A DNA stretch of 64,000 nt, taken from positions 27,612 to 91,611 of the forward strand of contig CAYOCD010000002.1 in assembly GCA_964402425.1 (NCBI GenBank). The letters run 5' to 3'. The position numbers and the translations under genes were made by a program. Each line of letters opens with the position of its first letter. Within the stretch, counting starts at the first letter, position 1. The DNA comes from an uncultured Gammaproteobacteria bacterium. GTDB lineage: Bacteria > Patescibacteriota > Patescibacteriia > UBA9934 > GWF2-40-263. Shown one piece after another: positions 1 to 64,000 of this stretch. The notes beneath the pieces were generated by a model. It did no database searches. It was not told the DNA's origin and saw nothing but the letters and a program-made list of their open reading frames with translations.

Positions 1-213
1 TACAGGTGATTCCAACGCTCGAAATTCCTGTCAAAGCTTTGGTGATGATCGGGAGACGATGATTGATTTGATTCACCTCCCGGGAAAATACGTATTTTCC
101 TTGTTTGGTCATCTGAAACAGTGGGTCGAGAGTTTGTAGAATGTCCTCAGCGTGTGAGCGAGGAAGATGTTCATTGAGAAATGCACGCAAGCGGCCTGGC
201 ATGATTTCTGACA
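1..213 (-). CDS. hypothetical protein, partial (runs off the window start)
   Basis: Open minus-strand frame; ATG (complement) at 211-213 reads MSEIMPGRLRAFLNEHL... and stays open to position 1. No recognisable motif. Confidence 0.25.
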
Positions 214-392
214 TGCGCAACTCCTAATGTGCGCGAAAGCGCGTGTTGGTTGGAACCGTTTTTTGCATTCGCAGGAGAGAGAATACAAGCCTCTTTTGTT
301 TAAGGCATATCGTTTGTACGGGAAAATGGGTGTATTGTCAATCGTGTAGGTTCACGTTATGCTTTGCGTGTTATTTCACAAAAGGATTTCTT

Positions 393-986
393 ATGCGCCT
401 TATCTTTGCGACACATAACCCGGGAAAGCTTGCAGAAATGAAATCGATTTTCGCGGGACTTCCATTTGAGATTGAATCTGCTCATGAAGCAGGTGTTTTG
501 GATGAAGTTGTGGAAGATGGTCTTACTTTTGCAGACAATGCACACAAAAAAGCATTTGAAGTCTGTGAGGCAACAAACGTTCTTTCTCTTGCGGATGATT
601 CCGGAATTTGTATCGATGCCCTGAGCGGCGCACCAGGCGTGTTTACCGCACGCTGGGCCGGTGAGGGTGCCTCAGACGAACAACTTGTTCAGCACACACT
701 TGAACAAATGTCTGGAAAGATAGATCGAAAAGCTTCGTTTGTTTGTGTCGCCGCGCTCGTAGCTCCGGATGGCCGAACGTGGACATTTGAGGGGCGTGTC
801 GATGGGACACTCACTACGGAATCCCACGGAATCGCACGAGCAAAATTGCCGTATGACGCCATCTTTATTCCGGAAGGCGAAACGCGAACATTCGCAGAAA
901 TGCCAGAAGAGGAAAAACACGCCATGAGCCATCGCGGTCGCGCTATGCGAAACGTTCGCGCGTTCCTTGAAACCAATCAAATCTAA
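393..986 (+). CDS. rdgB: non-canonical purine NTP pyrophosphatase (RdgB/Ham1, dITP/XTP pyrophosphatase)
   Basis: ORF 243..986; conserved family N-terminus begins at the internal Met MRLIFATHNPGKLAEM (ATG 393). Ham1 hallmarks present: ATHNxGK, DDSGI, SHRG near the C-terminus. Confidence 0.8.
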   Translation: MRLIFATHNPGKLAEMKSIFAGLPFEIESAHEAGVLDEVVEDGLTFADNAHKKAFEVCEATNVLSLADDSGICIDALSGAPGVFTARWAGEGASDEQLVQHTLEQMSGKIDRKASFVCVAALVAPDGRTWTFEGRVDGTLTTESHGIARAKLPYDAIFIPEGETRTFAEMPEEEKHAMSHRGRAMRNVRAFLETNQI

Positions 987-988
987 AA

Positions 989-1012
989 CCGAGCACAAGG
1001 CTCGGTTTTTTT
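989..1012. terminator. rho-independent terminator shared by the convergent rdgB and glyA
   Basis: ccgagc-acaa-gctcgg hairpin followed by ttttttt immediately after the rdgB stop; an A-run on the other side serves the minus-strand gene. Confidence 0.5.
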
Positions 1013-1023
1013 GTTTACCAGAT

Positions 1024-2268
1024 TTATGTGTATTTGAGTTCAGGGTACAGAGGAAAACGTTTTGTGAGTTCTTTAATTTTTGCTCGGAGACCATCAAGAT
1101 ATTCTGCGTTTTCACGATGGGTGATTGCCTCATCTATCAACGCTGCGATTTGTTTCATTTCTTCTTCTTTCATTCCTCGTGTTGTGATTGCAGGAGTTCC
1201 GAGTCGAATTCCTGATGGGTCGAATGGGGAACGAGGGTCGTCCGGAATCATGTTTTTGTTGACGGTGATTCCGACCATGTCGAGAGCTTTCTCTGCCTCA
1301 CCTCCAGTGACACCCTTCGAAGAGACGTCGATCAGTAATAAATGATTATCTGTTCCACCGAACATAAGGCGATATCCTTTTGAACGTAATTCTTGCTCAA
1401 GAATTTTTGCGTTTAAGCGAATTTGTTTTGCGTACGTTTTGAATTCGGGTTGAAGGGCTTCAAGAAGCGCTACGGCTTTTGCTGCGATGACGTTCTCATG
1501 TGGACCACCTTGCAAACCAGGGAACACAGCCTTGTCGATTGCTTTTGCATGGATTGCTTTACACATGATCATGCCACCGCGTGGACCTCGCAAGGTTTTG
1601 TGTGTAGTGGTTGTGACGATGTCAAAAAGGGGAACGGGATTGTTCATTTCGCCGCCTGCGATGAGTCCTGCGATATGAGCGATGTCTGCCATGGTGAGTG
1701 CACCGACTTCATCTGCGATTGTTTTGATGCGCGCGTAATCGATCTCTCTTGAATAGGCAGAATACCCAACCAAGATGAGTTTGGGTTTGTACTCGCGCGC
1801 CATGCGTTCGATTTCTTCGTAATCGATCAGGCCTTCTGTTGTTGTTTTGTAACGAATGAAGTTGTAAATCTTTGCAGAAAATGTAACAGGATGTCCGTGT
1901 GTTAAGTGTCCTCCATGCGAGAGATCCATTCCGAGAACCGTGTCACCCGGTGAGAGAACGGCCGAATACGCCGCAAGGTTTGCGGGGGCTCCTGAAAGTG
2001 GCTGGACGTTTACATGCTCAGCACCAAACAATTGTTTTGCGCGATCGATTGCGAGTTGCTCGATTACATCAATTTCCTGACATCCGCCGTAATAGCGTTT
2101 ACCTGGCAATCCTTCTGCATATTTGTTTGTGGCAATTGAACCAAGTGCCTCCAAAACAGCACGGGACACAAAGTTTTCTGAAGGAATCATCTCAAGTCCT
2201 TCTTCTTCACGGTAAAGTTCTTTTTGTAGGGCGTGCGCGACCTCAGGGTCTTGTTTTGCTATAAACAT
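1024..2268 (-). CDS. glyA: serine hydroxymethyltransferase
   Basis: ORF 1024..2355. SHMT motifs: [44 protein letters not shown] (PLP lysine region). The conserved N-terminus aligns from the internal Met [10 protein letters not shown] (ATG complement 2266-2268). Confidence 0.9.
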
Positions 2269-2422
2269 AGGAGAAAAATGAGTCAGAAAAAAAAGACAAA
2301 GGAAAGCATATTTTGCGTTTGCATTGTACGTGACGGGGAATCGATTGACAAACATCCGATTAATCGATAGGTTGAAGTATCATTCAAAACATTTTGGGTG
2401 ATATTAAAGTGGTAGGTGGCAC

Positions 2423-3142
2423 ATGAAAAACAGCTTTTCACACCGAAGAATTCAAGGCGAATTTTTTCGTGGAACGGTAGAGACTCTCACGCGCATTCCA
2501 ATGCGCACGAAAGCCGAACACGTTCCAGAGCTCTTTGCTGCGAGTGATCGGACTTCTTTGTCTGATAAAAGTCGATCAGGAAAAGTGGAGGAAGTAAATC
2601 CTTCCTGCGGTGAAAAAGCTAGAAAAGAACGACTTTCCGTTTTTGGAAAGAATCAAACGATTCAGAAGACATGGCTCGCCCCAAACGGATTTTCTCTTGC
2701 GCAACTTATCTGGTGCGCAGATCGCAGAATCTGGCTTGTGGTTGTTCGCGGTCGTGTTGTTTTCGAGAGTGAATCATGTCTCTTTGAGAATGATATCGTA
2801 TGGTCGGAAAATAGCACGTACTTTGGCATTCACATCCACACGAACGACGATCTCTATCAGGGTGCATACATTCTGATCTCGGATGGGATCAAAACGGAAA
2901 CGTGCGAAATACCCAAAGGGATGTTCCTACGTGAATTCCTTATTGATTGTCATGGGGAACTAGCTGCGTGGATTTTGGATGACGGTGAGCAATGCTCCCC
3001 CCAAATTTACGAACGTCGTTTCGAAAATTTTTCCATGGCATGGGATCTTCAATGGTCACGTTTTGGAAGCGTTTCATTCAAAGCCGTAGACGGCAATGAA
3101 GTTCTTTCCATCACAGACGAAACAGAAGTTGTCTCTCACTAG
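2423..3142 (+). CDS. hypothetical protein
   Basis: 239-aa ORF with no recognisable motif. Divergent from glyA; sigma70-like elements lie in the 2269-2422 spacer. Confidence 0.4.
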   Translation: MKNSFSHRRIQGEFFRGTVETLTRIPMRTKAEHVPELFAASDRTSLSDKSRSGKVEEVNPSCGEKARKERLSVFGKNQTIQKTWLAPNGFSLAQLIWCADRRIWLVVVRGRVVFESESCLFENDIVWSENSTYFGIHIHTNDDLYQGAYILISDGIKTETCEIPKGMFLREFLIDCHGELAAWILDDGEQCSPQIYERRFENFSMAWDLQWSRFGSVSFKAVDGNEVLSITDETEVVSH

Positions 3143-3238
3143 GGTTTCCCTGGTGTTTTTTTTATCACGTCGCTCGCGAGTGACGCGGTTTATTCTCCTC
3201 TGGTTTCTTTTAGGTTCTTTTGTTATCCTTTCCTTATT

Positions 3239-4597
3239 ATGTTGCTCGAAAAAAACTATTTTCATTTTGTTGGAATCGGCGGAATCGGCATGTCCGCCCT
3301 TGCCAAGTTTTTGGTATCGAAAGAAAAACACGTCACAGGGTCAGACGTCCATGATTCTGAGATGGTTCAAGACCTGAATAAAAAAGGTATTCAAGTAAAT
3401 ATCGGTCATGACACCTCGCATGTTCTCGATGGTGTCGAGGTTGTGATTTATTCGTCTGCTATTCCTTCTACCAATCCAGAAAGAATCACCGCTCGCGAAC
3501 GAGGAATTCCTGAGGTTTCTTACGCCCAGTTCCTTGGCGAAGTTTCAAAGAATTTTTCAACGATTGTTGTAACAGGGACGCATGGTAAAAGTACAACAAC
3601 AGCACTGCTTGGACTTATGCTCGAGTCAGCTGGTTATGATCCAACTGTACTTGTCGGATCCTTTGTTCCAACATTTCCCGATAAGAACTTACGCATTGGC
3701 AAAGGCAGATTCTTTGTTGTTGAAGGATGTGAGTATCAAGCAAACATGTTGAACTTACACCCCGAGATGATTGTGCTTACAAACATTGAAGAAGACCACC
3801 TCGACTACTATCGTGACATCAATCACATCAGAGACACATTCCAAATTTTCGCTGATAAATTGATTGGCAAAGGAATGATGGTGATGAACGCAGATGATGC
3901 TGAATCCATGAAATTAAAGGTAGAGCGGCCTATTACGTATGGATACGAAAACAATGCGGACTATAACGCTTTAGATCGATTGACAGAAAAAGGTGAACAG
4001 ACGTTTTCGGTTCGACGAGAAGAGGTGATTGGTAGATTAAAGTTGATTATTCCTGGAACGCACAATGTCATGAACGCAATTGCGGCAACGGCGGCTGCAA
4101 TGGAACTTGGTGTTCCTTTCGAAACGTGTGCAAGAGTTCTTGAAACATTCCCAGGAATCTGGCGCAGGTTTGAACGTGTTGGAACATGGCGAGAAGCAGA
4201 CGTTATTTCAGACTATGGTCATCATCCAACCGCGGTGGAGAAAACTGTCAGCGCCGCACGCGAGTTTTTCCCAGGCCGAAGAATCGTGCTCTGTTTTCAG
4301 CCACACCAACACTCCCGAACGAAGTCGTTATTCGATGGATTCGTCCATGCACTTCAGCTTGCAGATGAAACAGTAGTCGCAGAAATCTATGACGTCGCCG
4401 GCAGAAACGAAGAACACGAAATGTCGTCAAGGCTGATTGTAGAGAAAATAAAAAAAGAAAACCCAGGAGCCCACGTCATGTTCTCGGCAAATTTTGACAC
4501 GGTAAGATCTGCTCTCGAGCAAGTTGTCCGATCGAATGATGTGTTGATAGTGATGGGAGCGGGGGATATTGATTGTATTGCGCGGGAGATTTGTTAA
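3239..4597 (+). CDS. murC: UDP-N-acetylmuramate--L-alanine ligase
   Basis: N-terminal Rossmann motif FVGIGGIGMSALA, Mur ligase P-loop TGTHGKSTTTALL, 452 aa. Confidence 0.85.
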   Translation: MLLEKNYFHFVGIGGIGMSALAKFLVSKEKHVTGSDVHDSEMVQDLNKKGIQVNIGHDTSHVLDGVEVVIYSSAIPSTNPERITARERGIPEVSYAQFLGEVSKNFSTIVVTGTHGKSTTTALLGLMLESAGYDPTVLVGSFVPTFPDKNLRIGKGRFFVVEGCEYQANMLNLHPEMIVLTNIEEDHLDYYRDINHIRDTFQIFADKLIGKGMMVMNADDAESMKLKVERPITYGYENNADYNALDRLTEKGEQTFSVRREEVIGRLKLIIPGTHNVMNAIAATAAAMELGVPFETCARVLETFPGIWRRFERVGTWREADVISDYGHHPTAVEKTVSAAREFFPGRRIVLCFQPHQHSRTKSLFDGFVHALQLADETVVAEIYDVAGRNEEHEMSSRLIVEKIKKENPGAHVMFSANFDTVRSALEQVVRSNDVLIVMGAGDIDCIAREIC

Positions 4598-4615
4598 AAA
4601 CTCTTTCGTTTTTCA

Positions 4616-5629
4616 GTGTTGTTTGTTTTGTCGTACCTCATTATGTTTGACATTTTCGAAAAAAACGTGCATAAACTTCGGTCTGCTTTAAAATACGGCT
4701 GCAGACCCGCAGGAGAAAATACAGTGAACATTCCAGAACCTGTTTACGTACGTGATCTGTTTGGTGGTAAGGCTACCATCATTGTCTTTGGCGCTCCGTT
4801 CAACTGGAACTACGCCGGCGCGTCTCGTGAAGAGATGGAGATAAAGAATCCAGGCATTACGAGTGTGATCGAAGAAGTCGTGCGAAAGTACGGCATCAAG
4901 CGTGCGTTTGTGCCGAAGCCAGCGTTTAATGCGAAAGTTGTTAAAGATGCAGATCTTCCGAATGAACTACTCCCGAACTTTTTTCGTGGAGCAGATGCTG
5001 ATGGTGTGATTCTTAAAAAATCTGGTGATGCCTATTTTCTTGCTTCGGCGGATTGTTTGGGTGTTGCAATCTTCGACGATCGGACGAATTCACTTGCGGC
5101 ACTTCACTGCGGGCGTGATGCCGTCATTGATCGTAAACGTATTCTTGAGGGAGACGATGCGCGTCGAAAGGATTTTTCCGTGATCAATGCTGCGATAGGC
5201 GAACTTGATGTGTTGGCAGAACATAAGACTTCCGCTGATCGTCACAGTCTTGCAAATCTTGGCTTTGCGTCTGGTCCTCAGGACGAGGTTCCTCTCTGTG
5301 AGATTCACGATTCTATTCAGGTGTATCTTGCTGCTGGCATTCGGCCTGAGACATTTGATCATCCGACAATGGATCATCTGTATGCTTCTGCGAACAAGAC
5401 CATGATTGATCATCTGGTCGCACTTCCGGACGTAGTGACAAATCCGCAGTCAGGAACCATTGATCTGTTCGCTCTTGTTCGTCACCAACTTGGTGCGTAT
5501 AGGGTTAAGAACATTCAGGAAGACGAATTCGACACCGCAACATCGAAAGATACGGACGGGAATCTCTTGTTTCACTCGAATCGTCGTGACAAAGTGAAGC
5601 GAAACCTCGTTATCATCAAGCTCAACTAA
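4616..5629 (+). CDS. YfiH/PgeF-like (DUF152, LACC1-type) protein; possible peptidoglycan editing factor
   Basis: Segment SADCLGVAIFDDRTNSLAALHCGRDA aligns to the YfiH core TADCLPVLF....AAAHAGWRG (Cys/His metal site). The true start may be the internal Met at 4643. It lies 19 nt after murC. Confidence 0.45.
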   Translation: MLFVLSYLIMFDIFEKNVHKLRSALKYGCRPAGENTVNIPEPVYVRDLFGGKATIIVFGAPFNWNYAGASREEMEIKNPGITSVIEEVVRKYGIKRAFVPKPAFNAKVVKDADLPNELLPNFFRGADADGVILKKSGDAYFLASADCLGVAIFDDRTNSLAALHCGRDAVIDRKRILEGDDARRKDFSVINAAIGELDVLAEHKTSADRHSLANLGFASGPQDEVPLCEIHDSIQVYLAAGIRPETFDHPTMDHLYASANKTMIDHLVALPDVVTNPQSGTIDLFALVRHQLGAYRVKNIQEDEFDTATSKDTDGNLLFHSNRRDKVKRNLVIIKLN

Positions 5630-5630
5630 T

Positions 5631-5653
5631 CGACCCAAAGTGGGTCTTTTTTG
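5631..5653 (+). terminator. rho-independent terminator
   Basis: gaccca-aag-tgggtc hairpin plus tttttt right after the stop at 5629. Confidence 0.6.
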
Positions 5654-5788
5654 TTTGTAAAGCATAATCCCTCATGGTCAGGTGAGGGGGGATGTGTATT
5701 GTATTGACGGATATGATTTTTTCTGCTAAAAAGATGAGCACACTTTTTTGTGCTCATTGCTCTGAAACATGGGGTTTTAGAGTGAGTA

Positions 5789-7540
5789 ATGGAGGCAAAC
5801 GTGAATCTGTCCAATTGTTCTTTTGCGAGACATGGATTTTTTGCCATCTTGTTGTCCGCTTGTTCAGACGACACTCTGACACCAGATCCGACTCTTCACT
5901 CGACAATCGTTGATGGTCAAAAAATGGATTCAGGGTCAGAACAAGACATTACACCAGATGTAGATGTGCCAGACGCGTCTGAAGTCCAAGAGGTTGATCA
6001 GTCTGTTGATACGACGTCCGACGTTTTTGTCTGCAAAGACAATGCTTCGTGTGACACGAAAAATCCTTGCACACAAGATTGGTGTAATCTTGGGACGGGT
6101 GAGTGCCAATACACACCTCTTCCAGACAAGGTTTGTACGGACGGTGATGCGTGCACAGTGAATGATATCTGTACTTCTTCCGGCCAGTGCATTGGCGCAA
6201 AGCAGGTGGTGTGTAATGACAACAGTCCTTGCACAAAAGATTCTTGCAAACAGTTGTCTGGCTGCGATTATGAAGCCGTAGACGCGATTTGTTCGGATGG
6301 AGATGTGTGTACCAAGAATGATTCTTGTGTGGCGGGTCTCTGTCTTGGGACGAAATTTGTCTGTGATGATGGTCTTGATTGCACGGAAGATTCTTGCGAC
6401 AAGAACTTGGGTTGTTCAACAGTGAAGCTGAACAATTTACCTTGCAATGACAACTCTGCCTGCACGATCAATGATCTGTGTGATAAGGGATTTTGCAAAG
6501 GAGCGAGCATTAATTGCTCGGACGCAAATCCTTGCACGCAAGATGTGTGTGATAAGGTTTCGGGATGTTTTTCAGCACCCACCTCAAACGGTTCCAAGTG
6601 TACTGACGGAAACGCCTGCACGATCAATGACAATTGCAAGGATTCCGTATGTATCAGCGGTTCCCAAAAGAACTGTGATGACAGCAGTGTTTGTACAAAC
6701 GATTCGTGCGATGCAGCAACGGGGGAGTGTCTCCATATCGCGGTTGTTGGTGTGCACTATTGCGTTGATAACAACGCTTGCACATACGATGATACGTGCA
6801 AACTTGGTGTCTGCACGGGAAAGATTCTTCAGTGCTACGACGGTCTTGATTGCACGCAAGATTCTTGCGACAAAGGAACGGGATGTTCCTTCATGATTCA
6901 AGACAAGGCGCCTTGTAATGATGGGAACGCTTGTACAATTGGTGACACTTGTGCAAAAGATAAGTGTTTTGGAAATGTAAAAACCTGTGAAGACAACAAC
7001 GACTGTACGATCGATACGTGTGATCCGGCCGTTGGTACATGTAATTTCACAGCAAATGACGGCTATTATTGTAGTGATGTGAACGCCTGTACATCAGGTG
7101 ATGTCTGCAAAGGGACAAAATGTGTCGGTGTTACCATCATCTGCAACGATGGAAATCCTTGCACATCCGATAGTTGCAATCAAAAGACAGGCTGTGTTTT
7201 CTTGCCGACACCAAATGCGCCGTGTGATGATGCAAATCTTTGTTCGACAGACGACATCTGTCAGCAGACGGTATGCAAATCAAAACCGGTTGTGTGTGAT
7301 GATGGAAATACTTGTTCGACGGATACGTGCAATAAGTCGACAGGAAAGTGTGAATTCAAAATCTTTAATGACAGTTATTCCTGCAATGATGGGGATCTCT
7401 GTACAACCGCTGATGTGTGTCTATTCGGCGAGTGCAAGGGGTCGATTAATATGTGTAACGATAACAACCCCTGCACAATCGATGCGTGCAACCCGAAGGA
7501 TGGAAAGTGCGCAAACACAAAAGTCCCCAATTGCATCTGA
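5789..7540 (+). CDS. secreted lipoprotein built from about 19 tandem Cys-rich repeats (C-x-D-G/N-x-C-T-x-D-x-C-x3-5-G-x-C)
   Basis: N-terminus has a signal peptide with an LLSAC lipobox; the rest is repeated units such as CTDGDACTVNDICTSSGQC and CNDGNPCTSDSCNQKTGC. High Cys/Asp/Asn/Thr content and no TM segments. Confidence 0.7.
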   Translation: MEANVNLSNCSFARHGFFAILLSACSDDTLTPDPTLHSTIVDGQKMDSGSEQDITPDVDVPDASEVQEVDQSVDTTSDVFVCKDNASCDTKNPCTQDWCNLGTGECQYTPLPDKVCTDGDACTVNDICTSSGQCIGAKQVVCNDNSPCTKDSCKQLSGCDYEAVDAICSDGDVCTKNDSCVAGLCLGTKFVCDDGLDCTEDSCDKNLGCSTVKLNNLPCNDNSACTINDLCDKGFCKGASINCSDANPCTQDVCDKVSGCFSAPTSNGSKCTDGNACTINDNCKDSVCISGSQKNCDDSSVCTNDSCDAATGECLHIAVVGVHYCVDNNACTYDDTCKLGVCTGKILQCYDGLDCTQDSCDKGTGCSFMIQDKAPCNDGNACTIGDTCAKDKCFGNVKTCEDNNDCTIDTCDPAVGTCNFTANDGYYCSDVNACTSGDVCKGTKCVGVTIICNDGNPCTSDSCNQKTGCVFLPTPNAPCDDANLCSTDDICQQTVCKSKPVVCDDGNTCSTDTCNKSTGKCEFKIFNDSYSCNDGDLCTTADVCLFGECKGSINMCNDNNPCTIDACNPKDGKCANTKVPNCI

Positions 7541-7552
7541 ACGTCTTCTTTT

Positions 7553-7577
7553 CCTCTCTTCTTGAGAGGTTTTTTTA
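7553..7577 (+). terminator. rho-independent terminator
   Basis: cctctc-ttctt-gagagg hairpin followed by ttttttt after the stop at 7540. Confidence 0.5.
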
Positions 7578-7587
7578 TCTAAATATA

Positions 7588-7616
7588 TTGACAGATCGTA
7601 AAAAGATTGCTATAAA
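7588..7616 (+). promoter_or_regulatory. sigma70-like promoter for the second Cys-rich gene
   Basis: TTGACA (7588-7593), 17-nt spacer, TATAAA (7611-7616). Confidence 0.4.
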
Positions 7617-7682
7617 CAGGGGCACATCATTTTTGTGCTCAGCCCTTCAAGACACTGTTTTGAAGGTACATAAGGGGGATTC

Positions 7683-9293
7683 ATGAACGCTCTTTCCAAT
7701 CGGTTGCACGGTTCCATTATTTTTCTTGCGTTCGTTGCCGTCGCTTGTTCTCCCGAGTCTCTTGTGGAATCGACACAAGATGCTGTTGCGATGGATGAAA
7801 TGATTACAGAATCTGATGCCTTTCCTTCTGTAGACTCAGAAACATCTTTTGAAATTTCGGACACAGGATCCAGTCCAGGTGAATTTGGTTATCCCTGTGT
7901 TTCAAATGCGGATTGTAATGTTGGATATTGCACAGAAACAAGCAAAGGAAATATCTGTTCGAAAGCTTGTGTTACGGAATGTCCAGAAGATTTTGTTTGT
8001 ACAGGAGTTTCGGCGGGCGGATCCGATATCATGTTTGTCTGTCTTTCAAAGTTTGTTCGGATCTGTGATCCGTGTCACGAACACAAAGATTGCAACACAA
8101 ATGACAAGATCGGGAATCTTTGTCTGGGTGTTGGTGGAGGTGGTCGATTTTGCGGGGTGCAATGTAATCCCGCAAACGATGATAAAGATTGTCCGACCAG
8201 CTTCACGTGCAAGTTTGTGACGGATGGAAAAACGGGATTGTCTGGCAATCAATGTGTGCCATCAAAAAACGCAACATGCAGCTGCTCAACGCGTGCAATT
8301 CAACTCGCGCTTTCAACAGACTGCGAAAATAAGAATGTTTTTGGTGCTTGTTATGGACAACGCGTTTGCAAACCTGAAGGACTCACAAATTGCATAGGAC
8401 AAATTCCAGAGTCAGAAAGCTGTAATAAGCTTGATGACAACTGTGACGGGGAAATCGATAACATCGATCCGAAATCGGTTGGAGGAACCTGTCAGCAGTC
8501 CAATGAATTTGGAACATGCTTTGGTGTCATTAGTGGGTGTGACAAAGGGAATCCCATCTGTAACGCATCTGTGCCGCAACCGGAAGCTTGTAACGGTAAG
8601 GATGATGATTGTGATGGTAAAACAGATGAGGGGTTGTGCGATGACGGAAATGTTTGCACAACAGATCTCTGTAATACGGACGGCTCCTGCAAGCACATAA
8701 AAATTTCAGGAACGGCTTGTGATGACGGAAATGTTTGCACAACGTTTGAACAATGTTCATCTGGTGTTTGCATGGGTGGAACGGTGTTAAATTGTGATGA
8801 CGCCGATAGCTGCTCTGTAGATTGGTGTGATCCGTTCACAGGATGCAATCATAAACCAGCTTCAGACGTAGGATGTCTTGATGACGGCAATGTCTGTACC
8901 CAAGACGTGTGTTTGAATGGGAAATGCACACATCCGAAAGCAAAAGATGGTGGCAGCTGTCTTGATGAGGGGAACGTCTGTACAACAGATGTTTGTGACA
9001 ACGGTGAGTGTTCGCATATTTCAAATTCAAAGCCGTGTGACGACGGAAATCAATGTACGCTAAACGACTCTTGTAAAGACAAAGCATGCATCATCTCTCT
9101 GCCGAAAGTTTGCAATGATGGTAATGCCTGCACGGTTGATAGTTGCGAATCGGCAAAAGGGTGTCTCTTTAAACCAAACCCATTCTCGAGTGATGGTACG
9201 GGTGTTCCATGTCCTGACGACGGAAACGCTTGTACAGAGGATTTGTGCAAAGGCTCCATTTGCGCACATCTTCCAATTCCGGGATGTAACTAA
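7683..9293 (+). CDS. secreted Cys-rich repeat (lipo)protein, paralog of 5789..7540, with an N-terminal MopE-like CxxDDDCDG region
   Basis: Signal peptide MNALSNRLHGSIIFLAFVAVAC. The N-terminal half carries CNKLDDNCDGEIDN and CNGKDDDCDGKTDEG (putative metal-binding motif). The C-terminal half repeats CDDGNVCTTDLCNTDGSC-type units, the same repeat as the upstream gene. Confidence 0.7.
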   Translation: MNALSNRLHGSIIFLAFVAVACSPESLVESTQDAVAMDEMITESDAFPSVDSETSFEISDTGSSPGEFGYPCVSNADCNVGYCTETSKGNICSKACVTECPEDFVCTGVSAGGSDIMFVCLSKFVRICDPCHEHKDCNTNDKIGNLCLGVGGGGRFCGVQCNPANDDKDCPTSFTCKFVTDGKTGLSGNQCVPSKNATCSCSTRAIQLALSTDCENKNVFGACYGQRVCKPEGLTNCIGQIPESESCNKLDDNCDGEIDNIDPKSVGGTCQQSNEFGTCFGVISGCDKGNPICNASVPQPEACNGKDDDCDGKTDEGLCDDGNVCTTDLCNTDGSCKHIKISGTACDDGNVCTTFEQCSSGVCMGGTVLNCDDADSCSVDWCDPFTGCNHKPASDVGCLDDGNVCTQDVCLNGKCTHPKAKDGGSCLDEGNVCTTDVCDNGECSHISNSKPCDDGNQCTLNDSCKDKACIISLPKVCNDGNACTVDSCESAKGCLFKPNPFSSDGTGVPCPDDGNACTEDLCKGSICAHLPIPGCN

Positions 9294-9421
9294 ACTTAAC
9301 CATCTGATGCATATGCTAGGGTGGTCTTTTTTTTGTTAGATTGACGCTCCGTCACTCATTTGTTATCTTCGTCTTTCATTCACGAGTCATTTGTGGTTGA
9401 AGTTCATTTGAAGGAGGGGTC

Positions 9422-9796
9422 ATGCCAGACCACAGTTTTTTCCAAAACATGCATCGGTATTTTACGCGTGTGGATAGCGCCGTTGACGGGGCATACTATC
9501 TAACAAGTGATGGAAATACCCCTATTGAGGGTATGTTCATTGTGTATCAAAAGCATGTGTTTGAAATTGTCTTTGATATGAACGTGTGGCAAACAAAGAA
9601 AGGTGTTTCGTTCACAAAACTAGAATATATTCAATCTGTTGGGTTGATTCTTCTTGATCCTTCTGTGTCTCAATATATAGAAGGTTTACCAGATCTTTGT
9701 TTGAAACGTCTCCAACCAAAAGTTGGGTCCGAACTCGTTCTTCCCGAAAGGATTGTGCTGAAATATGATCCTTGGGTAACAGCTTCTTGGCCGTAA
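9422..9796 (+). CDS. hypothetical protein
   Basis: 124-aa ORF preceded by AGGAGGGG 6 nt upstream; no known motif. Confidence 0.4.
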   Translation: MPDHSFFQNMHRYFTRVDSAVDGAYYLTSDGNTPIEGMFIVYQKHVFEIVFDMNVWQTKKGVSFTKLEYIQSVGLILLDPSVSQYIEGLPDLCLKRLQPKVGSELVLPERIVLKYDPWVTASWP

Positions 9797-9806
9797 TTCA
9801 TTCTAA

Positions 9807-9832
9807 CTGAGTCTTTCTGACTCAGTTTTTTT
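9807..9832 (+). terminator. rho-independent terminator
   Basis: ctgagtc-tttct-gactcag hairpin plus ttttttt. Confidence 0.55.
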
Positions 9833-9871
9833 ATTTCCCTAGTTTTCATAAAATGCTATGATTTCTTTACT

Positions 9872-10828
9872 ATGCATGAAGAACTTCAACAATTGCTCGG
9901 TGACCGTTTTAAGGAAAACGAACCTATGAGTAAACACACGAATTTTCGTATTGGCGGGCCTGCCAAGTATTTTGTGGAAGTAAAATCCGTAGAAGAACTT
10001 CAGAAAGTTTTGTCTATTGCGGATTCGAATTCATTTCGTACATGCATTCTTGGTGGAGGCTCGAATATGCTTGTGTCTGATCAGGGTTTTGATGGTGTGA
10101 TGATCAAGATTGCTATGCGTGAAATGAGTATTGATAAAAATCGTGTTCATGCAGATTCTGGTGTGCCAATGATCTTGCTTGCAAGAAAAGTTGGTGAAGC
10201 TGGTCTTGCGGGACTTGAATGGGCGATTACATTGCCAGGTACGGTCGGTGGGGCGGTGAGAGGAAACGCTGGGTGCTATGGGGGGGAAACAAAAGATTAT
10301 TTAGTCGAAGCTGTTGTTTTGTCGGAGGGAAAGGTTGTGACGCGCTCGAATGAAGAGTTGAGGTTCGGGTATCGTGAATCTTTAATCAAGCATTCGCCAG
10401 ATATTATTTTGTCCGCAATATTCGAACTTCCATCTGGGGATCGAGAAATGATAAAGCAAACAATGGAATCAAATTTGTTGAAGCGTAAGGTGGCGCAGCC
10501 AACAGATGCTGGCTCGGCTGGATGTATGTTTAAGAATTTTGACATCTCTTCTGATGAAGAATTGGATCAAATCAAAACAAAACTCGAACTCACTCCAGTG
10601 ATGATCGCTTCGCGCCGTATATCCGTCGGTTGGCTTATCGATCAACTTGATTTGAAAGGTTTTGAAATGGGTGGAGCAAAAGTGAGCGAAAAACACGGGA
10701 ATTTTCTTGTAAATTCTGGAAATGCAACCGCAGATGAAATTGTGCAATTGATCGCCGTGATAAAAACGCGCGCCAGAGACACGTATGGTATAATTTTACA
10801 GGAGGAAGTTCAGTACGTAGGTTTCTAA
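9872..10828 (+). CDS. murB: UDP-N-acetylenolpyruvoylglucosamine reductase
   Basis: Motifs ENEPMSKHTNFRIGGPA (FAD-binding N-terminus), ILGGGSN, GLEWAITLPGTVGGAVRGNAGCYG, AGSAGCMFKN. Confidence 0.85.
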   Translation: MHEELQQLLGDRFKENEPMSKHTNFRIGGPAKYFVEVKSVEELQKVLSIADSNSFRTCILGGGSNMLVSDQGFDGVMIKIAMREMSIDKNRVHADSGVPMILLARKVGEAGLAGLEWAITLPGTVGGAVRGNAGCYGGETKDYLVEAVVLSEGKVVTRSNEELRFGYRESLIKHSPDIILSAIFELPSGDREMIKQTMESNLLKRKVAQPTDAGSAGCMFKNFDISSDEELDQIKTKLELTPVMIASRRISVGWLIDQLDLKGFEMGGAKVSEKHGNFLVNSGNATADEIVQLIAVIKTRARDTYGIILQEEVQYVGF

Positions 10829-10922
10829 TTATTGTCTGTGTCATCCTGATGGAGTACGACGACAGAAGGATCTCATTATAGTCGCGAGATTCTTCGCTCC
10901 GCTCAGAATGACATAAAAAAAT

Positions 10923-11267
10923 ATGAAAATCTCATCGATTCTCGGAACCAACATGGATCTTACAGAGGCTATCAAGATGTATGTAGAGGAACGTGTCGCT
11001 GCATTAGAAAAATTAACGTCAAGTTTTGAAGAGTCTGCTGAGCTGCGTGCAGAATTAGGAAAAACATCCCAACATCACACAAGCGGACCATTCTTTTTTG
11101 TTGAATTTCATCTTGATGCTCCCGGAACAACTTTGAATGCAAAAGCAGAAGGGGAGGATTTGTATGCTATTATTGATGAGGTGCGAGATGACCTGAAAAG
11201 ACAATTAGTAGATTATAAAGAAAGAAATATTGATCAAAATCGTGGCCCAAGACCAGGAAAAGAGTAA
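10923..11267 (+). CDS. hpf: ribosome hibernation promoting factor (HPF/YvyD/RaiA family)
   Basis: N-terminus KISSILGTNMDLTEAIKMYVEERVAALEKL and LYAIIDEVRDDLKRQL match the short-HPF family. It sits just upstream of secA, as yvyD does in Firmicutes. Confidence 0.75.
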   Translation: MKISSILGTNMDLTEAIKMYVEERVAALEKLTSSFEESAELRAELGKTSQHHTSGPFFFVEFHLDAPGTTLNAKAEGEDLYAIIDEVRDDLKRQLVDYKERNIDQNRGPRPGKE

Positions 11268-11331
11268 AAAAATGAGGCCTCTACGGAGGTCTCTTGATTT
11301 ATCAAAGCAAAACCAGCACACTATTGCGCAT

Positions 11332-14103
11332 ATGAGCAAAATTTTGAACATCCTTTTTGGAGATCCAAACAAGAAAGTGATTGCGGATCTGCGTAAAGAA
11401 GTTGAGCACATCAATAAACTTGAAGGTGAGATCAGCATGCTGTCAGATGTTGCCTTGAAGAACAAAACAATTGAATTTCGTGAAATGATCGCACAAGGCA
11501 GAAGTGTGGATAGTCTTTTGTATGAAGCATTTGCTGTTGTTCGTGAGGCGGCAAAGCGAACGTTGGGTCAACGTCATTTTGATGTTCAGCTCATGGGAGG
11601 AATTGTCATGTACCGAGGCATGATTGCGGAAATGCGTACAGGAGAAGGAAAAACATTGACATCGACTCTCGCTCTTTACGCAAATGCGCTTGAAGGAAAA
11701 GGATGTCACCTTGTGACCGTAAACGATTATCTCGCTCGTCGTGATGCGGTTTGGATGGGACAAATTTTTCATTTTCTTGGCATGTCGGTAGGAATCATTC
11801 AGCACGAAGGCGGGTTGATGTATGATCCTGAATTTAAACATCCTGAGCCGGTCGTAGTAGATGCAGAAACAATCCAAACAGAATCTTTTCATGTGCGTGA
11901 AGATTTTTTGCGACCCGTTGAAAGACGGGCTGCTTATGCCGCTGACATTACATACGGAACAAATAATCAATACGGATTCGATTATTTGCGCGACAACATG
12001 GCACCAACCATTCAAGATACGGTGATGCGTGGATTGCATTTTGCCATTGTTGATGAAATTGACTCTATTTTGATTGATGAAGCACGTACACCACTCATTA
12101 TTTCTGCGCCGGCAGAAAAATCAAATGAGTTGTATGTGCGATTTGCACAGATCACAAAAACATTGATTGAGAATGAAGATTACAACGTAGATGAAAAATT
12201 GCGCACAGCTGCGTTTACAGATGCTGGTGTTGAAAAAATCGAAAAATCTCTCGGAATCGAAAACCTTTATGCGGGAGGATCTGGAATGTTGTTTCAGAGA
12301 TTTGCAGATTCCGCCCTCAGAGCGCGCGCAAACTATCAAAAAGATGTTCATTACGTTGTGCAAAACAACGAAGTCCTTATTGTTGATGAGTTTACAGGTC
12401 GTCTCATGCAAGGCCGACGCTTCTCAGAAGGAATCCATCAAGCAATTGAAGCAAAAGAAGGTGTCACTATCCAAAACGAAAGCCAAACACTGGCCACCAT
12501 TACGTTCCAAAATTATTTCCGTATGTATACCAAGTTGTCTGGTATGACGGGAACGGCTGTTACAGAAGCGGAAGAATTTTCAAAAATTTATAAATTGGAA
12601 GTGATTGAGATCCCAACGAACCTTTCTGTTGCGCGTAAGGATTTGCCGGATCGTGTGTTCAAAAATGAACTCGGAAAATTTGAGGCGGTTATCCGTGAAA
12701 TCAAAGAGCGTCAAACAGCAGGGCAGCCCGTGCTTGTCGGAACAGCGTCGGTTGAAAAAAATGAATTGCTTTCAGAGTTGCTGACGAACGCTGGTGTAAA
12801 ACATGAAATATTGAACGCCAAAAACCATGCGCGTGAAGGAGAAATTATTGCTCAAGCCGGACGTGTTGGTGCTGTAACCGTTGCAACAAATATGGCTGGG
12901 CGTGGTGTGGACATTAAACTTGGAGGAAACCCAGGAACAAAAGAAGACGAAGCTCGCGTGCGTGAACTCGGTGGATTACACGTGCTCGGAACGGAACGTC
13001 ATGAATCTCGTCGTATTGATAACCAGTTACGTGGACGATCTGGCCGCCAAGGGGATCCTGGAACAACACAATTTTACGTTTCAATGGAAGATGATTTAAT
13101 GCGTATTTTCGGTTCAGATCGCGCAAAGGGCATCATGGATAAACTTGGGATCCCAGATGATATGCCGATTGAAAACGGCATGATCACAAGCTCAATTGAA
13201 AAAGCACAGGTACGTGTCGAAGGACACAACTTCGACATTCGTAAACATTTGCTTGAATACGATGATGTCTTGAATAAACATCGTGAAGTGATCTACGGTC
13301 GCCGACTTGAGGTTTTGGAGGCGTTTGATAAAGAACCAGAAACACTCAAAGAACGTATTCTTGATATTGTTGAGGGTGAAGTAGAGCAAATCGTTCTCTT
13401 TCATACGGGAGAAAAAGTTATTTCGCCAATACACAAGGCAGAAGGTACTGAAGATGTTGGTGCGGGGGATTGGAATACAAAAGAGATTATTGAGACAGTG
13501 AATACTATTGTCACACTTGATGCAGAATCAAAATCAAAACTTGAGTCCATTTCCATGGAACATTCACGAGATAAACAAGTGATCGCGGGAGCTCGCACAA
13601 AGATGATTGAAACAATCATGACCGTTGTGCGTGATGAATTAAGTAGTTTGCACGATTTGTTTGAGGTAAAAATGGATTTGTTTCACATTGAACGTGCAAC
13701 GCTTATTCGCAGTATTGATATGCTCTGGATTGAGCATCTTTCCGCGATGACCTCTTTGAGAACAGGAATCGGACTGCGTGGGTATGCACAACGTGACCCG
13801 CTCATTGAGTATAAGCGGGAAGGTTACGACATGTTTCAACAATTGCTCGCAGCCATTAACCAAGATGTTACATTCTCGTTCTTCAAATTCGCCCGCCACG
13901 CCGTGGACATGAAAGTTCAGGCGCAACTGAACGACTCACTCTTGAGTCGTTCAGGTGTTCAACTTGCGGGAGCAGAAACAACCTCGAATGAACATTCATC
14001 TGTTGCGAGTACATCGAGTGACGACAAAGTAGGAAGAAATGATCCGTGTCCATGTGGAAGCGGAAAGAAGTACAAGAAGTGTCATCTTATTGGAGGTGAA
14101 TAA
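11332..14103 (+). CDS. secA: preprotein translocase ATPase SecA
   Basis: ORF 11230..14103. SecA motifs: MRTGEGKTLT (Walker A), IVDEIDSILIDEARTPLIIS (DEAD-like), TNMAGRGVDIKLGG, and the C-terminal zinc finger CPCGSGKKYKKCH. The family N-terminus MSKILNILFGDPNKK starts at ATG 11332. Confidence 0.9.
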   Translation: MSKILNILFGDPNKKVIADLRKEVEHINKLEGEISMLSDVALKNKTIEFREMIAQGRSVDSLLYEAFAVVREAAKRTLGQRHFDVQLMGGIVMYRGMIAEMRTGEGKTLTSTLALYANALEGKGCHLVTVNDYLARRDAVWMGQIFHFLGMSVGIIQHEGGLMYDPEFKHPEPVVVDAETIQTESFHVREDFLRPVERRAAYAADITYGTNNQYGFDYLRDNMAPTIQDTVMRGLHFAIVDEIDSILIDEARTPLIISAPAEKSNELYVRFAQITKTLIENEDYNVDEKLRTAAFTDAGVEKIEKSLGIENLYAGGSGMLFQRFADSALRARANYQKDVHYVVQNNEVLIVDEFTGRLMQGRRFSEGIHQAIEAKEGVTIQNESQTLATITFQNYFRMYTKLSGMTGTAVTEAEEFSKIYKLEVIEIPTNLSVARKDLPDRVFKNELGKFEAVIREIKERQTAGQPVLVGTASVEKNELLSELLTNAGVKHEILNAKNHAREGEIIAQAGRVGAVTVATNMAGRGVDIKLGGNPGTKEDEARVRELGGLHVLGTERHESRRIDNQLRGRSGRQGDPGTTQFYVSMEDDLMRIFGSDRAKGIMDKLGIPDDMPIENGMITSSIEKAQVRVEGHNFDIRKHLLEYDDVLNKHREVIYGRRLEVLEAFDKEPETLKERILDIVEGEVEQIVLFHTGEKVISPIHKAEGTEDVGAGDWNTKEIIETVNTIVTLDAESKSKLESISMEHSRDKQVIAGARTKMIETIMTVVRDELSSLHDLFEVKMDLFHIERATLIRSIDMLWIEHLSAMTSLRTGIGLRGYAQRDPLIEYKREGYDMFQQLLAAINQDVTFSFFKFARHAVDMKVQAQLNDSLLSRSGVQLAGAETTSNEHSSVASTSSDDKVGRNDPCPCGSGKKYKKCHLIGGE

Positions 14104-14173
14104 AAGGCCAATGAATCAATAAAATCAATGCGTTCAGTGATTGCACAAGGACGGATTTGATTAGAAAATTTAC

Positions 14174-14205
14174 AACGACCTCATTTTGAGGTCGTTGTTT
14201 TGTAA
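14174..14205 (+). terminator. rho-independent terminator after secA (repeat copy T1)
   Basis: aacgacctc-atttt-gaggtcgtt hairpin followed by gttttgtaa. Confidence 0.6.
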
Positions 14206-14338
14206 TGATCCCTACCCACAAAGTTGAGTAAGATAGAATATTGAAAAGAACGTTAAACAAATACTCAAATAGCTGTTATGATAAATATAGATAAGCCTGG
14301 GAAAGTGCTTTGTTTTTCCAAATATTTTATAAAAAACT

Positions 14339-14983
14339 ATGACTCGTTCTGAACTCATTGCAAAAAAAATAAATATACAAATTCAAGAATGGAGCCAGAA
14401 CAATGAAAAATTGGTTGTGGCTATTGATGGATATGCAGGGTCTGGAAAAACGACCATTGCTGATTTTATTGGTGTACAAAATTCAAACGTCCTTGTTGTT
14501 CATCTTGATGATTTCATTAAACACTGGAAAACACGAAAGTTGTTGATGAAACATGCTGTAAACAAATCGAACGTGTTTGAATATGAGTGGTATCGATATT
14601 TGGAAGTAGAAAAATTGATTCGAAATTTTAAACGAAGAAAACAAGGAGTTATAAAATTAAAGACATACAATTTCGACAAAAATAATTTTGATCCAAAACG
14701 CGCTTTTGATCTTTCAAAAAAGATTCTCGTTATTGATGGCGTATTTCTCATGCACCCTAAACACAATGTTAGTACATTGTGTAATAAAACAATTTATCTT
14801 GATGTTGAATTTGAAACGGCTGATAAAAAAAGAATCGCTCGTGAAAAAAAGCGATGGGGAGAGCATTACTTACCAGAAGACCACCCAGATAATTGGATTC
14901 AATATTTTAAAATTGCTTACAGAGCGTATATAAATAAATATAAACCAGAAAAGCATGCGGATCTTGTGTTTAGGATTGATTAG
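14339..14983 (+). CDS. P-loop kinase, uridine kinase/PRK-like family
   Basis: Walker A VVAIDGYAGSGKTTIADFIG, then VHLDDF and ILVIDGVFLM (Walker B-like hydrophobic strand plus Asp). 214 aa. Confidence 0.5.
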   Translation: MTRSELIAKKINIQIQEWSQNNEKLVVAIDGYAGSGKTTIADFIGVQNSNVLVVHLDDFIKHWKTRKLLMKHAVNKSNVFEYEWYRYLEVEKLIRNFKRRKQGVIKLKTYNFDKNNFDPKRAFDLSKKILVIDGVFLMHPKHNVSTLCNKTIYLDVEFETADKKRIAREKKRWGEHYLPEDHPDNWIQYFKIAYRAYINKYKPEKHADLVFRID

Positions 14984-15026
14984 AATTAATCTTATTTTTA
15001 AGATAGTATGAAGATTTTTTTAATAA

Positions 15027-15102
15027 CTTCAAGAAGTGGCCATGGAGCGTAAAGAAATATCAAACAACGATCTCATCCGGGGTCGTTGTTTTGTAACGAT
15101 TC
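15027..15102. repeat. intergenic repeat unit (R2 plus terminator-like T1')
   Basis: cttcaagaagtggccatggagcgtaaa is identical at 18921-18947. The downstream acaacgatctcatccggggtcgttgttttgtaacgattc is about 85% identical to 14172-14211 and keeps the hairpin through a compensating G-U pair. Confidence 0.55.
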
Positions 15103-15244
15103 TTATTCGCACAAGAATCGTTCATGTAAGACATGTGATCAGTTGACAAAATCATTAAAATCTATCAAGTCCAATTTGGATAATTTCTACTCAACGGCTG
15201 GATGAAATTATTTTCACTGTTATTTACAATTTAGGAGATTTAAC

Positions 15245-15922
15245 ATGTATACAGGAAAATGCTCAATCATTATCCCAGCACACAATGAAGAGGCGACGAT
15301 CAGAAACTGTTGCCTGCGATTTGCTGATCACGTCAGTGTTTCTGAAGTAATTGTGGTCGCAAATTCTTGCAGCGATATGACATATCAAGAAGCTCTTGCT
15401 GGTAAAGCCGTGGTAATTCAAACGAACTACAAGGGGAAAGGCAGAGCAATTAAAATAGGTCTTATACAAGCAAAAGAAGAAATCGTTTTGCTTTTTGATG
15501 GTGATATTAAGAATCCATCTGCTATTTTCACAGAGATACTACTCTCTGGATTGACCTCGAAGGAAGTTGGTTTGGTAAAAGGTGTATTTGATCGAAGTGA
15601 ACAACCCGGTCCTGTCACTGACATGTTAGTGAAACCAGTGCTTGAGATTGCCAATCATCCGGCCAAAGTGATTTCGCAGCCATTGTCCGGTATGGTAGCT
15701 GTTAGACGTGATTTCGCTAGGAGTATCGATATGCCAGATGACTTTGGAGTCGAATTAAGTATGTTGCTTGCGGCATATGAAAAAAAATTGCAGGTTGTAG
15801 AGGTATCACTGCCAAAAATAGAGCACAGACAAAGACCCTGGAGTCACTATATGGCAATGGCTGTCGAAGTCGCTGAAACATTTAAGCGTTTTCAAATAAT
15901 CAATACACACGAGGGGTTATAA
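15245..15922 (+). CDS. glycosyltransferase family 2
   Basis: N-terminus CSIIIPAHNEEATI and a DGD motif (LLFDGDIKN), 225 aa. A strong SD AGGAG lies 8 nt upstream. Confidence 0.7.
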   Translation: MYTGKCSIIIPAHNEEATIRNCCLRFADHVSVSEVIVVANSCSDMTYQEALAGKAVVIQTNYKGKGRAIKIGLIQAKEEIVLLFDGDIKNPSAIFTEILLSGLTSKEVGLVKGVFDRSEQPGPVTDMLVKPVLEIANHPAKVISQPLSGMVAVRRDFARSIDMPDDFGVELSMLLAAYEKKLQVVEVSLPKIEHRQRPWSHYMAMAVEVAETFKRFQIINTHEGL

Positions 15923-15923
15923 C

Positions 15924-17210
15924 ATGTTACGAATTCAAATGATTTGCGGTGAATTAGCCCCGTATCGTTGCCATGGCGGTTTGGGTATTGCAGCAGAAAA
16001 TTTATGTGCACAACTCGTCTCGCTTGGTGCTAGTACTGAAGTATTTTTCCCATTGTTGGAAGGGAGTAAATCCGTTCACAGCAATACGTCTGGATTAAAT
16101 CCTTTTCCGATTGATATGCCATTCGATATGGCCAATCAACTTGATAGTGAATTAGCTCCGGGCTTGACTCATTTTTGCCAAAAGGCATTAAGATCAATGG
16201 ATCGAAATTCAAACACATGTTTTGTTGCTCACGACAATGAGGCTGCGGTAAGTGTAGTTTTTGGTAAGGAGCAGGGTAGACAATCTATTTTTTGGATGCA
16301 TAGCCTTTATGATCATCCCGTAAGATTAGATTTCCCAAAATCAGTTCAACGATTGATGTCATCTGATTCGCTTCTAGCTTCTGCAATCAATGACTCATGT
16401 CTGTTTGTTACGAGCGGTGGTGTCTTGAAAGATGCGTTGTCTATCATCTGGCCTCAAAGGTTACGTGATACACAACGTGCGATTCAAGAAGCGCACGGAG
16501 CCGGCAAAATCGTCATTGTGGAATCGTTGGGGTTGCTAAAAGAGAGGTGTTTGCCAACTCAGAATTTGAATATAGCAAGAAAATACGGATTGACTGAAAA
16601 ACCGTTCGTTCTTTTTCCTTCGCGACCTGTCTTGAGTAAAGGAATTGGTTTTATTCAAACAGTTGCCAAAGTAATGCGAGATGAAAATCTCATGTTCGTC
16701 GCTGTTGGAAAACCATCGAATGAAATAAGAAGAATGTGTCCAAACATATCGTGGATTCCTTGGTTGGAGAAACACGAGCTGTTTGCGCTTATGGGTCAAG
16801 CATCAGTCATAGTGCACCCTAGCCTTACTGAAGGATATGGCTTGGCTGCTGCTGAATCAGCCAAATATAATAATAAGGTTCTTTGTCACCCAGTTGGTGG
16901 TTTGCATATTTTAACAGAACGAAATTTGGTAGACGAAGTTTCTATTACCAACGAAGAACTCAGTGGTTTGTATACACTTTGGAGTGACTTATTAACCACG
17001 CAAAACAATTCCGAAGCAGTTCGTGTGTGGCACGAACAATCCGCGAGTTTTAAAAAGCTTACGGACAAATGGATAGAAGCTCTTTCTAGAAAAGTACTTG
17101 AATGTGGTGGCTCGTCAGGAACAGATCAACAATACGGAGATGCGTCATGGAACAGTATAACTTGGGGCGAAACATTATTGACGGCAATCAACAAACTCCA
17201 ACCTTATTGA
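15924..17210 (+). CDS. GT-B fold glycosyltransferase (GT4/GT5-like, retaining)
   Basis: N-terminal GGLG motif (RCHGGLGIAAEN) and C-terminal E-x7-E motif (HPSLTEGYGLAAAES). The start is 1 nt after the GT2 stop. Confidence 0.65.
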   Translation: MLRIQMICGELAPYRCHGGLGIAAENLCAQLVSLGASTEVFFPLLEGSKSVHSNTSGLNPFPIDMPFDMANQLDSELAPGLTHFCQKALRSMDRNSNTCFVAHDNEAAVSVVFGKEQGRQSIFWMHSLYDHPVRLDFPKSVQRLMSSDSLLASAINDSCLFVTSGGVLKDALSIIWPQRLRDTQRAIQEAHGAGKIVIVESLGLLKERCLPTQNLNIARKYGLTEKPFVLFPSRPVLSKGIGFIQTVAKVMRDENLMFVAVGKPSNEIRRMCPNISWIPWLEKHELFALMGQASVIVHPSLTEGYGLAAAESAKYNNKVLCHPVGGLHILTERNLVDEVSITNEELSGLYTLWSDLLTTQNNSEAVRVWHEQSASFKKLTDKWIEALSRKVLECGGSSGTDQQYGDASWNSITWGETLLTAINKLQPY

Positions 17211-17854
17211 TACTCTCACCACATCCCGATGACCTTGAATTGTCGTGTGGACTACTTTGTCATCAAGCAATGCTGCTTGGTTGGCGTGTTCTCGAGATAG
17301 TTTTAACAGATGGAGCGGCTGGCGGTATCGATTTAAGCTTATTTCATACTGATAAAATTCGTGAACTTCGAGTTGCAGAAGCGCGAAGGGGAGGTATGTT
17401 ACTCGGTGTCGAGGAAATTGAATTTTGGGGGTATGCAGATTCCAATTTGAATCAGGATCTGCAGTCAGTAATTTTATTGTTACAAGACAGGCTTAAATTC
17501 CTCTCTCCAACAGTCTTGGTTTTTCCTAGCATAAACGACACTCATCCTGATCATTTCGCTGCATACACTATTGTCATGTCAGTCCTCGAACAGTACAAAA
17601 AAGAGCTAGTAACTCTTCAATACTGTTTCTGGGGTAAGGATGATAATCAAAATATTATTCTTTCACATACATCTGGTGTGCAGGCGAAGGAGAGTGCAAT
17701 CAAAGAACATAAAACACAACCTATAGATAAGTATCTCAGTCGGTTGAATGAGGGAGAGAAAAAAATGAATGATTTCGAACGATACTTTAGTCCTAATCCT
17801 AACAAAACTATTTCGGTTTTGATAGACTATGGTTTCCGTATCAATCTCATCTAG
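17147..17854 (+). CDS. PIG-L/LmbE family N-acetylglucosaminyl deacetylase
   Basis: ORF 17102..17854. Carries the LLILSPHPDDLELSCG (PHPDDE) motif and a second metal motif NDTHPDHFAAY (HxDH). The start is placed at ATG 17147 by family N-terminal spacing, overlapping the upstream gene by 64 nt; 17102 is the alternative. Confidence 0.65.
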   Translation: MEQYNLGRNIIDGNQQTPTLLILSPHPDDLELSCGLLCHQAMLLGWRVLEIVLTDGAAGGIDLSLFHTDKIRELRVAEARRGGMLLGVEEIEFWGYADSNLNQDLQSVILLLQDRLKFLSPTVLVFPSINDTHPDHFAAYTIVMSVLEQYKKELVTLQYCFWGKDDNQNIILSHTSGVQAKESAIKEHKTQPIDKYLSRLNEGEKKMNDFERYFSPNPNKTISVLIDYGFRINLI

Positions 17855-17864
17855 AAACTTACGA

Positions 17865-17893
17865 GGTGTAACAACGAAAGTTACACCTTTTTT
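17865..17893 (+). terminator. rho-independent terminator between the convergent deacetylase and kinase genes
   Basis: ggtgtaac-aacgaaa-gttacacc hairpin plus ttttttatttt. Confidence 0.55.
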
Positions 17894-18786
17894 ATTTTCA
17901 ATCTTTGATGAAACAATCGTTTAGCGTCTTTTTTTGTTATAAATTTTGAGCCTTTATAGGCTAATGCTAATAATTTTATTGCCATGTCTTGATAATAAAT
18001 CTGCGCACGTTCATATATGTCTGAATCTGAAGTTGTTTGATAAAACGATAACACAGAACGAACAAAATTTTCACCATAAGAAAATAATGCCGCAAAATCT
18101 CTGGCTGGATCACTTATTATTGAATCGCTAAAGTCAATGATTCCAAGGCTGTTGCCAGTCTTTTTGTTCACAAAGACATTGTCGCTTGTTAAATCACCGT
18201 GTATGAGTGTTGGTTTAAAATCTTTTAACAGAAGTTTACGTCTTTTTAAGAAATTGACGACAGATATTTTTTCTCTTGATGTGATAAAAGTATCTATGAA
18301 TTTAACATCTGCAAAAATTTCCTTATTTTGTTTAGATACACTCGTATTTCGTACATGAGCTTTTAAAGCCAGCTCAATGGGTGTGTTGTGAATTTGAGAT
18401 AAAAATAGCGAAATGTTTTTTGCAAATTTTTTCTTTTCTGATGGGTTGAATTTTTTATACCTCGCTTCGCTCATGGGTGAGCCTGTTACAACCGAATAGA
18501 TAGCAGTTTTTGATTTTGCATCCTTATAAATTGGCTTAGGGATATCCGCATCTATAATGTTTTGCAAATAGGATAGTAAATTATAATCGACCAGCATCCG
18601 TTTTCTCGCATCATTATTTTTTGGTATTCGAGTGACGTATTTATTGTCCAGTAATAAAATATCATGATCCCAACCGGAGGAAATATGTTTTGATTTTTTC
18701 CACTCTAGATTTGGGAATATTTCATGAATATTCTCATTTAAGTTTTTTTGCATAAGAGAAACAGATATTACACGATTAACATACAA
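17881..18786 (-). CDS. aminoglycoside phosphotransferase (APH)/choline-kinase-like phosphotransferase
   Basis: Catalytic loop LIHGDLTSDNVFV and GIIDFSDSIISDPARDFAALF match the APH(3')-like HGDxxxxN and IDxxD...DLA motifs. The gene is very A+T-rich, and the start may be the internal Met at 18753. Confidence 0.6.
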   Translation of the reverse strand: MYVNRVISVSLMQKNLNENIHEIFPNLEWKKSKHISSGWDHDILLLDNKYVTRIPKNNDARKRMLVDYNLLSYLQNIIDADIPKPIYKDAKSKTAIYSVVTGSPMSEARYKKFNPSEKKKFAKNISLFLSQIHNTPIELALKAHVRNTSVSKQNKEIFADVKFIDTFITSREKISVVNFLKRRKLLLKDFKPTLIHGDLTSDNVFVNKKTGNSLGIIDFSDSIISDPARDFAALFSYGENFVRSVLSFYQTTSDSDIYERAQIYYQDMAIKLLALAYKGSKFITKKDAKRLFHQRLKIKKV

Positions 18787-18920
18787 TATTTTATATTATA
18801 CAACTTATTTGATTCATCGTATGCGATGAAAATAGGACTTGATTTGGATAGTTCTCGAATTTATCCATTAAGATAACATTAAACTTGTTTTGACCGAATA
18901 TCTTCTGGTAAAGTCGGCCA

Positions 18921-18990
18921 CTTCAAGAAGTGGCCATGGAGCGTAAATGAATTTAAACAAGGGTTTCAGTCTTGAGATCGTGTTTTATTT
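18921..18990. repeat. second copy of the intergenic repeat unit (R2 plus a degenerate T element)
   Basis: cttcaagaagtggccatggagcgtaaa is identical to 15027-15053. It is preceded by ggcca, which completes a perfect palindrome ggccacttcaagaagtggcc. The downstream part is a diverged version of the terminator-like element. Confidence 0.5.
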
Positions 18991-18999
18991 GGAATCGGC

Positions 19000-19482
19000 A
19001 TGCTACCATGGTTGCCTATGAATGTAGATTCGCTTAAGGCTGTTTATTTTGTTGCGGTAAAAGTATTTCTCGAAGATGGAAATGGGAATTTTTTGATAAC
19101 CAAAGATCGATTCGGAGATTGGGATATTCCTGGCGGACGCTTAAGAGAGGGAGACTTCGAAGTTCCGCTTGAGCAGATCGCTGAAAGAAAAATGAAAGAA
19201 GAGTTGGGTGAATCTGTTCAGTACCGTCTCGAAGAACCTGTTGTTATGATGCGTCATGAGCGGGATGAGATTCTTTTGACGGGGAAGCGAGAGAAGCGAA
19301 GAATTTTCGCCGTTGGTTATTGCGCACATTATTTCGGAGGCGATATTTCCCTTGGAAAGAACCATGAAAAATTTGAATGGGTTCCGATTATCACGTTTGA
19401 ACCAGAGAAGTATTTTACGGGAGGGTGGCTAAAAGGAGTAAAAGAATACCAACAAATTCGTTTAATTGCAGGTAGTCTCTAG
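19000..19482 (+). CDS. NUDIX hydrolase
   Basis: Nudix box PGGRLREGDFEVPLEQIAERKMKEELGE (GGx4Ex7 RExxEExGE-like). Confidence 0.6.
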   Translation: MLPWLPMNVDSLKAVYFVAVKVFLEDGNGNFLITKDRFGDWDIPGGRLREGDFEVPLEQIAERKMKEELGESVQYRLEEPVVMMRHERDEILLTGKREKRRIFAVGYCAHYFGGDISLGKNHEKFEWVPIITFEPEKYFTGGWLKGVKEYQQIRLIAGSL

Positions 19483-19580
19483 GGCTACTCGTCGAATAAA
19501 TAAACAATTTTGTCATAGCGGGGTTGTTTTCGTATCACGGTTCGTTGTGTATGATGTGTGCACTCACTCATATTTTATTT

Positions 19581-19745
19581 ATGATTTGTCCAAAATCCGG
19601 TTGTGGCTACGAAATGTCTGTTCAAAGTAGGGATGCATCTACCGATGCATATGGAGCACCAATTGAGCGTGTAGAGTATATGTGTTCGTTTGATTACACG
19701 CGTGTTGTTGTAGAAATCCCAAAAGATGCTGAGGCATCCTCATAA
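19581..19745 (+). CDS. small Cys-containing hypothetical protein
   Basis: ORF 19524..19745; the likely start is MICPKSGCGYEM, and a CxxxC...C pattern is present. Weak support. Confidence 0.25.
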   Translation: MICPKSGCGYEMSVQSRDASTDAYGAPIERVEYMCSFDYTRVVVEIPKDAEASS

Positions 19746-19751
19746 TTTTTT

Positions 19752-20021
19752 ATGACAGAAAATGAATGGATTGAGCATCTCCTTGCGGAGGGGTATGCAA
19801 ATTTAGTGTTTTTGGATGCGATGCCGCATGACCATGATGAAGAACATGCGCATGATCGAGATCATAAAATGATTATTTTTTCGGGAGATATAGAAATTAC
19901 GATTGGTTATGAGACGGTGCACCTTGGAGCACATGACTATTTTGAAATTCCTCGTGGAACTAATCATGTTGCACGTGTTGGAGCAGAGGGGTGTCGGTAT
20001 TTGATTGCAGAACGTTTATAA
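19752..20021 (+). CDS. cupin domain protein
   Basis: 89 aa with His-rich metal motifs HDHDEEHAHDRDH and GDIEITIGYE...HDYFEIPRGTNH, typical of the cupin_2 fold. Confidence 0.5.
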   Translation: MTENEWIEHLLAEGYANLVFLDAMPHDHDEEHAHDRDHKMIIFSGDIEITIGYETVHLGAHDYFEIPRGTNHVARVGAEGCRYLIAERL

Positions 20022-20025
20022 AAAA

Positions 20026-20043
20026 AACGCCATTTTGGCGTTT
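20026..20043 (-). terminator. terminator hairpin between the convergent cupin and HAD genes
   Basis: aacgcc-atttt-ggcgtt hairpin. On the minus strand it is followed by an 8-nt T-run (plus-strand A-run 20019-20026). Confidence 0.5.
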
Positions 20044-20704
20044 AGATGAGTGTCCGAAGTTCAAGAAGTGAATCGATGCGCATATGTACATGCGTAAGGT
20101 CATGTGTGCTTGGGTGCTCCATGTCCGGTTCCGGGAACCAGACTGTAGTCCACCCGAGTTTGTGAGGTGTGCGAAGATTGGTGTGCCAGTCTTCGATCAT
20201 GATAGGTTTCTCACAGGTAACAGGAATTCGGCGATAGCTTTCAGGATCTGGTTTTGCCACGCGACAATCATCCCGAATCGCATAAACTCCATCAAATACA
20301 TGTTCCAAGTCTAATTTGCGCAATATGGCATGAGCAAAGGATTCGGGGGAATTTGTGAGCAACCATTTCTTGCCAGGGAGTGTCCTTATGACTTCAATGC
20401 CTGGCCGTGCCTCGATCGAAAGTTCATGCAAGATAGGCAAGTGGGTTGCGTTTACAATCTCATCAAAATCGAGCTGAAATTCATGAAGATAGGCGATGAT
20501 GGTTTGTTTCGTGTGCCATTTCACCCTGAGTCGTTCTTGTTCGTCAATTTCCCAAGTTACGGGCAGACGCAGTGTTTGAATGAAATAGATCTTAAGCTCT
20601 TCTACGAGCCTATTCCATAATGCTCCAATGGGTGTATAGAGCGTACCATCCAAATCAAAAATCCAATCTTGGTGCACGGAGACCTCCTTTTTTGAAAAGA
20701 ACAA
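20042..20704 (-). CDS. HAD-superfamily hydrolase (nucleotidase/phosphatase-like)
   Basis: HAD motif I IFDLDGTLY, motif II LLTNS, and a C-terminal K...D..D region. Confidence 0.6.
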   Translation of the reverse strand: MFFSKKEVSVHQDWIFDLDGTLYTPIGALWNRLVEELKIYFIQTLRLPVTWEIDEQERLRVKWHTKQTIIAYLHEFQLDFDEIVNATHLPILHELSIEARPGIEVIRTLPGKKWLLTNSPESFAHAILRKLDLEHVFDGVYAIRDDCRVAKPDPESYRRIPVTCEKPIMIEDWHTNLRTPHKLGWTTVWFPEPDMEHPSTHDLTHVHMRIDSLLELRTLI

Positions 20705-20889
20705 GAATTGAAACTAGCACAGATCTGAAAAGTTGTCCACTTGCAGCCCTGATTGTTTTTGCTTATGATAGCGACGTTTTAATGAGTGCTATGGAGGTGA
20801 TAAAGGCAATAAATGTTATAAAGGCCGAAGGGTCTTCGTGATGTTAAAAAGCCTTTCAAGCCTTTATTGCTTTTATAGTCTTTTCCCTT

Positions 20890-22962
20890 ATGCAAACCTG
20901 GAAAACGAAACGGAAGTCTCAAAATACGCAAAAAACCCATAAACCATGGAAGGCGCGTGCGGCAACAATTGTGTTATTGCTCACGACCGTCATTGTTGGA
21001 TTTTATGATTTTCCACTTGCGTGGAATAAAACAGCTGGGTTCATAAAAGAAACCATCAATGTTTCATTGCCAACACGCAACGAACAAGCGTATCGTCTTG
21101 GTCTTGATTTGCAAGGTGGAACACACCTTGTGTATGAAGCGGACATGAAAGATATTTCGGAAAAGGAACGTGAAAACGCACTCGCAGGTGTACGTGATGT
21201 TATTGAACGTCGTGTTAATGCTTTTGGTGTTTCCGAGCCGCTTGTACAAACAACATCCACAGGAGGGGTCTATCGCGTTATTGTAGAGCTTGCGGGTGTT
21301 TTGGATGTGTCTGATGCCATTAATCAAATCGGAGAAACACCTGTTCTTGAATTTAAGGAACAGGGTGCAGAGCTTGATGTTAAACCAACTCCTGAAGATG
21401 AAAAGAAACTTCAAGAGTTGTTAAAAGCGGATCGTGCGGCCGCACAAGCTGTTCTTGCTCGTGCGCAAAAAGGAGAAAATTTTGAAAAACTTGTAGAAGA
21501 AGTCAGTGGAGATCCAACAAAAGCACAATCAAAAGGAATTATTGAAAAGCTCACAGCAGAATCTGTTCAGTATCCACAAATAGCAAAGGCGATTTCACAA
21601 AATCGACCTAGGGTTGGATCTGTATTTTGGAAAACGGTAGAAGAAGAAAATTCCATTGAAATTGTTAAGATATTAGAGAATACAAAAGTAAATAACATGC
21701 GCCTTTCGCACATTCTTATTTGTTTTGAAGGAAAACAAGGGTGTACAAGCAATACTTCCGCTTTAGATGCTAACATTCAAATTTCAAATTTGAAAAAAGA
21801 AGCAACAGCGGCAAATTTTGCAGAGCTCGCAAAAAAGAATTCAACTGATCCTAGTGCTGCATCAAATGGCGGAGATCTTGGATTTGCTACTTCAGAAACA
21901 TACGTTCCATCATTTGCGGCTGCAGCAGAGGCATTGGCCGTTGGTCAAATTTCAGATGTTGTCGAAACAGATTTTGGATATCACTTGATTTACAAGCAAG
22001 AACAAAAAGTATTGCCGGCGTATAAGGTGCAACACATCAGTATGAAGCGCTCGAGCATGTTGGACATCTTGCCACCTGCCTCTCCTTGGAAAAACACACA
22101 ACTTTCCGGAAAACAACTCGAAAATGCCGTTGTTGAATTCGATCCAAACAGTGGAACTCCAAATGTTGGAATTACATTTGATAAAGAAGGGGGAGACTTG
22201 TTTGGAACGTTAACAGCAGCAAACATTGGAAAACCAATTGCTATTTTTCTTGATGGAGAACCTATTTCGACACCAGTTGTTCAAGCGGCTATCTATGGCG
22301 GTCGAGCTGTGATTACAGGAGACTTCACATTAGATGAAGCAAAAATTTTGGCGCAACGATTAAACGCCGGTGCCCTTCCTGTTCCAGTTACTTTGCTTTC
22401 GCAACAAACGGTGGGTCCTACACTTGGAGCCTCCTCGCTTCAAATGAGTATTACAGCCGCTCTCATCGGATTTGCTCTTGTTGCAGGTTATATGATTGCG
22501 TATTACAGACTTGCAGGGTTGTTTTCTGTGATCGCCTTGATTCTGTATGCTTTTTTGAACCTTTCAATTTATCGCATCTTTGATGTCACTATCACCCTTT
22601 CTGGAATTGCAGGATTTATTCTGTCTCTTGGAATGGCTGTGGATGCAAACGTGCTCATTATTGAACGCATGAAAGAAGAAATCTCTGGCGGACGAGATCT
22701 CGCATCTGCCATTCAAGAAGGGTTTGCGCGTGCATGGCCAGCCATCAGAGATGGAAACGTCTCTACACTCGTTGTTGCGCTTGTGCTTTACATCTTCAGT
22801 GAAAGTTTCATTCGTGGATTTGCGCTCATGCTTGGAATCGGTGTTGTTGTGAGTTTGTTTACAGCCATTACAGCAACACGTGTTTACATGACAACCATTT
22901 TCCCAAAACGAGCAGTACTTATGGCTTGGCTTTCCGGTCTCTCTAAACCAAAAAACGTATGA
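20890..22962 (+). CDS. secD: protein translocase subunit SecD with an inserted tandem parvulin-type PPIase module in periplasmic domain P1
   Basis: SecD P1 head and base motifs (GLDLQGGTHLVY, VYRVIVELAGV, IAIFLDGEPISTPVVQAAIYGGRAVITG, LNAGALPVPV) and C-terminal TM helices. An insertion of about 240 aa between them contains a canonical parvulin domain: NFAELAKKNSTDPSAASNGGDLGF...DFGYHLIY. Confidence 0.8.
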   Translation: MQTWKTKRKSQNTQKTHKPWKARAATIVLLLTTVIVGFYDFPLAWNKTAGFIKETINVSLPTRNEQAYRLGLDLQGGTHLVYEADMKDISEKERENALAGVRDVIERRVNAFGVSEPLVQTTSTGGVYRVIVELAGVLDVSDAINQIGETPVLEFKEQGAELDVKPTPEDEKKLQELLKADRAAAQAVLARAQKGENFEKLVEEVSGDPTKAQSKGIIEKLTAESVQYPQIAKAISQNRPRVGSVFWKTVEEENSIEIVKILENTKVNNMRLSHILICFEGKQGCTSNTSALDANIQISNLKKEATAANFAELAKKNSTDPSAASNGGDLGFATSETYVPSFAAAAEALAVGQISDVVETDFGYHLIYKQEQKVLPAYKVQHISMKRSSMLDILPPASPWKNTQLSGKQLENAVVEFDPNSGTPNVGITFDKEGGDLFGTLTAANIGKPIAIFLDGEPISTPVVQAAIYGGRAVITGDFTLDEAKILAQRLNAGALPVPVTLLSQQTVGPTLGASSLQMSITAALIGFALVAGYMIAYYRLAGLFSVIALILYAFLNLSIYRIFDVTITLSGIAGFILSLGMAVDANVLIIERMKEEISGGRDLASAIQEGFARAWPAIRDGNVSTLVVALVLYIFSESFIRGFALMLGIGVVVSLFTAITATRVYMTTIFPKRAVLMAWLSGLSKPKNV

Positions 22963-23852
22963 AATTAAACATTGTTAAACATCGTAACGTTTGGTACTCC
23001 GTTTCAGCGTTTCTGATCCTTGTGAGTGTTATTGTTCTTTTTGCCTGGAAACTTCAGCCAGGAATTGATTTTACAGGCGGTTCATTACTTGAAGTCTCTA
23101 TTGCTTCACATCCAACACATACTGAAGTGCAAGATGTTGTCGTGAAAGCAGGCTACGCAGAAGCGATCGTTCAAATTTCTGATAAGAATGTTCTTGTTCG
23201 CACACAACCATTGAGTGAGGAACAACATCAGTCTGTACTTGCAGCGCTTAAAACGGCTTTTGGAGATACAACCGAGATGAGATTTGATTCAATTGGTCCT
23301 GTGATTGGAAATGAATTGCGCCGTACTGCTTTGTTTGGAATCGGAGCGAGTTTGATTCTCATTGGTTTTTACATTTCATGGGCTTTTCGCGGGGCTGGAG
23401 ATTTTATTTCCTCAAAAAAGATTGCTCTTCTTACAGTTGTTAAAACATTTCATGATGTGTTGATTTCTATCGGATTCTTTGCAATCCTCGCACATTTTTA
23501 TGGATATGAAATGGACACGGCGTTTGTGGCAGCTGCTCTTACTATTTTGGGATATTCCATTAACGATGGTGTTGTTGTGCTCGATCGTACTCGTGAGAAC
23601 TTGAAAAACAAAATCTCTACACATTTGAGTGTGGTTGTTGATAAGGCGATTGAACAAACGCTCGCAAGATCCATTAATACATCAGTGACTGTGTTTCTTG
23701 CATTGCTTTCTGTTTATCTTTTTGGAGGAGATACTACGCGCCCTTTCGCTCTTTTGCTTCTTATTGGTGTTGCGGTTGGTACGTATTCTTCCGTATTCAT
23801 TGCATCTCCAGCGCTTGTAACGTTGGAGAATTGGGGAAAAGGAAAAAAGTAA
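22959..23852 (+). CDS. secF: protein translocase subunit SecF
   Basis: Family N-terminus KHRNVWYSVSAFLI, GIDFTGGSLLEV and C-terminal TM bundle; ATGA overlap with secD. Confidence 0.85.
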   Translation: MKLNIVKHRNVWYSVSAFLILVSVIVLFAWKLQPGIDFTGGSLLEVSIASHPTHTEVQDVVVKAGYAEAIVQISDKNVLVRTQPLSEEQHQSVLAALKTAFGDTTEMRFDSIGPVIGNELRRTALFGIGASLILIGFYISWAFRGAGDFISSKKIALLTVVKTFHDVLISIGFFAILAHFYGYEMDTAFVAAALTILGYSINDGVVVLDRTRENLKNKISTHLSVVVDKAIEQTLARSINTSVTVFLALLSVYLFGGDTTRPFALLLLIGVAVGTYSSVFIASPALVTLENWGKGKK

Positions 23853-23886
23853 GTCGCGATAAAATTTTATTAAGGCCACAAAGAAT

Positions 23887-23929
23887 AAAATCCCGAGTTT
23901 CAAACAAGAAACTCGGGATTTTTTCTTTT
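23887..23929 (+). terminator. rho-independent terminator after secDF
   Basis: 15-bp stem aaaatcccgagtttc/gaaactcgggatttt, then tttcttttg. Confidence 0.65.
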
Positions 23930-24020
23930 GTGTTTTTTTGTTATACTGTTTGTGATTCCTTTTCGTTCAATTCCTCTTCTGTTTGTTTCAGAAGAGGTGA
24001 TCCTTCTTGATTTTTCGTCT

Positions 24021-25658
24021 ATGCTTCCCATGCTTGCGATTCAGATCATTGATCAATCCGCGCAATCTTCTCTTCCGTTGATTTCATCGTCTTTTTTTAA
24101 TCAACCGATTGACGTCATTTTTTTTAATCTACTGCTTTGGTTTGGGTGGATTCCAATCTTTTTTACGTTACTTTGGGGATTTTCAGAGTTGTGGCTTGCG
24201 GAGCGTCAAGCAGTTTTTGCGGCAAAACAAAAATACATTTTTCTTGCTGTTGATGTTCCTTCCATGACAGAGCAAACACCAAAAGCTTTGGAAAATTTGT
24301 TTTCTGTTTTATATACAGCAAAATCAAATCCAACGTTTAAGGAAAAATGGTTTGATGGAAAATTCATGCCAACGTTCTCTTTTGAAATTGTTTCAGAAGA
24401 AGGATACATGCAATTTATTATTCGGACACAAGAAAAATTTAGAGATGTGCTTGAGGCGGGTATTTATGCACAATATCCTGATGCAGAAATGAATGAGGTG
24501 CAAGATTATGCATCAAAAGTTCCTGCGCTTTACCCAAATGAAACATATGACATGTGGGGCGGTGAGTTTACGTTTGATAAAGAATCTTTTTTCCCCATTC
24601 GTACATACGTAGATTTTGAAGATCAAATGACTGGAGAAATTAAAGACCCGCTCGGATATACATTGGAACAAATGTCTAAAATGAGACCTGGAGAACATTT
24701 TTGGTTTCAGATGATTTTACAGCCATCAAACAATGATTGGAAAAAGGCTGGAGTTGCATACGTAAATAAAACATTTGGTGTTGAAGAGAAAGCGGCAAAA
24801 AAAGGAGAATTTTCTGCTGCGGCAACAACCGTATTTAAACTTCCATTTGAGCTCATAGAACATGCAACAGCTATTGATCTTGCGCCTATTTTTGGGATGG
24901 GCCCAGCAGAAAAAAAAGCGGAAGATCCATGGAAAGCGTTTAAGCTTGGTCCCGCACAACAAGATGAAGCAAAAGCGATCATGCGTAAAACAATCAAGGT
25001 TGGACACGGAGTAAAAATTCGCATTGTCTATTGTGCAAAAAAAGCTGCATACAAAAAGGGGGACCGTGTCACCATGATCAAAGGAATTCTGAATCAATAT
25101 TCACACCTGAATTTGAATTCCTTTAAGATGAACGCACCGTCCGTTCCAAAGGATGATTACTTCTGGCAAAAATGGGATTATGAAAAAAAACAAACTGTTC
25201 TCATGAAAGCTTATCAGGCCAGAAGTTGGTCTGTTGGAGCAAACCCAATTTTCTTGAATGCAGAAGAACTCGCAACGCTTTGGCACTTTCCAACCATTAG
25301 CACAAAGGCTCCGCTTATTAAAAAAGCAGAAGCGCGCCGCGCGGAACCTCCTGTTGGACTTCCTACAACATTTTTGGAAAATACGTTACCAGGCGTGGGG
25401 GACAACGAATTTCCTTCCACACTTCCTGGTTCCGTACCAATGGAACATCATGAATCTGCGGAGTCTCGTGGAGCGGGTACGTATGTTTCCGCAAAAGAAC
25501 CACTTCCAGAATCATTGCCACACGTGAAAGCCCCAACAGAAAGAGGCCGTGAAGAAACAGGGGATGTTCTCCTGTCAAAAAACCGTTTCATGCAAGACAC
25601 ATCTCCTGCAGATGCCTCTGATGAAGATTTATTTACCCCACCTGACTTGCCAGTTTAA
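24021..25658 (+). CDS. hypothetical membrane protein: N-terminal TM helices, large soluble domain, disordered acidic/Pro-rich tail
   Basis: ORF 23928..25658, but its first 90 nt overlap the secF terminator, so the start is placed at ATG 24021 (MLPMLAIQ). Hydrophobic helices IDVIFFNLLLWFGWIPIFFTLLWGF. No known domain. It ends 18 nt before the next ORF. Confidence 0.45.
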   Translation: MLPMLAIQIIDQSAQSSLPLISSSFFNQPIDVIFFNLLLWFGWIPIFFTLLWGFSELWLAERQAVFAAKQKYIFLAVDVPSMTEQTPKALENLFSVLYTAKSNPTFKEKWFDGKFMPTFSFEIVSEEGYMQFIIRTQEKFRDVLEAGIYAQYPDAEMNEVQDYASKVPALYPNETYDMWGGEFTFDKESFFPIRTYVDFEDQMTGEIKDPLGYTLEQMSKMRPGEHFWFQMILQPSNNDWKKAGVAYVNKTFGVEEKAAKKGEFSAAATTVFKLPFELIEHATAIDLAPIFGMGPAEKKAEDPWKAFKLGPAQQDEAKAIMRKTIKVGHGVKIRIVYCAKKAAYKKGDRVTMIKGILNQYSHLNLNSFKMNAPSVPKDDYFWQKWDYEKKQTVLMKAYQARSWSVGANPIFLNAEELATLWHFPTISTKAPLIKKAEARRAEPPVGLPTTFLENTLPGVGDNEFPSTLPGSVPMEHHESAESRGAGTYVSAKEPLPESLPHVKAPTERGREETGDVLLSKNRFMQDTSPADASDEDLFTPPDLPV

Positions 25659-25676
25659 CCAAGGATTTTTTGCCCT

Positions 25677-28178
25677 ATGGGTTACAATCACGATCACGAA
25701 AACGAGGTCAACTATTTTGCGAAGACAAACTTCCGAAATCAAATGACAAAATTTGGTATCAAAACCGACGATCGCCGTCGACACGTCTATGTGATTGGAA
25801 AAACAGGTATGGGTAAAACTGTGCTTCTTGAGAATTTTACCCTTTCTGATATTTACGCGGGGCACGGTTGCTGTTATGTAGACCCCCACGGAGATACGGC
25901 AGAAAAATTGATTAACTACATTCCAAGTTGGCGTATTAATGATGTTGTTTATTTCAATCCGTCTGATGCGGAATACCCAGTCGGGTTTAATATTCTTGAG
26001 GCGGTTTCAGAAAGACACAAACACCTTGTTGCAAGTGGAATGATGGGTGTGTTTAAAAAGATCTGGGAAGACCAATGGTCATCCCGTATGGAATACATTT
26101 TGAACAATACTATTCTTGCCTTGCTTGATAACCAAGGGTCAACACTTCTTGGAATTAACCGAATGTTATCAGACGCGGACTATCGCAAGCGGATTGTTTC
26201 AAATGTGACAGATCCTGTGGTGAAGCAATTCTGGTTGAGAGAGTTTGCTTCATATAATGAAAAGTATGCTCAGGAAGCCGTTGCTCCAATTCAAAACAAA
26301 ATCGGACAGTTTTTGTCTGCGTCTGTTATCAGAAACATTGTTGCGCAGGTGAAATCTAGTATCAACATTCGTGAAATCATGGATTCCGGAAAGATTTTTA
26401 TTGTGAACTTGTCAAAGGGGCGTATCGGAGAAGACAGTTCTCGATTGCTTGGAGGATTGTTGATCACAAAATTGCAATTGTCCGCCATGGAGCGCGTAGA
26501 CATGCAAGAAAAAGATCGTTTGGACTTTTATCTCTATGTTGATGAGTTTCAAAACTTTGCCGTGGATTCTTTTGCTGGAATTTTGTCAGAGGCGCGTAAA
26601 TATCGTTTGTGTTTGACCATTGCTCACCAGTATATTGCTCAGCTCACTGATGAAGTGCGTGAGGCTGTTTTTGGAAACGTTGGAACGATTATTTCGTTTC
26701 GTGTTGGTTCTCCAGACGCAAAATACATGGAAACAGAATTTGCCCCACGTTTTTTGCCAGAGGACATTATTAATTTGCCAAAGTATAACGTGTACTTAAA
26801 GTTGCTCATTAACGGAGTTACAAGTCAGCCATTTTCCGCTATCACCCTTCCTCCTATTTCTCAAAAGACGGATTCTGAAGAGCGTGTGATTCGCGTTTCG
26901 CGTGAACGTTATGCAAAAGAACGCAGTTTTATTGAAAATCAAATTTTGACATGGAGCGGAATGGGGGATATGGATGTTGATACCATGCTGGCAGAAGCGG
27001 AAGAAAAAAAGAAATCTGACAAAGTGGCTGCAAAAGATGCAAAGAAACCAAAATTTGAGTACGACTGTTCGCGTTGTGCAAAAAAGATGGTGCTTCCCGT
27101 TGAACTTGATAGATCCCGTCCTATTTACTGTGAGGATTGTATTGAGATTGTTCGTGAAGAGAAAAATAATCGTGCTGGAAAAGGAGGGGGTAAGCCAGCG
27201 GATACACGAAATCTTCCACCAAAAGTTCTGCCAAAAGAGGCACCACCTCGCGCGATAAATGAAGGAAAAGAGATGGAGGATCGCCGCCTTCCGGATGAAC
27301 CTACTATTTCACTTTCAACATTGATGCCAAAAGGGGTAGAAGAAAAAAAGGAAGTCATAGAGCAAAAAAAGGTAGAACCAACTCCCGCACCCGCTGTTCA
27401 AAAAATAGAGCCAGTTCTTATTCCACCTGCTGGGTCCCATAGAGTATCTGTTGCCGAACCACAGAAAGCACCTGTCATTGCTCCAAAACAAGCTGTTGAA
27501 TCACCCAAAATAATGGAGTCAATTGTTCGCGTTGAACAAAAACCTATCGTGACAGAGTCTCGCATAACATTTGATCAGCCAGTAAAACACGTAGAGGTGC
27601 AACAAACAGAATCTCGTTCAGCTACCATCGAAAAAACGCCACCAACGACATCAGAACAGCCAAGAGTTGTTCCGCAACCCGTTCGTTCCATGGGAAATTT
27701 ATCTCGTACACCCGCGCAAGCTTCTAATGAATTTTCGTCGACTGGATTAATCACCCCGACAAGGGAAGGTGAAAAGCGAAAGCGAAAGCGTAAACGTAAG
27801 AAAAAAACAGGAGACAGTTCCGTAAATAGAGAATCAATCACCGTACAACTTTCCCAACCGGGACAGACGATTTCTCTTAAGAGTCTGCAAGAACAAAAAA
27901 GACCAGAGTGGACTGAACAATCAAGGAAAGAACAGACTTCTGTCGTCACAAAACTAGTTGAAAAAACAGTTGAGCAATCAATAGAACAACCTGTCGCAAA
28001 GACTGTTGAACCTATTGTAAATAAACAGACTTCTGTTGTTATAAAACAAGTTGAAAAAACAGTTGAACAACCAACGGAACAGCCCGTTGCCAAGTCTGTT
28101 GAACCTGTTGTTCAAAAACCAATTGAGCAATCTACAAGTGGTAAATTATACATTGGCCAGAGTATTAAGTTTGAATAG
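25677..28178 (+). CDS. FtsK-HerA superfamily ATPase resembling type IV coupling proteins (VirD4/TraD/TraG-like), with a C-terminal zinc ribbon and repetitive charged tail
   Basis: Walker A VIGKTGMGKTVL, Walker B LDFYLYVDEFQNF, and ARKYRLCLTIAHQYIAQL (coupling-protein C-terminal signature). Zinc ribbon CSRCAKKMVLPVELDRSRPIYCEDC. KRKRKRKRKKK tract and two 31-aa tandem repeats. Confidence 0.6.
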   Translation: MGYNHDHENEVNYFAKTNFRNQMTKFGIKTDDRRRHVYVIGKTGMGKTVLLENFTLSDIYAGHGCCYVDPHGDTAEKLINYIPSWRINDVVYFNPSDAEYPVGFNILEAVSERHKHLVASGMMGVFKKIWEDQWSSRMEYILNNTILALLDNQGSTLLGINRMLSDADYRKRIVSNVTDPVVKQFWLREFASYNEKYAQEAVAPIQNKIGQFLSASVIRNIVAQVKSSINIREIMDSGKIFIVNLSKGRIGEDSSRLLGGLLITKLQLSAMERVDMQEKDRLDFYLYVDEFQNFAVDSFAGILSEARKYRLCLTIAHQYIAQLTDEVREAVFGNVGTIISFRVGSPDAKYMETEFAPRFLPEDIINLPKYNVYLKLLINGVTSQPFSAITLPPISQKTDSEERVIRVSRERYAKERSFIENQILTWSGMGDMDVDTMLAEAEEKKKSDKVAAKDAKKPKFEYDCSRCAKKMVLPVELDRSRPIYCEDCIEIVREEKNNRAGKGGGKPADTRNLPPKVLPKEAPPRAINEGKEMEDRRLPDEPTISLSTLMPKGVEEKKEVIEQKKVEPTPAPAVQKIEPVLIPPAGSHRVSVAEPQKAPVIAPKQAVESPKIMESIVRVEQKPIVTESRITFDQPVKHVEVQQTESRSATIEKTPPTTSEQPRVVPQPVRSMGNLSRTPAQASNEFSSTGLITPTREGEKRKRKRKRKKKTGDSSVNRESITVQLSQPGQTISLKSLQEQKRPEWTEQSRKEQTSVVTKLVEKTVEQSIEQPVAKTVEPIVNKQTSVVIKQVEKTVEQPTEQPVAKSVEPVVQKPIEQSTSGKLYIGQSIKFE
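27934..28117 (+). repeat. tandem direct repeat, 2 x 92 bp, inside the coding tail of the ATPase
   Basis: cagacttctgtcgtcacaaaactagttgaaaaaacagttgagcaa... recurs from 28026 with about 85% identity. It encodes TSVVTKLVEKTVEQSIEQPVAKTVEPIVNKQ / TSVVIKQVEKTVEQPTEQPVAKSVEPVVQKP. Confidence 0.7.
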
Positions 28179-28184
28179 AACGCC

Positions 28185-28838
28185 TTGCCTATGAATCGCG
28201 TGGAATTTAAAACGGCGGATGGAATTGAAATTATTGGATCGTTTCGCACACCCGCAACACCAACGCATGCGGCGATTTTATTACACATGATGCCAGCAAC
28301 AAAGGAAAGCTGGGATGCATTTGCAGAACAACTTGAACGGGTGGGTTTCGCATCAATCGCCATCGATGAACGTGGGCATGGAGAAAGCACGATGAACGGA
28401 ACACTCGACTATCAAACATTCGGAGAACATCAACAGCAAGCAAAAATTGAAGATGTTCGAGCGGCGTTTAAATTTCTGGAACAAGAGGGCTTTGCAGAAT
28501 CACAGATCGTTTTGATTGGCGCATCCATTGGTGCGAATCTTGCTATTCAGTTTATGCTGGAACATCCGTTGATAACAACCGCAATTGCACTATCGCCAGG
28601 ATTAAATTATCGCGGAGTGAGAACAGATGAATTTATCCAACAGCTTCACAAAGGTCAGCGCGTCATTTTGGTTGCCTCTGACGATGATGATCGAGATTCT
28701 GCGCAAAGTTGTCGTACACTTCACGCTCTGAATCCTGCGCAGACAGAACTCATAGAAAAACAGGGTCTCGGACATGGAACAACGATGTTTACAAAAGAAC
28801 CAACTCTTATGACAGAGTTGGTTCAACAGTTCCTCTAA
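28185..28838 (+). CDS. alpha/beta hydrolase
   Basis: Nucleophile elbow LIGASIGAN (GxSxG) and HGES; 217 aa. Confidence 0.6.
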   Translation: MPMNRVEFKTADGIEIIGSFRTPATPTHAAILLHMMPATKESWDAFAEQLERVGFASIAIDERGHGESTMNGTLDYQTFGEHQQQAKIEDVRAAFKFLEQEGFAESQIVLIGASIGANLAIQFMLEHPLITTAIALSPGLNYRGVRTDEFIQQLHKGQRVILVASDDDDRDSAQSCRTLHALNPAQTELIEKQGLGHGTTMFTKEPTLMTELVQQFL

Positions 28839-28857
28839 ACGTTTGTTGTACGTTGGA

Positions 28858-29289
28858 TTAACGATGTTCTGTGCGAATCAGATCCCAAAAATCGTAGATG
28901 ATGATTCCAGAGTAGAGCAGAATGGAGAATCCAAGAAAAAGTCCAAAAAATGAAGGGTAGATTAATTGAATGATGAGAATGATTGTTTCAAGCAAAAGCG
29001 CGATGAGAAACATGAAAATCGCGGTCGAGCTTGTTGCGAGCCATTTTCCAAGTTTGTTATCTAGCTGACTTTTTTCGTATGTAAATTCAAAATTGGCAAA
29101 ACAAACCGTGACCAAAAACATACTGATCACCAAGAGAAGATTTCCTGTTTGATCTAAATTTATTTCATCCAAGGATTGTTTGAGGAGAGGATAAAATAAC
29201 AGGGCAAAGAGAATAATCAAGATGTTCTTGTAAATATTTTCTCGAAGATGATGTTTTAGTTTCATACAAAGCAATTCTAGCACACCCAC
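28858..29289 (-). CDS. hypothetical membrane protein
   Basis: Four predicted hydrophobic helices; no motif. Confidence 0.35.
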   Translation of the reverse strand: MGVLELLCMKLKHHLRENIYKNILIILFALLFYPLLKQSLDEINLDQTGNLLLVISMFLVTVCFANFEFTYEKSQLDNKLGKWLATSSTAIFMFLIALLLETIILIIQLIYPSFFGLFLGFSILLYSGIIIYDFWDLIRTEHR

Positions 29290-29342
29290 AGGATTTGTTG
29301 AGACTTGATCGAATGGAGCAAAACTGTTAACCTCGCGTTTCT

Positions 29343-30446
29343 ATGGAGAACAAACCCACAAACAAAGTAGAACGTAAAAAAGTTCTTCTTGGCATGTCTG
29401 GTGGCGTGGACTCAAGTGTGTCCGCCGTTTTGTTGTTGGAGCAGGGATTCGACGTGATTGGTGCGTTCATGAAGAACTGGTCGGGTGATGTGAATGGACC
29501 GGAAGTGAAAGGAACGGATCGTATTGGGACTTCGTTCGAGGAATGTGGATGGAAAACGGAACGACGTGATGCCATGCGTGTTGCGGCCCAACTCGGCATT
29601 CCATTTCTCACGTTCGATTTTGAGACGGAATATCGCAGAGATGTTGTTGAATACATGTTCCGAGAATTTGAAGCTGGCCGTACGCCAAATCCAGACGTCA
29701 TGTGTAATCGCTACATGAAGTTTGATCTGTTTTTGAAAGAGGCAGATAAGCTTGGATGTGATTACATTGCGACTGGGCATTATGCACGCGTTGATGGGGA
29801 TCGAATCTTGAAAGGTGTTGATCCAAACAAAGATCAAACATATTTTCTCTGGGCGATTGATAAAGCGGTGATTCCTCGCGTTCTATTTCCGATCGGGCAT
29901 CTCGAAAAGCCAGCGGTTCGTGAGATCGCGGCAAAGCACAACCTTGAGGTTGCAACAAAGAAAGATTCAACGGGAATCTGCTTTGTAGGAGAAGTCGACA
30001 TGCGTGAGTTTTTGAAAGCCAGAATGAAAGAGGAGCCGGGAAATGTTGTGACAACGGACAGAAAAGTAATCGGCAAACATATTGGAATCAATTTTTATAC
30101 GATCGGCCAACGTCATGGGCTTGATATTGGGGGTGGAGATCCTTATTATGTTGTTGAAAAACGACGCGAGACAAATGAAATTGTTGTTGGTAGCAACTTT
30201 CATCCCGCACTATTTAAAAATGAACTGACAGCATCGCAATTGAACTGGTTTAAAGAACCTCTGTTTCCAATCGAATGTGAGGCGCGTCTTCGTCACCGCC
30301 AGCCAGTACAGAAGTGTGTTATTTCTCAATTAAACGACGATCAAGTACATGTTGCGTTTATTGAACCACAGCGTGCTGTGACACCAGGCCAATCTATTGT
30401 TTTCTATGTGGGAGACGAGATGATTGGTGGGGGAATCATTGATTAA
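29343..30446 (+). CDS. mnmA: tRNA-specific 2-thiouridylase
   Basis: PP-loop VLLGMSGGVDSSVSA, catalytic Cys region, 367 aa. Confidence 0.85.
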   Translation: MENKPTNKVERKKVLLGMSGGVDSSVSAVLLLEQGFDVIGAFMKNWSGDVNGPEVKGTDRIGTSFEECGWKTERRDAMRVAAQLGIPFLTFDFETEYRRDVVEYMFREFEAGRTPNPDVMCNRYMKFDLFLKEADKLGCDYIATGHYARVDGDRILKGVDPNKDQTYFLWAIDKAVIPRVLFPIGHLEKPAVREIAAKHNLEVATKKDSTGICFVGEVDMREFLKARMKEEPGNVVTTDRKVIGKHIGINFYTIGQRHGLDIGGGDPYYVVEKRRETNEIVVGSNFHPALFKNELTASQLNWFKEPLFPIECEARLRHRQPVQKCVISQLNDDQVHVAFIEPQRAVTPGQSIVFYVGDEMIGGGIID

Positions 30447-30479
30447 AAAACCACTTACGAGACGTAAGTGGTTTTTTTA
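30447..30479. terminator. bidirectional rho-independent terminator
   Basis: aaccacttacg-aga-cgtaagtggtt hairpin flanked by an A-run and a T-run. Confidence 0.6.
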
Positions 30480-31061
30480 TTTCTGTGCCGCCCACGCATA
30501 AAATTCTTTGCGGGTATCCGTCTTTTCATCAAACGAGATATTCTCGACAATTGGCGGATTTATGTCTTGAATTGTTATTGGGTTCGTAAGCTCGAATGTT
30601 TGATTGAGAAGGGGAATGGTTGTTTTGACAGATCCGGATAAGGGAATAACGCTCGTCTGTTGTTTGAAATCATACCCAATGAACGTTGCGTTTGATTTGT
30701 TCAATAGCGTTTGTGCAGTTGGGGTGTCGACTCTGAGTGTGGATTCAGTATCTGTAACACGTGTCAGAATGCGTCCGTGTCCGAATTTGAGGCGCAGGTC
30801 GTTTTGAACAAGAGATTTAAGCTCAAGATTTGTGTTTTCATCGAGCGTGACTGTTCCGATGGAATCAATGGAGATTTCCACAAATTCTCCTTTTATTGTT
30901 TGAACGGTTTCTCCTTGTTTAAATTCGTGACCAATTACATATGTTAAACCTGTATCACGAAGGACTGTGACGGGAACTTTTGGACGGACATCAAATCGAT
31001 TCAAGACAAGAAGTCCGAAGACAGAAAGGATAAACACGACTGGGAGAATCATTTTTTGCAT
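30477..31061 (-). CDS. hypothetical signal-anchored protein
   Basis: N-terminal TM ILPVVFILSVFGLLVL, beta-rich remainder; no motif. Confidence 0.4.
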   Translation of the reverse strand: MQKMILPVVFILSVFGLLVLNRFDVRPKVPVTVLRDTGLTYVIGHEFKQGETVQTIKGEFVEISIDSIGTVTLDENTNLELKSLVQNDLRLKFGHGRILTRVTDTESTLRVDTPTAQTLLNKSNATFIGYDFKQQTSVIPLSGSVKTTIPLLNQTFELTNPITIQDINPPIVENISFDEKTDTRKEFYAWAAQK

Positions 31062-31077
31062 GTTAGAATCAGTGTAT

Positions 31078-31332
31078 ATGAAATACTTCTTTTACGGAAC
31101 GGAGTGTCCGCACTGTCATACTATGTTGCCAATTGTTGAAAAACTCAACAAAGAGGGGGCAGAGATTGAAATTCTGGAAACGTGGCACAATGCGGAGAAT
31201 GCAAAAAAACTTGAGACGTTTGATACGGGTTTGTGTGGGGGTGTTCCGTTTTTTTATAACGTAGAGACCAAAAAGTTTTTGTGTGGTGAGGCCACAAAAG
31301 AAGAAGTGCAAAAGTGGTCAGATGGTAAATAG
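31078..31332 (+). CDS. thioredoxin-fold protein (glutaredoxin-like, CPHC active site)
   Basis: ORF 30967..31332. Conserved fold from MKYFFYGTECPHCHTMLPIV with CxxC and GGVPFF; the start is placed at ATG 31078, which avoids overlap with the upstream convergent gene. Confidence 0.55.
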   Translation: MKYFFYGTECPHCHTMLPIVEKLNKEGAEIEILETWHNAENAKKLETFDTGLCGGVPFFYNVETKKFLCGEATKEEVQKWSDGK

Positions 31333-31343
31333 TTCAAAACAAA

Positions 31344-31367
31344 AAACTCGAAGATCGAGTTTTTTTG
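31344..31367. terminator. bidirectional terminator between the thioredoxin-like gene and era
   Basis: actcga-aga-tcgagt hairpin with an A-run upstream and tttttt downstream. Confidence 0.55.
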
Positions 31368-31372
31368 TTTGC

Positions 31373-32269
31373 CTAAATTTCAAAACGCAACATCCAGTGT
31401 GGGTTCGTTTCAACTTGTAAGTCAAGATAAATTTTCTTTCCCATGACAGATTCAAGTTCTTTTCGCGTAGATTGCCCGATTTCACGGATTCCTCTTCCAC
31501 CCTGTCCGATAATCATTCGTTTGTAGCGATCTTCTGTTGTGAAGATGGTTGCTGCAATATACATCACGTTATTTTCACGTTCCTCCATGGCTGTGACTTC
31601 AACATGAATGGTGTATGGAACTTCTTGACGTAGACGGAGATAGAGTTTTTCACGAATCAACTCGGAAACCCAGACGTTGTTCGCCATGTTTGTAATCTGA
31701 TACGCTGGATAGAATTGTTCTCCTTCTGGCAAAATTTCGAAAAGTTTGTCGATAAGTGGTTTGATGTGTGCACTTTCTTTTGCAGATACTTCAAATGTGT
31801 GATCAAATTTGTCGGAAAGGTCGCGATAAAAATCAAGATAAGGCTTGTTGTTGTCATCCATCTTGTTAATAACCATGATTTTTGGTTTGTCGATCTGTTC
31901 CACCATGCGCAACATGGATTTTTCTTCATCTCCAATCACTCGTGTTGGGTCGGCTACATACATGAGAATATCAACATCCGAGAGCGCATTCTTAAGTGAT
32001 TCTGTGAGTGCTTTCGAAAGGGCGTCTTTTGCCCCTTTCAACATTCCTGGCGTATCAACGAACACAATCTGACCTTCATCGCGTGTAAGAATTCCATGAA
32101 TTGGCAAACGTGTTGTTTGTGGCTTTGGGGAAGTGATCGCAACTTTTGAACCAACGAGCGCGTTCATGAGTGTGGATTTTCCAACGTTTGAGCGTCCAAC
32201 GATTACAACGAAACCAGCTTTTGTAATAGGTTTTTCAACTTCTGTTTCTGAGGTAGGGGAGATTGTCAT
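31373..32269 (-). CDS. era: GTPase Era
   Basis: G1 GRSNVGKSTLMNAL, G3 DTPG, G4 NKMD, C-terminal KH domain. Confidence 0.85.
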   Translation of the reverse strand: MTISPTSETEVEKPITKAGFVVIVGRSNVGKSTLMNALVGSKVAITSPKPQTTRLPIHGILTRDEGQIVFVDTPGMLKGAKDALSKALTESLKNALSDVDILMYVADPTRVIGDEEKSMLRMVEQIDKPKIMVINKMDDNNKPYLDFYRDLSDKFDHTFEVSAKESAHIKPLIDKLFEILPEGEQFYPAYQITNMANNVWVSELIREKLYLRLRQEVPYTIHVEVTAMEERENNVMYIAATIFTTEDRYKRMIIGQGGRGIREIGQSTRKELESVMGKKIYLDLQVETNPHWMLRFEI

Positions 32270-32280
32270 AGAATAAAATT

Positions 32281-33417
32281 CTAAAATGATTTAAGTTCGA
32301 GTTTAGTTATGAGTTCAACGTGTGGCGTGTGAGGGAACATGTCGATTGCTTTCATGGCGGTCACGTTGTAGATCTCTTGCAATTGAACCATTTCACGCGC
32401 AAAATTTTTTGGATTGCAGGAAACGTAGATGATGGTCTTTGGTTTATGTTTGATGATGTCCGCAAGTGCACGATCATGCATTCCGGAGCGCGGTGGATCG
32501 AGAATAACGACATCTGCATTATGTTTCGACCAATCGTAATCTTCTGTTGGTGCGGCGAAGAATTCTGGCGAGACGTTGTTGAGTGTCGCGTTTATCTTTG
32601 CGTCTTCGATTGCCTCGGCATTCAGTTCGACTCCGATCATGGTTTGGGCTGAACTTGCAAGGGTAATAGAGAAGAATCCAGTTCCGCAATACAGATCGAG
32701 TACACGTTTATCTGAAAGATCCCCACAAAATTCTTTGACAGTGTCGAGAAGAAGATGTGATGCGAATGAATTTGTTTGAAAGAAAGCATTTGGGCTGATG
32801 CGGTATGTTTTGTTTAAGATCATTTCTTCGATATAGCCTGGCCCAGAGATATTTGTAAGTTCTGTCCCAAACGACGTGTCCGAGTCTGTGGCGTTAATGG
32901 ACCAGACGAGTGTTGAGGGGTTTGTAAGTTCTGCTAGAGCAGAAAGACCTGAAAGGATGAGGGAACGTTCAGCTTCATCAGCTGGCGCACTCGTTACAAG
33001 CACAATCATAGTTTGCCCTGTTCGTGTGGCGCGGATTGTTGCGTAGCGCAAGAGTCCTGTGTGCGCGCGACGGTCGTAAAACGAGAGCCCGCACGTCTTT
33101 GCCCATTCGCGAACGGGAACAAAGAGGGTATCGATCTGTTCGTCTGCAAGAAAACAGGTATGATTATCAAGAACTTTCCACCACTTATCTTTTTGACGCA
33201 TGCCGACTCGACCCTCAAAATCGATCACAAAGTCCATTCGATTGCGATAATGTTCGAGTTTTGGACTTGGAAGGATCTCTTCACACTTCAAAGAAAGGTC
33301 TTTGAGCTTGAAAGAACCGTTAATATCCGATACTTTCTGTATCAGTTGTTTCTCATACGGAATGTGCGACCAGGAGCATGAACCACATAATTCTTTGTTT
33401 GGGCAGAGATTCGACAT
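32281..33417 (-). CDS. 23S rRNA (uracil-5-)-methyltransferase, RlmD/RumA family
   Basis: ORF 32281..33495. N-terminal Cys cluster CPNKELCGSCSW, SAM motif VLDLYCGTGFFSI, DVVILDPPRSG, and the C-terminal nucleophile region CNPKNFAREM. Start placed at Met 33417. Confidence 0.7.
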   Translation of the reverse strand: MSNLCPNKELCGSCSWSHIPYEKQLIQKVSDINGSFKLKDLSLKCEEILPSPKLEHYRNRMDFVIDFEGRVGMRQKDKWWKVLDNHTCFLADEQIDTLFVPVREWAKTCGLSFYDRRAHTGLLRYATIRATRTGQTMIVLVTSAPADEAERSLILSGLSALAELTNPSTLVWSINATDSDTSFGTELTNISGPGYIEEMILNKTYRISPNAFFQTNSFASHLLLDTVKEFCGDLSDKRVLDLYCGTGFFSITLASSAQTMIGVELNAEAIEDAKINATLNNVSPEFFAAPTEDYDWSKHNADVVILDPPRSGMHDRALADIIKHKPKTIIYVSCNPKNFAREMVQLQEIYNVTAMKAIDMFPHTPHVELITKLELKSF

Positions 33418-33472
33418 ATCGGGCGAAGAATACCCGAAAATCGTTTTTATTTCAAGAGTTAGCGCAAAAACT

Positions 33473-33925
33473 ATGATTCTTATCGCACACAACATCCGAT
33501 CACTCCATAATGTCGGTGCTTTCTTTCGTACAGCGGATGCGTTTGGGGTCGAAAAGATTTATTTGACAGGGTATACAGGTTGCCCACCCAGAAAAGAAAT
33601 TGCGAAGACGGCACTTGGATCGGAACATCGTATTCCATGGGAGTACCGTGAGGAGCTCGACGCACTTTTGATCGAGTTGCGATCAGAGGGAAAAAAGCTT
33701 GTTGCTCTTGAGATTTCAGATCGTGCGATTCCTGTAAACGCACTTGAGATCCCTGTTGAGAACATTGCCCTTATGGTTGGTAGCGAAGTTGAGGGAATCT
33801 TGCCACACCTTCTTGAGCAGTGTGATGAGATCATTGAGATTCCCATGATTGGGATAAAAAAATCGCTCAACGTCTCTGTTGCAACAGGGATTGCCTTGTT
33901 TGCGATTATGGCAAAAATCCGTTAA
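33473..33925 (+). CDS. SpoU/TrmH family RNA 2'-O-methyltransferase
   Basis: ORF 33302..33925. SPOUT motifs LIAHNIRSLHNVGAFFRTADAFG, ALMVGSEVEGI, IEIPMIGIKKSLNVSVATGIALF; start at ATG 33473. Confidence 0.65.
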   Translation: MILIAHNIRSLHNVGAFFRTADAFGVEKIYLTGYTGCPPRKEIAKTALGSEHRIPWEYREELDALLIELRSEGKKLVALEISDRAIPVNALEIPVENIALMVGSEVEGILPHLLEQCDEIIEIPMIGIKKSLNVSVATGIALFAIMAKIR

Positions 33926-33936
33926 ACTGATTCTGT

Positions 33937-34671
33937 ATGTTATCGATTGTCATTCCGACAAAAAATGAAGAAGAACACCTCCCAAAATTATTAGAATCCA
34001 TCAAATTACAAACCGTTCAACCTCAAGAAATTATCGTTGCAGATGCGCATTCAACAGATAAAACAAGAGAAATTGCAAAATCATTTGGAGCAAAAGTGAT
34101 TGATGGCGGTATGCCATCGGTCGGAAGAAATCTTGGAGCAAAACATGTTGCGACAGATTTGATTTTGTTTTTGGATGCAGATGTTGAATTACGCGATCCA
34201 ACATTTTTGGAAAAATCAATTAGAGAATTTCAAGATCGTTGCCTCGGTCTTGCAACATGCGATGTTTTTCCATTGTCAGATGCGTATATCGATCACTTTC
34301 TCCACAAAGCGTACAATAAATATGTTCGCGCCTGGGGATCTCTTTTTCCACACGCACCTGGGTTTTGCATGCTTGTAAGAAGGGAGGGGCACAATAAAAT
34401 TCGTGGTTTTGATGAATCAATTGTGTTTTGTGAAGATCATGATTATGCACGACGATTTAAGCGTGTTGGCAGATTTGGTTTTTTAAGATCTACAAAAATT
34501 CCGGTGAGCATCAGGCGTCTTGATCGTGATGGTCGTTTGAAAATAGCAATCAAATACTTACTTGCAGAATTACATCTCGCATTTGTTGGACCTATCAGAT
34601 CAAATACGTTCAACTACACATTTGGGCACAGTAAAAAGTTAAAATCAAAGACTGAAAAAAACAAAAGGTAA
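33937..34671 (+). CDS. glycosyltransferase family 2
   Basis: LSIVIPTKNEEEHL, DAHSTD, FLDADVEL (DxD). Confidence 0.7.
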   Translation: MLSIVIPTKNEEEHLPKLLESIKLQTVQPQEIIVADAHSTDKTREIAKSFGAKVIDGGMPSVGRNLGAKHVATDLILFLDADVELRDPTFLEKSIREFQDRCLGLATCDVFPLSDAYIDHFLHKAYNKYVRAWGSLFPHAPGFCMLVRREGHNKIRGFDESIVFCEDHDYARRFKRVGRFGFLRSTKIPVSIRRLDRDGRLKIAIKYLLAELHLAFVGPIRSNTFNYTFGHSKKLKSKTEKNKR

Positions 34672-34673
34672 CT

Positions 34674-35240
34674 ATGCTCCTTTTTCCGCTCGTTATTCAA
34701 CATCGTCATGTGCATTTGTCGAAGATTGACCTTCGACAATTATTTGGTGATGAAAAATCGTTAGAGATTGAATTTGAATTAGAGCAGAAAGGACAATTTC
34801 TCTACAAAGAAACCGTGAATGTGGAGGGTAAAACAGGCGTGATTGAATCGGTGCGTGTTTTGGGTCCGTGTCGTAGCAAAACACAGGTCGAACTTTCTGT
34901 CACTGATGCATTCGCTATTGGCTTAAAGGCGCCGGCTCGCTTGTCTGGAGATACGCTTCGGGCCGCATCATGTAAACTCGTTGGTCCAGAAGGTTCTGTT
35001 CGAGCTGTGGCTTCTGTTATTGTTCCAGTTCGTCATTTGCACTGTTCAGATCGGGTTGCAAAAAAACTTCACTTGAAAAACCATCGCGTGGTAACATTAA
35101 GGCACGCAGAGAAGCCAGACGTTGTTTTAACACATGTGTTTGTTCGTGTTCATCCAACGTTTGCTCCTGAATTACATCTTACATCTGATGAAGCTGCACA
35201 TTACTGGCTTCATTCCGGTGATTTATTTGAAGTATGTTGA
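34674..35240 (+). CDS. PduL-like phosphate acyltransferase family protein (PF06130-like)
   Basis: Duplicated RHxH-type motifs (IQHRHVHLS and VPVRHLHCS), characteristic of the two-repeat PduL fold. It starts 3 nt after the GT2 gene and overlaps the next gene. Confidence 0.45.
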   Translation: MLLFPLVIQHRHVHLSKIDLRQLFGDEKSLEIEFELEQKGQFLYKETVNVEGKTGVIESVRVLGPCRSKTQVELSVTDAFAIGLKAPARLSGDTLRAASCKLVGPEGSVRAVASVIVPVRHLHCSDRVAKKLHLKNHRVVTLRHAEKPDVVLTHVFVRVHPTFAPELHLTSDEAAHYWLHSGDLFEVC

Positions 35241-36508
35241 AACGTTTTTCGTTCACCGCCATCTTTGCATTCGTTGTTTTTTTAGTTCCGACGTTTGCGT
35301 ATGCAGCAACAGCTGATCTCAAAGTAAGTGCTACGGATATTCGTTTTTCAAAGTCTACGTTAATTGTAGGTGATGCAATACGTGTTTATACAAAAGTTCA
35401 AAACATTGGAACGGTTGATATTGTTGGATATGTAACTTTTTACCAAGGGAGTTCGGTTATTGCAGAGCCGCAAGTGATTTCTGTGGTCGCAGGAAGTGAT
35501 CCGGAAGAAGCGTTTGTTGACTTTGTTGTTCCTGATGGGCCGTTTAATCTCAGAACTGTTATTAGCGGCACAAAACCAGCAGATGAGAACTTAGATAATA
35601 ATGTTGCTATCACTGGAATTTACACCCCTATTCCAGACAAGGATCGAGATGGAATCAAGGATGATTCTGATAATTGTCCAACGATTACAAACCCAAGCCA
35701 ATCAGATTTGGATAAAGATAGTGTTGGTGATGCGTGTGATGATGATATCGATGGCGACGGTCTGACAAACGGTGTAGAAGCAGAACAGGGGACGAATGCA
35801 CAAGCAAAAGATACGGACGGAGATGGAGTCAGTGATGCCCAAGATGTTTACCCACTTGATCCAAAACGTTCCGTATTAGAAAAACCTGTTCCGCCAAAAA
35901 TTGTAGAAAAACAGGTGATGCCAAAACCAGAAATACAAAACACAAAGGTATTGAGTGTGAATACAAAATCTGAAACAGTTTCTAATACGTCTGTTTCAAA
36001 TACAGTTTCACCTTCACTTATTGCCACACCCACACCGTCATTAGACACAGCAGAAGTCGTTTCGATGGAGTCACTGAAAGGGGGTGTATCTCCAAATGCG
36101 GTGTTTTCTTATGAAAAAAGTTCTTGGAACACATTTGTTTTTCGTTTAGTTGCACCTGTCCAGGATCGTTTCGTTTATGAATGGAATTTTGGAGATGGTG
36201 TTCATTCAAGCAAATCAGATGTTACACATACGTATGCACAAGCTGGATCATATTTAGTAACACTCAAAACAACAGATGAAGCAGGGGTTGTTTCAGAAGA
36301 ATCCGCAGAAGTGCATGTCGCGTTTTTTACGTTTTCAAATCCGTTGATTATCGCCTTGCTTACACTGCTCGGAATTGTATTTGTTGGAATTTGTGTGGCA
36401 TTGTTTAAGCTGAAAACAACAAAACGACCAAGAAAAAAAGGGGTCGTAAGTGAATCAGAGACGTCAGAAGAGCAAACGTTAAAACAAATTTTTGTCAAAG
36501 AAGAGTAG
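35234..36508 (+). CDS. cell-surface protein: signal peptide, CARDB-like domain, thrombospondin type-3 Ca-binding repeats, PKD domain, C-terminal TM anchor
   Basis: Signal peptide FAFVVFLVPTFAYAA. TSP3 repeats DKDRDGIKDDSDNCPTITNPSQSDLDKDSVGDACDDDIDGDG. PKD signature YEWNFGDGVHSS...HTYAQAGSYLVTLKTTD. TM IIALLTLLGIVFVGICVALF plus a basic tail. Confidence 0.65.
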   Translation: MLKRFSFTAIFAFVVFLVPTFAYAATADLKVSATDIRFSKSTLIVGDAIRVYTKVQNIGTVDIVGYVTFYQGSSVIAEPQVISVVAGSDPEEAFVDFVVPDGPFNLRTVISGTKPADENLDNNVAITGIYTPIPDKDRDGIKDDSDNCPTITNPSQSDLDKDSVGDACDDDIDGDGLTNGVEAEQGTNAQAKDTDGDGVSDAQDVYPLDPKRSVLEKPVPPKIVEKQVMPKPEIQNTKVLSVNTKSETVSNTSVSNTVSPSLIATPTPSLDTAEVVSMESLKGGVSPNAVFSYEKSSWNTFVFRLVAPVQDRFVYEWNFGDGVHSSKSDVTHTYAQAGSYLVTLKTTDEAGVVSEESAEVHVAFFTFSNPLIIALLTLLGIVFVGICVALFKLKTTKRPRKKGVVSESETSEEQTLKQIFVKEE

Positions 36509-36543
36509 GGAAGGGTAAGTTTCGTGTTTGGGCTTAAAATTTT

Positions 36544-36573
36544 TTGACTTTACGACTTTCTTTTCGGTACAAT
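36544..36573 (+). promoter_or_regulatory. sigma70-like promoter for alaS
   Basis: TTGACT, 17-nt spacer, (G)TACAAT; the ATG is 9 nt downstream, giving a near-leaderless transcript. Confidence 0.35.
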
Positions 36574-36582
36574 CGATCCACT

Positions 36583-38466
36583 ATGACAATTTTTGAAATA
36601 CGAGAACAATACCTTAAGTTTTTTGCAGAACGCGGACATGCAATTCTTCCATCCGCTTCATTGGTTCCTGAAAATGACCCGACAACGTTGTTTACAGGAT
36701 CTGGAATGCAGCCCATGGTTTCTTATTTGCTCGGCGAACCTCATCCACGCGGTGTTCGTATTTCTGATTCACAAAAGTGTTTTCGTTCAGGTGATATAGA
36801 TGAAGTTGGTGATAATCGTCACACAACTTTTTTCGAAATGCTTGGTAACTGGTCTTTGGGAGATTATTTTAAACAGGAACAGATTTCATGGATGTTCGAG
36901 TTTCTTACAGAGCGTCTTGGGTTGGATCCACAGAATTTATATATCACTGTTTTTCGTGGAAATAAAGAATTGAATATTCCTAAAGATGAAGAATCTGCTG
37001 CGTTGTGGCAATCCTTATTTGCTTCAAAGGGTATAGAGGCTTTTATTGGGGAAGATGCAGAAACAAATGGCATGAATTCTGGAGAACGTATTTTTTATTA
37101 CGGTGAAAAGAAGAATTGGTGGAGTCGCATGGGAGTTCCGTTAAATATGGCGGTTGGTGAACCGGGTGGTCCTGATACGGAAATGTTTTGGGATTTTGGT
37201 GTGGAGCGTCAATTGCATGAAACATCTGTTTGGAAAGATGAGCCATGTCACGTTAATTGTGATTGTGGACGATTTGTTGAAATCGGAAACAATGTATTCA
37301 TGCAATATGTAAAAAAAGAAAATGGATTTCAAGAATTATCCCAACGAAATGTTGATTTTGGAGGAGGTCTTGAACGTATTGCCGCTGCAGTAAATGGAGA
37401 TCCAGATGTATTTCTTATTGATGCTTTTGTTCCAGCTGCAGAGGCATTGTTCTCGATGAGTGGAAAAGAGTATGAAACGCATATGCATGCCTATCGCGTA
37501 ATTTTGGATCATTTGCGAGCAGCAACGTTTTTAATTGGAGATGGTATAAATCCATCGAATAAAGATCAGGGATATTTTGTGCGTCGTTTGATTCGTCGAG
37601 CGGTTCGATTTGCTCACCAGTTGAACATTACGGAAAATGTCTGTGCGAAAATCGGCGCCACATTTATCGATGTTTATGCGAATGCATACCCAAGCCTTTC
37701 TTCTGCTCGCGAACAAATTGTGGCAGAACTTGAAAAAGAAGAGAAAAAGTTTCAATTAACATTGAAACAGGGGATGAAAAAATTTGTTGAACTTTTGAGT
37801 CAAGGAACAGATAAACGCATTTCCGGAGTCGATGCATTTGATCTTGTTCAGTCATACGGATTTCCCGTTGAACTCACGCAAGAACTCGCACAAGAAAACG
37901 GGTTTGTTGTTGATATGGAGACATTCAAGGTGGAAAAAGAAAAACACCAAGCTCTTTCACGGGCTGGTTCTGAGCAAAAGTTTAAAGGGGGTCTTGCGGA
38001 TACTTCTGAAATGAGTGTGAAGTACCACACCGCAACACACTTGTTGCATCGGGCACTAAAACAGGTTCTTGGTGATTTGGTTCAACAAAAAGGAAGTAAC
38101 ATCACTCCAGAGCGTTTACGATTTGATTTTCCATACCAAGAAAAACTTACAGACGAACAAATTCAACAAGTTGAGGTGTTGGTAAATGAAGCAATAGCAA
38201 AAAAACTTCCAGTTCACTTTGAAATGCTCACTCTTGAAGAGGCTAAAGCTCGTGGGGCAATAGGGTTGTTTGAGGACAAGTATGAGGAGGTAGGAAATAT
38301 GGTTAAAGTCTACTTTGTTGGTGATGAAGCGACTGGAGATGTTTTTTCAAAAGAGGTCTGTGGAGGTCCACATGTAGCAAATACCTCTGAGTTGGGTCAA
38401 TTCAAGATTCAAAAAGAAGAATCAATCGGATCTGGTCTTCGCAGAATTAAAGCTGTTTTGTCTTAA
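36583..38466 (+). CDS. alaS: alanine--tRNA ligase that ends after the editing domain, with no C-Ala domain
   Basis: Class II catalytic core FFAERGHAILPSASLVPENDPTTLFTGSGMQP and FEMLGNWSLGDY; editing-domain metal motifs HTATHLLH and CGGPHV. 627 aa, against about 870 for typical bacterial AlaRS. Confidence 0.85.
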   Translation: MTIFEIREQYLKFFAERGHAILPSASLVPENDPTTLFTGSGMQPMVSYLLGEPHPRGVRISDSQKCFRSGDIDEVGDNRHTTFFEMLGNWSLGDYFKQEQISWMFEFLTERLGLDPQNLYITVFRGNKELNIPKDEESAALWQSLFASKGIEAFIGEDAETNGMNSGERIFYYGEKKNWWSRMGVPLNMAVGEPGGPDTEMFWDFGVERQLHETSVWKDEPCHVNCDCGRFVEIGNNVFMQYVKKENGFQELSQRNVDFGGGLERIAAAVNGDPDVFLIDAFVPAAEALFSMSGKEYETHMHAYRVILDHLRAATFLIGDGINPSNKDQGYFVRRLIRRAVRFAHQLNITENVCAKIGATFIDVYANAYPSLSSAREQIVAELEKEEKKFQLTLKQGMKKFVELLSQGTDKRISGVDAFDLVQSYGFPVELTQELAQENGFVVDMETFKVEKEKHQALSRAGSEQKFKGGLADTSEMSVKYHTATHLLHRALKQVLGDLVQQKGSNITPERLRFDFPYQEKLTDEQIQQVEVLVNEAIAKKLPVHFEMLTLEEAKARGAIGLFEDKYEEVGNMVKVYFVGDEATGDVFSKEVCGGPHVANTSELGQFKIQKEESIGSGLRRIKAVLS

Positions 38467-38520
38467 ACACGACTTAATTTAGCAGAAAAAAAACTTTGAA
38501 GGTTATCCACGGTTGATTTC

Positions 38521-38549
38521 TTGACACATTTTAGCAAATAACATAAAAT
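38521..38549 (+). promoter_or_regulatory. strong sigma70-like promoter upstream of the infA-ribosomal gene cluster
   Basis: TTGACA (38521-38526), 17-nt spacer, TAAAAT (38544-38549). Confidence 0.45.
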
Positions 38550-38624
38550 ACCGGCGCCTCAGAAATCTATTTTTGCTTGCGATTTACAGCAAAATTTGAT
38601 AGCATTTCTTGAACCAATGAACCT

Positions 38625-38846
38625 ATGAGTCAGGAAACAAAAGATTTTATTGAAATGCGAGGCACGGTAGAAGAACTTCTACCATCTGCAAATTTCAAAG
38701 TGAAACTAGAAAACGGACAAACCATTACAGGATATCTGTCAGGAAAAATGCGCAAATTTCGTATTCGTATTTTGCCCGGAGATGATGTGAAGGTTGAAAT
38801 CAGTCCGTACGACCTTACGAAAGGCCGTGTCGTTTATCGTTTCTAA
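38625..38846 (+). CDS. infA: translation initiation factor IF-1
   Basis: S1-like OB fold; [18 protein letters not shown]...[34 protein letters not shown]. Confidence 0.85.
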
Positions 38847-38856
38847 TAAGATTCCC

Positions 38857-38886
38857 AAATTTCATCGACCAACATCGATGAAATTT
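38857..38886 (+). promoter_or_regulatory. 12-bp perfect inverted repeat between infA and rpmJ (possible attenuator or processing hairpin)
   Basis: aaatttcatcga-ccaaca-tcgatgaaattt; no downstream T-run. Confidence 0.3.
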
Positions 38887-38893
38887 ATCGATT

Positions 38894-39007
38894 ATGAAAG
38901 TTCGAGCATCCGCAAAAAAAATTTGTAAAGATTGCAGTGTGACACGCCGAAAAGGTCGTGTGGTTGTCATCTGTAAAAATCCTAAACATAAACAACGTCA
39001 AGGATAA
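38894..39007 (+). CDS. rpmJ: 50S ribosomal protein L36
   Basis: 37-aa ORF absent from the supplied track: [37 protein letters not shown], the canonical L36 zinc ribbon. Confidence 0.8.
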
Positions 39008-39065
39008 TTGTTGATTGGTTTGAAAACCTTTCACTTTTTCTACTTACTACTTTCTACTTTTACTT

Positions 39066-39452
39066 ATGGCACGTATCGCTGGAGTTAACATCCCCCTCAA
39101 TAAACATATCCGTATTTCGCTTACCTATATTTATGGGGTAGGTCCAACAACGGCTGCGAGCATTTTGAAGCAAGCGGACGTAAAAGGGGATATCAAAACA
39201 AAAGATTTGTCGGAAGACCAAGTTAAAACAATTCGTGATCTTGTTGAAAAAGGACGCCGATTGGAAGGGGACTTGCGTCGAGATGTTCTCTCTAGCGTAA
39301 AGCGTTTGAAAGAAATTGGTGCCTACCGAGGTTCACGTCACGCAAAACACTTGCCGGTACGTGGACAAAGAACTAAAACAAATTCACGAACCATTCGAGG
39401 CAATGTGAGAAAGACCACAGGAAGTGGTCGTCGCGCTTTGACCAAGACATAA
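39066..39452 (+). CDS. rpsM: 30S ribosomal protein S13
   Basis: [10 protein letters not shown]...[11 protein letters not shown], basic C-terminus. Confidence 0.9.
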
Positions 39453-39453
39453 T

Positions 39454-39849
39454 ATGGCTGCTGTAATCCAAACCAAATCAAAGAAAAAGAAAGTCGTGAA
39501 ATCTGTTGCACAGGGCAATGCGTATGTTCAGGCTACGTATAACAACACGATTGTTACTCTCACAGATTTAAACGGAAACACATTGGCATGGTCTAGTGCT
39601 GGAAACTGTGGTTTCAAAGGACCTAAAAAAGCAACTCCATATGCTGCAGGAATGATTGTTAAAGCAGCTGCGGATCGTGTGAAAGAAATTGGTCTTAAAG
39701 AAATCAATGTGTTTGTAAGAGGTGTTGGTGCTGGACGCGATTCCGCTGTCCGTGCATTAAACGCAAATGGCTTTCAGGTCCTTTCGATCAAAGATTTAAC
39801 CCCGCTTCCACATAATGGTTGCCGTCCACGTAAACCACGTCGCGTCTAG
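39454..39849 (+). CDS. rpsK: 30S ribosomal protein S11
   Basis: AYVQATYNNTIVTLTD...GFKGPKKATPYAAG. Confidence 0.9.
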   Translation: MAAVIQTKSKKKKVVKSVAQGNAYVQATYNNTIVTLTDLNGNTLAWSSAGNCGFKGPKKATPYAAGMIVKAAADRVKEIGLKEINVFVRGVGAGRDSAVRALNANGFQVLSIKDLTPLPHNGCRPRKPRRV

Positions 39850-39852
39850 TTT

Positions 39853-40464
39853 ATGGCAAAAAATCAAACTCCCATCGTTAAACTTTCTCGTCGCCTCGGG
39901 ATTGTGCTCGGCAAGGAAAAATACGTCCGCCGACGTCAATACCCACCAGGTGTGCATGGTCCAAAACAAGGGAACCATCGCCGCATTTCTGGATACGGAG
40001 AACAATTGCTCGAAAAGCAAAAAGCAAAAGCCGTTTATGGTCTTTTGGAAAAGCAATTCCGCAAGTGTTTTGAGAAGGCTTCTCAACACAAAGGAAACAC
40101 TTCTGAATTCATGATTCAATTGTTGGAACAACGTCTTGATAACGTGATTTATCGTCTCGGGTTTGCAAAAACTCGTAAACAAGCACGTCAGATTGTTGGC
40201 CACGGGTTCGTACTTGTAAACAATCAATTGGTTGACATCCCTTCTTATCAAGTGAGTATTGGGGATGAAATTTCTGTAAAAGAAAACAAAAAAGCAAAAG
40301 GTATCGTCAAAGCCATTGGTGAATTACATAAAGAAAATCAAGTACCAAAATGGTTGAATGCGGACGCGGCAGCATTAAAGGGAAAAGTTACAGGAGAACC
40401 GACAATGGATGATGTAGAAAAACTCTTTGATCCACGGCTGATCGTCGAATTTTACTCTCGATAA
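39853..40464 (+). CDS. rpsD: 30S ribosomal protein S4
   Basis: KLSRRLG..., S4 domain RLDNVIYRLGFAKTRKQARQIVGHG. Confidence 0.9.
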   Translation: MAKNQTPIVKLSRRLGIVLGKEKYVRRRQYPPGVHGPKQGNHRRISGYGEQLLEKQKAKAVYGLLEKQFRKCFEKASQHKGNTSEFMIQLLEQRLDNVIYRLGFAKTRKQARQIVGHGFVLVNNQLVDIPSYQVSIGDEISVKENKKAKGIVKAIGELHKENQVPKWLNADAAALKGKVTGEPTMDDVEKLFDPRLIVEFYSR

Positions 40465-40485
40465 ATCACTAAGGAGGTACGTCGT

Positions 40486-41205
40486 ATGGAGAACATTCTT
40501 CTTCCATCAAAAATTTCGTTCGAAAAAGGCGAACGACCAAACGAAGGTGTTTTGGTTGTAGAGCCATGTTTCTACGGATATGGAACAACACTTGGAAACG
40601 CATTGCGTCGCGTGTTGCTTTCATCTTTGCCTGGTGCTGCTGTTACAGCTGTAAAAATAAAGGGTGTTACACACGAATTTCAAGCGATTGAAAACGTGAA
40701 AGAAGATGCTCTTGAGGTTATTTTGAATCTCAAAACGCTTCGTCTAAAAGTTTTTTCAGATGAACCTGTTGTTCTTAAACTTAGCGCAAGCGGTTTGAAA
40801 ACAATTACTGCAGGAGATATCACATCGAATGCAGATGTGGAAATTATGAATCCAGATCTCGTGATTGCGCATCTTACAGATGCAAAAGCAACATTTGAAA
40901 TGGAGCTCACAGTGCGCAAAGGACGTGGATATTCCACAACAGAAGAACGTGCTGGTGAGATTCATGATCTTGGAACGATCGCCATTGATGCACTTTTTTC
41001 TCCGGTCAGAAATGTTGGTTATCATGTTGTGAACACTCGTGTGGGTGATATCACAAACTTTGATAAGCTCATCATGAACATTGAAACAGACGGAACTATT
41101 ACACCGGAAGCTGCTGTCGAGCATTCAGCAAAGACTCTTATCGATTACTTCTCAATTCTTCTCAATACTCCAACGGAAATGGCATCTGAATCAGATGTTT
41201 CCTAA
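40486..41205 (+). CDS. rpoA: DNA-directed RNA polymerase alpha subunit, N-terminal domain only
   Basis: alpha-NTD dimerisation and assembly motifs (GYGTTLGNALRRVLLSSLPGAAVTAVKI, HEFQAIENVKED) and an AAGGAGG SD. The ORF stops at 239 aa and rplQ starts 15 nt later, so no alpha-CTD can be encoded here. Confidence 0.8.
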   Translation: MENILLPSKISFEKGERPNEGVLVVEPCFYGYGTTLGNALRRVLLSSLPGAAVTAVKIKGVTHEFQAIENVKEDALEVILNLKTLRLKVFSDEPVVLKLSASGLKTITAGDITSNADVEIMNPDLVIAHLTDAKATFEMELTVRKGRGYSTTEERAGEIHDLGTIAIDALFSPVRNVGYHVVNTRVGDITNFDKLIMNIETDGTITPEAAVEHSAKTLIDYFSILLNTPTEMASESDVS

Positions 41206-41220
41206 TTCCGGTTCACGCAT

Positions 41221-41571
41221 ATGCGCCATCGTAACGCCGTAAAAACTCTCGGAAGACGAACTTCCACTCGAAACGCCATGCTTACAAGCTTGGCGGCGAG
41301 TATTATTTTGCATGAAAAAGTCAAAACAACCGAGACAAAGGCGAAGGTTGTGCGTTCACTCGTAGAACGATCCATTACAGATGGAAAGATTTCTTCTCTC
41401 GCATCACGTAGAAAATTGCTGAAGCGCTTTTCTTCTGAAAATCCTGTCAATAAAATTTTAGATGTTCTCGCTCCACGATACATGGATCGCAATGGAGGCT
41501 ATACACGTATCATTAAGATGGGAACACGCAAAGGAGATGGAGCTCCTGTCGTTCAAATTGAACTTGTTTAA
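41221..41571 (+). CDS. rplQ: 50S ribosomal protein L17
   Basis: MRHRNAVKTLGRRTSTRNAML. Confidence 0.9.
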   Translation: MRHRNAVKTLGRRTSTRNAMLTSLAASIILHEKVKTTETKAKVVRSLVERSITDGKISSLASRRKLLKRFSSENPVNKILDVLAPRYMDRNGGYTRIIKMGTRKGDGAPVVQIELV

Positions 41572-41572
41572 T

Positions 41573-41935
41573 ATGAAGAATGAACAGACACGTAAAATTC
41601 ACACCATCGATGCGGATGGAAAAAGCCCAGGACGCCTTGCTACGCAAGTTGTCGGTTTTTTGATGGGAAAAGGAAAAGCAACGTTTGTTCCAAACGTTGA
41701 TGGTGGTGATCATGTACAAGTGATCAATGCTTCCAAAATGAATATCATTGGAAAACGCTTGGAACAAAAGGAATACTATCGTCACACAGCGTACGCAAGC
41801 GGATTGCGCACAACTTCTATGAAGAAAGTGTGGGCGGATAATCCAGGTGATGTCTTGGTGCGTGCGGTTTCTCGCATGCTTCCAAAGAATTCACATCGCA
41901 ATGAGCGTTTGAAGCGTCTCGACGTCAAGAACTAA
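41573..41935 (+). CDS. rplM: 50S ribosomal protein L13
   Basis: ORF 41462..41935; the family N-terminus starts at ATG 41573 (MKNEQTRKIHTIDADGKSPGRLATQV), 1 nt after the rplQ stop. Confidence 0.85.
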   Translation: MKNEQTRKIHTIDADGKSPGRLATQVVGFLMGKGKATFVPNVDGGDHVQVINASKMNIIGKRLEQKEYYRHTAYASGLRTTSMKKVWADNPGDVLVRAVSRMLPKNSHRNERLKRLDVKN

Positions 41936-41936
41936 T

Positions 41937-42341
41937 ATGACTGAACAAGCAACAAAATTTACGGGAGCTGTAGGACGACGCAAATGCGCCGTTGCACAAG
42001 TTCGTCTTCATCATGGTGGATCTGGAAAGATCATCATCAACGATCGAGAGCTTGAAAAATATCTCCCAACAACCATTCAACACCAAACAGTCAAATCTCC
42101 TCTCGTTCTTACAGGAACAGAAAACATGTTTGATGTGCAAATTGTTGTAAAGGGTGGAGGACAAGCAGGACAAGCGGATAGTATCCGCCTTGGAATTGCT
42201 CGTGCTCTTGTGGATTTCAATCCAGAATACAAAACCGTTTTGAAAAAACAAGGAATGATGACACGTGATGCACGCATCCGTGAACGTAAAAAATTCGGAA
42301 AAAAATCTGCGCGTCGATCACCACAATGGTCAAAGCGTTAG
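41937..42341 (+). CDS. rpsI: 30S ribosomal protein S9
   Basis: GRRKCAVAQVRL..., C-terminal KKFGKKSARRSPQWSKR. Confidence 0.9.
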   Translation: MTEQATKFTGAVGRRKCAVAQVRLHHGGSGKIIINDRELEKYLPTTIQHQTVKSPLVLTGTENMFDVQIVVKGGGQAGQADSIRLGIARALVDFNPEYKTVLKKQGMMTRDARIRERKKFGKKSARRSPQWSKR

Positions 42342-42346
42342 AAAAA

Positions 42347-42377
42347 AACACCTGCCTTGTGCAGGTGTTTTTGTTTT
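42347..42377 (+). terminator. rho-independent terminator after rpsI
   Basis: acacctgc-cttgt-gcaggtgt hairpin plus ttttgtttt. Confidence 0.65.
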
Positions 42378-42411
42378 ACATTCAGTCTGATTTTTGCTAC
42401 CATAAGCCCAC

Positions 42412-43860
42412 ATGTCACAACATCTCGCAAAAAATACAGTGTTTATGACAGCGGCTTCCATTGGACAAAAGATTGTTGCTTTTGTCTATTTTTTGTTTCT
42501 TGCACGCGTCATGATGCCAGAAAAAACAGGAACATTTTTTTTGGCTACGTCGATTATCACCATGTTTTCTGTTTTTTCTGATCTTGGTGTGACGTCTGTC
42601 CTTATTCGTGAAATTTCTAAGCGTCCAGAAGCACGAGATCAAATTGTGCGCCAAGCCATCGGTTTAAAGCTTTTCCTTACAATTGCAACTGTTGTCATTA
42701 TTTTTATTGCAACACCTTTTTTTCAGTATGATACTGAAATTACAGGACTGATTTTAATGACGAGTCTTGTCATGATCACAGACGCCCTTGCATTGATTTG
42801 TTATGGTATTTTACGTGCCTCTCAACAGTTACGGCACGAAGCGTTCGGGATGTTTATTGGTCAGTGTGTCACGGTGTGTGTTGGAGGTATTTCACTTGTT
42901 CTTTATCCAGATGTTCGTTTTTTGATACTTGCACTTATTTGTGGAAGTGCTGCAACATTTTTGATTTCGTTTTCCCAAGTTGTTCGTTTGTATGGATTCC
43001 ACTTGTTTATTCCTTCTTGGGATAAGCAAGCTCAATGGAATATGGTAAAAATCATGCTTCCGTTTGCGCTTGCTGGAATTTTTGTAAAAATTTACAGCAC
43101 TCTTGATGTCATTTTGATTTCAAAAATGTTAAGTACAACAGCTGTCGGGATTTACTCGGTCGCGTATAAGTTCACTTATGCATTTCAATTTTTGCCACTT
43201 GCATTTGCCGCAGCGCTTTATCCAAGTTTAAGTTCAACTGTCGATAAAGATGTAAATGTAACAACAAAGACATTTTCACAAGCGATTTGGTACACATTTT
43301 TAATTGCAACACCTATTACCTTTGGCGTTTCTCTACTCGCGCCGGAAATGATTCAACTTATTGGTCGTGAATACGGTGAATCTTCCTTGATTCTACAAAC
43401 TCTCATCTTTGTTTTATTTCCATCTTTTCTTGAGGTTTCGTTTGGTGCTTTGCTTAATGCGTCTGATCGACAATCGACTCGAATGAAAATTATTGGTTTT
43501 GCAATGGTAATAAATGCGGGAATCGATTTTGTTCTTATTCCACGTCTCGGTCTCATGGGGGCAGTTATTGGTTCTCTTATTAGTTATTCGATCATGGTTT
43601 TTATCGAGTTTATTATCGTATCGAAAATTCTTCCACAATTTCTTACGCGTCAATTTTTTCTCCGAACAAGCGGCACGATTTTGAGTGGATTAGTCATGTT
43701 TAGTATTGGTGTTCTGTTGAAGCAATGGATGAGTTGGTTTTTGGTAATTCCTTGTGCGGCGGCCGTCTATTTCGGAATGCTTATCATAACAAAATCTGTT
43801 ACAAAACAAGAGATTCTTCGATTTAAAGCATTATTTCGCAAGACCCCCGTTGTTGTATGA
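42412..43860 (+). CDS. polysaccharide biosynthesis protein / oligosaccharide flippase (Wzx/PST family)
   Basis: About 12 predicted TM helices; N-terminal KNTVFMTAASIGQKIVAFVYFLFLAR, typical of the PST family. Confidence 0.65.
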   Translation: MSQHLAKNTVFMTAASIGQKIVAFVYFLFLARVMMPEKTGTFFLATSIITMFSVFSDLGVTSVLIREISKRPEARDQIVRQAIGLKLFLTIATVVIIFIATPFFQYDTEITGLILMTSLVMITDALALICYGILRASQQLRHEAFGMFIGQCVTVCVGGISLVLYPDVRFLILALICGSAATFLISFSQVVRLYGFHLFIPSWDKQAQWNMVKIMLPFALAGIFVKIYSTLDVILISKMLSTTAVGIYSVAYKFTYAFQFLPLAFAAALYPSLSSTVDKDVNVTTKTFSQAIWYTFLIATPITFGVSLLAPEMIQLIGREYGESSLILQTLIFVLFPSFLEVSFGALLNASDRQSTRMKIIGFAMVINAGIDFVLIPRLGLMGAVIGSLISYSIMVFIEFIIVSKILPQFLTRQFFLRTSGTILSGLVMFSIGVLLKQWMSWFLVIPCAAAVYFGMLIITKSVTKQEILRFKALFRKTPVVV

Positions 43861-44945
43861 GCGATCGCGATATTCTTCTTATTACACCAGATTATCTTCC
43901 GAGCCGTGGTGGGGTAGCACGTTATTTAGGGTTGTTTGCGGAATATTTTACAAAGCGGATTCGAGTGATTGCTTCACCAACAAAAAACAAGTCAACAGTT
44001 CTTGCATCATACGTTCTTGAACGTAAACCTTTGCTCTCAAAATACCTTTGGCCACGTTGGCTTACATCCGTTTTTCTTTTGATGAAAGAATCGCGATCGT
44101 ATCGATGTGTTGTGACAAGCCATGTTATTCCATTTGGTACAGCCGCAATGATCGCAAAACGATTCACAAAAAAACCCTATCTTGTGATTACGCACGGAAT
44201 GGATGTGCGTCTCGCGTTGCGATCAAAAAAAACACTCACAGCTCACATACTCTCAAATGCTCATCTTGTGATCGCAAATTCAAATGCCCTCGCACAAGAA
44301 TTGCAGAAAGAATTTGGAATCAAAAACATTCTCACAATGTATCCAGCCATTGATCCATCTTTTTTTGTGAATAAACCAAAAGTTCCCTCAGATATATTTC
44401 GATTACTGAGCGTGAGTCGATTGGTGGATCGTAAAGGGCATGAACGTGTTTTACACGCTCTCGCTCTTTTGAAAGTAAATGGTTCGCTTTCCGCATTTTG
44501 TTATGTGATTGTTGGAGATGGTCCAACGCGCACGTCGCTTGAAATGCTCGTTCATGAACTTAATTTAGACACGCACGTTTTCTTTAAAGGGGATGTTTCT
44601 GATCAAGAGTTGCAATTGTGTTATGTGGATACGGATGTCTTTATTTTGCCTGTAAAAGATGATCCGATCGATAAAGAAGGATTCGGTATGGTATATCTTG
44701 AGGCGGCGGGATATGGTATTCCATCGATTGCGACACGCATGAGTGGGGTAGATGAAGCAGTGCTCGATCAACAAACAGGTCTTCTTGTTTCTGATGGAAA
44801 TATTGAAGAATTAGTACGTGCCATTTTGATTCTTGCAAAGGATTCTGTTTTACGTGATCAGCTTGGGGCACAGGCACAAATGCGTGTGTTAACAGAATTT
44901 ACGCCTGACGCTCAGTTTTCTAAGCTAGAACCGTATCTTGTATGA
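43857..44945 (+). CDS. glycosyltransferase family 4
   Basis: GT-B C-terminal motif EGFGMVYLEAAGYGIPSIAT (E-x7-E); ATGA overlap with the flippase. Confidence 0.75.
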   Translation: MSDRDILLITPDYLPSRGGVARYLGLFAEYFTKRIRVIASPTKNKSTVLASYVLERKPLLSKYLWPRWLTSVFLLMKESRSYRCVVTSHVIPFGTAAMIAKRFTKKPYLVITHGMDVRLALRSKKTLTAHILSNAHLVIANSNALAQELQKEFGIKNILTMYPAIDPSFFVNKPKVPSDIFRLLSVSRLVDRKGHERVLHALALLKVNGSLSAFCYVIVGDGPTRTSLEMLVHELNLDTHVFFKGDVSDQELQLCYVDTDVFILPVKDDPIDKEGFGMVYLEAAGYGIPSIATRMSGVDEAVLDQQTGLLVSDGNIEELVRAILILAKDSVLRDQLGAQAQMRVLTEFTPDAQFSKLEPYLV

Positions 44946-45652
44946 CACAGACCATCTCGGTCATTATTCCAACCTATCAACACGCCACCACGCTCGTTCG
45001 GTGTCTTGATTCGATTTTTTCACAATCACGCAAACCGAATGAAATTATCGTTGTAGATGACGGTTCAACGGATGATACACAACGCGTGCTGGAACCCTAT
45101 CTTGAGAGGATTCGGGTTATCGTGCAGCCAAATACAGGGGCCCCCGCTGCGCGTAATAATGGGTCTCAACAATCGAATGGATCATTGGTTCTGTTTTGTG
45201 ATGCAGATGTTGAAATGAGACCAAATATGCTTTATGAGCTTGAACAGGCTTTAGAGGCGCATTCTGAAGCTTCTTATGCGTATTCTGGATTCCAATGGGG
45301 GTGGAAAGTATTCACATCATTTCCGTTTGATGCAGAGAGGTTGAAAAAGATGAATTATATTCACACGTCCGCGCTCATTCGACGCGAAGCCTTTCCATTA
45401 TTTGATCCATCCCTTAAACGATTTCAAGATTGGGATTTGTGGCTTACCATGTTGGAAAGGGGGGCAACAGGAATTTTTGTAAACAAAAATTTATATCTTG
45501 TGATGCAAGAGGATCGTCCGGAGCGCATGTCGAATTGGCTTCCATCACTTTTGATTCGGTTTCCATGGAACATGATTGGATGGATGCCAGAACGTGTCAG
45601 AAAATATCAGGAAGCCAAAAAAATCATCGTCAAAAAGCATCATCTCGTATGA
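44942..45652 (+). CDS. glycosyltransferase family 2
   Basis: SVIIPTYQHATTL, VDDGSTDDT, FCDADVEM. Confidence 0.7.
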   Translation: MTQTISVIIPTYQHATTLVRCLDSIFSQSRKPNEIIVVDDGSTDDTQRVLEPYLERIRVIVQPNTGAPAARNNGSQQSNGSLVLFCDADVEMRPNMLYELEQALEAHSEASYAYSGFQWGWKVFTSFPFDAERLKKMNYIHTSALIRREAFPLFDPSLKRFQDWDLWLTMLERGATGIFVNKNLYLVMQEDRPERMSNWLPSLLIRFPWNMIGWMPERVRKYQEAKKIIVKKHHLV

Positions 45653-46494
45653 TCAGTACAATCACCGTGAATTATAAAACCGTTGATTATCTTGAAACAC
45701 TTCTCGATTCATTGTTTGCATTTCATTCTGTTCAAAGTATTGAAGTGATTGTTGTTGAAAACGGATCTGGTGATGATGTATCAAAGCTGCAAGCAAAGTT
45801 TCCGTACGTCAAATTTATTTGCAGTGAAAAAAATTTAGGATTTGCGGGTGGATGTAATCTTGGTGCAAAATCAGCAACAGGGGATTTTCTTCTGTTGCTA
45901 AATCCGGATGTGATTTTTGTGGACGATGCCCTTACACAAATTGAAAAAACCATGCAACAAAATCCAGATGTTGGTATTGGTGGCATTTCACTCAAGAACC
46001 TTGATGGGACACAGCAAGCTTGTGTCTGGCGATTTCCAACACCCGTTGATCAACTTTTGCTTCTCGCAAAAGTTCCACATCTTTTTCCGTTGATCGCTCC
46101 TGTTGCAAAATGGCGCATGGCAGATTTTGACTACACAAAGTCACAAGATGTTGATCAGGTTATGGGTGCTTTCTTTTGCATACGTCGTGATGTGTATGAG
46201 AGACTTCATGGTCTTGATGATGGTTTTTTTCTTTGGTATGAGGAAGTAGATTTTGCAAAACGTACAAAAGATGCAGGTTACCGCGTGCGTTATTTTTCAA
46301 ATATTCAAGTAAAACACAAAAAAGGAAGTAGTTTTGAGCGCGTTACAACGTTTCAAAAACAAGAAATGGTTCGTCGAAGCCTTCGACGGTATATGCGAAA
46401 GCATTACGGATATGGAACATGGCTTTTGTTTACGATTCTGAATCCCTTTTTTGTTGTTCTTGGCTACATCGCGTCACTCATCAAACCTTTATGA
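45649..46494 (+). CDS. glycosyltransferase family 2
   Basis: ORF 45430..46494; family start MISTITVNYKTVDYLE at ATG 45649 (ATGA overlap). Motifs VVENGSGDD and LNPDVIF. Confidence 0.7.
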   Translation: MISTITVNYKTVDYLETLLDSLFAFHSVQSIEVIVVENGSGDDVSKLQAKFPYVKFICSEKNLGFAGGCNLGAKSATGDFLLLLNPDVIFVDDALTQIEKTMQQNPDVGIGGISLKNLDGTQQACVWRFPTPVDQLLLLAKVPHLFPLIAPVAKWRMADFDYTKSQDVDQVMGAFFCIRRDVYERLHGLDDGFFLWYEEVDFAKRTKDAGYRVRYFSNIQVKHKKGSSFERVTTFQKQEMVRRSLRRYMRKHYGYGTWLLFTILNPFFVVLGYIASLIKPL

Positions 46495-48029
46495 TTCAAG
46501 AATTCCTCGGCAAACCTTTTCGACTCGCTCTGCTTGGATTTGTAGGGATATTTGCTTTATCGATAATTGGATATTTTTTTCACTTGAGTCTTGCCTTACT
46601 TGGTCTTATTGGACTTGTTACGAGTGTGGCAACTCTTCGGAAACTGGAATATGGACTTGCGATAGCCTTTCTTGAGTTGCTTTCAAATGCACACGGATTC
46701 ATTTTGTATGCATCTATTGGAGATATGCGCGTCTCAGCTCGCATGATCATTTTTCTTGGTGTGTTTCTGGGGTGGGGAATAACGCTTTTAATGCAAAAAC
46801 GTTTTATTCAGTGGCGTGATGGTCGAATCATACCCTTTGTACCACTGTTTATAGCTATTGCCATTGGTGGATTGGTTGGTGTCATGAATCGATCTGCTGC
46901 GGAAGTTTTTCAAGATGGGAATGCTTATCTGTTCTTGCTTTATATTCTCCCAATCTTATCTATATCATGGGACGGATTGAAACAACGTGTTGTTTTACAG
47001 ATGTTTGCGGCAGCTACCGTGTTTACGACAGCCGCTTCTCTTTTTATTCTTTATGCGTTTACACATCTCTCACAATCGTTTTTGCGTATCTTGTATGTGT
47101 ACCTACGAGATATTCGTTTTGCAGAAATGACGCATGTTGGAATGGGGATGTATCGTATTTTTGAGCAAACACAAATATTCGCCATTGTCTTTGGATTGAT
47201 TCTATTGGAACGTAGTTTTCGCAAACAAGAAAGAAATCATCGATGGATGATGATCCTTCTTTTGTCATGCGTGTTTATATTGTTGCTGGTTGGAATGTCA
47301 CGCAGTTTTTTCTTTGGATTGTTTGGGGCATTCCTTGTGTTAATTCCTTGGCTCTTCATTGGACTAAAAATTTCATTGCGAGATGCAATGCTTGGAATTG
47401 GTTCGATTTTAATGGCTGGTTTTATTGCATGCACATTGATTTACTCAACTGTTATCTTTCCGTTTCCTCATACGAGAGCAGCTGGCGAGTATTTATCAGG
47501 GGTTTTTGGTGAGCGCGCAATCGGTTCCGATGTTGCCGTTTCAAGTCGTTGGAACTTGTTAAATCCCATGCTTGATCTTGTGAAAGAAGGTCCTTTGTTC
47601 GGAAACGGATTTGGACAACCTGTTACATTTGTGACAGATGATCCACGTATTCGCGCTATTCATCCGGATGGTGCATGGACAACAACGTCTATGGAGTGGG
47701 GTTGGCTTGAGCTTTGGATTAAAATGGGAATTTTCGGTCCGATCGGTTTTGTGGCATTGTTTGCATATATAACCATTGCATCCACGAGAATGTTCAAAAC
47801 AGAAAAAGCTTGGATTGGTGTTTGGGTTGTTGGATCTTCCATGTTTGTTTATCTCACACACTTTTTTTCACCGTATCTGAATCATCCAATCGGCATCGGA
47901 CTTATTCTTGTATTTTTGATTTTTTTACCAAGTATTTCATGGCCAAGTTTTTTTGTTCAGATACAGGAAAAACAAAAAATACCGAGAGCTAAGCTCACGG
48001 CATCTGTTGTGACTTCTAGTCAGAAATAA
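46491..48029 (+). CDS. polytopic membrane protein, O-antigen polymerase/ligase (Wzy-like) family
   Basis: More than 10 TM helices and a periplasmic loop region typical of Wzy_C-type proteins. Start at ATG 46491, overlapping the upstream stop. Confidence 0.5.
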   Translation: MIQEFLGKPFRLALLGFVGIFALSIIGYFFHLSLALLGLIGLVTSVATLRKLEYGLAIAFLELLSNAHGFILYASIGDMRVSARMIIFLGVFLGWGITLLMQKRFIQWRDGRIIPFVPLFIAIAIGGLVGVMNRSAAEVFQDGNAYLFLLYILPILSISWDGLKQRVVLQMFAAATVFTTAASLFILYAFTHLSQSFLRILYVYLRDIRFAEMTHVGMGMYRIFEQTQIFAIVFGLILLERSFRKQERNHRWMMILLLSCVFILLLVGMSRSFFFGLFGAFLVLIPWLFIGLKISLRDAMLGIGSILMAGFIACTLIYSTVIFPFPHTRAAGEYLSGVFGERAIGSDVAVSSRWNLLNPMLDLVKEGPLFGNGFGQPVTFVTDDPRIRAIHPDGAWTTTSMEWGWLELWIKMGIFGPIGFVALFAYITIASTRMFKTEKAWIGVWVVGSSMFVYLTHFFSPYLNHPIGIGLILVFLIFLPSISWPSFFVQIQEKQKIPRAKLTASVVTSSQK

Positions 48030-48972
48030 GATTTGTTTCTAAAAATGATTGATGCCCTCGAATATATTCATTTGGGGACATTTTCGTTTTGCCTTCTGGT
48101 TGAATGGAGATAAGTTGAAGTAGAGAGTGATCGCCGCAGACGATCAAAATTTGATCTGCATCTTTTTGGATTGTTCCGGGTGTGAGATTTGAAGTTTTGC
48201 TAAGTACAAGCGTTTCGTGAACAACGATACGAACCTCTTTTTCATCTTCTTTCCAGAGAAAATACGTTCCAGGCCAAGGTTTCATCGCACGTATCTGTTG
48301 GTCAATCTCAAGGGCAGATTTTGACCAATCAATTTTTCCATCTTCTTTGGATAGTATTTTTGAATATGTGGCTAAAGCATTGTCTTGTGGAGTTGCAACA
48401 CGTTCTCCTGTTGTCCATTTTTGCAATGCTTCGAGAAGTAATGGTACGCCAATCGTAATAATTTTTGGTTGAATGGTTTCTCCCGTTTCTCTGTCTTCAA
48501 TGGGAAATTCGTGGACGGCAAGAATTGGCCCCGTATCCATTCCTTCGTCGAGCAACATAATGGATACGCCGGTTTCTTTTTCACCCATGCGAATCGCTTC
48601 TTGAAATGGCGATGGACCACGATATTTTGGTAATAGTGATGGATGAACATTGATACAGCCAAACTTTGGAAGATCTAGGACAGCTTTTGGAATGATTTTG
48701 CCATAAACAACGACCACAAAAACATCTGCGTTTAATTGTGAAAGTTCTTTTACAACCTGTTCAGAACGTAGTGATTTGTAGGTATATACGGGAATATTCT
48801 GCGTGACGGCGAATTCGTGAATAGCAGATTTTGTCAGAATCGCTTTGCGACCTATTGGTTTTTCGGGTTGAGTAACAACAGCCACCACATCAAAATCCGA
48901 ACTTTTTGTGAGTGCGGATAAAAAAGGAACAGAAAGTTCCGGACTTCCAAAATAGACAACGCGTGTCTTCAT
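48016..48972 (-). CDS. fmt: methionyl-tRNA formyltransferase
   Basis: N-terminal VVYFGSPELSVPFL, HPSLLPKYRG, C-terminal PUA-like domain. Confidence 0.85.
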   Translation of the reverse strand: MKTRVVYFGSPELSVPFLSALTKSSDFDVVAVVTQPEKPIGRKAILTKSAIHEFAVTQNIPVYTYKSLRSEQVVKELSQLNADVFVVVVYGKIIPKAVLDLPKFGCINVHPSLLPKYRGPSPFQEAIRMGEKETGVSIMLLDEGMDTGPILAVHEFPIEDRETGETIQPKIITIGVPLLLEALQKWTTGERVATPQDNALATYSKILSKEDGKIDWSKSALEIDQQIRAMKPWPGTYFLWKEDEKEVRIVVHETLVLSKTSNLTPGTIQKDADQILIVCGDHSLLQLISIQPEGKTKMSPNEYIRGHQSFLETNLISD

Positions 48973-49445
48973 AATTTTGGGTGAGATGTATAGCGAGTAA
49001 CTTTATCAATAAACAAAATGCCATCCAAATGATCTATTTCATGTTGAAAAACAATCGCCATTAATCCTTCTGCGCGAAATGTTTGTGAAACACCATGGAT
49101 GTTTTGTGCGGTTACGGTAACGCCACGATGTCGTTTTACGATGCCAAATACTCCAGGCACAGAAAGACATCCTTCCTCACTCTCAGTTTTTGTAAATGAT
49201 TTTGAAAGAATTTTTGGATTGAAAAAAGCTTGAGGTTGTTTTTCTCCAACATCAACAATAATGACGCGTTTGTGTATTCCAACTTGTGGAGCAGCAATGC
49301 CGATCCCGTTTTCAACACGCATCGTTTCAATCAAATCTCGCACCAATATTTGCGCTTCTTTTGAAGCAATTTCTTCTTTTGGGAATTCTGCTGAAACAAT
49401 GCGTAATTCAGCATTTGGAGATGTGAGGACGGTTCTTGATGTCAT
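48969..49445 (-). CDS. def: peptide deformylase
   Basis: Motifs GIGIAAPQVG, EGCLSVPG, HEIDHLDG. Confidence 0.85.
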   Translation of the reverse strand: MTSRTVLTSPNAELRIVSAEFPKEEIASKEAQILVRDLIETMRVENGIGIAAPQVGIHKRVIIVDVGEKQPQAFFNPKILSKSFTKTESEEGCLSVPGVFGIVKRHRGVTVTAQNIHGVSQTFRAEGLMAIVFQHEIDHLDGILFIDKVTRYTSHPKL

Positions 49446-49457
49446 AGGGGGTAGATT

Positions 49458-51302
49458 TTAGCCCGTATTTGCTTGTGTGTCAATAATAACACGATCCGGA
49501 AAGCTCCGAAATAACGTGAGAAGTTTTGATCGATCTTCTTGCGGATAGCGAATTTCAAGAAGGTATTCATTTTGATTCTGAGACTTTGTTTTTTTGATGC
49601 GAGCCATGCTTGAGACGCCACGAATCTGTTGAACAAGTTGGTTTTGAAAAATATCTGCTTTGCGTGGTTCTTTTTCATCAAAATGAAGGGTAGAAATCTC
49701 GCAGAATGGTGGTTGAATATAGGATTGACGTGCTTCTTGTTCGATGGCAAGGGAAGTGGTTGGATTCTGAAAGTATTCAGTAAAAAAAGGAACGGAGCGT
49801 GTTTGAACAAAAAATTGTGCGCGATTCGCAAACGCTAAGGCACGCCAGCCCTCGCATTCATAGAGGGCCGCTTCGCTTGCTCGATATGTTGGTCGAAAAA
49901 GGGGTGCATCCGCATCAAGAACAACGACAAGAGCGAATTGATCCGGTTTGAAGGCGTTTGCCATTTGTTCAAGGTAGTATGAGGTCGCAATAACAAGTGG
50001 TGCAATCGCGTTCATGTGCGGATGTTCTTTGTCGATAAGACACGTTGTTGTGTTTGGGAATTCTTTTCGGAGCAGTGCGTCAATTTTTTGATTTCCAAAT
50101 CCAGATTCTTTAAGCGTTATCTCATGACATTTGGGACAGGAGCGAATGATGGGAATTGATGATTTACATCGAACACATCTCATGAATAAATCATCGAGAA
50201 TCATTCCGTTGCCACATGTTTCACAGACAACATCTGATCCGCATGATAAACATGCCAAGCGTCGTGCATGATATTTTTTATTCAATACAACAAGCACTCG
50301 TTCGCCGCGTTCAAGATGGGATTGTGTTGTTTGATATGTTTCGTGCGAAATCCAATGTCCAATTGCGGATGCGCGGCTTTGATGTTCCATGTCGATGATC
50401 TGCGGAGCAAGATTTGGAGAAGACCCGAGGATGTTCGTTTTTGAAAAAATGACCGTATCCTCAATACGAGGCATCACATCAAGAAAAAAAAGGTTTGTAT
50501 GGTGGTGTTCTGCAATGAGATGAGAAAGAGTACGTGCATCAAATCGAGGGTTTTGTTCATGATGCCCATGATTTTCATGGCTTGAACGAGCGACAAAAAT
50601 GGTTGTTGTTTTTGTGTCTACCGCAAAGAGACAGTTTTTTGTTCCAACCATAACGCAGGCATCTGTTTTACGAAAGGCATTCCAAACTGAAAATTGTGTG
50701 CCCGTGTTTTCTTCACCTGTAAGAAGAAAACGCGTTTCGATTGGCAGGTGCGCATATAGACGCTGCGCATCAAGAATTGTAGGACAAAGGACAATGCATT
50801 TTTGATCAGGTTTGAGACGTACAAAACCAGCAATAACACAGGCCATGCGGCGTATGTCTGATGTGTATACAAACGCACGACTTCGTTCTGTTAATTGCTG
50901 AGCAAGGAGTTGAAGTCCGTCAAGTTCTGAAGGGGAAATGGTTAGTGGCTCATTTGGAGGTACTGAGGGTGTTTTTGTCGATACACGCTTTGGAAATTCA
51001 GGAAGACAGCTATTTAAAATAGATGGAACAGATTGAGCAAGCTCAATGGCAATATTTTCGAATAATTTCAATTCTGTGTCTGAAAATACAACACGAGAGT
51101 CATAACGCGTAATAGATTTGAGTCGAAAACCATGATCTGCAACATCTTTTACACGAGCAATAACTCCGAATATTGATGTGTTCCGGAAGGGAATCACAAC
51201 AACATCACCTCGTTTGAGATGATGAAGTTCTTCTGGGATGGCATAATCAAAGACACGTACGTGTCGAGGCATGCGCATGATCGGATACACCTCTGCGATC
51301 AT
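49458..51302 (-). CDS. priA: primosomal protein N' (PriA)-like, with degenerate ATPase motifs
   Basis: N-terminal 3'-DNA-binding domain HVRVFDYAIPEEL...GDVVVIPFRNT and Cys4-Cys4 insertion CLSCGSDVVCETCG...CVRCKS...CPKCHE. Where GxGKT and DEEH are expected the sequence reads VYTSDIRRMA and VARSSHENH. Confidence 0.65.
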   Translation of the reverse strand: MIAEVYPIMRMPRHVRVFDYAIPEELHHLKRGDVVVIPFRNTSIFGVIARVKDVADHGFRLKSITRYDSRVVFSDTELKLFENIAIELAQSVPSILNSCLPEFPKRVSTKTPSVPPNEPLTISPSELDGLQLLAQQLTERSRAFVYTSDIRRMACVIAGFVRLKPDQKCIVLCPTILDAQRLYAHLPIETRFLLTGEENTGTQFSVWNAFRKTDACVMVGTKNCLFAVDTKTTTIFVARSSHENHGHHEQNPRFDARTLSHLIAEHHHTNLFFLDVMPRIEDTVIFSKTNILGSSPNLAPQIIDMEHQSRASAIGHWISHETYQTTQSHLERGERVLVVLNKKYHARRLACLSCGSDVVCETCGNGMILDDLFMRCVRCKSSIPIIRSCPKCHEITLKESGFGNQKIDALLRKEFPNTTTCLIDKEHPHMNAIAPLVIATSYYLEQMANAFKPDQFALVVVLDADAPLFRPTYRASEAALYECEGWRALAFANRAQFFVQTRSVPFFTEYFQNPTTSLAIEQEARQSYIQPPFCEISTLHFDEKEPRKADIFQNQLVQQIRGVSSMARIKKTKSQNQNEYLLEIRYPQEDRSKLLTLFRSFPDRVIIDTQANTG

Positions 51303-52099
51303 AATTCATTGAGATGAAATTGAGCAACAAGTTGTCCTACACCAAACGGATGCTCATACGATACAATTTCAGGACGAATGGGCATTTTTTCTAGTAGACC
51401 AAACAAGATAAGTAATGGACGATAAGCACACTCATGCGACTCTTTAAGAGATGTTTCATTGATTGATAAGAGTTGAGAAAGAGACATGTTTTTCATTGAT
51501 TCCAAAATGGCTTCATCTATCTCTTTTCCGGAAGCGTGAAAACCAGCCGGTGCATCAGATGAGAGTGTGTGAGAAAGATCTCCAGAGGCAATGACGGCAA
51601 TGCGTTTTGATGAGGCAACACAAAGATCTTTTAAGATGCGTCCAAACTCTACATGTGCTTTTGGGGAAAGAAAACTATATCTGATTGGGGCAATGACGTG
51701 TGTATTTGGCAATGTGCTTGTAAGAAGAACAAGAGGGACGCCAATTTCATAATCCAAGACAGCTTCGGATTCAAGGGTGAAAGGCAATGATTCAATGCGC
51801 ATGCGGCGTTGAATTTGAGTCATGAATTCTAAATCTGGTTGGAAGGTTCCTTTTGTTTGATGATCTCCGAATTCTTGAAAATCTACATCATACGTTTTAT
51901 GCATGTTGAGTGAAAACGCATCTTTATACGCATTGCGATGTGTTGAAATGGTTAAAATAACATCGGGACGAGATGCGTAAAGTTCTTCTGCAAGTTTTTG
52001 CATGGCATCATTTGTTTCTTGTAATGCTTTTGTGTTTTCTTTTCCTATTGTCTGAAGCAAAAGAGGGGAGTGTGGAGTAAACGCAGCGAACGTAATCAT
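51299..52099 (-). CDS. class III extradiol dioxygenase (LigB) superfamily / Memo-like protein
   Basis: AAFTPHSP N-terminal motif and the GDLSH motif; 266 aa; 4-nt overlap with priA. Confidence 0.45.
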   Translation of the reverse strand: MITFAAFTPHSPLLLQTIGKENTKALQETNDAMQKLAEELYASRPDVILTISTHRNAYKDAFSLNMHKTYDVDFQEFGDHQTKGTFQPDLEFMTQIQRRMRIESLPFTLESEAVLDYEIGVPLVLLTSTLPNTHVIAPIRYSFLSPKAHVEFGRILKDLCVASSKRIAVIASGDLSHTLSSDAPAGFHASGKEIDEAILESMKNMSLSQLLSINETSLKESHECAYRPLLILFGLLEKMPIRPEIVSYEHPFGVGQLVAQFHLNEL

Positions 52100-52100
52100 A

Positions 52101-53108
52101 TTAAATCGGAAAAATGAGAGATCCTTCCTTGTATCGTTTTAAGTCGTTCCCTTCAACCGGAATCACATCATCGATGTGAAACCCTGCATTATGAAATGCT
52201 TGCATAGAGACGAATCCTCGTTTGACATGATCGACAATGAGAAAAATAGATCCGTTTGGTGTGCGCAGAAGGGAATAGTTTGGAAAATCAATAGGAGCTC
52301 CATCCGGATATTGTTCTATGACAGAAATACTGGTTGGAACAATGGTGTTTGTGTTGAAACGAGATTTAAGAACGGCTTCTGAGATGATTGGACGTTTTTT
52401 TTCGCCTTGTACAAGCCATACAGCACCTGTTTTGCGATTTTGAATGAGTGTTCCGTCAGGAAATTTTTTTGTGAACCAACGGTTCCAAATATTCATAAAG
52501 TTCACATTTCCTTGTTTGTGGGGAGTATAGGTATATAAAGCAGCTGTTGCATTATTTTGAGGAACAAGTGCTGAGCCGTCAATAACGGATTCGATTCCAG
52601 GACCGTATCCGGAAACAGTCTTGCCACTTGTTGTGAGTTTAGAGAGATACGATTCTCGAATACGCTGTGATGCGTAATAAACTTGTTTTCCAAAACCACG
52701 ATATTTTTGAAGAAGTGGATCTGATTTAGAACAATCATCACAGATCGCATATCCCATTGCCCAGTCAAGTTGTCTTTGAGTTACTTTCTTGCTTTCCACA
52801 AGACTTTGTTCTTTTTGGAGAGTGACAAGAATAACCCGAGGATTTAAATTAAATTCTTTTGCGGTGTTTGCAATGATTTCTGCTGCTGAACGAGTGACAC
52901 CTTTTATGTCTTTTGTTTTGTAATTTCCAAGAAATCCATTTGCTAAAAATACTTGAATGTCTTCACGCGTCATTGTGTCAACATCTGTCATGTCCGCGTC
53001 TGATAACAAATGCTCAGGGCTTGGAGCGAGTGATGTCGCCAAAACAACCGACGGGATCAACGTAGAAAGAAAAAATGCAAGGATAATAACAGAAAAAAAC
53101 ATTCTCAT
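52101..53108 (-). CDS. hypothetical secreted protein
   Basis: Signal peptide MRMFFSVIILAFFLSTLIPSVVLA; no recognisable domain. Confidence 0.4.
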   Translation of the reverse strand: MRMFFSVIILAFFLSTLIPSVVLATSLAPSPEHLLSDADMTDVDTMTREDIQVFLANGFLGNYKTKDIKGVTRSAAEIIANTAKEFNLNPRVILVTLQKEQSLVESKKVTQRQLDWAMGYAICDDCSKSDPLLQKYRGFGKQVYYASQRIRESYLSKLTTSGKTVSGYGPGIESVIDGSALVPQNNATAALYTYTPHKQGNVNFMNIWNRWFTKKFPDGTLIQNRKTGAVWLVQGEKKRPIISEAVLKSRFNTNTIVPTSISVIEQYPDGAPIDFPNYSLLRTPNGSIFLIVDHVKRGFVSMQAFHNAGFHIDDVIPVEGNDLKRYKEGSLIFPI

Positions 53109-53146
53109 GAGCCTTTAGTATAGCGCAAAACATCTGATTGGACAAA

Positions 53147-53176
53147 CAAAATACAAGCCAAAAAGCTTGTATTTTG
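53147..53176 (-). terminator. terminator hairpin downstream of clpB
   Basis: aaatacaagc-caaaaa-gcttgtattt, a 10-bp stem; on the minus strand it is followed by a tgtttgt T-rich tract. Confidence 0.45.
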
Positions 53177-53181
53177 AGGGC

Positions 53182-55830
53182 TTATCGTGTTTTGGTTGAG
53201 ATGGTGATTTCTTCTTGCTTTGTGTTAATGAGAACGTTTTTTCCTTCTTTAATTTCGCCAGATACGATTTTGAGAGCAAGCGGATCAAGAATACGTGTCT
53301 GAATGATTCGCTTTACGGGACGAGCGCCGTATGATGGATCATATCCAAGTTTTGCAATAAGGGCTCGAGCCGATTCAGATACAACGAGTTCAATATGTCG
53401 TTGGGTCTTAAGTCTGTAAGCAACACGATCCAGCTGAATTTGTACAATAGCTTCCATGTCTTCTGAGCGAAGTGCATGAAAGACAATTGTTTCGTCTATG
53501 CGGTTTAAGAACTCAGGGCGGAAATGATCTTTTAATAAACTCATGATCGTTTCCCGAATTTCTTTGTCTGAGCTTGTTTCTGTTTCAGATTCTTCATGAA
53601 AACCCATTGCTCCAGTACCAGACCCCGCGTTGAGAATAAGATCAGATCCAACGTTGGATGTCATGATGATAATCGTATTTTTAAAGTTTACTTTACGACC
53701 TTTTGCATCTGTCAGATGTCCTTCGTCGAGAATTTGGAGAAGGAGGTTGAAGGTGTCTGGATGAGCTTTTTCAATTTCATCAAACAGCAAAACGGAATAT
53801 GGTTTACGTCGCACAAGTTCAGTTAACTGACCACCTTCTTCATATCCGACATAGCCAGGTGGGGAACCAATGATTTTTGATGTTGCGTGTTTTTCCATAT
53901 ATTCGCTCATGTCGAGGCGAATCATGGCAGATTCATCATTGAACATAAACTCCGCGAGCGCGCGAGCGAGTTCTGTTTTTCCAACTCCGGTAGGTCCAAG
54001 AAAAATAAATGAACCAATTGGACGATGTTCTTCCCCGATTCCTGCACGAGAACGACGTAACGCATTTGATACGGCGGTGATAGCTTCTGTTTGTCCGATG
54101 ACACGTTTTGAGAGGTCATCTTCCATGCGTGTCAATTTTTTCATTTCAGATTCGAGCATTTTTGAAACAGGAATGTTTGTCCATCGTGAAACAACAGTGG
54201 CAATATCTTCTTCTGTAATGACTTCTTTCAAAAGTCCGCGTTCTTTTTGAATTTTTCGAAGCGCATCTTCAGCCGCCTTCAGTTTCTTTTCTTCAACAGG
54301 CAAATTTGCATAACGAATCTCAGCCACTTTTTCAAGGTTTCCTTTACGTTCCTCTTGTTCTGCTTGTAGTTTTAATCGATCGATTGACGATTTAATTTCG
54401 CGAATGAATGTGATTTTTTCTTTTTCATTTCGCCATTTTCCCTCAAACGCCTCTGTTTGCTCACGCAGATCCGCAATATCTTTTTCGATATTCTTGAGAC
54501 GCGTTTTTGATTCTTTATCATCTTCTTTTTGAAGGGCTTTTTCTTCAATCTCAAGGCGCATCAGATCTCGCTTTAATACATCGAGTTCTTCTGGCATGGA
54601 ATCGATTTGCATACGAAGAGCTGATCCTGCCTCATCCATAAGATCAACCGCTTTATCTGGCAGGTTTCGGTCTGTGATGTAGCGATCAGATAATTCTGCG
54701 GCAGAGATAAGGGAAGGATCCGAAATACGAATTCCGTGGTGAGCTTCATATTTCTCTTTAATTCCACGCAAAATAGCGATTGTATCTTCAACAGTTGGTT
54801 CATCAACAATAACTGGCTGGAAACGACGTTCGAGAGCTGGATCTTTTTCAATATAACGTTGATATTCTTTTAAAGTTGTTGCACCAATAGCTCGAAGTTT
54901 TCCGCGAGCCAATGCAGGTTTTAGCATGTTTGAAGCATCCATAGTTCCGCCTTCCGTTGTTCCTGTTCCAACAAGTGTATGAAGTTCATCGATAAACAAA
55001 ATAATTTGTCCACCGGAATTTTCTATTTCTTTAATAACAGCTTTCAATCGTTCTTCAAATTCACCTCGAAATTTTGTACCTGCAACAAGTGCGCCAACAT
55101 CAAGCATGAAAATCGATTTGTTCTTAAGAAGTTCAGGGACATCTCCGGATGCAATGCGTTGAGCAAGCCCTTCCACAACCGCAGTCTTTCCAACGCCCGC
55201 CTCTCCGATCAAAACAGGATTGTTCTTTGTGCGACGAGAAAGGACCTGCATGAGGCGTCTGATTTCCGTATCGCGACCAATGACAGGATCAAGTTCGCCA
55301 AGGCGCGCAGCTTCTGTGAGATCTGTTCCGTATTTTTGTAATGTTTGATAGCGCGCCTCAGGTTCAGCTGTATCTACACGCTGAGCTCCGCGAATGTCTT
55401 TAAGCGCACGCATCACAGACTCTTCTGTGATTTCATATTTTGCCAACAACTGCTCAACAGGCTTATTTGTTAACAGGGCGAGAAGCAAGTGTTCTGTAGA
55501 AATAAAATCATCTTTAAATTCTTTTGCTTTTTTGTGTGCCATCGATAATACCTCGACCATTTGTTGCGAGAGGTACAATTGTCCAACTCCACCTGCTTGC
55601 GGAGCAGGGGATTTGGGGAGTGTTTCAAGAATATGATCAAGCTCATGACGAAGATTGGATTCTTGCGTGGTGATTTTATCGATAAGTGTTGGAATGATTC
55701 CGTCTTCTTGTGTAAGCAAAGAAACAAGAAGATGAATTGGCTCAAGCGCGGGCTGACCATTTTCAAGGGCAATATTATGCGCACGCTGGAGAGCTTCTTG
55801 TGATTTTAACGTAAAATTATTTGGCATCAT
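53182..55830 (-). CDS. clpB: ATP-dependent chaperone ClpB
   Basis: ORF 53182..55887. Clp N-domain, two AAA modules (GEAGVGKTA and GPTGVGKTE Walker A) and a middle coiled-coil domain. Start placed at MMPNNF (ATG complement 55828-55830), which keeps the CIRCE element in the leader. Confidence 0.9.
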
Positions 55831-55880
55831 ATGGGAAAGATTTGAAAAGTCGGAAAGGTCGAAAATGTTTGAGAGACAAA

Positions 55881-55907
55881 TTAGCACTCATAATGTTAGA
55901 GTGCTAA
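55881..55907 (-). promoter_or_regulatory. CIRCE operator (HrcA binding site) upstream of clpB
   Basis: TTAGCACTC-ATAATGTTA-GAGTGCTAA, a perfect match to the CIRCE consensus TTAGCACTC-N9-GAGTGCTAA, lying 51 nt upstream of the clpB ATG. Confidence 0.8.
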
Positions 55908-55921
55908 TTTATAATTGTCAA
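55893..55921 (-). promoter_or_regulatory. sigma70-like promoter overlapping CIRCE
   Basis: On the minus strand: TTGACA (plus 55916-55921), a 17-nt spacer that runs into the CIRCE left arm, then TAACAT. Confidence 0.4.
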
Positions 55922-55950
55922 CAAAAAAAGCTCTTCATGAATGAAGAGCT
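55922..55950 (-). terminator. rho-independent terminator of the upstream hypothetical gene
   Basis: agctcttca-tgaa-tgaagagct hairpin; a T7 run follows on the minus strand. Confidence 0.55.
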
Positions 55951-55953
55951 AAG

Positions 55954-56820
55954 TTATTTTGGTACCTTCATCGTAACGATGTGGTTGCCTACATGGCCCA
56001 TGTAGCAAAGGCCGTGGGTGGGGTGATTGAAAAGAGAACTCACTTTTTCAAATGTAGGATGAGGACCTGACTTAAAAACCCAACGTTCCATCTTGTGTCG
56101 AGCGGTAGTGACTTCTGCAAATTGATTTCCGCGAAGCTCGACACCATGAAGTACATTGTCTTGAATGTTTGCGATGGGATCTTCTTCGAAGCGTCCGAAT
56201 TTAAGGACATAATCGTCTGCGTAAACTCCATAGACGGCACCCGCCTCAGATTCCATGAGCGATTTGTACCTGCGTGTTGTGGTGCTACAAGGAGTTGAGG
56301 CACACGAATCGAGATTCACTGTCTGATACTCAGAACAAAACATCTTTTCACACACGATCAAAACGGATCCGTCGCGTCGCAGAAGGGCATGATTGATACC
56401 GCTTGTAAGGAAAACAATTTTGTCCCCATACATCAATACACTGTCATGACATTGAGCTTCCGCAAGTCCATCTTTTTCGATCCGAATGAATTCACCTTTA
56501 TACACACCGAGGGGCACAATGCTCGTAGTAGGACCTATTTGATACTCACGGTTCAGACAAATGAATTTGTGCTCGATGACTCTTCGACCAAATCCGCTAA
56601 AAATAACCCCACCGACTCCATCAGGAATCCAATTGCCTATTCCGTGCATTTCTTCGGTTGGTAGACTAAATAGACCAACGGCTTCATCTGGAATGAGAAC
56701 TCCTGGATTCTTCCCGAATTTTATCACCAGATCTGGAGTGATAGGATCGTCTTTTGCAAGGATCTGATCTGTTAACCAATGCATACGCCTGAGCGCACTA
56801 AGTTCATCGGTATTACGCAT
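55954..56820 (-). CDS. hypothetical protein
   Basis: 288-aa ORF with no recognisable motif. Confidence 0.4.
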   Translation of the reverse strand: MRNTDELSALRRMHWLTDQILAKDDPITPDLVIKFGKNPGVLIPDEAVGLFSLPTEEMHGIGNWIPDGVGGVIFSGFGRRVIEHKFICLNREYQIGPTTSIVPLGVYKGEFIRIEKDGLAEAQCHDSVLMYGDKIVFLTSGINHALLRRDGSVLIVCEKMFCSEYQTVNLDSCASTPCSTTTRRYKSLMESEAGAVYGVYADDYVLKFGRFEEDPIANIQDNVLHGVELRGNQFAEVTTARHKMERWVFKSGPHPTFEKVSSLFNHPTHGLCYMGHVGNHIVTMKVPK

Positions 56821-56985
56821 GAGCTACACTCCTTCATACCTCGCGCATTTCCACACGTTTCCTAAGCACTGTGCCGCGGAAAAATGAAAGGAAATTGCTA
56901 AAGGACTTTGTCATAACCTCAAAAGAGAGATCAGACCTACTTCATCAGAAAATCTTGATATTGTCAAGGAATTACGGTAATATTT

Positions 56986-57789
56986 GTGTATATGCGGCAC
57001 CATCTTTTTGAGGTTCCAATCGATGATTTTTCGAATGCAGAACTTGACCAACAACTGACTGAGTGGGTAAACGGCACTGTGTCAAAATTCCTCACAACTC
57101 CAAATCCGGAGTTTCTTTTGCTTGCTCGGAAAGATGAAGAGTTTCGAAAGATTTTGCAGTCGAGTGATCTATCACTTCCAGATGGTGTGGGGCTTAGATA
57201 TGCGATCGCTGCACTCACAGATAAACGTCTTTTACATCGACAAACCGGAGTAGAACTTGTTGAGAAACTCATGAAAGTTGCACATGAACATCATAAACAC
57301 ATTTTACTTGTTGGTGGGGAAGAGGGTTCTGCGGAAATGACAAAACGGCGTTTTGAACAAAAATATCACGGATTAAAGATTTCCGTTTTAGAACTTGGTC
57401 GTGTAAATTTTCCAGTTTCCGAATCTATTAAGAAAAGTATTTTTGAAGTTTCACCAGACATCCTTTTAGTTGCGCTTGGTCAAAAAAAGCAGGAAAAATT
57501 TATTTATGAAGTATTACCAAGCGTTCCGTCTATTCGTCTTGCTGTCGGGATCGGTGGCGCGTTTGAAATGCTTGCGGGATTAAAGCCTCGTGCTCCGCGT
57601 TTACTGTCACAAATGGGTCTTGAATGGGCTTGGCGCGTAATCATTGAGCCGCGACGCATTGGCCGTATTCTAAATGCGAGTCTTGTCTTTCCGATCGTGG
57701 TTGTTTGCGGTACACTAAACCAGCAGAGATTTTTAAAGGCTTGTCGCAATGTTATTCCTGAAATTTATCGTCAATTAACTGGATTATGA
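56986..57789 (+). CDS. WecB/TagA/CpsF family glycosyltransferase (GT26)
   Basis: Family motifs DGVGLRYA, ILLVGGEEG, LVALGQKKQEKF, VGIGGAFEMLAG, WAWRVIIEPRR. Confidence 0.7.
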   Translation: MYMRHHLFEVPIDDFSNAELDQQLTEWVNGTVSKFLTTPNPEFLLLARKDEEFRKILQSSDLSLPDGVGLRYAIAALTDKRLLHRQTGVELVEKLMKVAHEHHKHILLVGGEEGSAEMTKRRFEQKYHGLKISVLELGRVNFPVSESIKKSIFEVSPDILLVALGQKKQEKFIYEVLPSVPSIRLAVGIGGAFEMLAGLKPRAPRLLSQMGLEWAWRVIIEPRRIGRILNASLVFPIVVVCGTLNQQRFLKACRNVIPEIYRQLTGL

Positions 57790-59207
57790 AAGTTGTTACT
57801 CGATTTGCCCCCTCTCCAACAGGTTATCTTCACGTCGGCGGTTTGCGCACGGCACTTTATAGTTATCTATACGCCAAACAACAAAATGGCGATTTTATTC
57901 TACGCATTGAAGACACAGATCAAGCACGCCTTGTTCCTGGTGCTGTTGAGGCTCTCATCAAAACTCTCACATTTATGGGGCTCCCCCCAGACAAAGGGCC
58001 TTATATTCAGTCTGAACGTCTTGAGCTTTATCGTGAGCACGTACAGCGTCTGCTTGATAGAGGCGACGCATACTATTGTTTTTGTACAAAAGAACGCTTA
58101 GTGGCACTCAGAGAAGAGCAGCAAACAAATAAAACACCCATGAAATATGATCGTGCCTGTTTGCATCTGTCAAAAGATGAGATCGAACAAAAGATTGCGG
58201 CAAATGAACCGTGTGTCGTTCGATTACTTGTTCCAGAAGGGAAGACAACGTTTATAGATGAGATTCGGGGAGAAATCACAATCGATAATAAAGAAGTGGA
58301 TGATCAAGTCTTGTTAAAAACGGATGGATTTCCAACGTATCATCTTGCTGTTGTTGTTGATGATAATGACATGCATGTAACACACATTATTCGTGGTGAT
58401 GAATGGATTTCTTCCGTTCCAAAGCATATTATTTTGTACAACATGTTTGGTTTTACGATTCCAAAATTTGCTCATTTGCCGCTTATTTTGAATCCAGACA
58501 AGTCTAAGCTCTCTAAACGACAAGGAGATGTTGCTGTCGAAGATTATCTAGCTAAAGGATACTTACCAGAAACCTTGCTTAATTTTGTCGCTCTGCTTGG
58601 ATTTAATCCGACCGCTGATCGTGAAATCTATTCATTTGAAGAACTTATTCGTTTGTTTGAACTGTCAAAAATCAATAAAAGTGGTGCTGTTTTTGATCAC
58701 GCAAAACTTGATTGGATGAACGGCATGTATCTTCGAACGAAATCAACACAAGAAATTCTCACTCTTGCAAAGCCGTTTCTTGAAAAAGCAAACATGGAGA
58801 TCAACTCTGCATTTTTGACACGCATCTGCGAAATTGAAAAAGATCGCCTCGTTACTCTGCAAGATCTTGCAGACCGCGCACAAGAGTATTTAAAGGCAAT
58901 TGAATACGATCCAGCAATGCTTGTCTGGAAAAAAGCAGATGTGGCTGATGCCTACTCGCATCTTCATGCGCTTCGTACATTGCTTGAGAATGCGTCGAAT
59001 GAAACATTTAGTGATCGCACGCTTCTCGAAGTCGTCGTAAAGAAGTATATTGAAGAGGGAAGTTTTCAAAATGGAAATGTCTTGTGGCCATTGCGTGCTG
59101 CCCTTTCCGGAAAAGAAAAATCTCCAAACCCATTTGAATTAGTTTGGATTTTTGGAAAAGAAGAATCGCTTAACCGTATTGATCACGCCCTTTCGATCTT
59201 AAAATAG
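57786..59207 (+). CDS. gltX: glutamate--tRNA ligase
   Basis: Class I HIGH variant FAPSPTGYLHVGGLRTAL and KMSKS variant KLSKRQG. Confidence 0.9.
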   Translation: MKVVTRFAPSPTGYLHVGGLRTALYSYLYAKQQNGDFILRIEDTDQARLVPGAVEALIKTLTFMGLPPDKGPYIQSERLELYREHVQRLLDRGDAYYCFCTKERLVALREEQQTNKTPMKYDRACLHLSKDEIEQKIAANEPCVVRLLVPEGKTTFIDEIRGEITIDNKEVDDQVLLKTDGFPTYHLAVVVDDNDMHVTHIIRGDEWISSVPKHIILYNMFGFTIPKFAHLPLILNPDKSKLSKRQGDVAVEDYLAKGYLPETLLNFVALLGFNPTADREIYSFEELIRLFELSKINKSGAVFDHAKLDWMNGMYLRTKSTQEILTLAKPFLEKANMEINSAFLTRICEIEKDRLVTLQDLADRAQEYLKAIEYDPAMLVWKKADVADAYSHLHALRTLLENASNETFSDRTLLEVVVKKYIEEGSFQNGNVLWPLRAALSGKEKSPNPFELVWIFGKEESLNRIDHALSILK

Positions 59208-59209
59208 GT

Positions 59210-60397
59210 ATGCCCCAAAATCGGGTCAAAATAGGTCTTTCATTGTTCGGAATTTCGGTTCTTCTGTTTTGTGTTGGTATTTTACCTACACAAGCAGATG
59301 AACCTATTTTTTCTGAAGTTCAACAATCTATTAAAGACAAGAAAACAAATATTGATCAACTCAATCAGCAAATTGAGACGTATCAAAAAAAAATTCAAGA
59401 TGCTCAATCAAAAAAGATTACGCTTGAGTCAGAACTTGATCTTTTAGAAAATCGAGCATTAAAAACACAATTAGAAATTGATGAAACGACGGCACAAATC
59501 GATCTTCTGAATGCAGAGATCGCCAACACAGAATCAAAAATTCTTGAAATGAAAAAGAGATTGGAGCGACAAAAAGAGATCATGGTAACAGTCATTCAAA
59601 AAATACAATCACAAGACAACACATTAAATATTCAGCTTTTTTACGGATCAGAACCTTTATCGATGCTTTTGGATACCGTTCAGAAGCTAGAGCAAATTAA
59701 TTCAGATCTTGCACAAGCCGTCAAAGACGCAAAAGCGTTAAAAGTGGCACTTGAACAAGCAAAAGCTGATCAAGAAGTAAAACGAACACGACTACACACC
59801 CACGAAGAAGATCTTCAAACAAACAAAATGCGTTTAAGTGAGGAATTGGAAGCAAAAGAAATCATTTTGGCCACAACAAGACAATCAGAGAAAAAATTTC
59901 AATCGTTGGTGGAAGAATTGAAGCAGGAACAAGTTTTTGTTCAAAACCAGATTCGTGAATTACAAACTCGCCTTGAACAGCGCATTCAACCTTCTGATGA
60001 AATCGGTGGGGGACTTCTTTCTTGGCCGCTTAGTAATACACACAGATTATCAGCTTCGTTTCATGATCCAACCTATCCATTTCGCAATCTATTTGAGCAC
60101 TCCGGAATAGATATTCCGGCACCAAAAGGAACACCCGTTCATTCAGCCGCAGCAGGTTTTGTGGCATGGACGCGTAGGGGAGCGCAGTATGGGAATTATG
60201 TCATGATTATTCACTCAAACGGTGTTGCAACGCTTTATGCCCATCTTTCACGCATTGATGTTGTCGCCGATCAATTTATTCCACGCGGTGGTCAAATAGG
60301 TCTTGTTGGATCAACAGGACTTTCAACAGGCCCACACCTTCATTTTGAAGTCCGTAAAGAGGGAATACCTACAGACCCAATGTTATATCTTGATTAA
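59210..60397 (+). CDS. M23 family metallopeptidase with N-terminal coiled coil (EnvC-like murein hydrolase or activator)
   Basis: Long Q/E/K-rich coiled coil; C-terminal LytM motifs HSGIDIPAPKGTPV and GSTGLSTGPHLHFEV. Confidence 0.75.
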   Translation: MPQNRVKIGLSLFGISVLLFCVGILPTQADEPIFSEVQQSIKDKKTNIDQLNQQIETYQKKIQDAQSKKITLESELDLLENRALKTQLEIDETTAQIDLLNAEIANTESKILEMKKRLERQKEIMVTVIQKIQSQDNTLNIQLFYGSEPLSMLLDTVQKLEQINSDLAQAVKDAKALKVALEQAKADQEVKRTRLHTHEEDLQTNKMRLSEELEAKEIILATTRQSEKKFQSLVEELKQEQVFVQNQIRELQTRLEQRIQPSDEIGGGLLSWPLSNTHRLSASFHDPTYPFRNLFEHSGIDIPAPKGTPVHSAAAGFVAWTRRGAQYGNYVMIIHSNGVATLYAHLSRIDVVADQFIPRGGQIGLVGSTGLSTGPHLHFEVRKEGIPTDPMLYLD

Positions 60398-60404
60398 CTT
60401 CCAT

Positions 60405-60641
60405 ATGAACATAGAACTTGTCACACTTTTAAAAATTGCGGGATGGATTTTAACCCTTGCTCCAATCGGTGGATTTTTGTTATTTTCAATTATCATGGTA
60501 CGTGAAATTTCAAAAAACGATGATGAGAGTTTGAAAGGGCTTATCAACATTGGGTTTCTTATTTTCGGAATAGGAGCGGTCCTGCTTATTGTTAGTTATG
60601 CAGGAGGGTTTCTTCTTTCATCATCAAGTAACACACTATAA
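60405..60641 (+). CDS. small hypothetical membrane protein
   Basis: ORF 60303..60641, taken from the internal Met MNIELVTLLKIAGW; two hydrophobic helices. Confidence 0.3.
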   Translation: MNIELVTLLKIAGWILTLAPIGGFLLFSIIMVREISKNDDESLKGLINIGFLIFGIGAVLLIVSYAGGFLLSSSSNTL

Positions 60642-60652
60642 AGAACAAAACA

Positions 60653-60679
60653 GAACCCCTTACCGGGGTTCTTTTATTT
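60653..60679 (+). terminator. rho-independent terminator
   Basis: gaacccc-ttacc-ggggttc hairpin plus ttttattt. Confidence 0.65.
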
Positions 60680-61076
60680 GATTTTATTAGCGTCGTACAA
60701 TATATCTTATACGACGCAACAGGATAAGGCGCTAGAAACAATGGGTATCAGTATACCTTGTAAATTGTCTCAATTTAGCGTAGAAATGGTTATTTGGCTT
60801 CATGCAGCATTTTGATGAGCCGTCCGAAACTGTACGTGTTGTTTTTATATTTTAAGATCAAAATCTTCATCACGATTTTTTATTTTTATACGACTGCAAT
60901 ACTATTTCATATTTATTCATCCAGTTGCTTTGTATGCCATCTCAACAACGCACCCTGCTTCACGTACAACATCTTCAGGGGTCTGTATGGATGCTCGATT
61001 GTCTACCCCTACCCTAAGGTCATCCTAATTGATTATTTTACGACACATACCATAAAGAGGTATTTGTTGATGTGTG

Positions 61077-61904
61077 TTATTTGTAATACACATGATCCCC
61101 AAATCGAAGGTCGATGTATTGTAATTTTGTTACATCTTTAATCGTTCCTTGAAGCAAAGCTTTCAGTCGTTCTGATTGTGAGTTTAAGTCACTGTCAGGA
61201 TCAAATAAAATATAAAATCCTTGAGTGGTTAAAACACCCATCCACTTCCCTACTTGCAGGTCAATTTGTGTTTCTGTAAACGAAATACCTTGCGATGAAA
61301 GGAGTTTGTGAAATGCAAGAATTTGTTTGATCCTTTCCTCAGAAAGGATCTGGTCACCAATAGCAATTAATTTATTATTTCGGTCCACGATAATCGGAAG
61401 AGGTTTTGACGGGTCAATCGCATCGATCTTTTGAGTCACAATTCCTTGTAGGTCTGCAAGATAAAATTCCTTGTTTGTTTTCCAAACAATATCTGATGTT
61501 CTTTCTTTGATAACAAGATAAATCGTTTGTTTTTTGAGCTTTATATCAATCTGGTCGAATGCAAAAGTCTTTTCAAGAAAAGTTTGTAGTGTTTTTTTTG
61601 AAAAGAGAAAACGGTTTGTGTTGTGAAAAATAAATAAATGAGATTGACCTAAATATTCGCGCACCCCTGTTTCCATTTGTGTATTTGAAGACGCTTGAAG
61701 TCCATGTATTTCAACAGAGCGAATTTTGAAAGCAGGATACGTAAAAAGATACATCAAAAAAGCTACAAACAGAAAAGTGGACGCGGCGCCAATGATGAGA
61801 TACTTATTCTTAGGTGTTTTTGGAGTCTGAAAATAAGGGTTGCGATATGCACCGCGCGAATAGCGTTTTTGCTGAAGTCGATGAAAATGATTGCGTTTTT
61901 GCAT
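61077..61904 (-). CDS. ftsQ: cell division protein FtsQ/DivIB
   Basis: Basic N-terminus, single TM YLIIGAASTFLFVAFLMYLF, POTRA-like IRSVEIHGLQ, beta-rich C-terminus. Confidence 0.6.
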   Translation of the reverse strand: MQKRNHFHRLQQKRYSRGAYRNPYFQTPKTPKNKYLIIGAASTFLFVAFLMYLFTYPAFKIRSVEIHGLQASSNTQMETGVREYLGQSHLFIFHNTNRFLFSKKTLQTFLEKTFAFDQIDIKLKKQTIYLVIKERTSDIVWKTNKEFYLADLQGIVTQKIDAIDPSKPLPIIVDRNNKLIAIGDQILSEERIKQILAFHKLLSSQGISFTETQIDLQVGKWMGVLTTQGFYILFDPDSDLNSQSERLKALLQGTIKDVTKLQYIDLRFGDHVYYK

Positions 61905-61907
61905 ACG

Positions 61908-63041
61908 CTATACCACAATGCGTGGAATAGATGCATTAATGCGTGATAGGACTTCGTACGGAATGGTAGAGATTTTTTGAGCCATTGTATCTGCGCTCAT
62001 AAAATTACGTGCATCTTTTCCAATAAGAATTACCTCTTGATTTTTTTGAACATTTGGAACACTTGAAACATCAACCATAATCATGTTCATATTGACACGC
62101 CCCATAACTTTACAGCGATATCCACCAATCAAAACTTCTCCACGTGAAGATAGGCGTCGATCATAACCATCCCAGTATCCAACAGGTAAAACAGCAATAC
62201 GACTCCTCTTTTGAACGATTTCCGTAAGTCCATAGCCGATTGGGGTTCCACCCGGAATAGATTTTACTTGAGCAATACGGGTTTTCCAAGATAAAACTGG
62301 CTGAAGTTCGCATGGGATTGCTTGTTTGTGCATCGTCTCTTCAACCATGGAAGATGACCAGATGCCATACATGGCAATTCCGGCACGTACAAGCGTTCCG
62401 TATGTCTGAGGGTACAATAAAATGGCTGCAGAACACGCACAATGAATGTATTGCGGTTCGAGCTCAAACGTACGAACAAGCTCAAGGGCTTGCGTAAAAC
62501 GTTGATATTGTAATGTGGCGTATTCTGTATTTGTTGTGTCTTCAATATTTGCGAAATGCGTTGAAACACCAACAAGCTGCAAATGAGTTGATTCTCGAAA
62601 AAGATTGAGAAGATCTGGTAAATCATCCATTGAAACCCCTTGGCGAGATGTTCCGGTTTCGATTTTCAAATGAATACGCGCAGGCAGCGCGGATTTTGAA
62701 GCAACAGCCTCAGCTTCACGCAAGCCTTCAAGGTCATAGAGCGTAAGATCAATTTGTTCACGAATTGCTTCATGAAAGCGTTCAGCCATGGTGTAGCCAA
62801 GAACAATGATGAGAGATGTGGGAAACAGATCGCGCAAAATAAGCGCATCTTCAATACAATCTACCCCAAAGGCATCAACACCATTGCGACGTGCAATACG
62901 TGCCACTTCTTTTAATCCGTGGCCATAGGCATTTGCTTTTACAATCGCACAAAAAACAGCCCCGTTCCCTACCAGGGATCGGAGTGTTTGAATGTTTGAA
63001 GAGAGTGCAGTCTCTTTTATTTCAACCCATGTTCTGTGCAT
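61908..63041 (-). CDS. alr: alanine racemase
   Basis: PLP lysine motif AIVKANAYGHG. The family N-terminus MHRTWVEIKETAL corresponds to ATG complement 63039-63041; the ORF extends to 63107. Confidence 0.85.
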   Translation of the reverse strand: MHRTWVEIKETALSSNIQTLRSLVGNGAVFCAIVKANAYGHGLKEVARIARRNGVDAFGVDCIEDALILRDLFPTSLIIVLGYTMAERFHEAIREQIDLTLYDLEGLREAEAVASKSALPARIHLKIETGTSRQGVSMDDLPDLLNLFRESTHLQLVGVSTHFANIEDTTNTEYATLQYQRFTQALELVRTFELEPQYIHCACSAAILLYPQTYGTLVRAGIAMYGIWSSSMVEETMHKQAIPCELQPVLSWKTRIAQVKSIPGGTPIGYGLTEIVQKRSRIAVLPVGYWDGYDRRLSSRGEVLIGGYRCKVMGRVNMNMIMVDVSSVPNVQKNQEVILIGKDARNFMSADTMAQKISTIPYEVLSRINASIPRIVV

Positions 63042-63046
63042 ACACA

Positions 63047-63424
63047 TTACTCTGGAAGATAGGTGAGTGTCTCGATAGGAATTGTTCTGTGGTTTTCTTC
63101 CAACCACCGTATAATATCTGACTTTAATGCATCTTGATCAAAGCCAAGCACAAGAACATCGGGTTGTACCTTATTCAGAATAATATAAGAACCAAGTTGT
63201 TCATCACTCAAAAATGCTTGAGAAATGTGTGGATCTTCAGCAACACGCTGCAATCGAACAGACTCTGAATTTCGCGGTTCTTTCTTTTTGAGCGTGCGTA
63301 CATGTTCATCTCGTGCGACAGCTGCAATCAGCTCTGTTCCTTTTTTTGCGGCTTCTTCAATAAAGAACTGATGACCCGCGTCAAATCCGTCGAATGTTCC
63401 AAAGACGAGAGCTTTGCGTGTCAT
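63047..63424 (-). CDS. cytidylyltransferase-like nucleotidyltransferase (HxGH motif)
   Basis: LVFGTFDGFDAGHQFF signature of the nucleotidyltransferase alpha/beta phosphodiesterase fold; 125 aa. Confidence 0.5.
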   Translation of the reverse strand: MTRKALVFGTFDGFDAGHQFFIEEAAKKGTELIAAVARDEHVRTLKKKEPRNSESVRLQRVAEDPHISQAFLSDEQLGSYIILNKVQPDVLVLGFDQDALKSDIIRWLEENHRTIPIETLTYLPE

Positions 63425-64000
63425 ACATCTGATGAATCCTGGTTTCTTTGTTTAAGAGTTGGAAATAAAATGACCTCTTTAAGGTTTGGGGCATTTGTTA
63501 AAAAGGCAATGAGGCGATCGATACCGATTCCAACCCCGCTTGTTGGGGGCATACCGTGTTCAAGTGCGCTCAAAAAGGCTTCATCCATCCATTGCGCTTC
63601 CTCACTTCCCTTTTCTCGCAATGTTTGTTGTTCCTCAAAACGATTACGTTGATCAACAGGATCATTCAATTCATCATAGTAAGCATTGATGACCTCAGCT
63701 CCTTGAATAACAAGTTGAACACAGGCACTCTTTGTTGGATCTTCTTGCTTTGCTTTTGCAAGAGGCTTAAGTGAAGTTGGATAATCAAAAATCCATGTTG
63801 GTTGCATGACATTTGGCCGAGCTGTGTTTTTCCAAAGAGCATCGTAATATTCACCCATTCCAATACATCCTGTAAAGTCAACGAAAATCCCTTTTTCTTT
63901 ACAAAGAGCTATAAGAGAATCGGGCTCTGTAACAAGATCAATATCAATACCACATGCACTTAAAATTGCTTGTCGGAATGTTAATCGAGGAAACGGTGCT
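63421..64000 (-). CDS. lysS: lysine--tRNA ligase, class II; C-terminal part, N-terminus beyond the window
   Basis: Motif 3 SGVGIGIDRLIAFL. The frame stays open through position 64000 (RLTFRQAILSACGIDIDLV...). Confidence 0.8.
   Translation of the reverse strand, partial: APFPRLTFRQAILSACGIDIDLVTEPDSLIALCKEKGIFVDFTGCIGMGEYYDALWKNTARPNVMQPTWIFDYPTSLKPLAKAKQEDPTKSACVQLVIQGAEVINAYYDELNDPVDQRNRFEEQQTLREKGSEEAQWMDEAFLSALEHGMPPTSGVGIGIDRLIAFLTNAPNLKEVILFPTLKQRNQDSSDV

Follow-up and report, generated by a model that had tools for sequence, protein, structure and literature searches.

Genes and repeats behind secA

The window, by which we mean the whole 64-kb stretch of DNA analysed here, comes from the genome of a very small, uncultured member of Candidatus Uhrbacteria (Patescibacteria). 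Behind secA (11338..14103, + strand), which was identified by its Pfam domains, lie a PRK/uridine-kinase-like P-loop kinase (14339..14983, + strand; Pfam: PF00485, 1.6e-14), a GT2 glycosyltransferase (15245..15922, + strand; Pfam: PF00535, 1.1e-10), a GT4 glycosyltransferase (15924..17210, + strand; Glyco_trans_1_4, 1.7e-8), a PIG-L/LmbE zinc de-N-acetylase (17147..17854, + strand; Pfam: PF02585, 1.1e-22), a convergent APH-type kinase (17881..18753, - strand; Pfam: PF01636, 8.6e-16) and a NUDIX hydrolase (19018..19482, + strand; Pfam: PF00293, 9.8e-8). A first-pass annotation had called the five ORFs before the NUDIX gene as P-loop kinase, GT2, GT-B, PIG-L/LmbE and APH, and the Pfam profiles confirmed all five domain calls.

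The 3' end of secA is an insertion site, where the window carries an array of three inserts that were acquired separately and vary between strains. Their order is PRK-like kinase, then GT2-GT4-LmbE-APH, then NUDIX, and they are partitioned by displaced secA 3' ends with a terminator. We delimited the segment (14085..19570, the right end being approximate) by blastn against a close relative (L169/L170) and by the junction sequences. DNA homology to the relative breaks at 14084 and picks up again at 19575, and a single unrelated ORF of 162 amino acids takes the place of the whole segment in the relative. Its gene order is murB, HPF, secA, the 162-aa ORF, a small ORF, cupin, HAD and secD. In more distant relatives secA adjoins secD directly or unrelated genes stand in between. 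On the right the segment is bounded by a small Cys-rich ORF (MICPKSGCGYEM..., 19582..19745, + strand), from which the conserved synteny of small ORF, cupin, HAD, secD and secF resumes. The window SecA is 90% identical to the SecA of the relative (P0066); the alignment ends at ...KKCH, where the window protein continues as ...KKYKKCH-LIGGE and stop versus ...KKYKKCH-GA and stop in the relative.

The segment after secA is acquired accessory DNA because the close relative has an empty site, which bears out the horizontal acquisition proposed before. Its right limit had been placed at 18990, too early by the length of the NUDIX gene and its surroundings up to about 19570. The close relative does not conserve NUDIX, and the 162-aa ORF found there has no similarity to it.

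An exact 28-mer occurs at 15026 and 18920, where chance would predict none, and nowhere else in the 64 kb. Furthermore, a terminator hairpin occurs twice, at 14172-14214 and 15064-15105. Repeats and hairpins together define three copies, A, B and C, of which A and B flank the PRK gene and B and C flank the four-gene insert; the conserved bracketing element described earlier is thus real and can be refined to three copies. No other dispersed non-coding repeats occur in the window. Copy B (15026..15105, + strand), recognised by the 28-mer and its fold, is a displaced pseudo-3'-end of secA (R) with a terminator hairpin. Its R element at 15026-15053, TTCAAGAAGTG[G]CCATGGAGCGTAA, reads FKKCHGA and stop once one nucleotide is removed, and is followed by the terminator hairpin at 15064-15089 and a second hairpin at 15096-15123. 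Copy B aligns with the true secA end of the relative, AAGAAGTGTCACGGAGCATAA, and its terminator. Copy A (14172..14214, + strand) is the terminator hairpin behind the functional secA end. It has a 12-bp stem (-19.8 kcal/mol, z = -5.85), lies some 68 nt beyond the stop codon and can be aligned both to copy B and to the terminator of secA in the relative. A degenerate, weak R-like stretch lies beside it at around 14133-14165. Copy C (18920..18995, + strand) is a second displaced pseudo-secA 3' end, identical to copy B over 28 nt. Its 28-mer is part of the palindrome GGCCACTTCAAGAAGTGGCC (18912-18931), and a decayed terminator follows immediately upstream of NUDIX.

Four co-inherited genes that change location

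Of the three inserts, the middle one is the coherent biological unit: its four genes form a portable cassette that is confined to Patescibacteria. We compared the cassette loci L085/86, L096/97, L166, L167/168, L087-89, L164, L165 and two ENA contigs. In at least seven further lineages of Patescibacteria the four genes are found in identical order and orientation. The loci are unrelated, with neighbours that include DUF559/T4SS pilin, MutH/Dcm/PGM, MazG/DUF218, OatA-like/MIPS, KsgA/LeuRS and C39 peptidase genes. The four genes diverge in parallel, with identities of 80/60/56/57% and 60/43/43/35% for GT2/GT4/LmbE/APH; they are strictly co-inherited and co-divergent. A GT-B and LmbE transfer-then-deacetylate pair with an APH-type kinase had been proposed from the window, and across lineages these genes do form a conserved linked unit, APH included in every lineage compared.

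The cassette has moved among unrelated loci and bears direct repeats on its flanks. These repeats are lineage-specific and were found in four lineages: 28 nt (100%) in the window, 31 nt (81%) in L087, 88 nt (99%) in L096 and 91 nt (87%) in L166. No flanking repeats were found in L164 and L165. In L164 an inositol-1-phosphate synthase (MIPS) gene precedes APH on the same strand at a distance of 4 nt, and in L087 APH has a PGM/PMM gene upstream of it. At the loci compared, the cassette is accompanied by no phosphatase, transporter or regulator.

The uridine-kinase-like gene had been counted as part of one cassette. It is a singleton 90% cluster, and it was not found at any other cassette locus examined; it is a separate A+T-rich insert outside the conserved cassette, so that speaking of two kinases overstates the pathway. 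With the uridine kinase equivalog it scores 46.9 bits versus a cut-off of 180. Both this gene and NUDIX, the third insert of the array, are neighbours of the cassette through insertion history and have no pathway role.

Describing the segment as an A+T-rich island holds for two genes only, PRK (32.2% GC) and APH (about 32%). Among all 1-kb windows of the stretch, the two at 14251-15250 (31.3%, z = -3.7) and 17751-18750 (32.2%, z = -3.3) have the lowest GC, and the secA-proximal insert is the most deviant of the three. GT2, GT4 and LmbE have 41.4%, 41.6% and 39.7% GC versus a window mean of 41.5%, with a tetranucleotide deviation of about zero; this core is not deviant in composition, a result that the first-pass annotation had itself listed as speaking against its reading. 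The GC content of APH lies 5-13 points under that of its cassette partners in seven of eight lineages. Low GC is a property of the APH gene itself, and as the offset is conserved across lineages it is no mark of recent arrival.

The insert is flanked, as in integrase-mediated islands, by direct repeats that stem from the 3' end of its target, secA. As in tandem genomic islands of the tRNA/tmRNA type, the inserts adjoin the target gene at its 3' end, each is bounded by a displaced 3'-end repeat with a terminator, and the one nearest the target deviates most in composition. Here, unlike in those islands, the target is a protein-coding gene, and unlike in 3'-end-targeted islands, the cassette has other repeats on its flanks in other genomes. 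Neither a recombinase or integrase nor intI was found among the scanned window ORFs, which comprise all but five ORFs in 39-42 kb and four others, and of which six of at least 110 amino acids have no Pfam match. Integron attC boxes, R'' (RYYYAAC) or R' (GTTRRRY), were not seen in copies A-C read by eye. We consider the structural conclusions on locus and cassette, taken together, very probably correct.

Cassette enzymes and their nearest relatives

No TM segments were found in the cassette proteins, and judged by their motifs all four products look soluble and catalytically intact. The first is a soluble GT-A, for which the plain label GT2 was right as to the family domain and missed the likeness to GpgS (GT81-like). 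Glucosyl-3-phosphoglycerate synthase (GpgS) is its best specific match (NCBIfam 2.5e-31; PDB MtGpgS 5e-16), at a score below the GpgS equivalog cut-off (NF010496, 108.9 bits versus 262). It aligns with M. tuberculosis GpgS over residues 6-213. Like GpgS, and by alignment to 4y6n, it retains D-G-D (DxD), G-P-V-T (GxVT, with V186/T187), QPLSG and H-R-Q-R-P (HRxRP, the His258 loop). In GpgS the DxD motif serves metal and donor, Val186 and Thr187 contact the acceptor and His258 belongs to a loop (PMC2581804). The cassette enzyme has Pro at the position of Arg185, lacks the N- and C-terminal extensions and is shorter by some 100 residues.

In the GGG and MGG solute pathways a second glycosyltransferase acts after the first, and in the cassette, too, a second one follows the GT-A. 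Unlike the GpgS pathways (GG, GGG, MGG; MGLP initiation), the cassette is without a GpgP-type phosphatase, and unlike glycosyl-glycerate pathways it carries a deacetylase and a kinase, a combination we know of in no such pathway.

The second glycosyltransferase is a retaining-type GT-B with a GT5-like N-terminal GGL motif and E303-x7-E311. Its family is tiny and isolated: exhaustive phmmer searches found 27 representatives at E<=1e-10 among 1.84 billion, sharply set off from mainstream GT4. With an AF2 model (pLDDT 89.5), Foldseek ranked glycogen/starch synthases (5.5e-17) before MshA (2.6e-14), GlgM and BshA (6e-13). The nearest structures are glucosyl-transferring glycogen synthases and not MshA/BshA, and the first-pass annotation had named grouping with glycogen/starch synthases among the results that would count against its reading. 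Donor-binding motifs are intact in both biosynthetic-type glycosyltransferases.

At the GT-B stop codon the GT-B and LmbE genes share an overlap of about 50-64 nt. The protein scores 81.3 bits versus a PF02585 threshold of 28.2, and HPDD (H26, P27, D28, D29) and DxHxDH (D131, H133, D135, H136) are invariant in eight orthologues, so the metal-binding His/Asp residues proposed for it are in place. Its best NCBIfam match is BshB1. Its profile against the PDB ranks the archaeal diacetylchitobiose deacetylase Dac first (1e-18), followed by TT1542 (3e-11), BshB1 (9e-10) and MshB (4e-4), which places Dac closer than the MshB/BshB enzymes named before.

The product of the fourth gene is a small-molecule kinase of the APH(2'') clade. 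Like APH(2'') 2''-O-phosphotransferases it has the catalytic HGD and IDFSD (DFSD, as DFxD) motifs, and its profile matches APH(2'')-Id/IVa in the PDB over the full length (1.2e-38; Mph 1e-17). Single-sequence identity to APH(2'') is low (E about 1e-17; 64 bits versus cut-offs of about 600-625), and the allele- or family-level HMM cut-off is missed (best score 64 bits versus 625). JGI names the product aminoglycoside 2''-phosphotransferase. Unlike APH(2'') resistance enzymes, the kinase is embedded in a conserved, biosynthetic-looking cassette, and its Patescibacteria hosts are not known to us to encounter clinical aminoglycosides.

Tests of membership of three known pathways came out negative. 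For mycothiol, MshA scores 16 bits versus 462.5 (TIGR03449), MshB stands behind Dac, TT1542 and BshB, and no cysteine ligase or acetyltransferase was found in the window region or any cassette context. For bacillithiol, BshB1 scores 43 bits versus 182.5 (TIGR04001) and no BshC-like gene is nearby. For the 2-deoxystreptamine (NeoM/NeoL-type) pathway, 2-DOI synthase, aminotransferase and dehydrogenase are absent from all cassette contexts.

Proposed product and competing explanations

The cassette is a variant of the known GT-B and LmbE logic, with a GpgS-like GT-A and an APH added. As in MshA/MshB and BshA/BshB, a retaining GT-B stands beside an LmbE-family zinc deacetylase, which implies adding GlcNAc and then de-N-acetylating it; unlike those systems, the cassette has the extra GT-A, the obligatory APH and a GT-B outside mainstream GT4. 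Most likely it would serve the stepwise assembly of a glucosamine-containing small glycoside that is phosphorylated by APH. The GlcN-containing, phosphorylated small molecule of the first-pass annotation thus stays a tentative best guess, and its thiol and 2-deoxystreptamine versions find no support: neither thiol-ligase nor 2-deoxystreptamine genes were seen in any of the contexts.

In the proposed scheme the GpgS-like GT-A would glycosylate a small anionic acceptor of the glycerate/3-phosphoglycerate type, or perhaps inositol phosphate. The rare GT-B would then add an N-acetylhexosamine, and the translationally overlapping LmbE would strip the acetyl group and expose the amine. Finally, the convergent APH(2'')-type kinase may phosphorylate a sugar hydroxyl of the amino-glycoside-like product, as a biosynthetic or immunity step or for product trapping. 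Taking the structural conclusions and the biochemical scheme jointly, we give this reading a probability of roughly 55%. The scheme as such, with its donor and acceptor identities, step order and kinase role, is tentative, and we put it at less than even odds. The GpgS-like motifs, the GT-B fold, the LmbE motifs, the APH(2'') clade and the MIPS and PGM/PMM genes next to APH in L164 and L087 count in its favour. Speaking against it are the missed GpgS cut-off, the missing extensions and the Pro at Arg185 in the GT-A, the glucosyl-transferring enzymes nearest to the GT-B, the catabolic deacetylase nearest to LmbE, and the lack of a phosphatase, transporter or regulator in the cassette. The absence of flanking repeats in L164 and L165 and of recombinase matches among the scanned window ORFs also counts against the joint reading.

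The kinase could also share no pathway with its neighbours and be an ordinary aminoglycoside/macrolide resistance APH, parked beside three cell-envelope glycosylation genes. Its APH(2'') similarity and the name given by JGI would suit such an enzyme, as would its convergent orientation, its own promoter region and its differing base composition. Nevertheless, linkage, orientation and spacing are retained in every lineage, APH diverges in step with its three partner genes to identities as low as 35%, and the conserved compositional offset speaks against recent arrival. Moreover, the other three enzymes are without the TM or signal features expected for envelope glycosylation, and we judge this explanation unlikely.

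Improbable as well is an aminoglycoside or pseudo-oligosaccharide antibiotic cassette in which APH confers self-resistance. Pairing a GT-B with an LmbE deacetylase is the established logic of aminoglycoside pathways (NeoM/NeoL, KanM1/KanN), which the accessory, mobile cassette with its firmly APH(2'')-clade kinase would fit. Against it stand the absence of 2-deoxy-scyllo-inosose synthase, aminotransferase and dehydrogenase genes from every context, the size of only about 3.9 kb, and a GT-A that resembles the compatible-solute enzyme GpgS and not aminoglycoside glycosyltransferases.

Patescibacteria live as scavengers, and anomeric sugar kinases are among the enzymes with the APH fold. The cassette might accordingly salvage amino sugars, with a Dac-like deacetylase and a sugar kinase acting on host-wall GlcNAc/chitobiose and the glycosyltransferases re-using the sugars. 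Diacetylchitobiose deacetylase, the nearest profile of LmbE, is a catabolic chitobiose enzyme, and the PGM/PMM gene adjoining APH in L087 points the same way. This would leave two biosynthetic-type glycosyltransferases without a catabolic role, no glycosidase, deaminase or transporter is linked, and the kinase profile is that of APH(2'')/Mph and not of sugar-1-kinases (NCBIfam, PDB); we give salvage a poor chance.

Least probable is a mycothiol- or bacillithiol-like thiol pathway or GlcN-inositol, to which the overlap of adjoining GT-B and LmbE genes, MshA and BshA among the structural neighbours of GT-B, the BshB1 match of LmbE and the co-directional MIPS of L164 might point, since the equivalog cut-offs are widely missed, LmbE is nearer to Dac than to BshB or MshB, no MshC-, MshD- or BshC-like gene was seen in the cassette contexts, MIPS adjoins the cassette in one lineage only, and the GpgS-like GT-A and the obligatory kinase would be left unexplained.

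A bolder form of the glucosamine-glycoside reading, which we regard as a rather long shot, would make the cassette a mobile self-contained module for a phosphorylated GlcN pseudo-oligosaccharide built on glycerate or inositol phosphate, moving between chromosomal sites without an integrase of its own, through recombination at duplicated terminator/3'-end sequences. Its product might then be aminoglycoside-like or a zwitterionic solute. If this were true, the APH(2'')-type kinase would be native to biosynthesis or immunity in these ultra-small Patescibacteria and would be no clinical resistance enzyme.

Variable gene content between secA and secD

ORF and domain searches agree with the genes, motifs and domains that the first-pass annotation had called downstream of secA. 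On the plus strand, secA (11338-14103) is followed by a PRK/uridine-kinase-like P-loop kinase gene (14339-14983; PF00485, 1.6e-14), a GT2 glycosyltransferase of the GT-A type (225 aa, 15245-15922), a GT4 glycosyltransferase of the GT-B type (428 aa, 15924-17210) and a PIG-L/LmbE deacetylase (17147-17854), which overlaps the GT-B stop. An APH-family kinase gene lies on the minus strand (17881-18753), convergent with the GT-A, GT-B and LmbE genes. The NUDIX gene (19018-19482), a small Cys-rich ORF, a cupin and a HAD hydrolase follow up to secD (20890). If the secA ORF is called mechanically, it begins with the TTG at 11230 and runs into the hibernation-factor gene; the start in relatives is equivalent to ATG 11338 (MSKILNILFGDPN), which is likely the true one.

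SecA shares 90% identity with its counterpart in the Candidatus Uhrbacteria MAG GCA_026395055.1, and its remoter relatives are Patescibacteria. Four further contigs in public data match the window at 100% identity, with no strain variants among them. In the close Uhrbacteria relative (locus L169, and L170 from another sample) the gene order is murB, HPF, secA, a 162-aa ORF, a 55-aa ORF, cupin, HAD, secD, secF, DUF8128 and TrwB. DNA homology between window and relative ends at 14084, within the last secA codons, and restarts at 19575, where the small ORF begins, and the 162-aa ORF of the relative has no similarity to the NUDIX of the window. Thus the segment from 14085 to ~19570 is strain-variable, including the NUDIX gene. 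The absence of this segment from the relative bears out the earlier proposal of an acquired, accessory segment, with its right edge moved from 18990 to ~19570, past the NUDIX gene.

In three remoter relatives (L007, L009, L059) secA directly precedes secD, and the remaining ones carry 0.6-7 kb of unrelated genes in between. This variable content indicates that the secA-secD interval is a general hotspot for variable genes. Directly downstream of secDF are DUF8128 and a TrwB/VirD4-like coupling ATPase (23928-28178), an arrangement shared by many relatives among the Patescibacteria; within the ATPase gene, 93 nt are duplicated in tandem (27931-28116, 82% identity).

The segment had been described as an A+T-rich island, which holds for two patches and not for the GT2, GT4 and LmbE core. 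The lowest-GC 1-kb windows in the 64 kb, 14251-15250 (31.3% GC, z = -3.7) and 17751-18750 (32.2%, z = -3.3), match the PRK gene (32.2% GC) and the APH gene (31.8%), whereas GT2 (41.4%), GT4 (41.6%) and LmbE (39.7%) are close to the window mean of 41.5% and show no tetranucleotide deviation.

Repeats and a probable composite insertion array

The secA gene of the relative ends in AAG AAA TAT AAG AAG TGT CAC GGA GCA TAA (KKYKKCHGA*), followed by a strong terminator hairpin. An exact 28-mer, ACTTCAAGAAGTGGCCATGGAGCGTAAA, occurs in the window at 15026 and 18920, with 0 copies expected by chance; it aligns to this secA end and, minus one base, reads FKKCHGA*. The identical frameshifted 28-mer is thus present in both displaced secA 3' ends, which we call copies B and C. 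After the 28-mer of copy B, the hairpin at 15064-15089 is homologous to the secA terminator, and the same hairpin follows the real secA stop at 14172-14198 (copy A), where the tail of secA itself is altered to HLIGGE*. The array therefore reads secA with altered tail, terminator A, PRK gene, pseudo-secA end with terminator B, the four-gene cassette (15245-18753), pseudo-secA end with decayed terminator C, NUDIX gene and conserved flank. Immediately past the copy B terminator comes a hairpin with a perfect 10-bp stem (AACGATTCTT...AAGAATCGTT; 15096-15123), and the pseudo-secA end of copy C is embedded in the palindrome GGCCACTTCAAGAAGTGGCC (18912-18931).

Apart from the array repeats, the 64 kb contain no dispersed repeat outside coding sequence. 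A 26-nt repeat family at 6674-8743 derives from the genes of two large adjoining proteins rich in Cys (583 and 536 aa, 5789-9293); Pfam scans of the first of these and of both orthologues in the Uhrbacteria relative matched Dictyostelium-type CTDC repeats (PF00526) in all three.

The GT2-GT4-LmbE genes with convergent APH are found, arranged and oriented as in the window, in at least seven other Patescibacteria lineages, L096/97 and L166 among them. Their neighbours are DUF559 and a T4SS pilin (L085/86), a C39 peptidase (L167/168), MazG and DUF218 (two ENA contigs), MutH/Dcm on one side and PGM/PMM on the other (L087-89), OatA-like genes on one side and inositol-1-phosphate synthase on the other (L164), and KsgA and LeuRS (L165). 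Identities of GT2/GT4/LmbE/APH fall in parallel, from 80/60/56/57% in closer lineages to 60/43/43/35% in L087. The PRK gene, which had been counted as a member of the unit, is absent from every other cassette locus seen. The GC of the APH gene is 5-13 points under that of its three partners in 7 of the 8 cassette-bearing lineages, also at third codon positions (window, L085, L096, L164-L167) and although the proteins have diverged by 35-57%; the one exception is L087, whose genome has 57% GC and which shows no such offset. The low GC is thus a conserved property of the gene and not the mark of a recent separate arrival.

In three lineages beyond the window, the cassette lies between direct repeats peculiar to each lineage: 31 nt at 81% identity in L087, found only at both flanks within 21 kb, 63-88 nt at 99-100% in L096/097 and 91 nt at 87% in L166. 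All lie just 3' of the stop codon of a neighbour gene, in the terminator region. L164 and L165, which are A+T-rich and tightly spaced, have no flanking repeats, so a universal flanking repeat is rejected.

We consider it highly probable (about 85%) that the locus is a composite insertion array with a known empty site, in which a portable four-gene unit stands beside PRK and NUDIX genes unrelated to it. As a possible route, the inserts would enter by RecA-mediated single crossover of circularised, repeat-bearing DNA from competence uptake. No integrase or transposase family was matched among those window ORFs that were scanned, some of which gave no Pfam match. The window has no tRNA and no Rfam match, which rejects a known RNA element or tRNA as the insertion target, and the L087 repeat resembles a tRNA at first sight, an impression that was not confirmed. 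An integron attC or dif-like nature of the 28-mer was rejected by inspection, as it lacks R'/R'' boxes and its arms are not symmetrical. Plasmid origin was rejected (on plasmids, GT-A is best matched by a GpgS from actinobacteria, 29% identical), as were phage origin (only generic PHROGs matches, and no GT-B relative in viral contigs) and a defence system (no PADLOC match for any cassette protein). The locus is a clean, datable case in which DNA has inserted repeatedly behind a protein-coding housekeeping gene, at its 3' end, and fossil copies of that end have stayed in place.

Enzymes of the cassette and their possible product

The best matches of GT-A are glucosyl-3-phosphoglycerate synthases (NCBIfam 2.5e-31 with a score of 109 bits, under the cut-off of 262; PDB 5e-16). 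In the alignment it retains the DxD motif, the V/T of 'GxVT', QPLSG and the His258 loop; the roles of these GpgS residues, including the acceptor-contacting V/T, have been described (PMC2581804). GT-B is an outlier: an exhaustive phmmer search of 1.84 billion representatives yielded just 71 matches at E<=1e-3, of which 27 reach E<=1e-10. Its AlphaFold model is confident (pLDDT 89.5) and nearest to glycogen/starch synthases (5.5e-17), then to MshA (2.6e-14), GlgM, BshA and OtsA; all of these are retaining enzymes, and the E-x7-E motif is invariant. LmbE keeps all metal and catalytic residues, as the first-pass annotation had supposed, and its family profile matches diacetylchitobiose deacetylase (1e-18) ahead of TT1542, BshB1 (9e-10) and MshB (4e-4). 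The APH profile aligns along its full length with APH(2'') enzymes (1.2e-38), well ahead of macrolide kinases, with catalytic residues intact; the kinase belongs to the clade phosphorylating amino-sugar hydroxyls. Segments that look transmembrane are absent from all four proteins (no hydrophobic segment above KD19 = 1.5).

Two small-molecule-type glycosyltransferases coupled to a de-N-acetylase, an APH that is always attached and four soluble proteins together point to a cytoplasmic small-molecule pathway. Its product would be a glucosamine-containing glycoside that is then phosphorylated, a scheme we put forward tentatively, as less likely than not. The GpgS-like acceptor residues favour glycerate or 3-phosphoglycerate as acceptor, and the L164 context favours an inositol phosphate. 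There, a myo-inositol-1-phosphate synthase gene (PF01658) shares an operon with APH, ending 4 nt before it in the same direction (L164 10642-12583), the only context gene hinting at an acceptor; the PGM/PMM gene of L087 sits at the equivalent position.

A membrane, polyprenyl-phosphate or GPI-like (PIG-A/PIG-L/DPM1) pathway is no more than a minor possibility, as GT-A matches DPMS and AglJ far more weakly than GpgS and the hydrophobic segments stay within the limit given above. The cassette does not count as a mycothiol, bacillithiol or 2-deoxystreptamine system, the models for the earlier functional proposal: its proteins score below the curated cut-offs, and none of the contexts contains the partner genes. 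Elsewhere in the window, a GT2 gene, a Wzx-like flippase with GT4 and GT2, and a WecG/TagA-type transferase (33937-35240, 42412-46494 and 56986-57789) are of conventional envelope type, unlike the cassette; a PduL-type phosphate acyltransferase is found at 34674-35240.

The nearest GT-B relatives outside Patescibacteria are 32-38% identical and come mostly from soil metagenomes (L090-L095, L098-L157). They adjoin a GT4-GT2 fusion protein, LmbE and APH being absent, and some loci add an S6PP-type HAD phosphatase, a D-Glu cyclase-like protein, PRTase_3 proteins and IucA/IucC. These loci are another uncharacterised glycoside-type cluster, and their neighbourhoods hint at small-molecule glycoside synthesis. 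A literature search on the gene combination of the cassette found nothing.

The genomes of Patescibacteria/CPR are minimal, and the group is generally regarded as producing very few metabolites for itself. If the conserved, mobile four-enzyme module does build an amino sugar compound, it would be a rare case of accessory small-molecule biosynthesis in this group and may bear on host interaction or stress tolerance. It would also give the APH(2'') kinase clade a natural, non-clinical context, and a function to a GT-B family represented by only a few dozen of 1.84 billion sequences.

Follow-up and report, generated by a model that had tools for sequence, protein, structure and literature searches.

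What is a pair of parvulin-like modules doing inside a SecD protein, how are they built into its chain, and what could they contribute to protein export? The question arose from a first-pass annotation of the window, i.e., the whole 64-kb stretch of DNA analysed here, in which an insertion of about 240 aa had been noticed in the periplasmic P1 domain of SecD. A canonical parvulin and a preceding degenerate copy were read from it, together with a tentative role as a foldase tethered to the translocon. We have taken up these proposals with profile searches, AF2 models, Foldseek comparisons and alignments of homologs.

The host protein is a bona fide SecD. It scores 364 bits against the NCBIfam model TIGR01129 (secD; cutoff 244.4) over aa 70-665 and passes this curated equivalog-domain cutoff. 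Pfam assigns Sec_GG (69-87), SecD_1st (101-157), SecDF_P1_head (402-498) and SecD_SecF_C (502-660). Pfam, AF2 and Foldseek together delineate the full SecD layout, i.e., TM1, a large extracytoplasmic P1 composed of base and head, five TM helices and an adjoining secF, the start of which is overlapped by the secD stop by 4 nt. The core of GG motif, P1 base, P1 head, five C-terminal TM helices and adjoining secF is the one known from T. thermophilus SecDF (3AQP, 5YHF), the D. radiodurans-type SecDF (5XAN/5XAP) and E. coli SecD. SecDF structures are the best sequence and fold matches of the protein, with 5xan, 5xap, 5yhf and 3aqp as top matches in Foldseek (E 1e-23 to 6e-19). The secD start codon is supported because M1-Q2-T3-W4 is conserved among homologs. 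Because MQTWKTKRKSQNTQKTHKPWKARAA agrees with the positive-inside rule we infer an N-in topology, in which everything up to about aa 505 would be extracytoplasmic. Within the family, conservation peaks in the segment of GG motif and P1 base (aa 69-158; mean column identity 0.88). This segment closes with the strand PVLEFKE (aa 151-157), which precedes the head in ordinary SecD. The coordinates of all features are collected in Table 1.

Table 1. Features of the secD-secF locus, in positions of the window; residue numbers refer to the SecD protein.
Feature	Position	Strand	Basis
secD, single uninterrupted 690-aa ORF	20890..22962	+	ORF list
TM1 (aa 19-40), Lys/Arg-rich N-terminus ahead	20944..21009	+	AF2 helix 19-40
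GG motif and N-terminal part of P1 base (aa 69-158)	21094..21363	+	Sec_GG, SecD_1st; alignment with residues 29-116 of T. thermophilus SecDF
Outer parvulin module A (aa 159-267), catalytically degenerate	21364..21690	+	Rotamase 32.9 bits; AF2 elements
Inner parvulin module B (aa 268-372), canonical order β1 (SHILICF) ... GGDLGF ... FGYHLIY	21691..22005	+	Rotamase profile; catalytic set retained
Cys278 and Cys285, loop after module B β1	21721..21744	+	invariant in 121/121 family members
β1' strand AYKVQHISMK (aa 377-386), putative displaced β1 of permuted module A	22018..22047	+	homolog comparison, re-permutation, AF2
P1 head subdomain (aa 402-498), including IAIFLDGEPISTPVVQAAIYGGRAVITG	22093..22383	+	PF22599 E 1.2e-30, profile 18-114/114; alignment with T. 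thermophilus SecDF, residue 159 onwards
TM2-TM6 (aa 502-676), RND-type membrane domain	22393..22917	+	SecD_SecF_C 502-660; AF2 helices 510-563, 570-599, 604-636, 639-670
secF, 297 aa, translationally coupled partner	22959..23852	+	TIGR00966 260 bits vs cutoff 160

Between PVLEFKE and the P1 head the protein carries about 245 aa with two parvulin (Pfam Rotamase) modules. The first-pass annotation had correctly located the insertion in the extracytoplasmic P1 of a SecD: positions 21367-22087 encode aa 160-399 of the one secD ORF, and all motifs quoted for it are in place, i.e., VYRVIVELAGVLD (aa 127-139), PVLEFKEQ (151-158), GENFEKLVEEV (195-205), SHILICF (273-279), NFAELAKKNSTDPS (309-322), GGDLGF (327-332), FGYHLIY (362-368) and IAIFLDGEPIS... 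(450-477). Only its labels of the flanks were interchanged. VYRV...PVLEFKE belongs to the P1 base (SecD_1st), and IAIFLDG... lies within the P1 head (PF22599). In the alignment with T. thermophilus SecDF the insert falls at residues 117-158, directly after '...VLEFR116', which is the base-to-head junction. The parvulin modules replace about 42 residues between '...LEFR116' and residue 159; none of the solved SecDFs has an enzyme domain at this junction. AF2 predicts the double-parvulin insert as a rigid, ribbon-linked unit, in a model whose pTM of only 0.43 makes the relative placement of the domains unreliable.

The two modules differ in quality. In the whole protein Rotamase (PF00639) is matched at aa 274-369 with E 1.3e-28 and in two stretches. 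When scanned alone, module B reaches 77.3 bits against a gathering cutoff of 21.7 and covers profile positions 1-95 of 97. Its AF2 secondary structure fits the canonical order β1-α1-3-β2-α4-β3-β4. The best solved relatives are SurA P2 (1m5y residues 297-359) and PrsA, and the catalytic residues align to GGDLGW and FGWH of SurA P2. Among 121 family sequences H274 is present in 115, D329 in 86 and H365 in 120; T360 (116) and G363 (all 121) are conserved as well. In about 29% of the close homologs S, Y or E stands in place of D329. The two cysteines in the loop after β1 occur strictly together: of 175 sequences, 102 have both and 73 have neither, and no sequence has just one. A disulfide between Cys278 and Cys285 on the extracytoplasmic side is probable from this pattern.

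Module A alone scores 32.9-33.0 bits, again above the cutoff of 21.7 (E 1.2-1.3e-7), and it matches profile positions 14-95 only. The order of its elements, α1-α2-α3-β2-α4-β3-β4, departs from the canonical one as no β1 stands in front. The AF2 model has helices at 168-193, 198-205, 211-214 and 229-238 and strands at 217-221 and from 255 onwards (block-mean pLDDT about 75-92). The catalytic His/Asp/His are absent. The position equivalent to Asp, 217, is V or I, that of the β4 His, 257, is N, S or E, and at 382, the equivalent of the β1 His in the strand β1', R is found in 102 and H in 17 of 121 sequences. A canonical parvulin preceded by a degenerate copy was rightly recognized from the start, and the description as one inactive and one active-type parvulin stands in so far as module B retains the catalytic set, which module A has lost.

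The architecture is not a singularity of this contig. All of the best 120 homologs of the window SecD (54-97% identity) share its Pfam set, and PF00639 lies inside SecD in all of the best 120 homologs of a single-module form. A survey of SecD lengths and domains in 150 representatives (50% identity clusters) resolved discrete classes of insert length, i.e., about 122-185, 225-265 and 336-402 aa, compared to 6-60 aa in ordinary SecD. The architecture was present in about 100 of these 150 representatives and in 26 species-level genomes; at the level of 90% clusters, about 240 of the homologs listed have it, and these stem from numerous samples and sources. The SecD-parvulin design is family-wide in Patescibacteria and comprises one- and two-module inserts as well as fused SecDF forms; the largest insert class possibly contains three modules. 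Some distant fused SecDF forms have a longer loop in place of the GGDLG loop. None of the two-module inserts contains FGYH twice. Annotation pipelines under-call the outer module, and all SecD-parvulin proteins are annotated plainly as "SecD"; a permuted and nested parvulin would account for both. In the literature searched we found no description of a SecD-parvulin fusion or of a permuted parvulin, and nothing relevant on PrsA in Patescibacteria. Within the 64-kb window and within 4 kb on either side of 26 related loci no other parvulin was detected. The first-pass annotation had suggested that the insert may make up for a missing free PrsA/SurA.

The single-module relatives offer an explanation for the odd strand order of module A. 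In 113 of 116 such proteins the β1 motif 'xHIL' comes after β2/β4, and the canonical order is realized in none of the 116. The canonical 'V[KR]ASHIL' strand stands after β4, precisely where the window SecD has aa 377-386. H277 in this terminal strand is conserved to at least 90%, and both His and GGDLG are almost invariant among the single-module proteins despite the permuted fold. When the single-module protein P0137 was re-permuted, its match to Rotamase grew from profile positions 10-96 to 1-96 (+2.8 bits) and that to Rotamase_3 from 29-115 to 14-115 (+3.7 bits). Its AF2 model (mean pLDDT 89.6; insert blocks 95-98) has β4 at 254-265, a turn of five residues and β1 at 271-281. Moving β1' of the window SecD to the front of module A extended the Rotamase_3 match from 35-112 to 16-112 with a small gain (+2 bits) and brought no gain on plain Rotamase (33.0 to 32.4 bits). 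At the level of the sequence, module A thus presents itself as circularly permuted, with α1...β4 first, then module B, then β1' (aa 377-386). From motif order, homolog comparison and DSSP strings we infer that β1' pairs with the sheet of module A and that module B is nested between β4 and β1'. In the AF2 model of the window SecD the strands 255-277 and 363-386 (23 and 24 aa; block-mean pLDDT 87-92) are unbroken, and the latter continues from β4 of module B directly into β1' (block-mean pLDDT 88-92).

Other assignments of the strands were considered and rejected. PVLEFKE as β1 of module A does not extend the parvulin profile match when fused in front, and the strand belongs to SecD_1st in insert-free SecDs too. 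The proposal that aa 377-386 are the first strand of the P1 head fails with ordinary SecDs, in which the segment is absent and only 6-30 aa separate base and head. We dropped the idea, drawn from the DSSP ranges, that the two catalytic His residues lie opposite each other, as the ends of the strands may be off by a few residues.

Could the insert be an artefact, i.e., a frameshift-fused parvulin gene, a chimeric assembly or a chance similarity of an ordinary P1 head? Its GC content of 0.38-0.39 is slightly below that of the remaining secD (0.43-0.44), yet the value of 0.40 for secF brackets it. SecD segments flank the insert in one and the same frame, the Pfam E-values are in the order of 1e-28 for the protein and 1e-7 for the first copy alone, and the architecture recurs in hundreds of homologs, the best 120 of which have an identical Pfam set. 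We consider an artefact as practically out of the question, including the fused gene and the chance resemblance which the first-pass annotation had itself put up for consideration. A different matter is the internal arrangement. The two modules might be a plain sequential tandem such as P1-P2 of SurA or two self-contained permuted units, each with its own β4-β1 hairpin, and not be nested at all. The order α1..β4, β1 α1..β4, β1' is the product expected from tandem duplication of a permuted unit, and sequence order alone cannot separate nesting from two permuted units. Further, aa 178-368 match SurA 192-379 in the NCBIfam SurA model, a region which covers both SurA parvulins, and the Foldseek alignment to SurA 1m5y extends over about 245 columns. 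Nevertheless, the sequential SurA/PrsA-like tandem suggested initially must be given up: module A lacks a leading β1 (profile from 14), a β1-like strand follows after module B, there is no NC chaperone domain, and models of SurA, PrsA and PpiD remain far below their cutoffs. Two permuted units are disfavoured by the AF2 model of the window SecD, which has no hairpin turn at 265-272 or 372-377, whereas the single-module protein has one, and by His274 of SHIL, which co-varies with the intact active site of module B, while β1' is degenerate like module A. Overall, an arrangement other than nested appears improbable. As a side observation, P0122 is a protein without the inner module; it does not discriminate between nesting and two permuted units because deletion of one repeat in any register yields an identical sequence.

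Which known systems resemble such a protein? SurA from E. coli (1M5Y; N-domain, inactive P1, active P2 and C-tail) has a pair of one inactive and one active parvulin, as the window SecD appears to have. The SurA N/C chaperone core is missing in the latter: NCBIfam PRK10770 reaches 52.7 bits against a cutoff of 394, in the parvulin region only, and Pfam reports no SurA_N-type domain in the window SecD. Its parvulins are covalently embedded in a membrane protein and, as interpreted here, nested and permuted, whereas those of SurA are sequential. The host is an Uhrbacteria-like bacterium of the candidate phyla radiation (CPR), a lineage regarded as devoid of an outer membrane. PrsA, the lipoprotein foldase of Bacillus, Listeria and Staphylococcus, and PpiD, which in E. 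coli resides at SecYEG (as PpiD-YfgM; PMC9643414), are likewise extracytoplasmic, membrane-tethered parvulins which act just after Sec translocation. They are separate proteins, however, with the parvulin set within an NC chaperone domain and with a lipid or a single TM as an anchor, while the host domain in the window is P1 of SecD. The window SecD fails the NCBIfam models of PrsA (PRK03002, 64.8 vs. 343; PRK03095, 43.6 vs. 361) and of PpiD (PRK10788, 45.3 vs. 493). E. coli SurA binds the holo-translocon, where AlphaFold puts both SurA parvulin domains on the P1 head of SecDF (PMC9987972), physically the same pairing as in the window SecD. In the dome complex of Mycoplasma pneumoniae, formed by the PrsA-like lipoproteins Mdp444/436/489, one parvulin is active, the others are degenerate, and the assembly is kept at the Sec exit via SecDF. 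This dome sits constitutively on SecDF-SecYEG, and substrate density contacts the active PPIase domain (bioRxiv 10.1101/2025.04.25.650208; 10.1101/2024.09.05.611430). It is a non-covalent chamber of large lipoproteins restricted to Mycoplasmoidaceae; the CPR version is an in-chain insertion of one to possibly three small modules. By analogy, the insert would correspond, in covalent form, to SurA-SecDF, PpiD-SecYEG and the Mycoplasma dome.

We propose, with a probability of about two in three, that the locus encodes a genuine SecD with a rigid, nested double-parvulin unit at the base-to-head junction which functions as a translocon-tethered PPIase and chaperone on chains held by the P1 head. 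The P1 head's cavity makes contact with precursor proteins, and the head moves between Super-F, F and I forms in a swing (PMC5974789). In the proposed sequence of events the head would capture an unfolded chain leaving SecYEG and swing under the proton-motive force. The parvulin pair would branch off the hinge adjoining the binding cavity, the inner module, as the active one, would act as catalyst of prolyl cis/trans isomerisation of the chain, and the inactive outer module might serve as a scaffold or substrate-binding surface. Export and a first folding or hand-over step would then take place on a single polypeptide. PPIase activity and substrate contact of the insert are suggested by the retained residues of module B and by the analogous systems, and the initial proposal of a translocon-tethered foldase appears reasonable to this extent, as published non-covalent analogues exist (PMC9987972; bioRxiv 10.1101/2025.04.25.650208).

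Catalysis may not be the universally selected function of the insert, because about 29% of the close homologs have another residue in place of D329 and some distant fused SecDF forms have a remodelled GGDLG loop. Accordingly worded, a rival view would have the modules as a holdase or docking surface only, which extends the substrate surface of the P1 head or recruits and retains clients like SurA P1 and the PpiD parvulin, with the 'catalytic' residues kept for binding or stability. These substitutions speak for it, as does the clearly non-catalytic outer module. The chaperone function of SurA is independent of PPIase activity and the parvulin domain of PpiD is inactive; parvulin domains can work without catalysis. 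Yet H274, H365, T360 and G363 are kept across sequences of merely 54-97% identity, a pattern expected of an active site under selection, and in single-module forms both His and GGDLG are nearly invariant even though the fold is permuted. We regard a mere holdase as rather unlikely. More doubtful still is that the insert regulates or stabilises SecDF itself by gating or biasing the swing of the P1 head, by docking SecDF to SecYEG or YidC, or by anchoring it to the wall or S-layer. Its location exactly at the pivot of the head movement (PMC5974789), the rigid ribbon-linked unit predicted by AF2, and size steps of one, two and possibly three modules, which could tune reach or geometry, would all suit such a role. 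A purely structural role would not predict the retained parvulin catalytic constellation, however, and independent systems couple parvulin chaperones with SecDF for the handling of clients (PMC9987972; 10.1101/2025.04.25.650208).

A farther-reaching version of the translocon-tethered PPIase, which we put forward as speculation and deem unlikely in its entirety, views SecDF as an energy-coupled extracytoplasmic foldase. Its power strokes would present the chain to the PPIase groove and then pull it off, and the family would be a natural series of parvulin permutation via duplication and nesting, from a single permuted module to a canonical module within a permuted one and possibly a triple form. 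If true, this would amount to chaperone cycling that is driven although the compartment has no ATP.

Current views on how chains are handed over from SecYEG to extracytoplasmic folding factors, in the absence of ATP, are based on SurA-SecDF contacts in E. coli which are predicted or of low resolution, on PpiD/YfgM crosslinks and on the Mycoplasma-specific dome. The covalent fusion is 'Rosetta-stone' evidence that the P1 head of SecDF and a parvulin foldase would handle one and the same client simultaneously, and it is conserved over many Patescibacteria lineages, with inserts of one module, of two and of larger size, possibly three. Being compact and in a single chain, it lends itself to tests of this coupling, either as a soluble domain of some 450 aa or as SecDF itself. 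The parvulin which we read as permuted and nested would be a clear instance, found in nature, of a fold permuted by duplication. For the biology of CPR bacteria, the protein illustrates how function is consolidated into multidomain proteins in small genomes.

Positions 21367-22087 correspond to aa 160-399 of SecD. The first-pass annotation had claimed a parvulin insertion in the P1 domain, and this is confirmed: all motifs quoted are in place, and a Pfam scan of the full protein matches Rotamase (PF00639) to aa 274-369 with an E value of 1.3e-28, far beyond chance. Scanned as a separate copy, the inner module B scores 77.3 bits. The supposed degenerate first copy also passes the Rotamase gathering cutoff when aa 159-269 are taken by themselves (32.9 vs 21.7 bits, E 1.3e-7). 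We assign the protein to SecD and both modules to the parvulin superfamily. It does not belong to SurA, PrsA or PpiD, whose curated models reach 45-65 bits vs cutoffs of 343-493 and whose chaperone domains are missing.

When aligned to SecDF of Thermus thermophilus, aa 64-156 match residues 29-116 ('...VLEFR') and aa 404 onward match residues 159 onward. Therefore, the insert is located at the base-to-head junction of P1, where the Thermus protein has about 42 residues. The head and base labels used initially were swapped: 'VYRV...PVLEFKE' is the N-terminal P1 base (SecD_1st), and 'IAIFLDG...' is the P1 head (PF22599). A frameshift or a fused separate gene is ruled out by SecD segments in the same frame on both sides and by an identical Pfam set in all 120 top-ranking homologs from the database (identity 54-97%, length about 680-700 aa). 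An artefact is thus excluded. The secD and secF reading frames overlap by 4 nt. Because TM1 is preceded by a Lys/Arg-rich N-terminus, the positive-inside rule predicts that the entire P1 domain is outside the cytoplasm.

Genes, domains and diagnostic residues of the parvulin-bearing SecD (genes in window nucleotides, all else in SecD residues; residue conservation counted over 121 family members)
Feature	Position	Strand	Evidence or conservation
secD	20890..22962	+	single 690-aa ORF; TIGR01129 364 bits vs 244.4 cutoff
secF	22959..23852	+	297-aa ORF; TIGR00966 260 bits vs 160 cutoff
TM1	aa 19-40		AlphaFold2; Lys/Arg-rich N-terminus ahead
Sec_GG	aa 69-87		Pfam
SecD_1st	aa 101-157		Pfam
Module A (outer parvulin)	aa 159-267		
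Module A, Asp-equivalent	217		V/I
Module A, beta4 His-equivalent	257		N/S/E
Module B (inner parvulin)	aa 268-372		
Module B	H274		H 115/121
Module B	G328		G 120/121
Module B	D329		D 86/121; otherwise mostly S, Y, E
Module B	T360		T 116/121
Module B	G363		G 121/121
Module B	H365		H 120/121
beta1' (strand after module B)	aa 377-386		
Module A, beta1' His-equivalent	382		R 102/121, H 17/121
SecDF_P1_head	aa 402-498		Pfam (PF22599)
SecD_SecF_C	aa 502-660		Pfam

The catalytic residues are kept in module B and replaced in module A. To judge from these residues, the proposal of one inactive and one active copy appears correct. No two-module insert with two FGYH motifs was found. Among solved structures, SurA P2 and PrsA come closest to module B. 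In seven distant two-module forms, the fused SecDF proteins P0174, P0179, P0187, P0194, P0233, P0239 and P0262 (1025-1099 aa), a longer loop replaces GGDLG of the inner module (e.g., 'GVLSSPVKVGGSYVKEF'), with FG[YF]H and SHIL retained; it may be a variant substrate-binding loop. Cys278 and Cys285 (window 21721-21723 and 21742-21744), in the loop after beta1 of module B, are invariant in the Uhrbacteria-like family. Since the pair is strictly all-or-none in 175 SecD-parvulin sequences (both 102, neither 73, one alone 0), an extracytoplasmic disulfide is suggested.

Ordinary parvulins start with strand beta1, the hallmark of which is a motif of the type 'V[KR]ASHIL[FI]'. SecD inserts with a single module read differently: alpha1, '...GGDLG' (beta2), '...FGYH' (beta4) and, last, the beta1 motif. 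It stands behind beta2/beta4 in 113/116 single-module proteins, and the canonical order occurs in 0/116; the terminal-strand His is conserved to at least 90% and that of beta4 is invariant. When the terminal strand of P0137, a single-module SecD, is moved to the front, the Rotamase match grows from 10-96 to 1-96 of the profile (+2.8 bits) and that of Rotamase_3 from 29-115 to 14-115 (+3.7 bits). The AlphaFold2 model of P0137 (77-sequence alignment, mean pLDDT 89.6, insert blocks 95-98) shows helices (H) and strands (E) in the order H174-195, H200-207, H211-214, E219-223, H230-237, E249-251, E254-265, a 5-residue turn and E271-281. This is a beta4-beta1 hairpin, which makes the modelled fold that of a circularly permuted parvulin. 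P0218 (407 aa, partial) is the sole single-module insert in canonical order among 150 representatives, with beta1 first and no trailing beta1'; it may stem from an independent insertion event or be a different deletion product.

The two modules of the window SecD had been taken for a SurA/PrsA-like tandem, yet they are not a plain tandem and appear permuted and nested. Module A starts at alpha1 (Pfam coverage from profile position 14); next come a complete module B and then 'AYKVQHISMK' (beta1'), which has the beta1 pattern. With beta1' placed before module A the Rotamase_3 match extends from 35-112 to 16-112 (+2 bits), and plain Rotamase shows no gain (33.0 to 32.4 bits). The P1 strand PVLEFKE, tried in the same position as beta1 of module A, did not improve the profile match. 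In the AlphaFold2 model (72 sequences, mean pLDDT 78.6, insert block-means about 75-92) E255-277 and E363-386 are each an unbroken strand, nearly equal in length; unlike in the single-module model, no hairpin turn separates beta4 of A from beta1 of B, nor beta4 of B from beta1'. We infer one long antiparallel ribbon that would span the two sheets, module B being inserted where beta4 of a permuted module A connects to beta1'. A different three-dimensional wiring of the two modules is the alternative, as duplicating a permuted unit in tandem would give the same linear order. The nested arrangement agrees with conservation in the 121 members because His274 goes with the intact active site of module B and beta1' is degenerate, as is module A.

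P0122 (580 aa, Logan assembly), a close relative of the window SecD with 61% identity to the query segment, is missing precisely the inner parvulin and retains the degenerate outer module and a trailing beta1' ('...VSVFKYLNSSQMEDGTPAYTIQRILL...'); either a natural deletion or an artefact of assembly could account for it. SecD/SecDF proteins with 336-402-aa inserts, among them P0154, P0155, P0184 (Peribacterales), P0225 and P0259, seemingly have two degenerate modules ahead of a canonical one and two beta1'-like strands behind (in P0154 'LYSLQKIVVQK' ... helix ... 'LTYERIFYST'). This order suggests triple nesting; Pfam finds only one canonical Rotamase, plus a weak separate upstream Rotamase_2 in 2/4 scanned (P0154, P0259).

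We searched aa 100-500 against 1.84 billion representatives clustered at 50% identity and sorted the best 150 with sub-domain HMMs by how far P1 base and P1 head lie apart. Discrete classes emerge: 6-60 aa in ordinary SecD, about 122-185 aa with one parvulin module, about 225-265 aa with two as in the window (including fused SecDF of 1000-1100 aa), and about 336-402 aa with possibly three. Named close homologs among the best 120 are Candidatus Uhrbacteria or 'Patescibacteria group', which assigns the window to a CPR bacterium; one fused SecDF with a 342-aa insert comes from Peribacterales. The single-module form is equally widespread, PF00639 being inside SecD in 120/120 of the best P0137 homologs, with names such as Veblenbacteria, Kerfeldbacteria and Nomurabacteria. 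A species-level genome scan yielded 26 SecD loci with embedded parvulins; 54 others are ordinary free-standing parvulins from other phyla. Titles of the 26 include Uhrbacteria, Magasanikbacteria, Falkowbacteria, Buchananbacteria, Parcubacteria/Patescibacteria and, in some cases, 'uncultured Gammaproteobacteria' or 'Binatia'. We regard the last two titles as unreliable because the SecDs so labelled share 42-68% identity with the window protein along almost the full length. One locus titled 'Candidatus Binatia bacterium' (L006:3449-5602, locus GC 64.5%) encodes a two-module SecD with secF downstream and a less degenerate outer module (GGDLGF kept, beta1' 'YHLHHILF'); either it is mis-binned or mislabelled, or the architecture reaches beyond typical low-GC CPR.

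A secA gene (11230-14103, +) encodes a 957-aa protein with all SecA domains, the SEC-C motif among them; secD-secF follow about 7 kb downstream, after nucleotide-kinase, glycosyltransferase and hydrolase genes. Directly downstream of secF (23928-28178, +) are a 576-aa ORF without Pfam match and, after it, a VirD4/TrwB-like coupling ATPase of 833 aa with a low-complexity, repetitive C-terminal half ('VEKTVEQ.[IT]EQPVAK.VEP' units). Neighbouring genes at 5789-7540 and 7683-9293 (+) encode proteins of 583 and 536 aa that carry Cys-rich Dicty_CTDC repeats (PF00526, E 2e-36 and 4e-19), which are named after slime moulds and odd for a CPR bacterium; these two proteins are possibly secreted clients rich in disulfides. 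PKD and thrombospondin type-3 repeats occur in a 424-aa protein (35234-36508, +), probably a surface or secreted one.

The P1-head cavity touches precursor proteins, and the head swings among Super-F, F and I forms, presumably coupled to proton flow (PMC5974789; PMC6028853). In E. coli, SurA associates with the SecYEG-SecDF-YidC holo-translocon, and an AlphaFold prediction puts both SurA parvulin domains on the SecDF P1 head (PMC9987972); SecYEG carries PpiD-YfgM (PMC9643414). Mycoplasma pneumoniae has a dome of PrsA-like parvulin lipoproteins that is constitutively bound to SecDF-SecYEG and in which substrate density contacts the sole active PPIase domain (bioRxiv 10.1101/2025.04.25.650208; 10.1101/2024.09.05.611430). 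In CPR SecD the same pairing is covalent. Our favoured explanation, with a confidence of about 0.65, is that the insert would be a translocon-tethered PPIase/chaperone. Chains held at the P1 head would have their prolyl bonds isomerised by module B, with module A serving as a rigid scaffold or binding surface. Alternatively, the modules may have a binding-only role, or the insert may regulate or dock SecDF itself. The first-pass annotation also proposed that the insert may stand in for an absent free PrsA/SurA. Other parvulins were found neither within the 64-kb window nor within +/-4 kb of the 26 related SecD loci.

In full-text literature searches, no publication turned up that describes a SecD-parvulin fusion, a permuted parvulin, or, in Patescibacteria, a PrsA-type foldase. 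The sequences are already public with automatic Pfam hits, and all named records label them simply 'SecD'. By the literature searched, this is a conserved, previously undescribed architecture and not a new principle. The insert documents natural circular permutation and nesting of the parvulin fold. The fusion is independent evolutionary support for a hand-over model between SecDF and parvulins, and offers a tractable single-chain system in which to test it.
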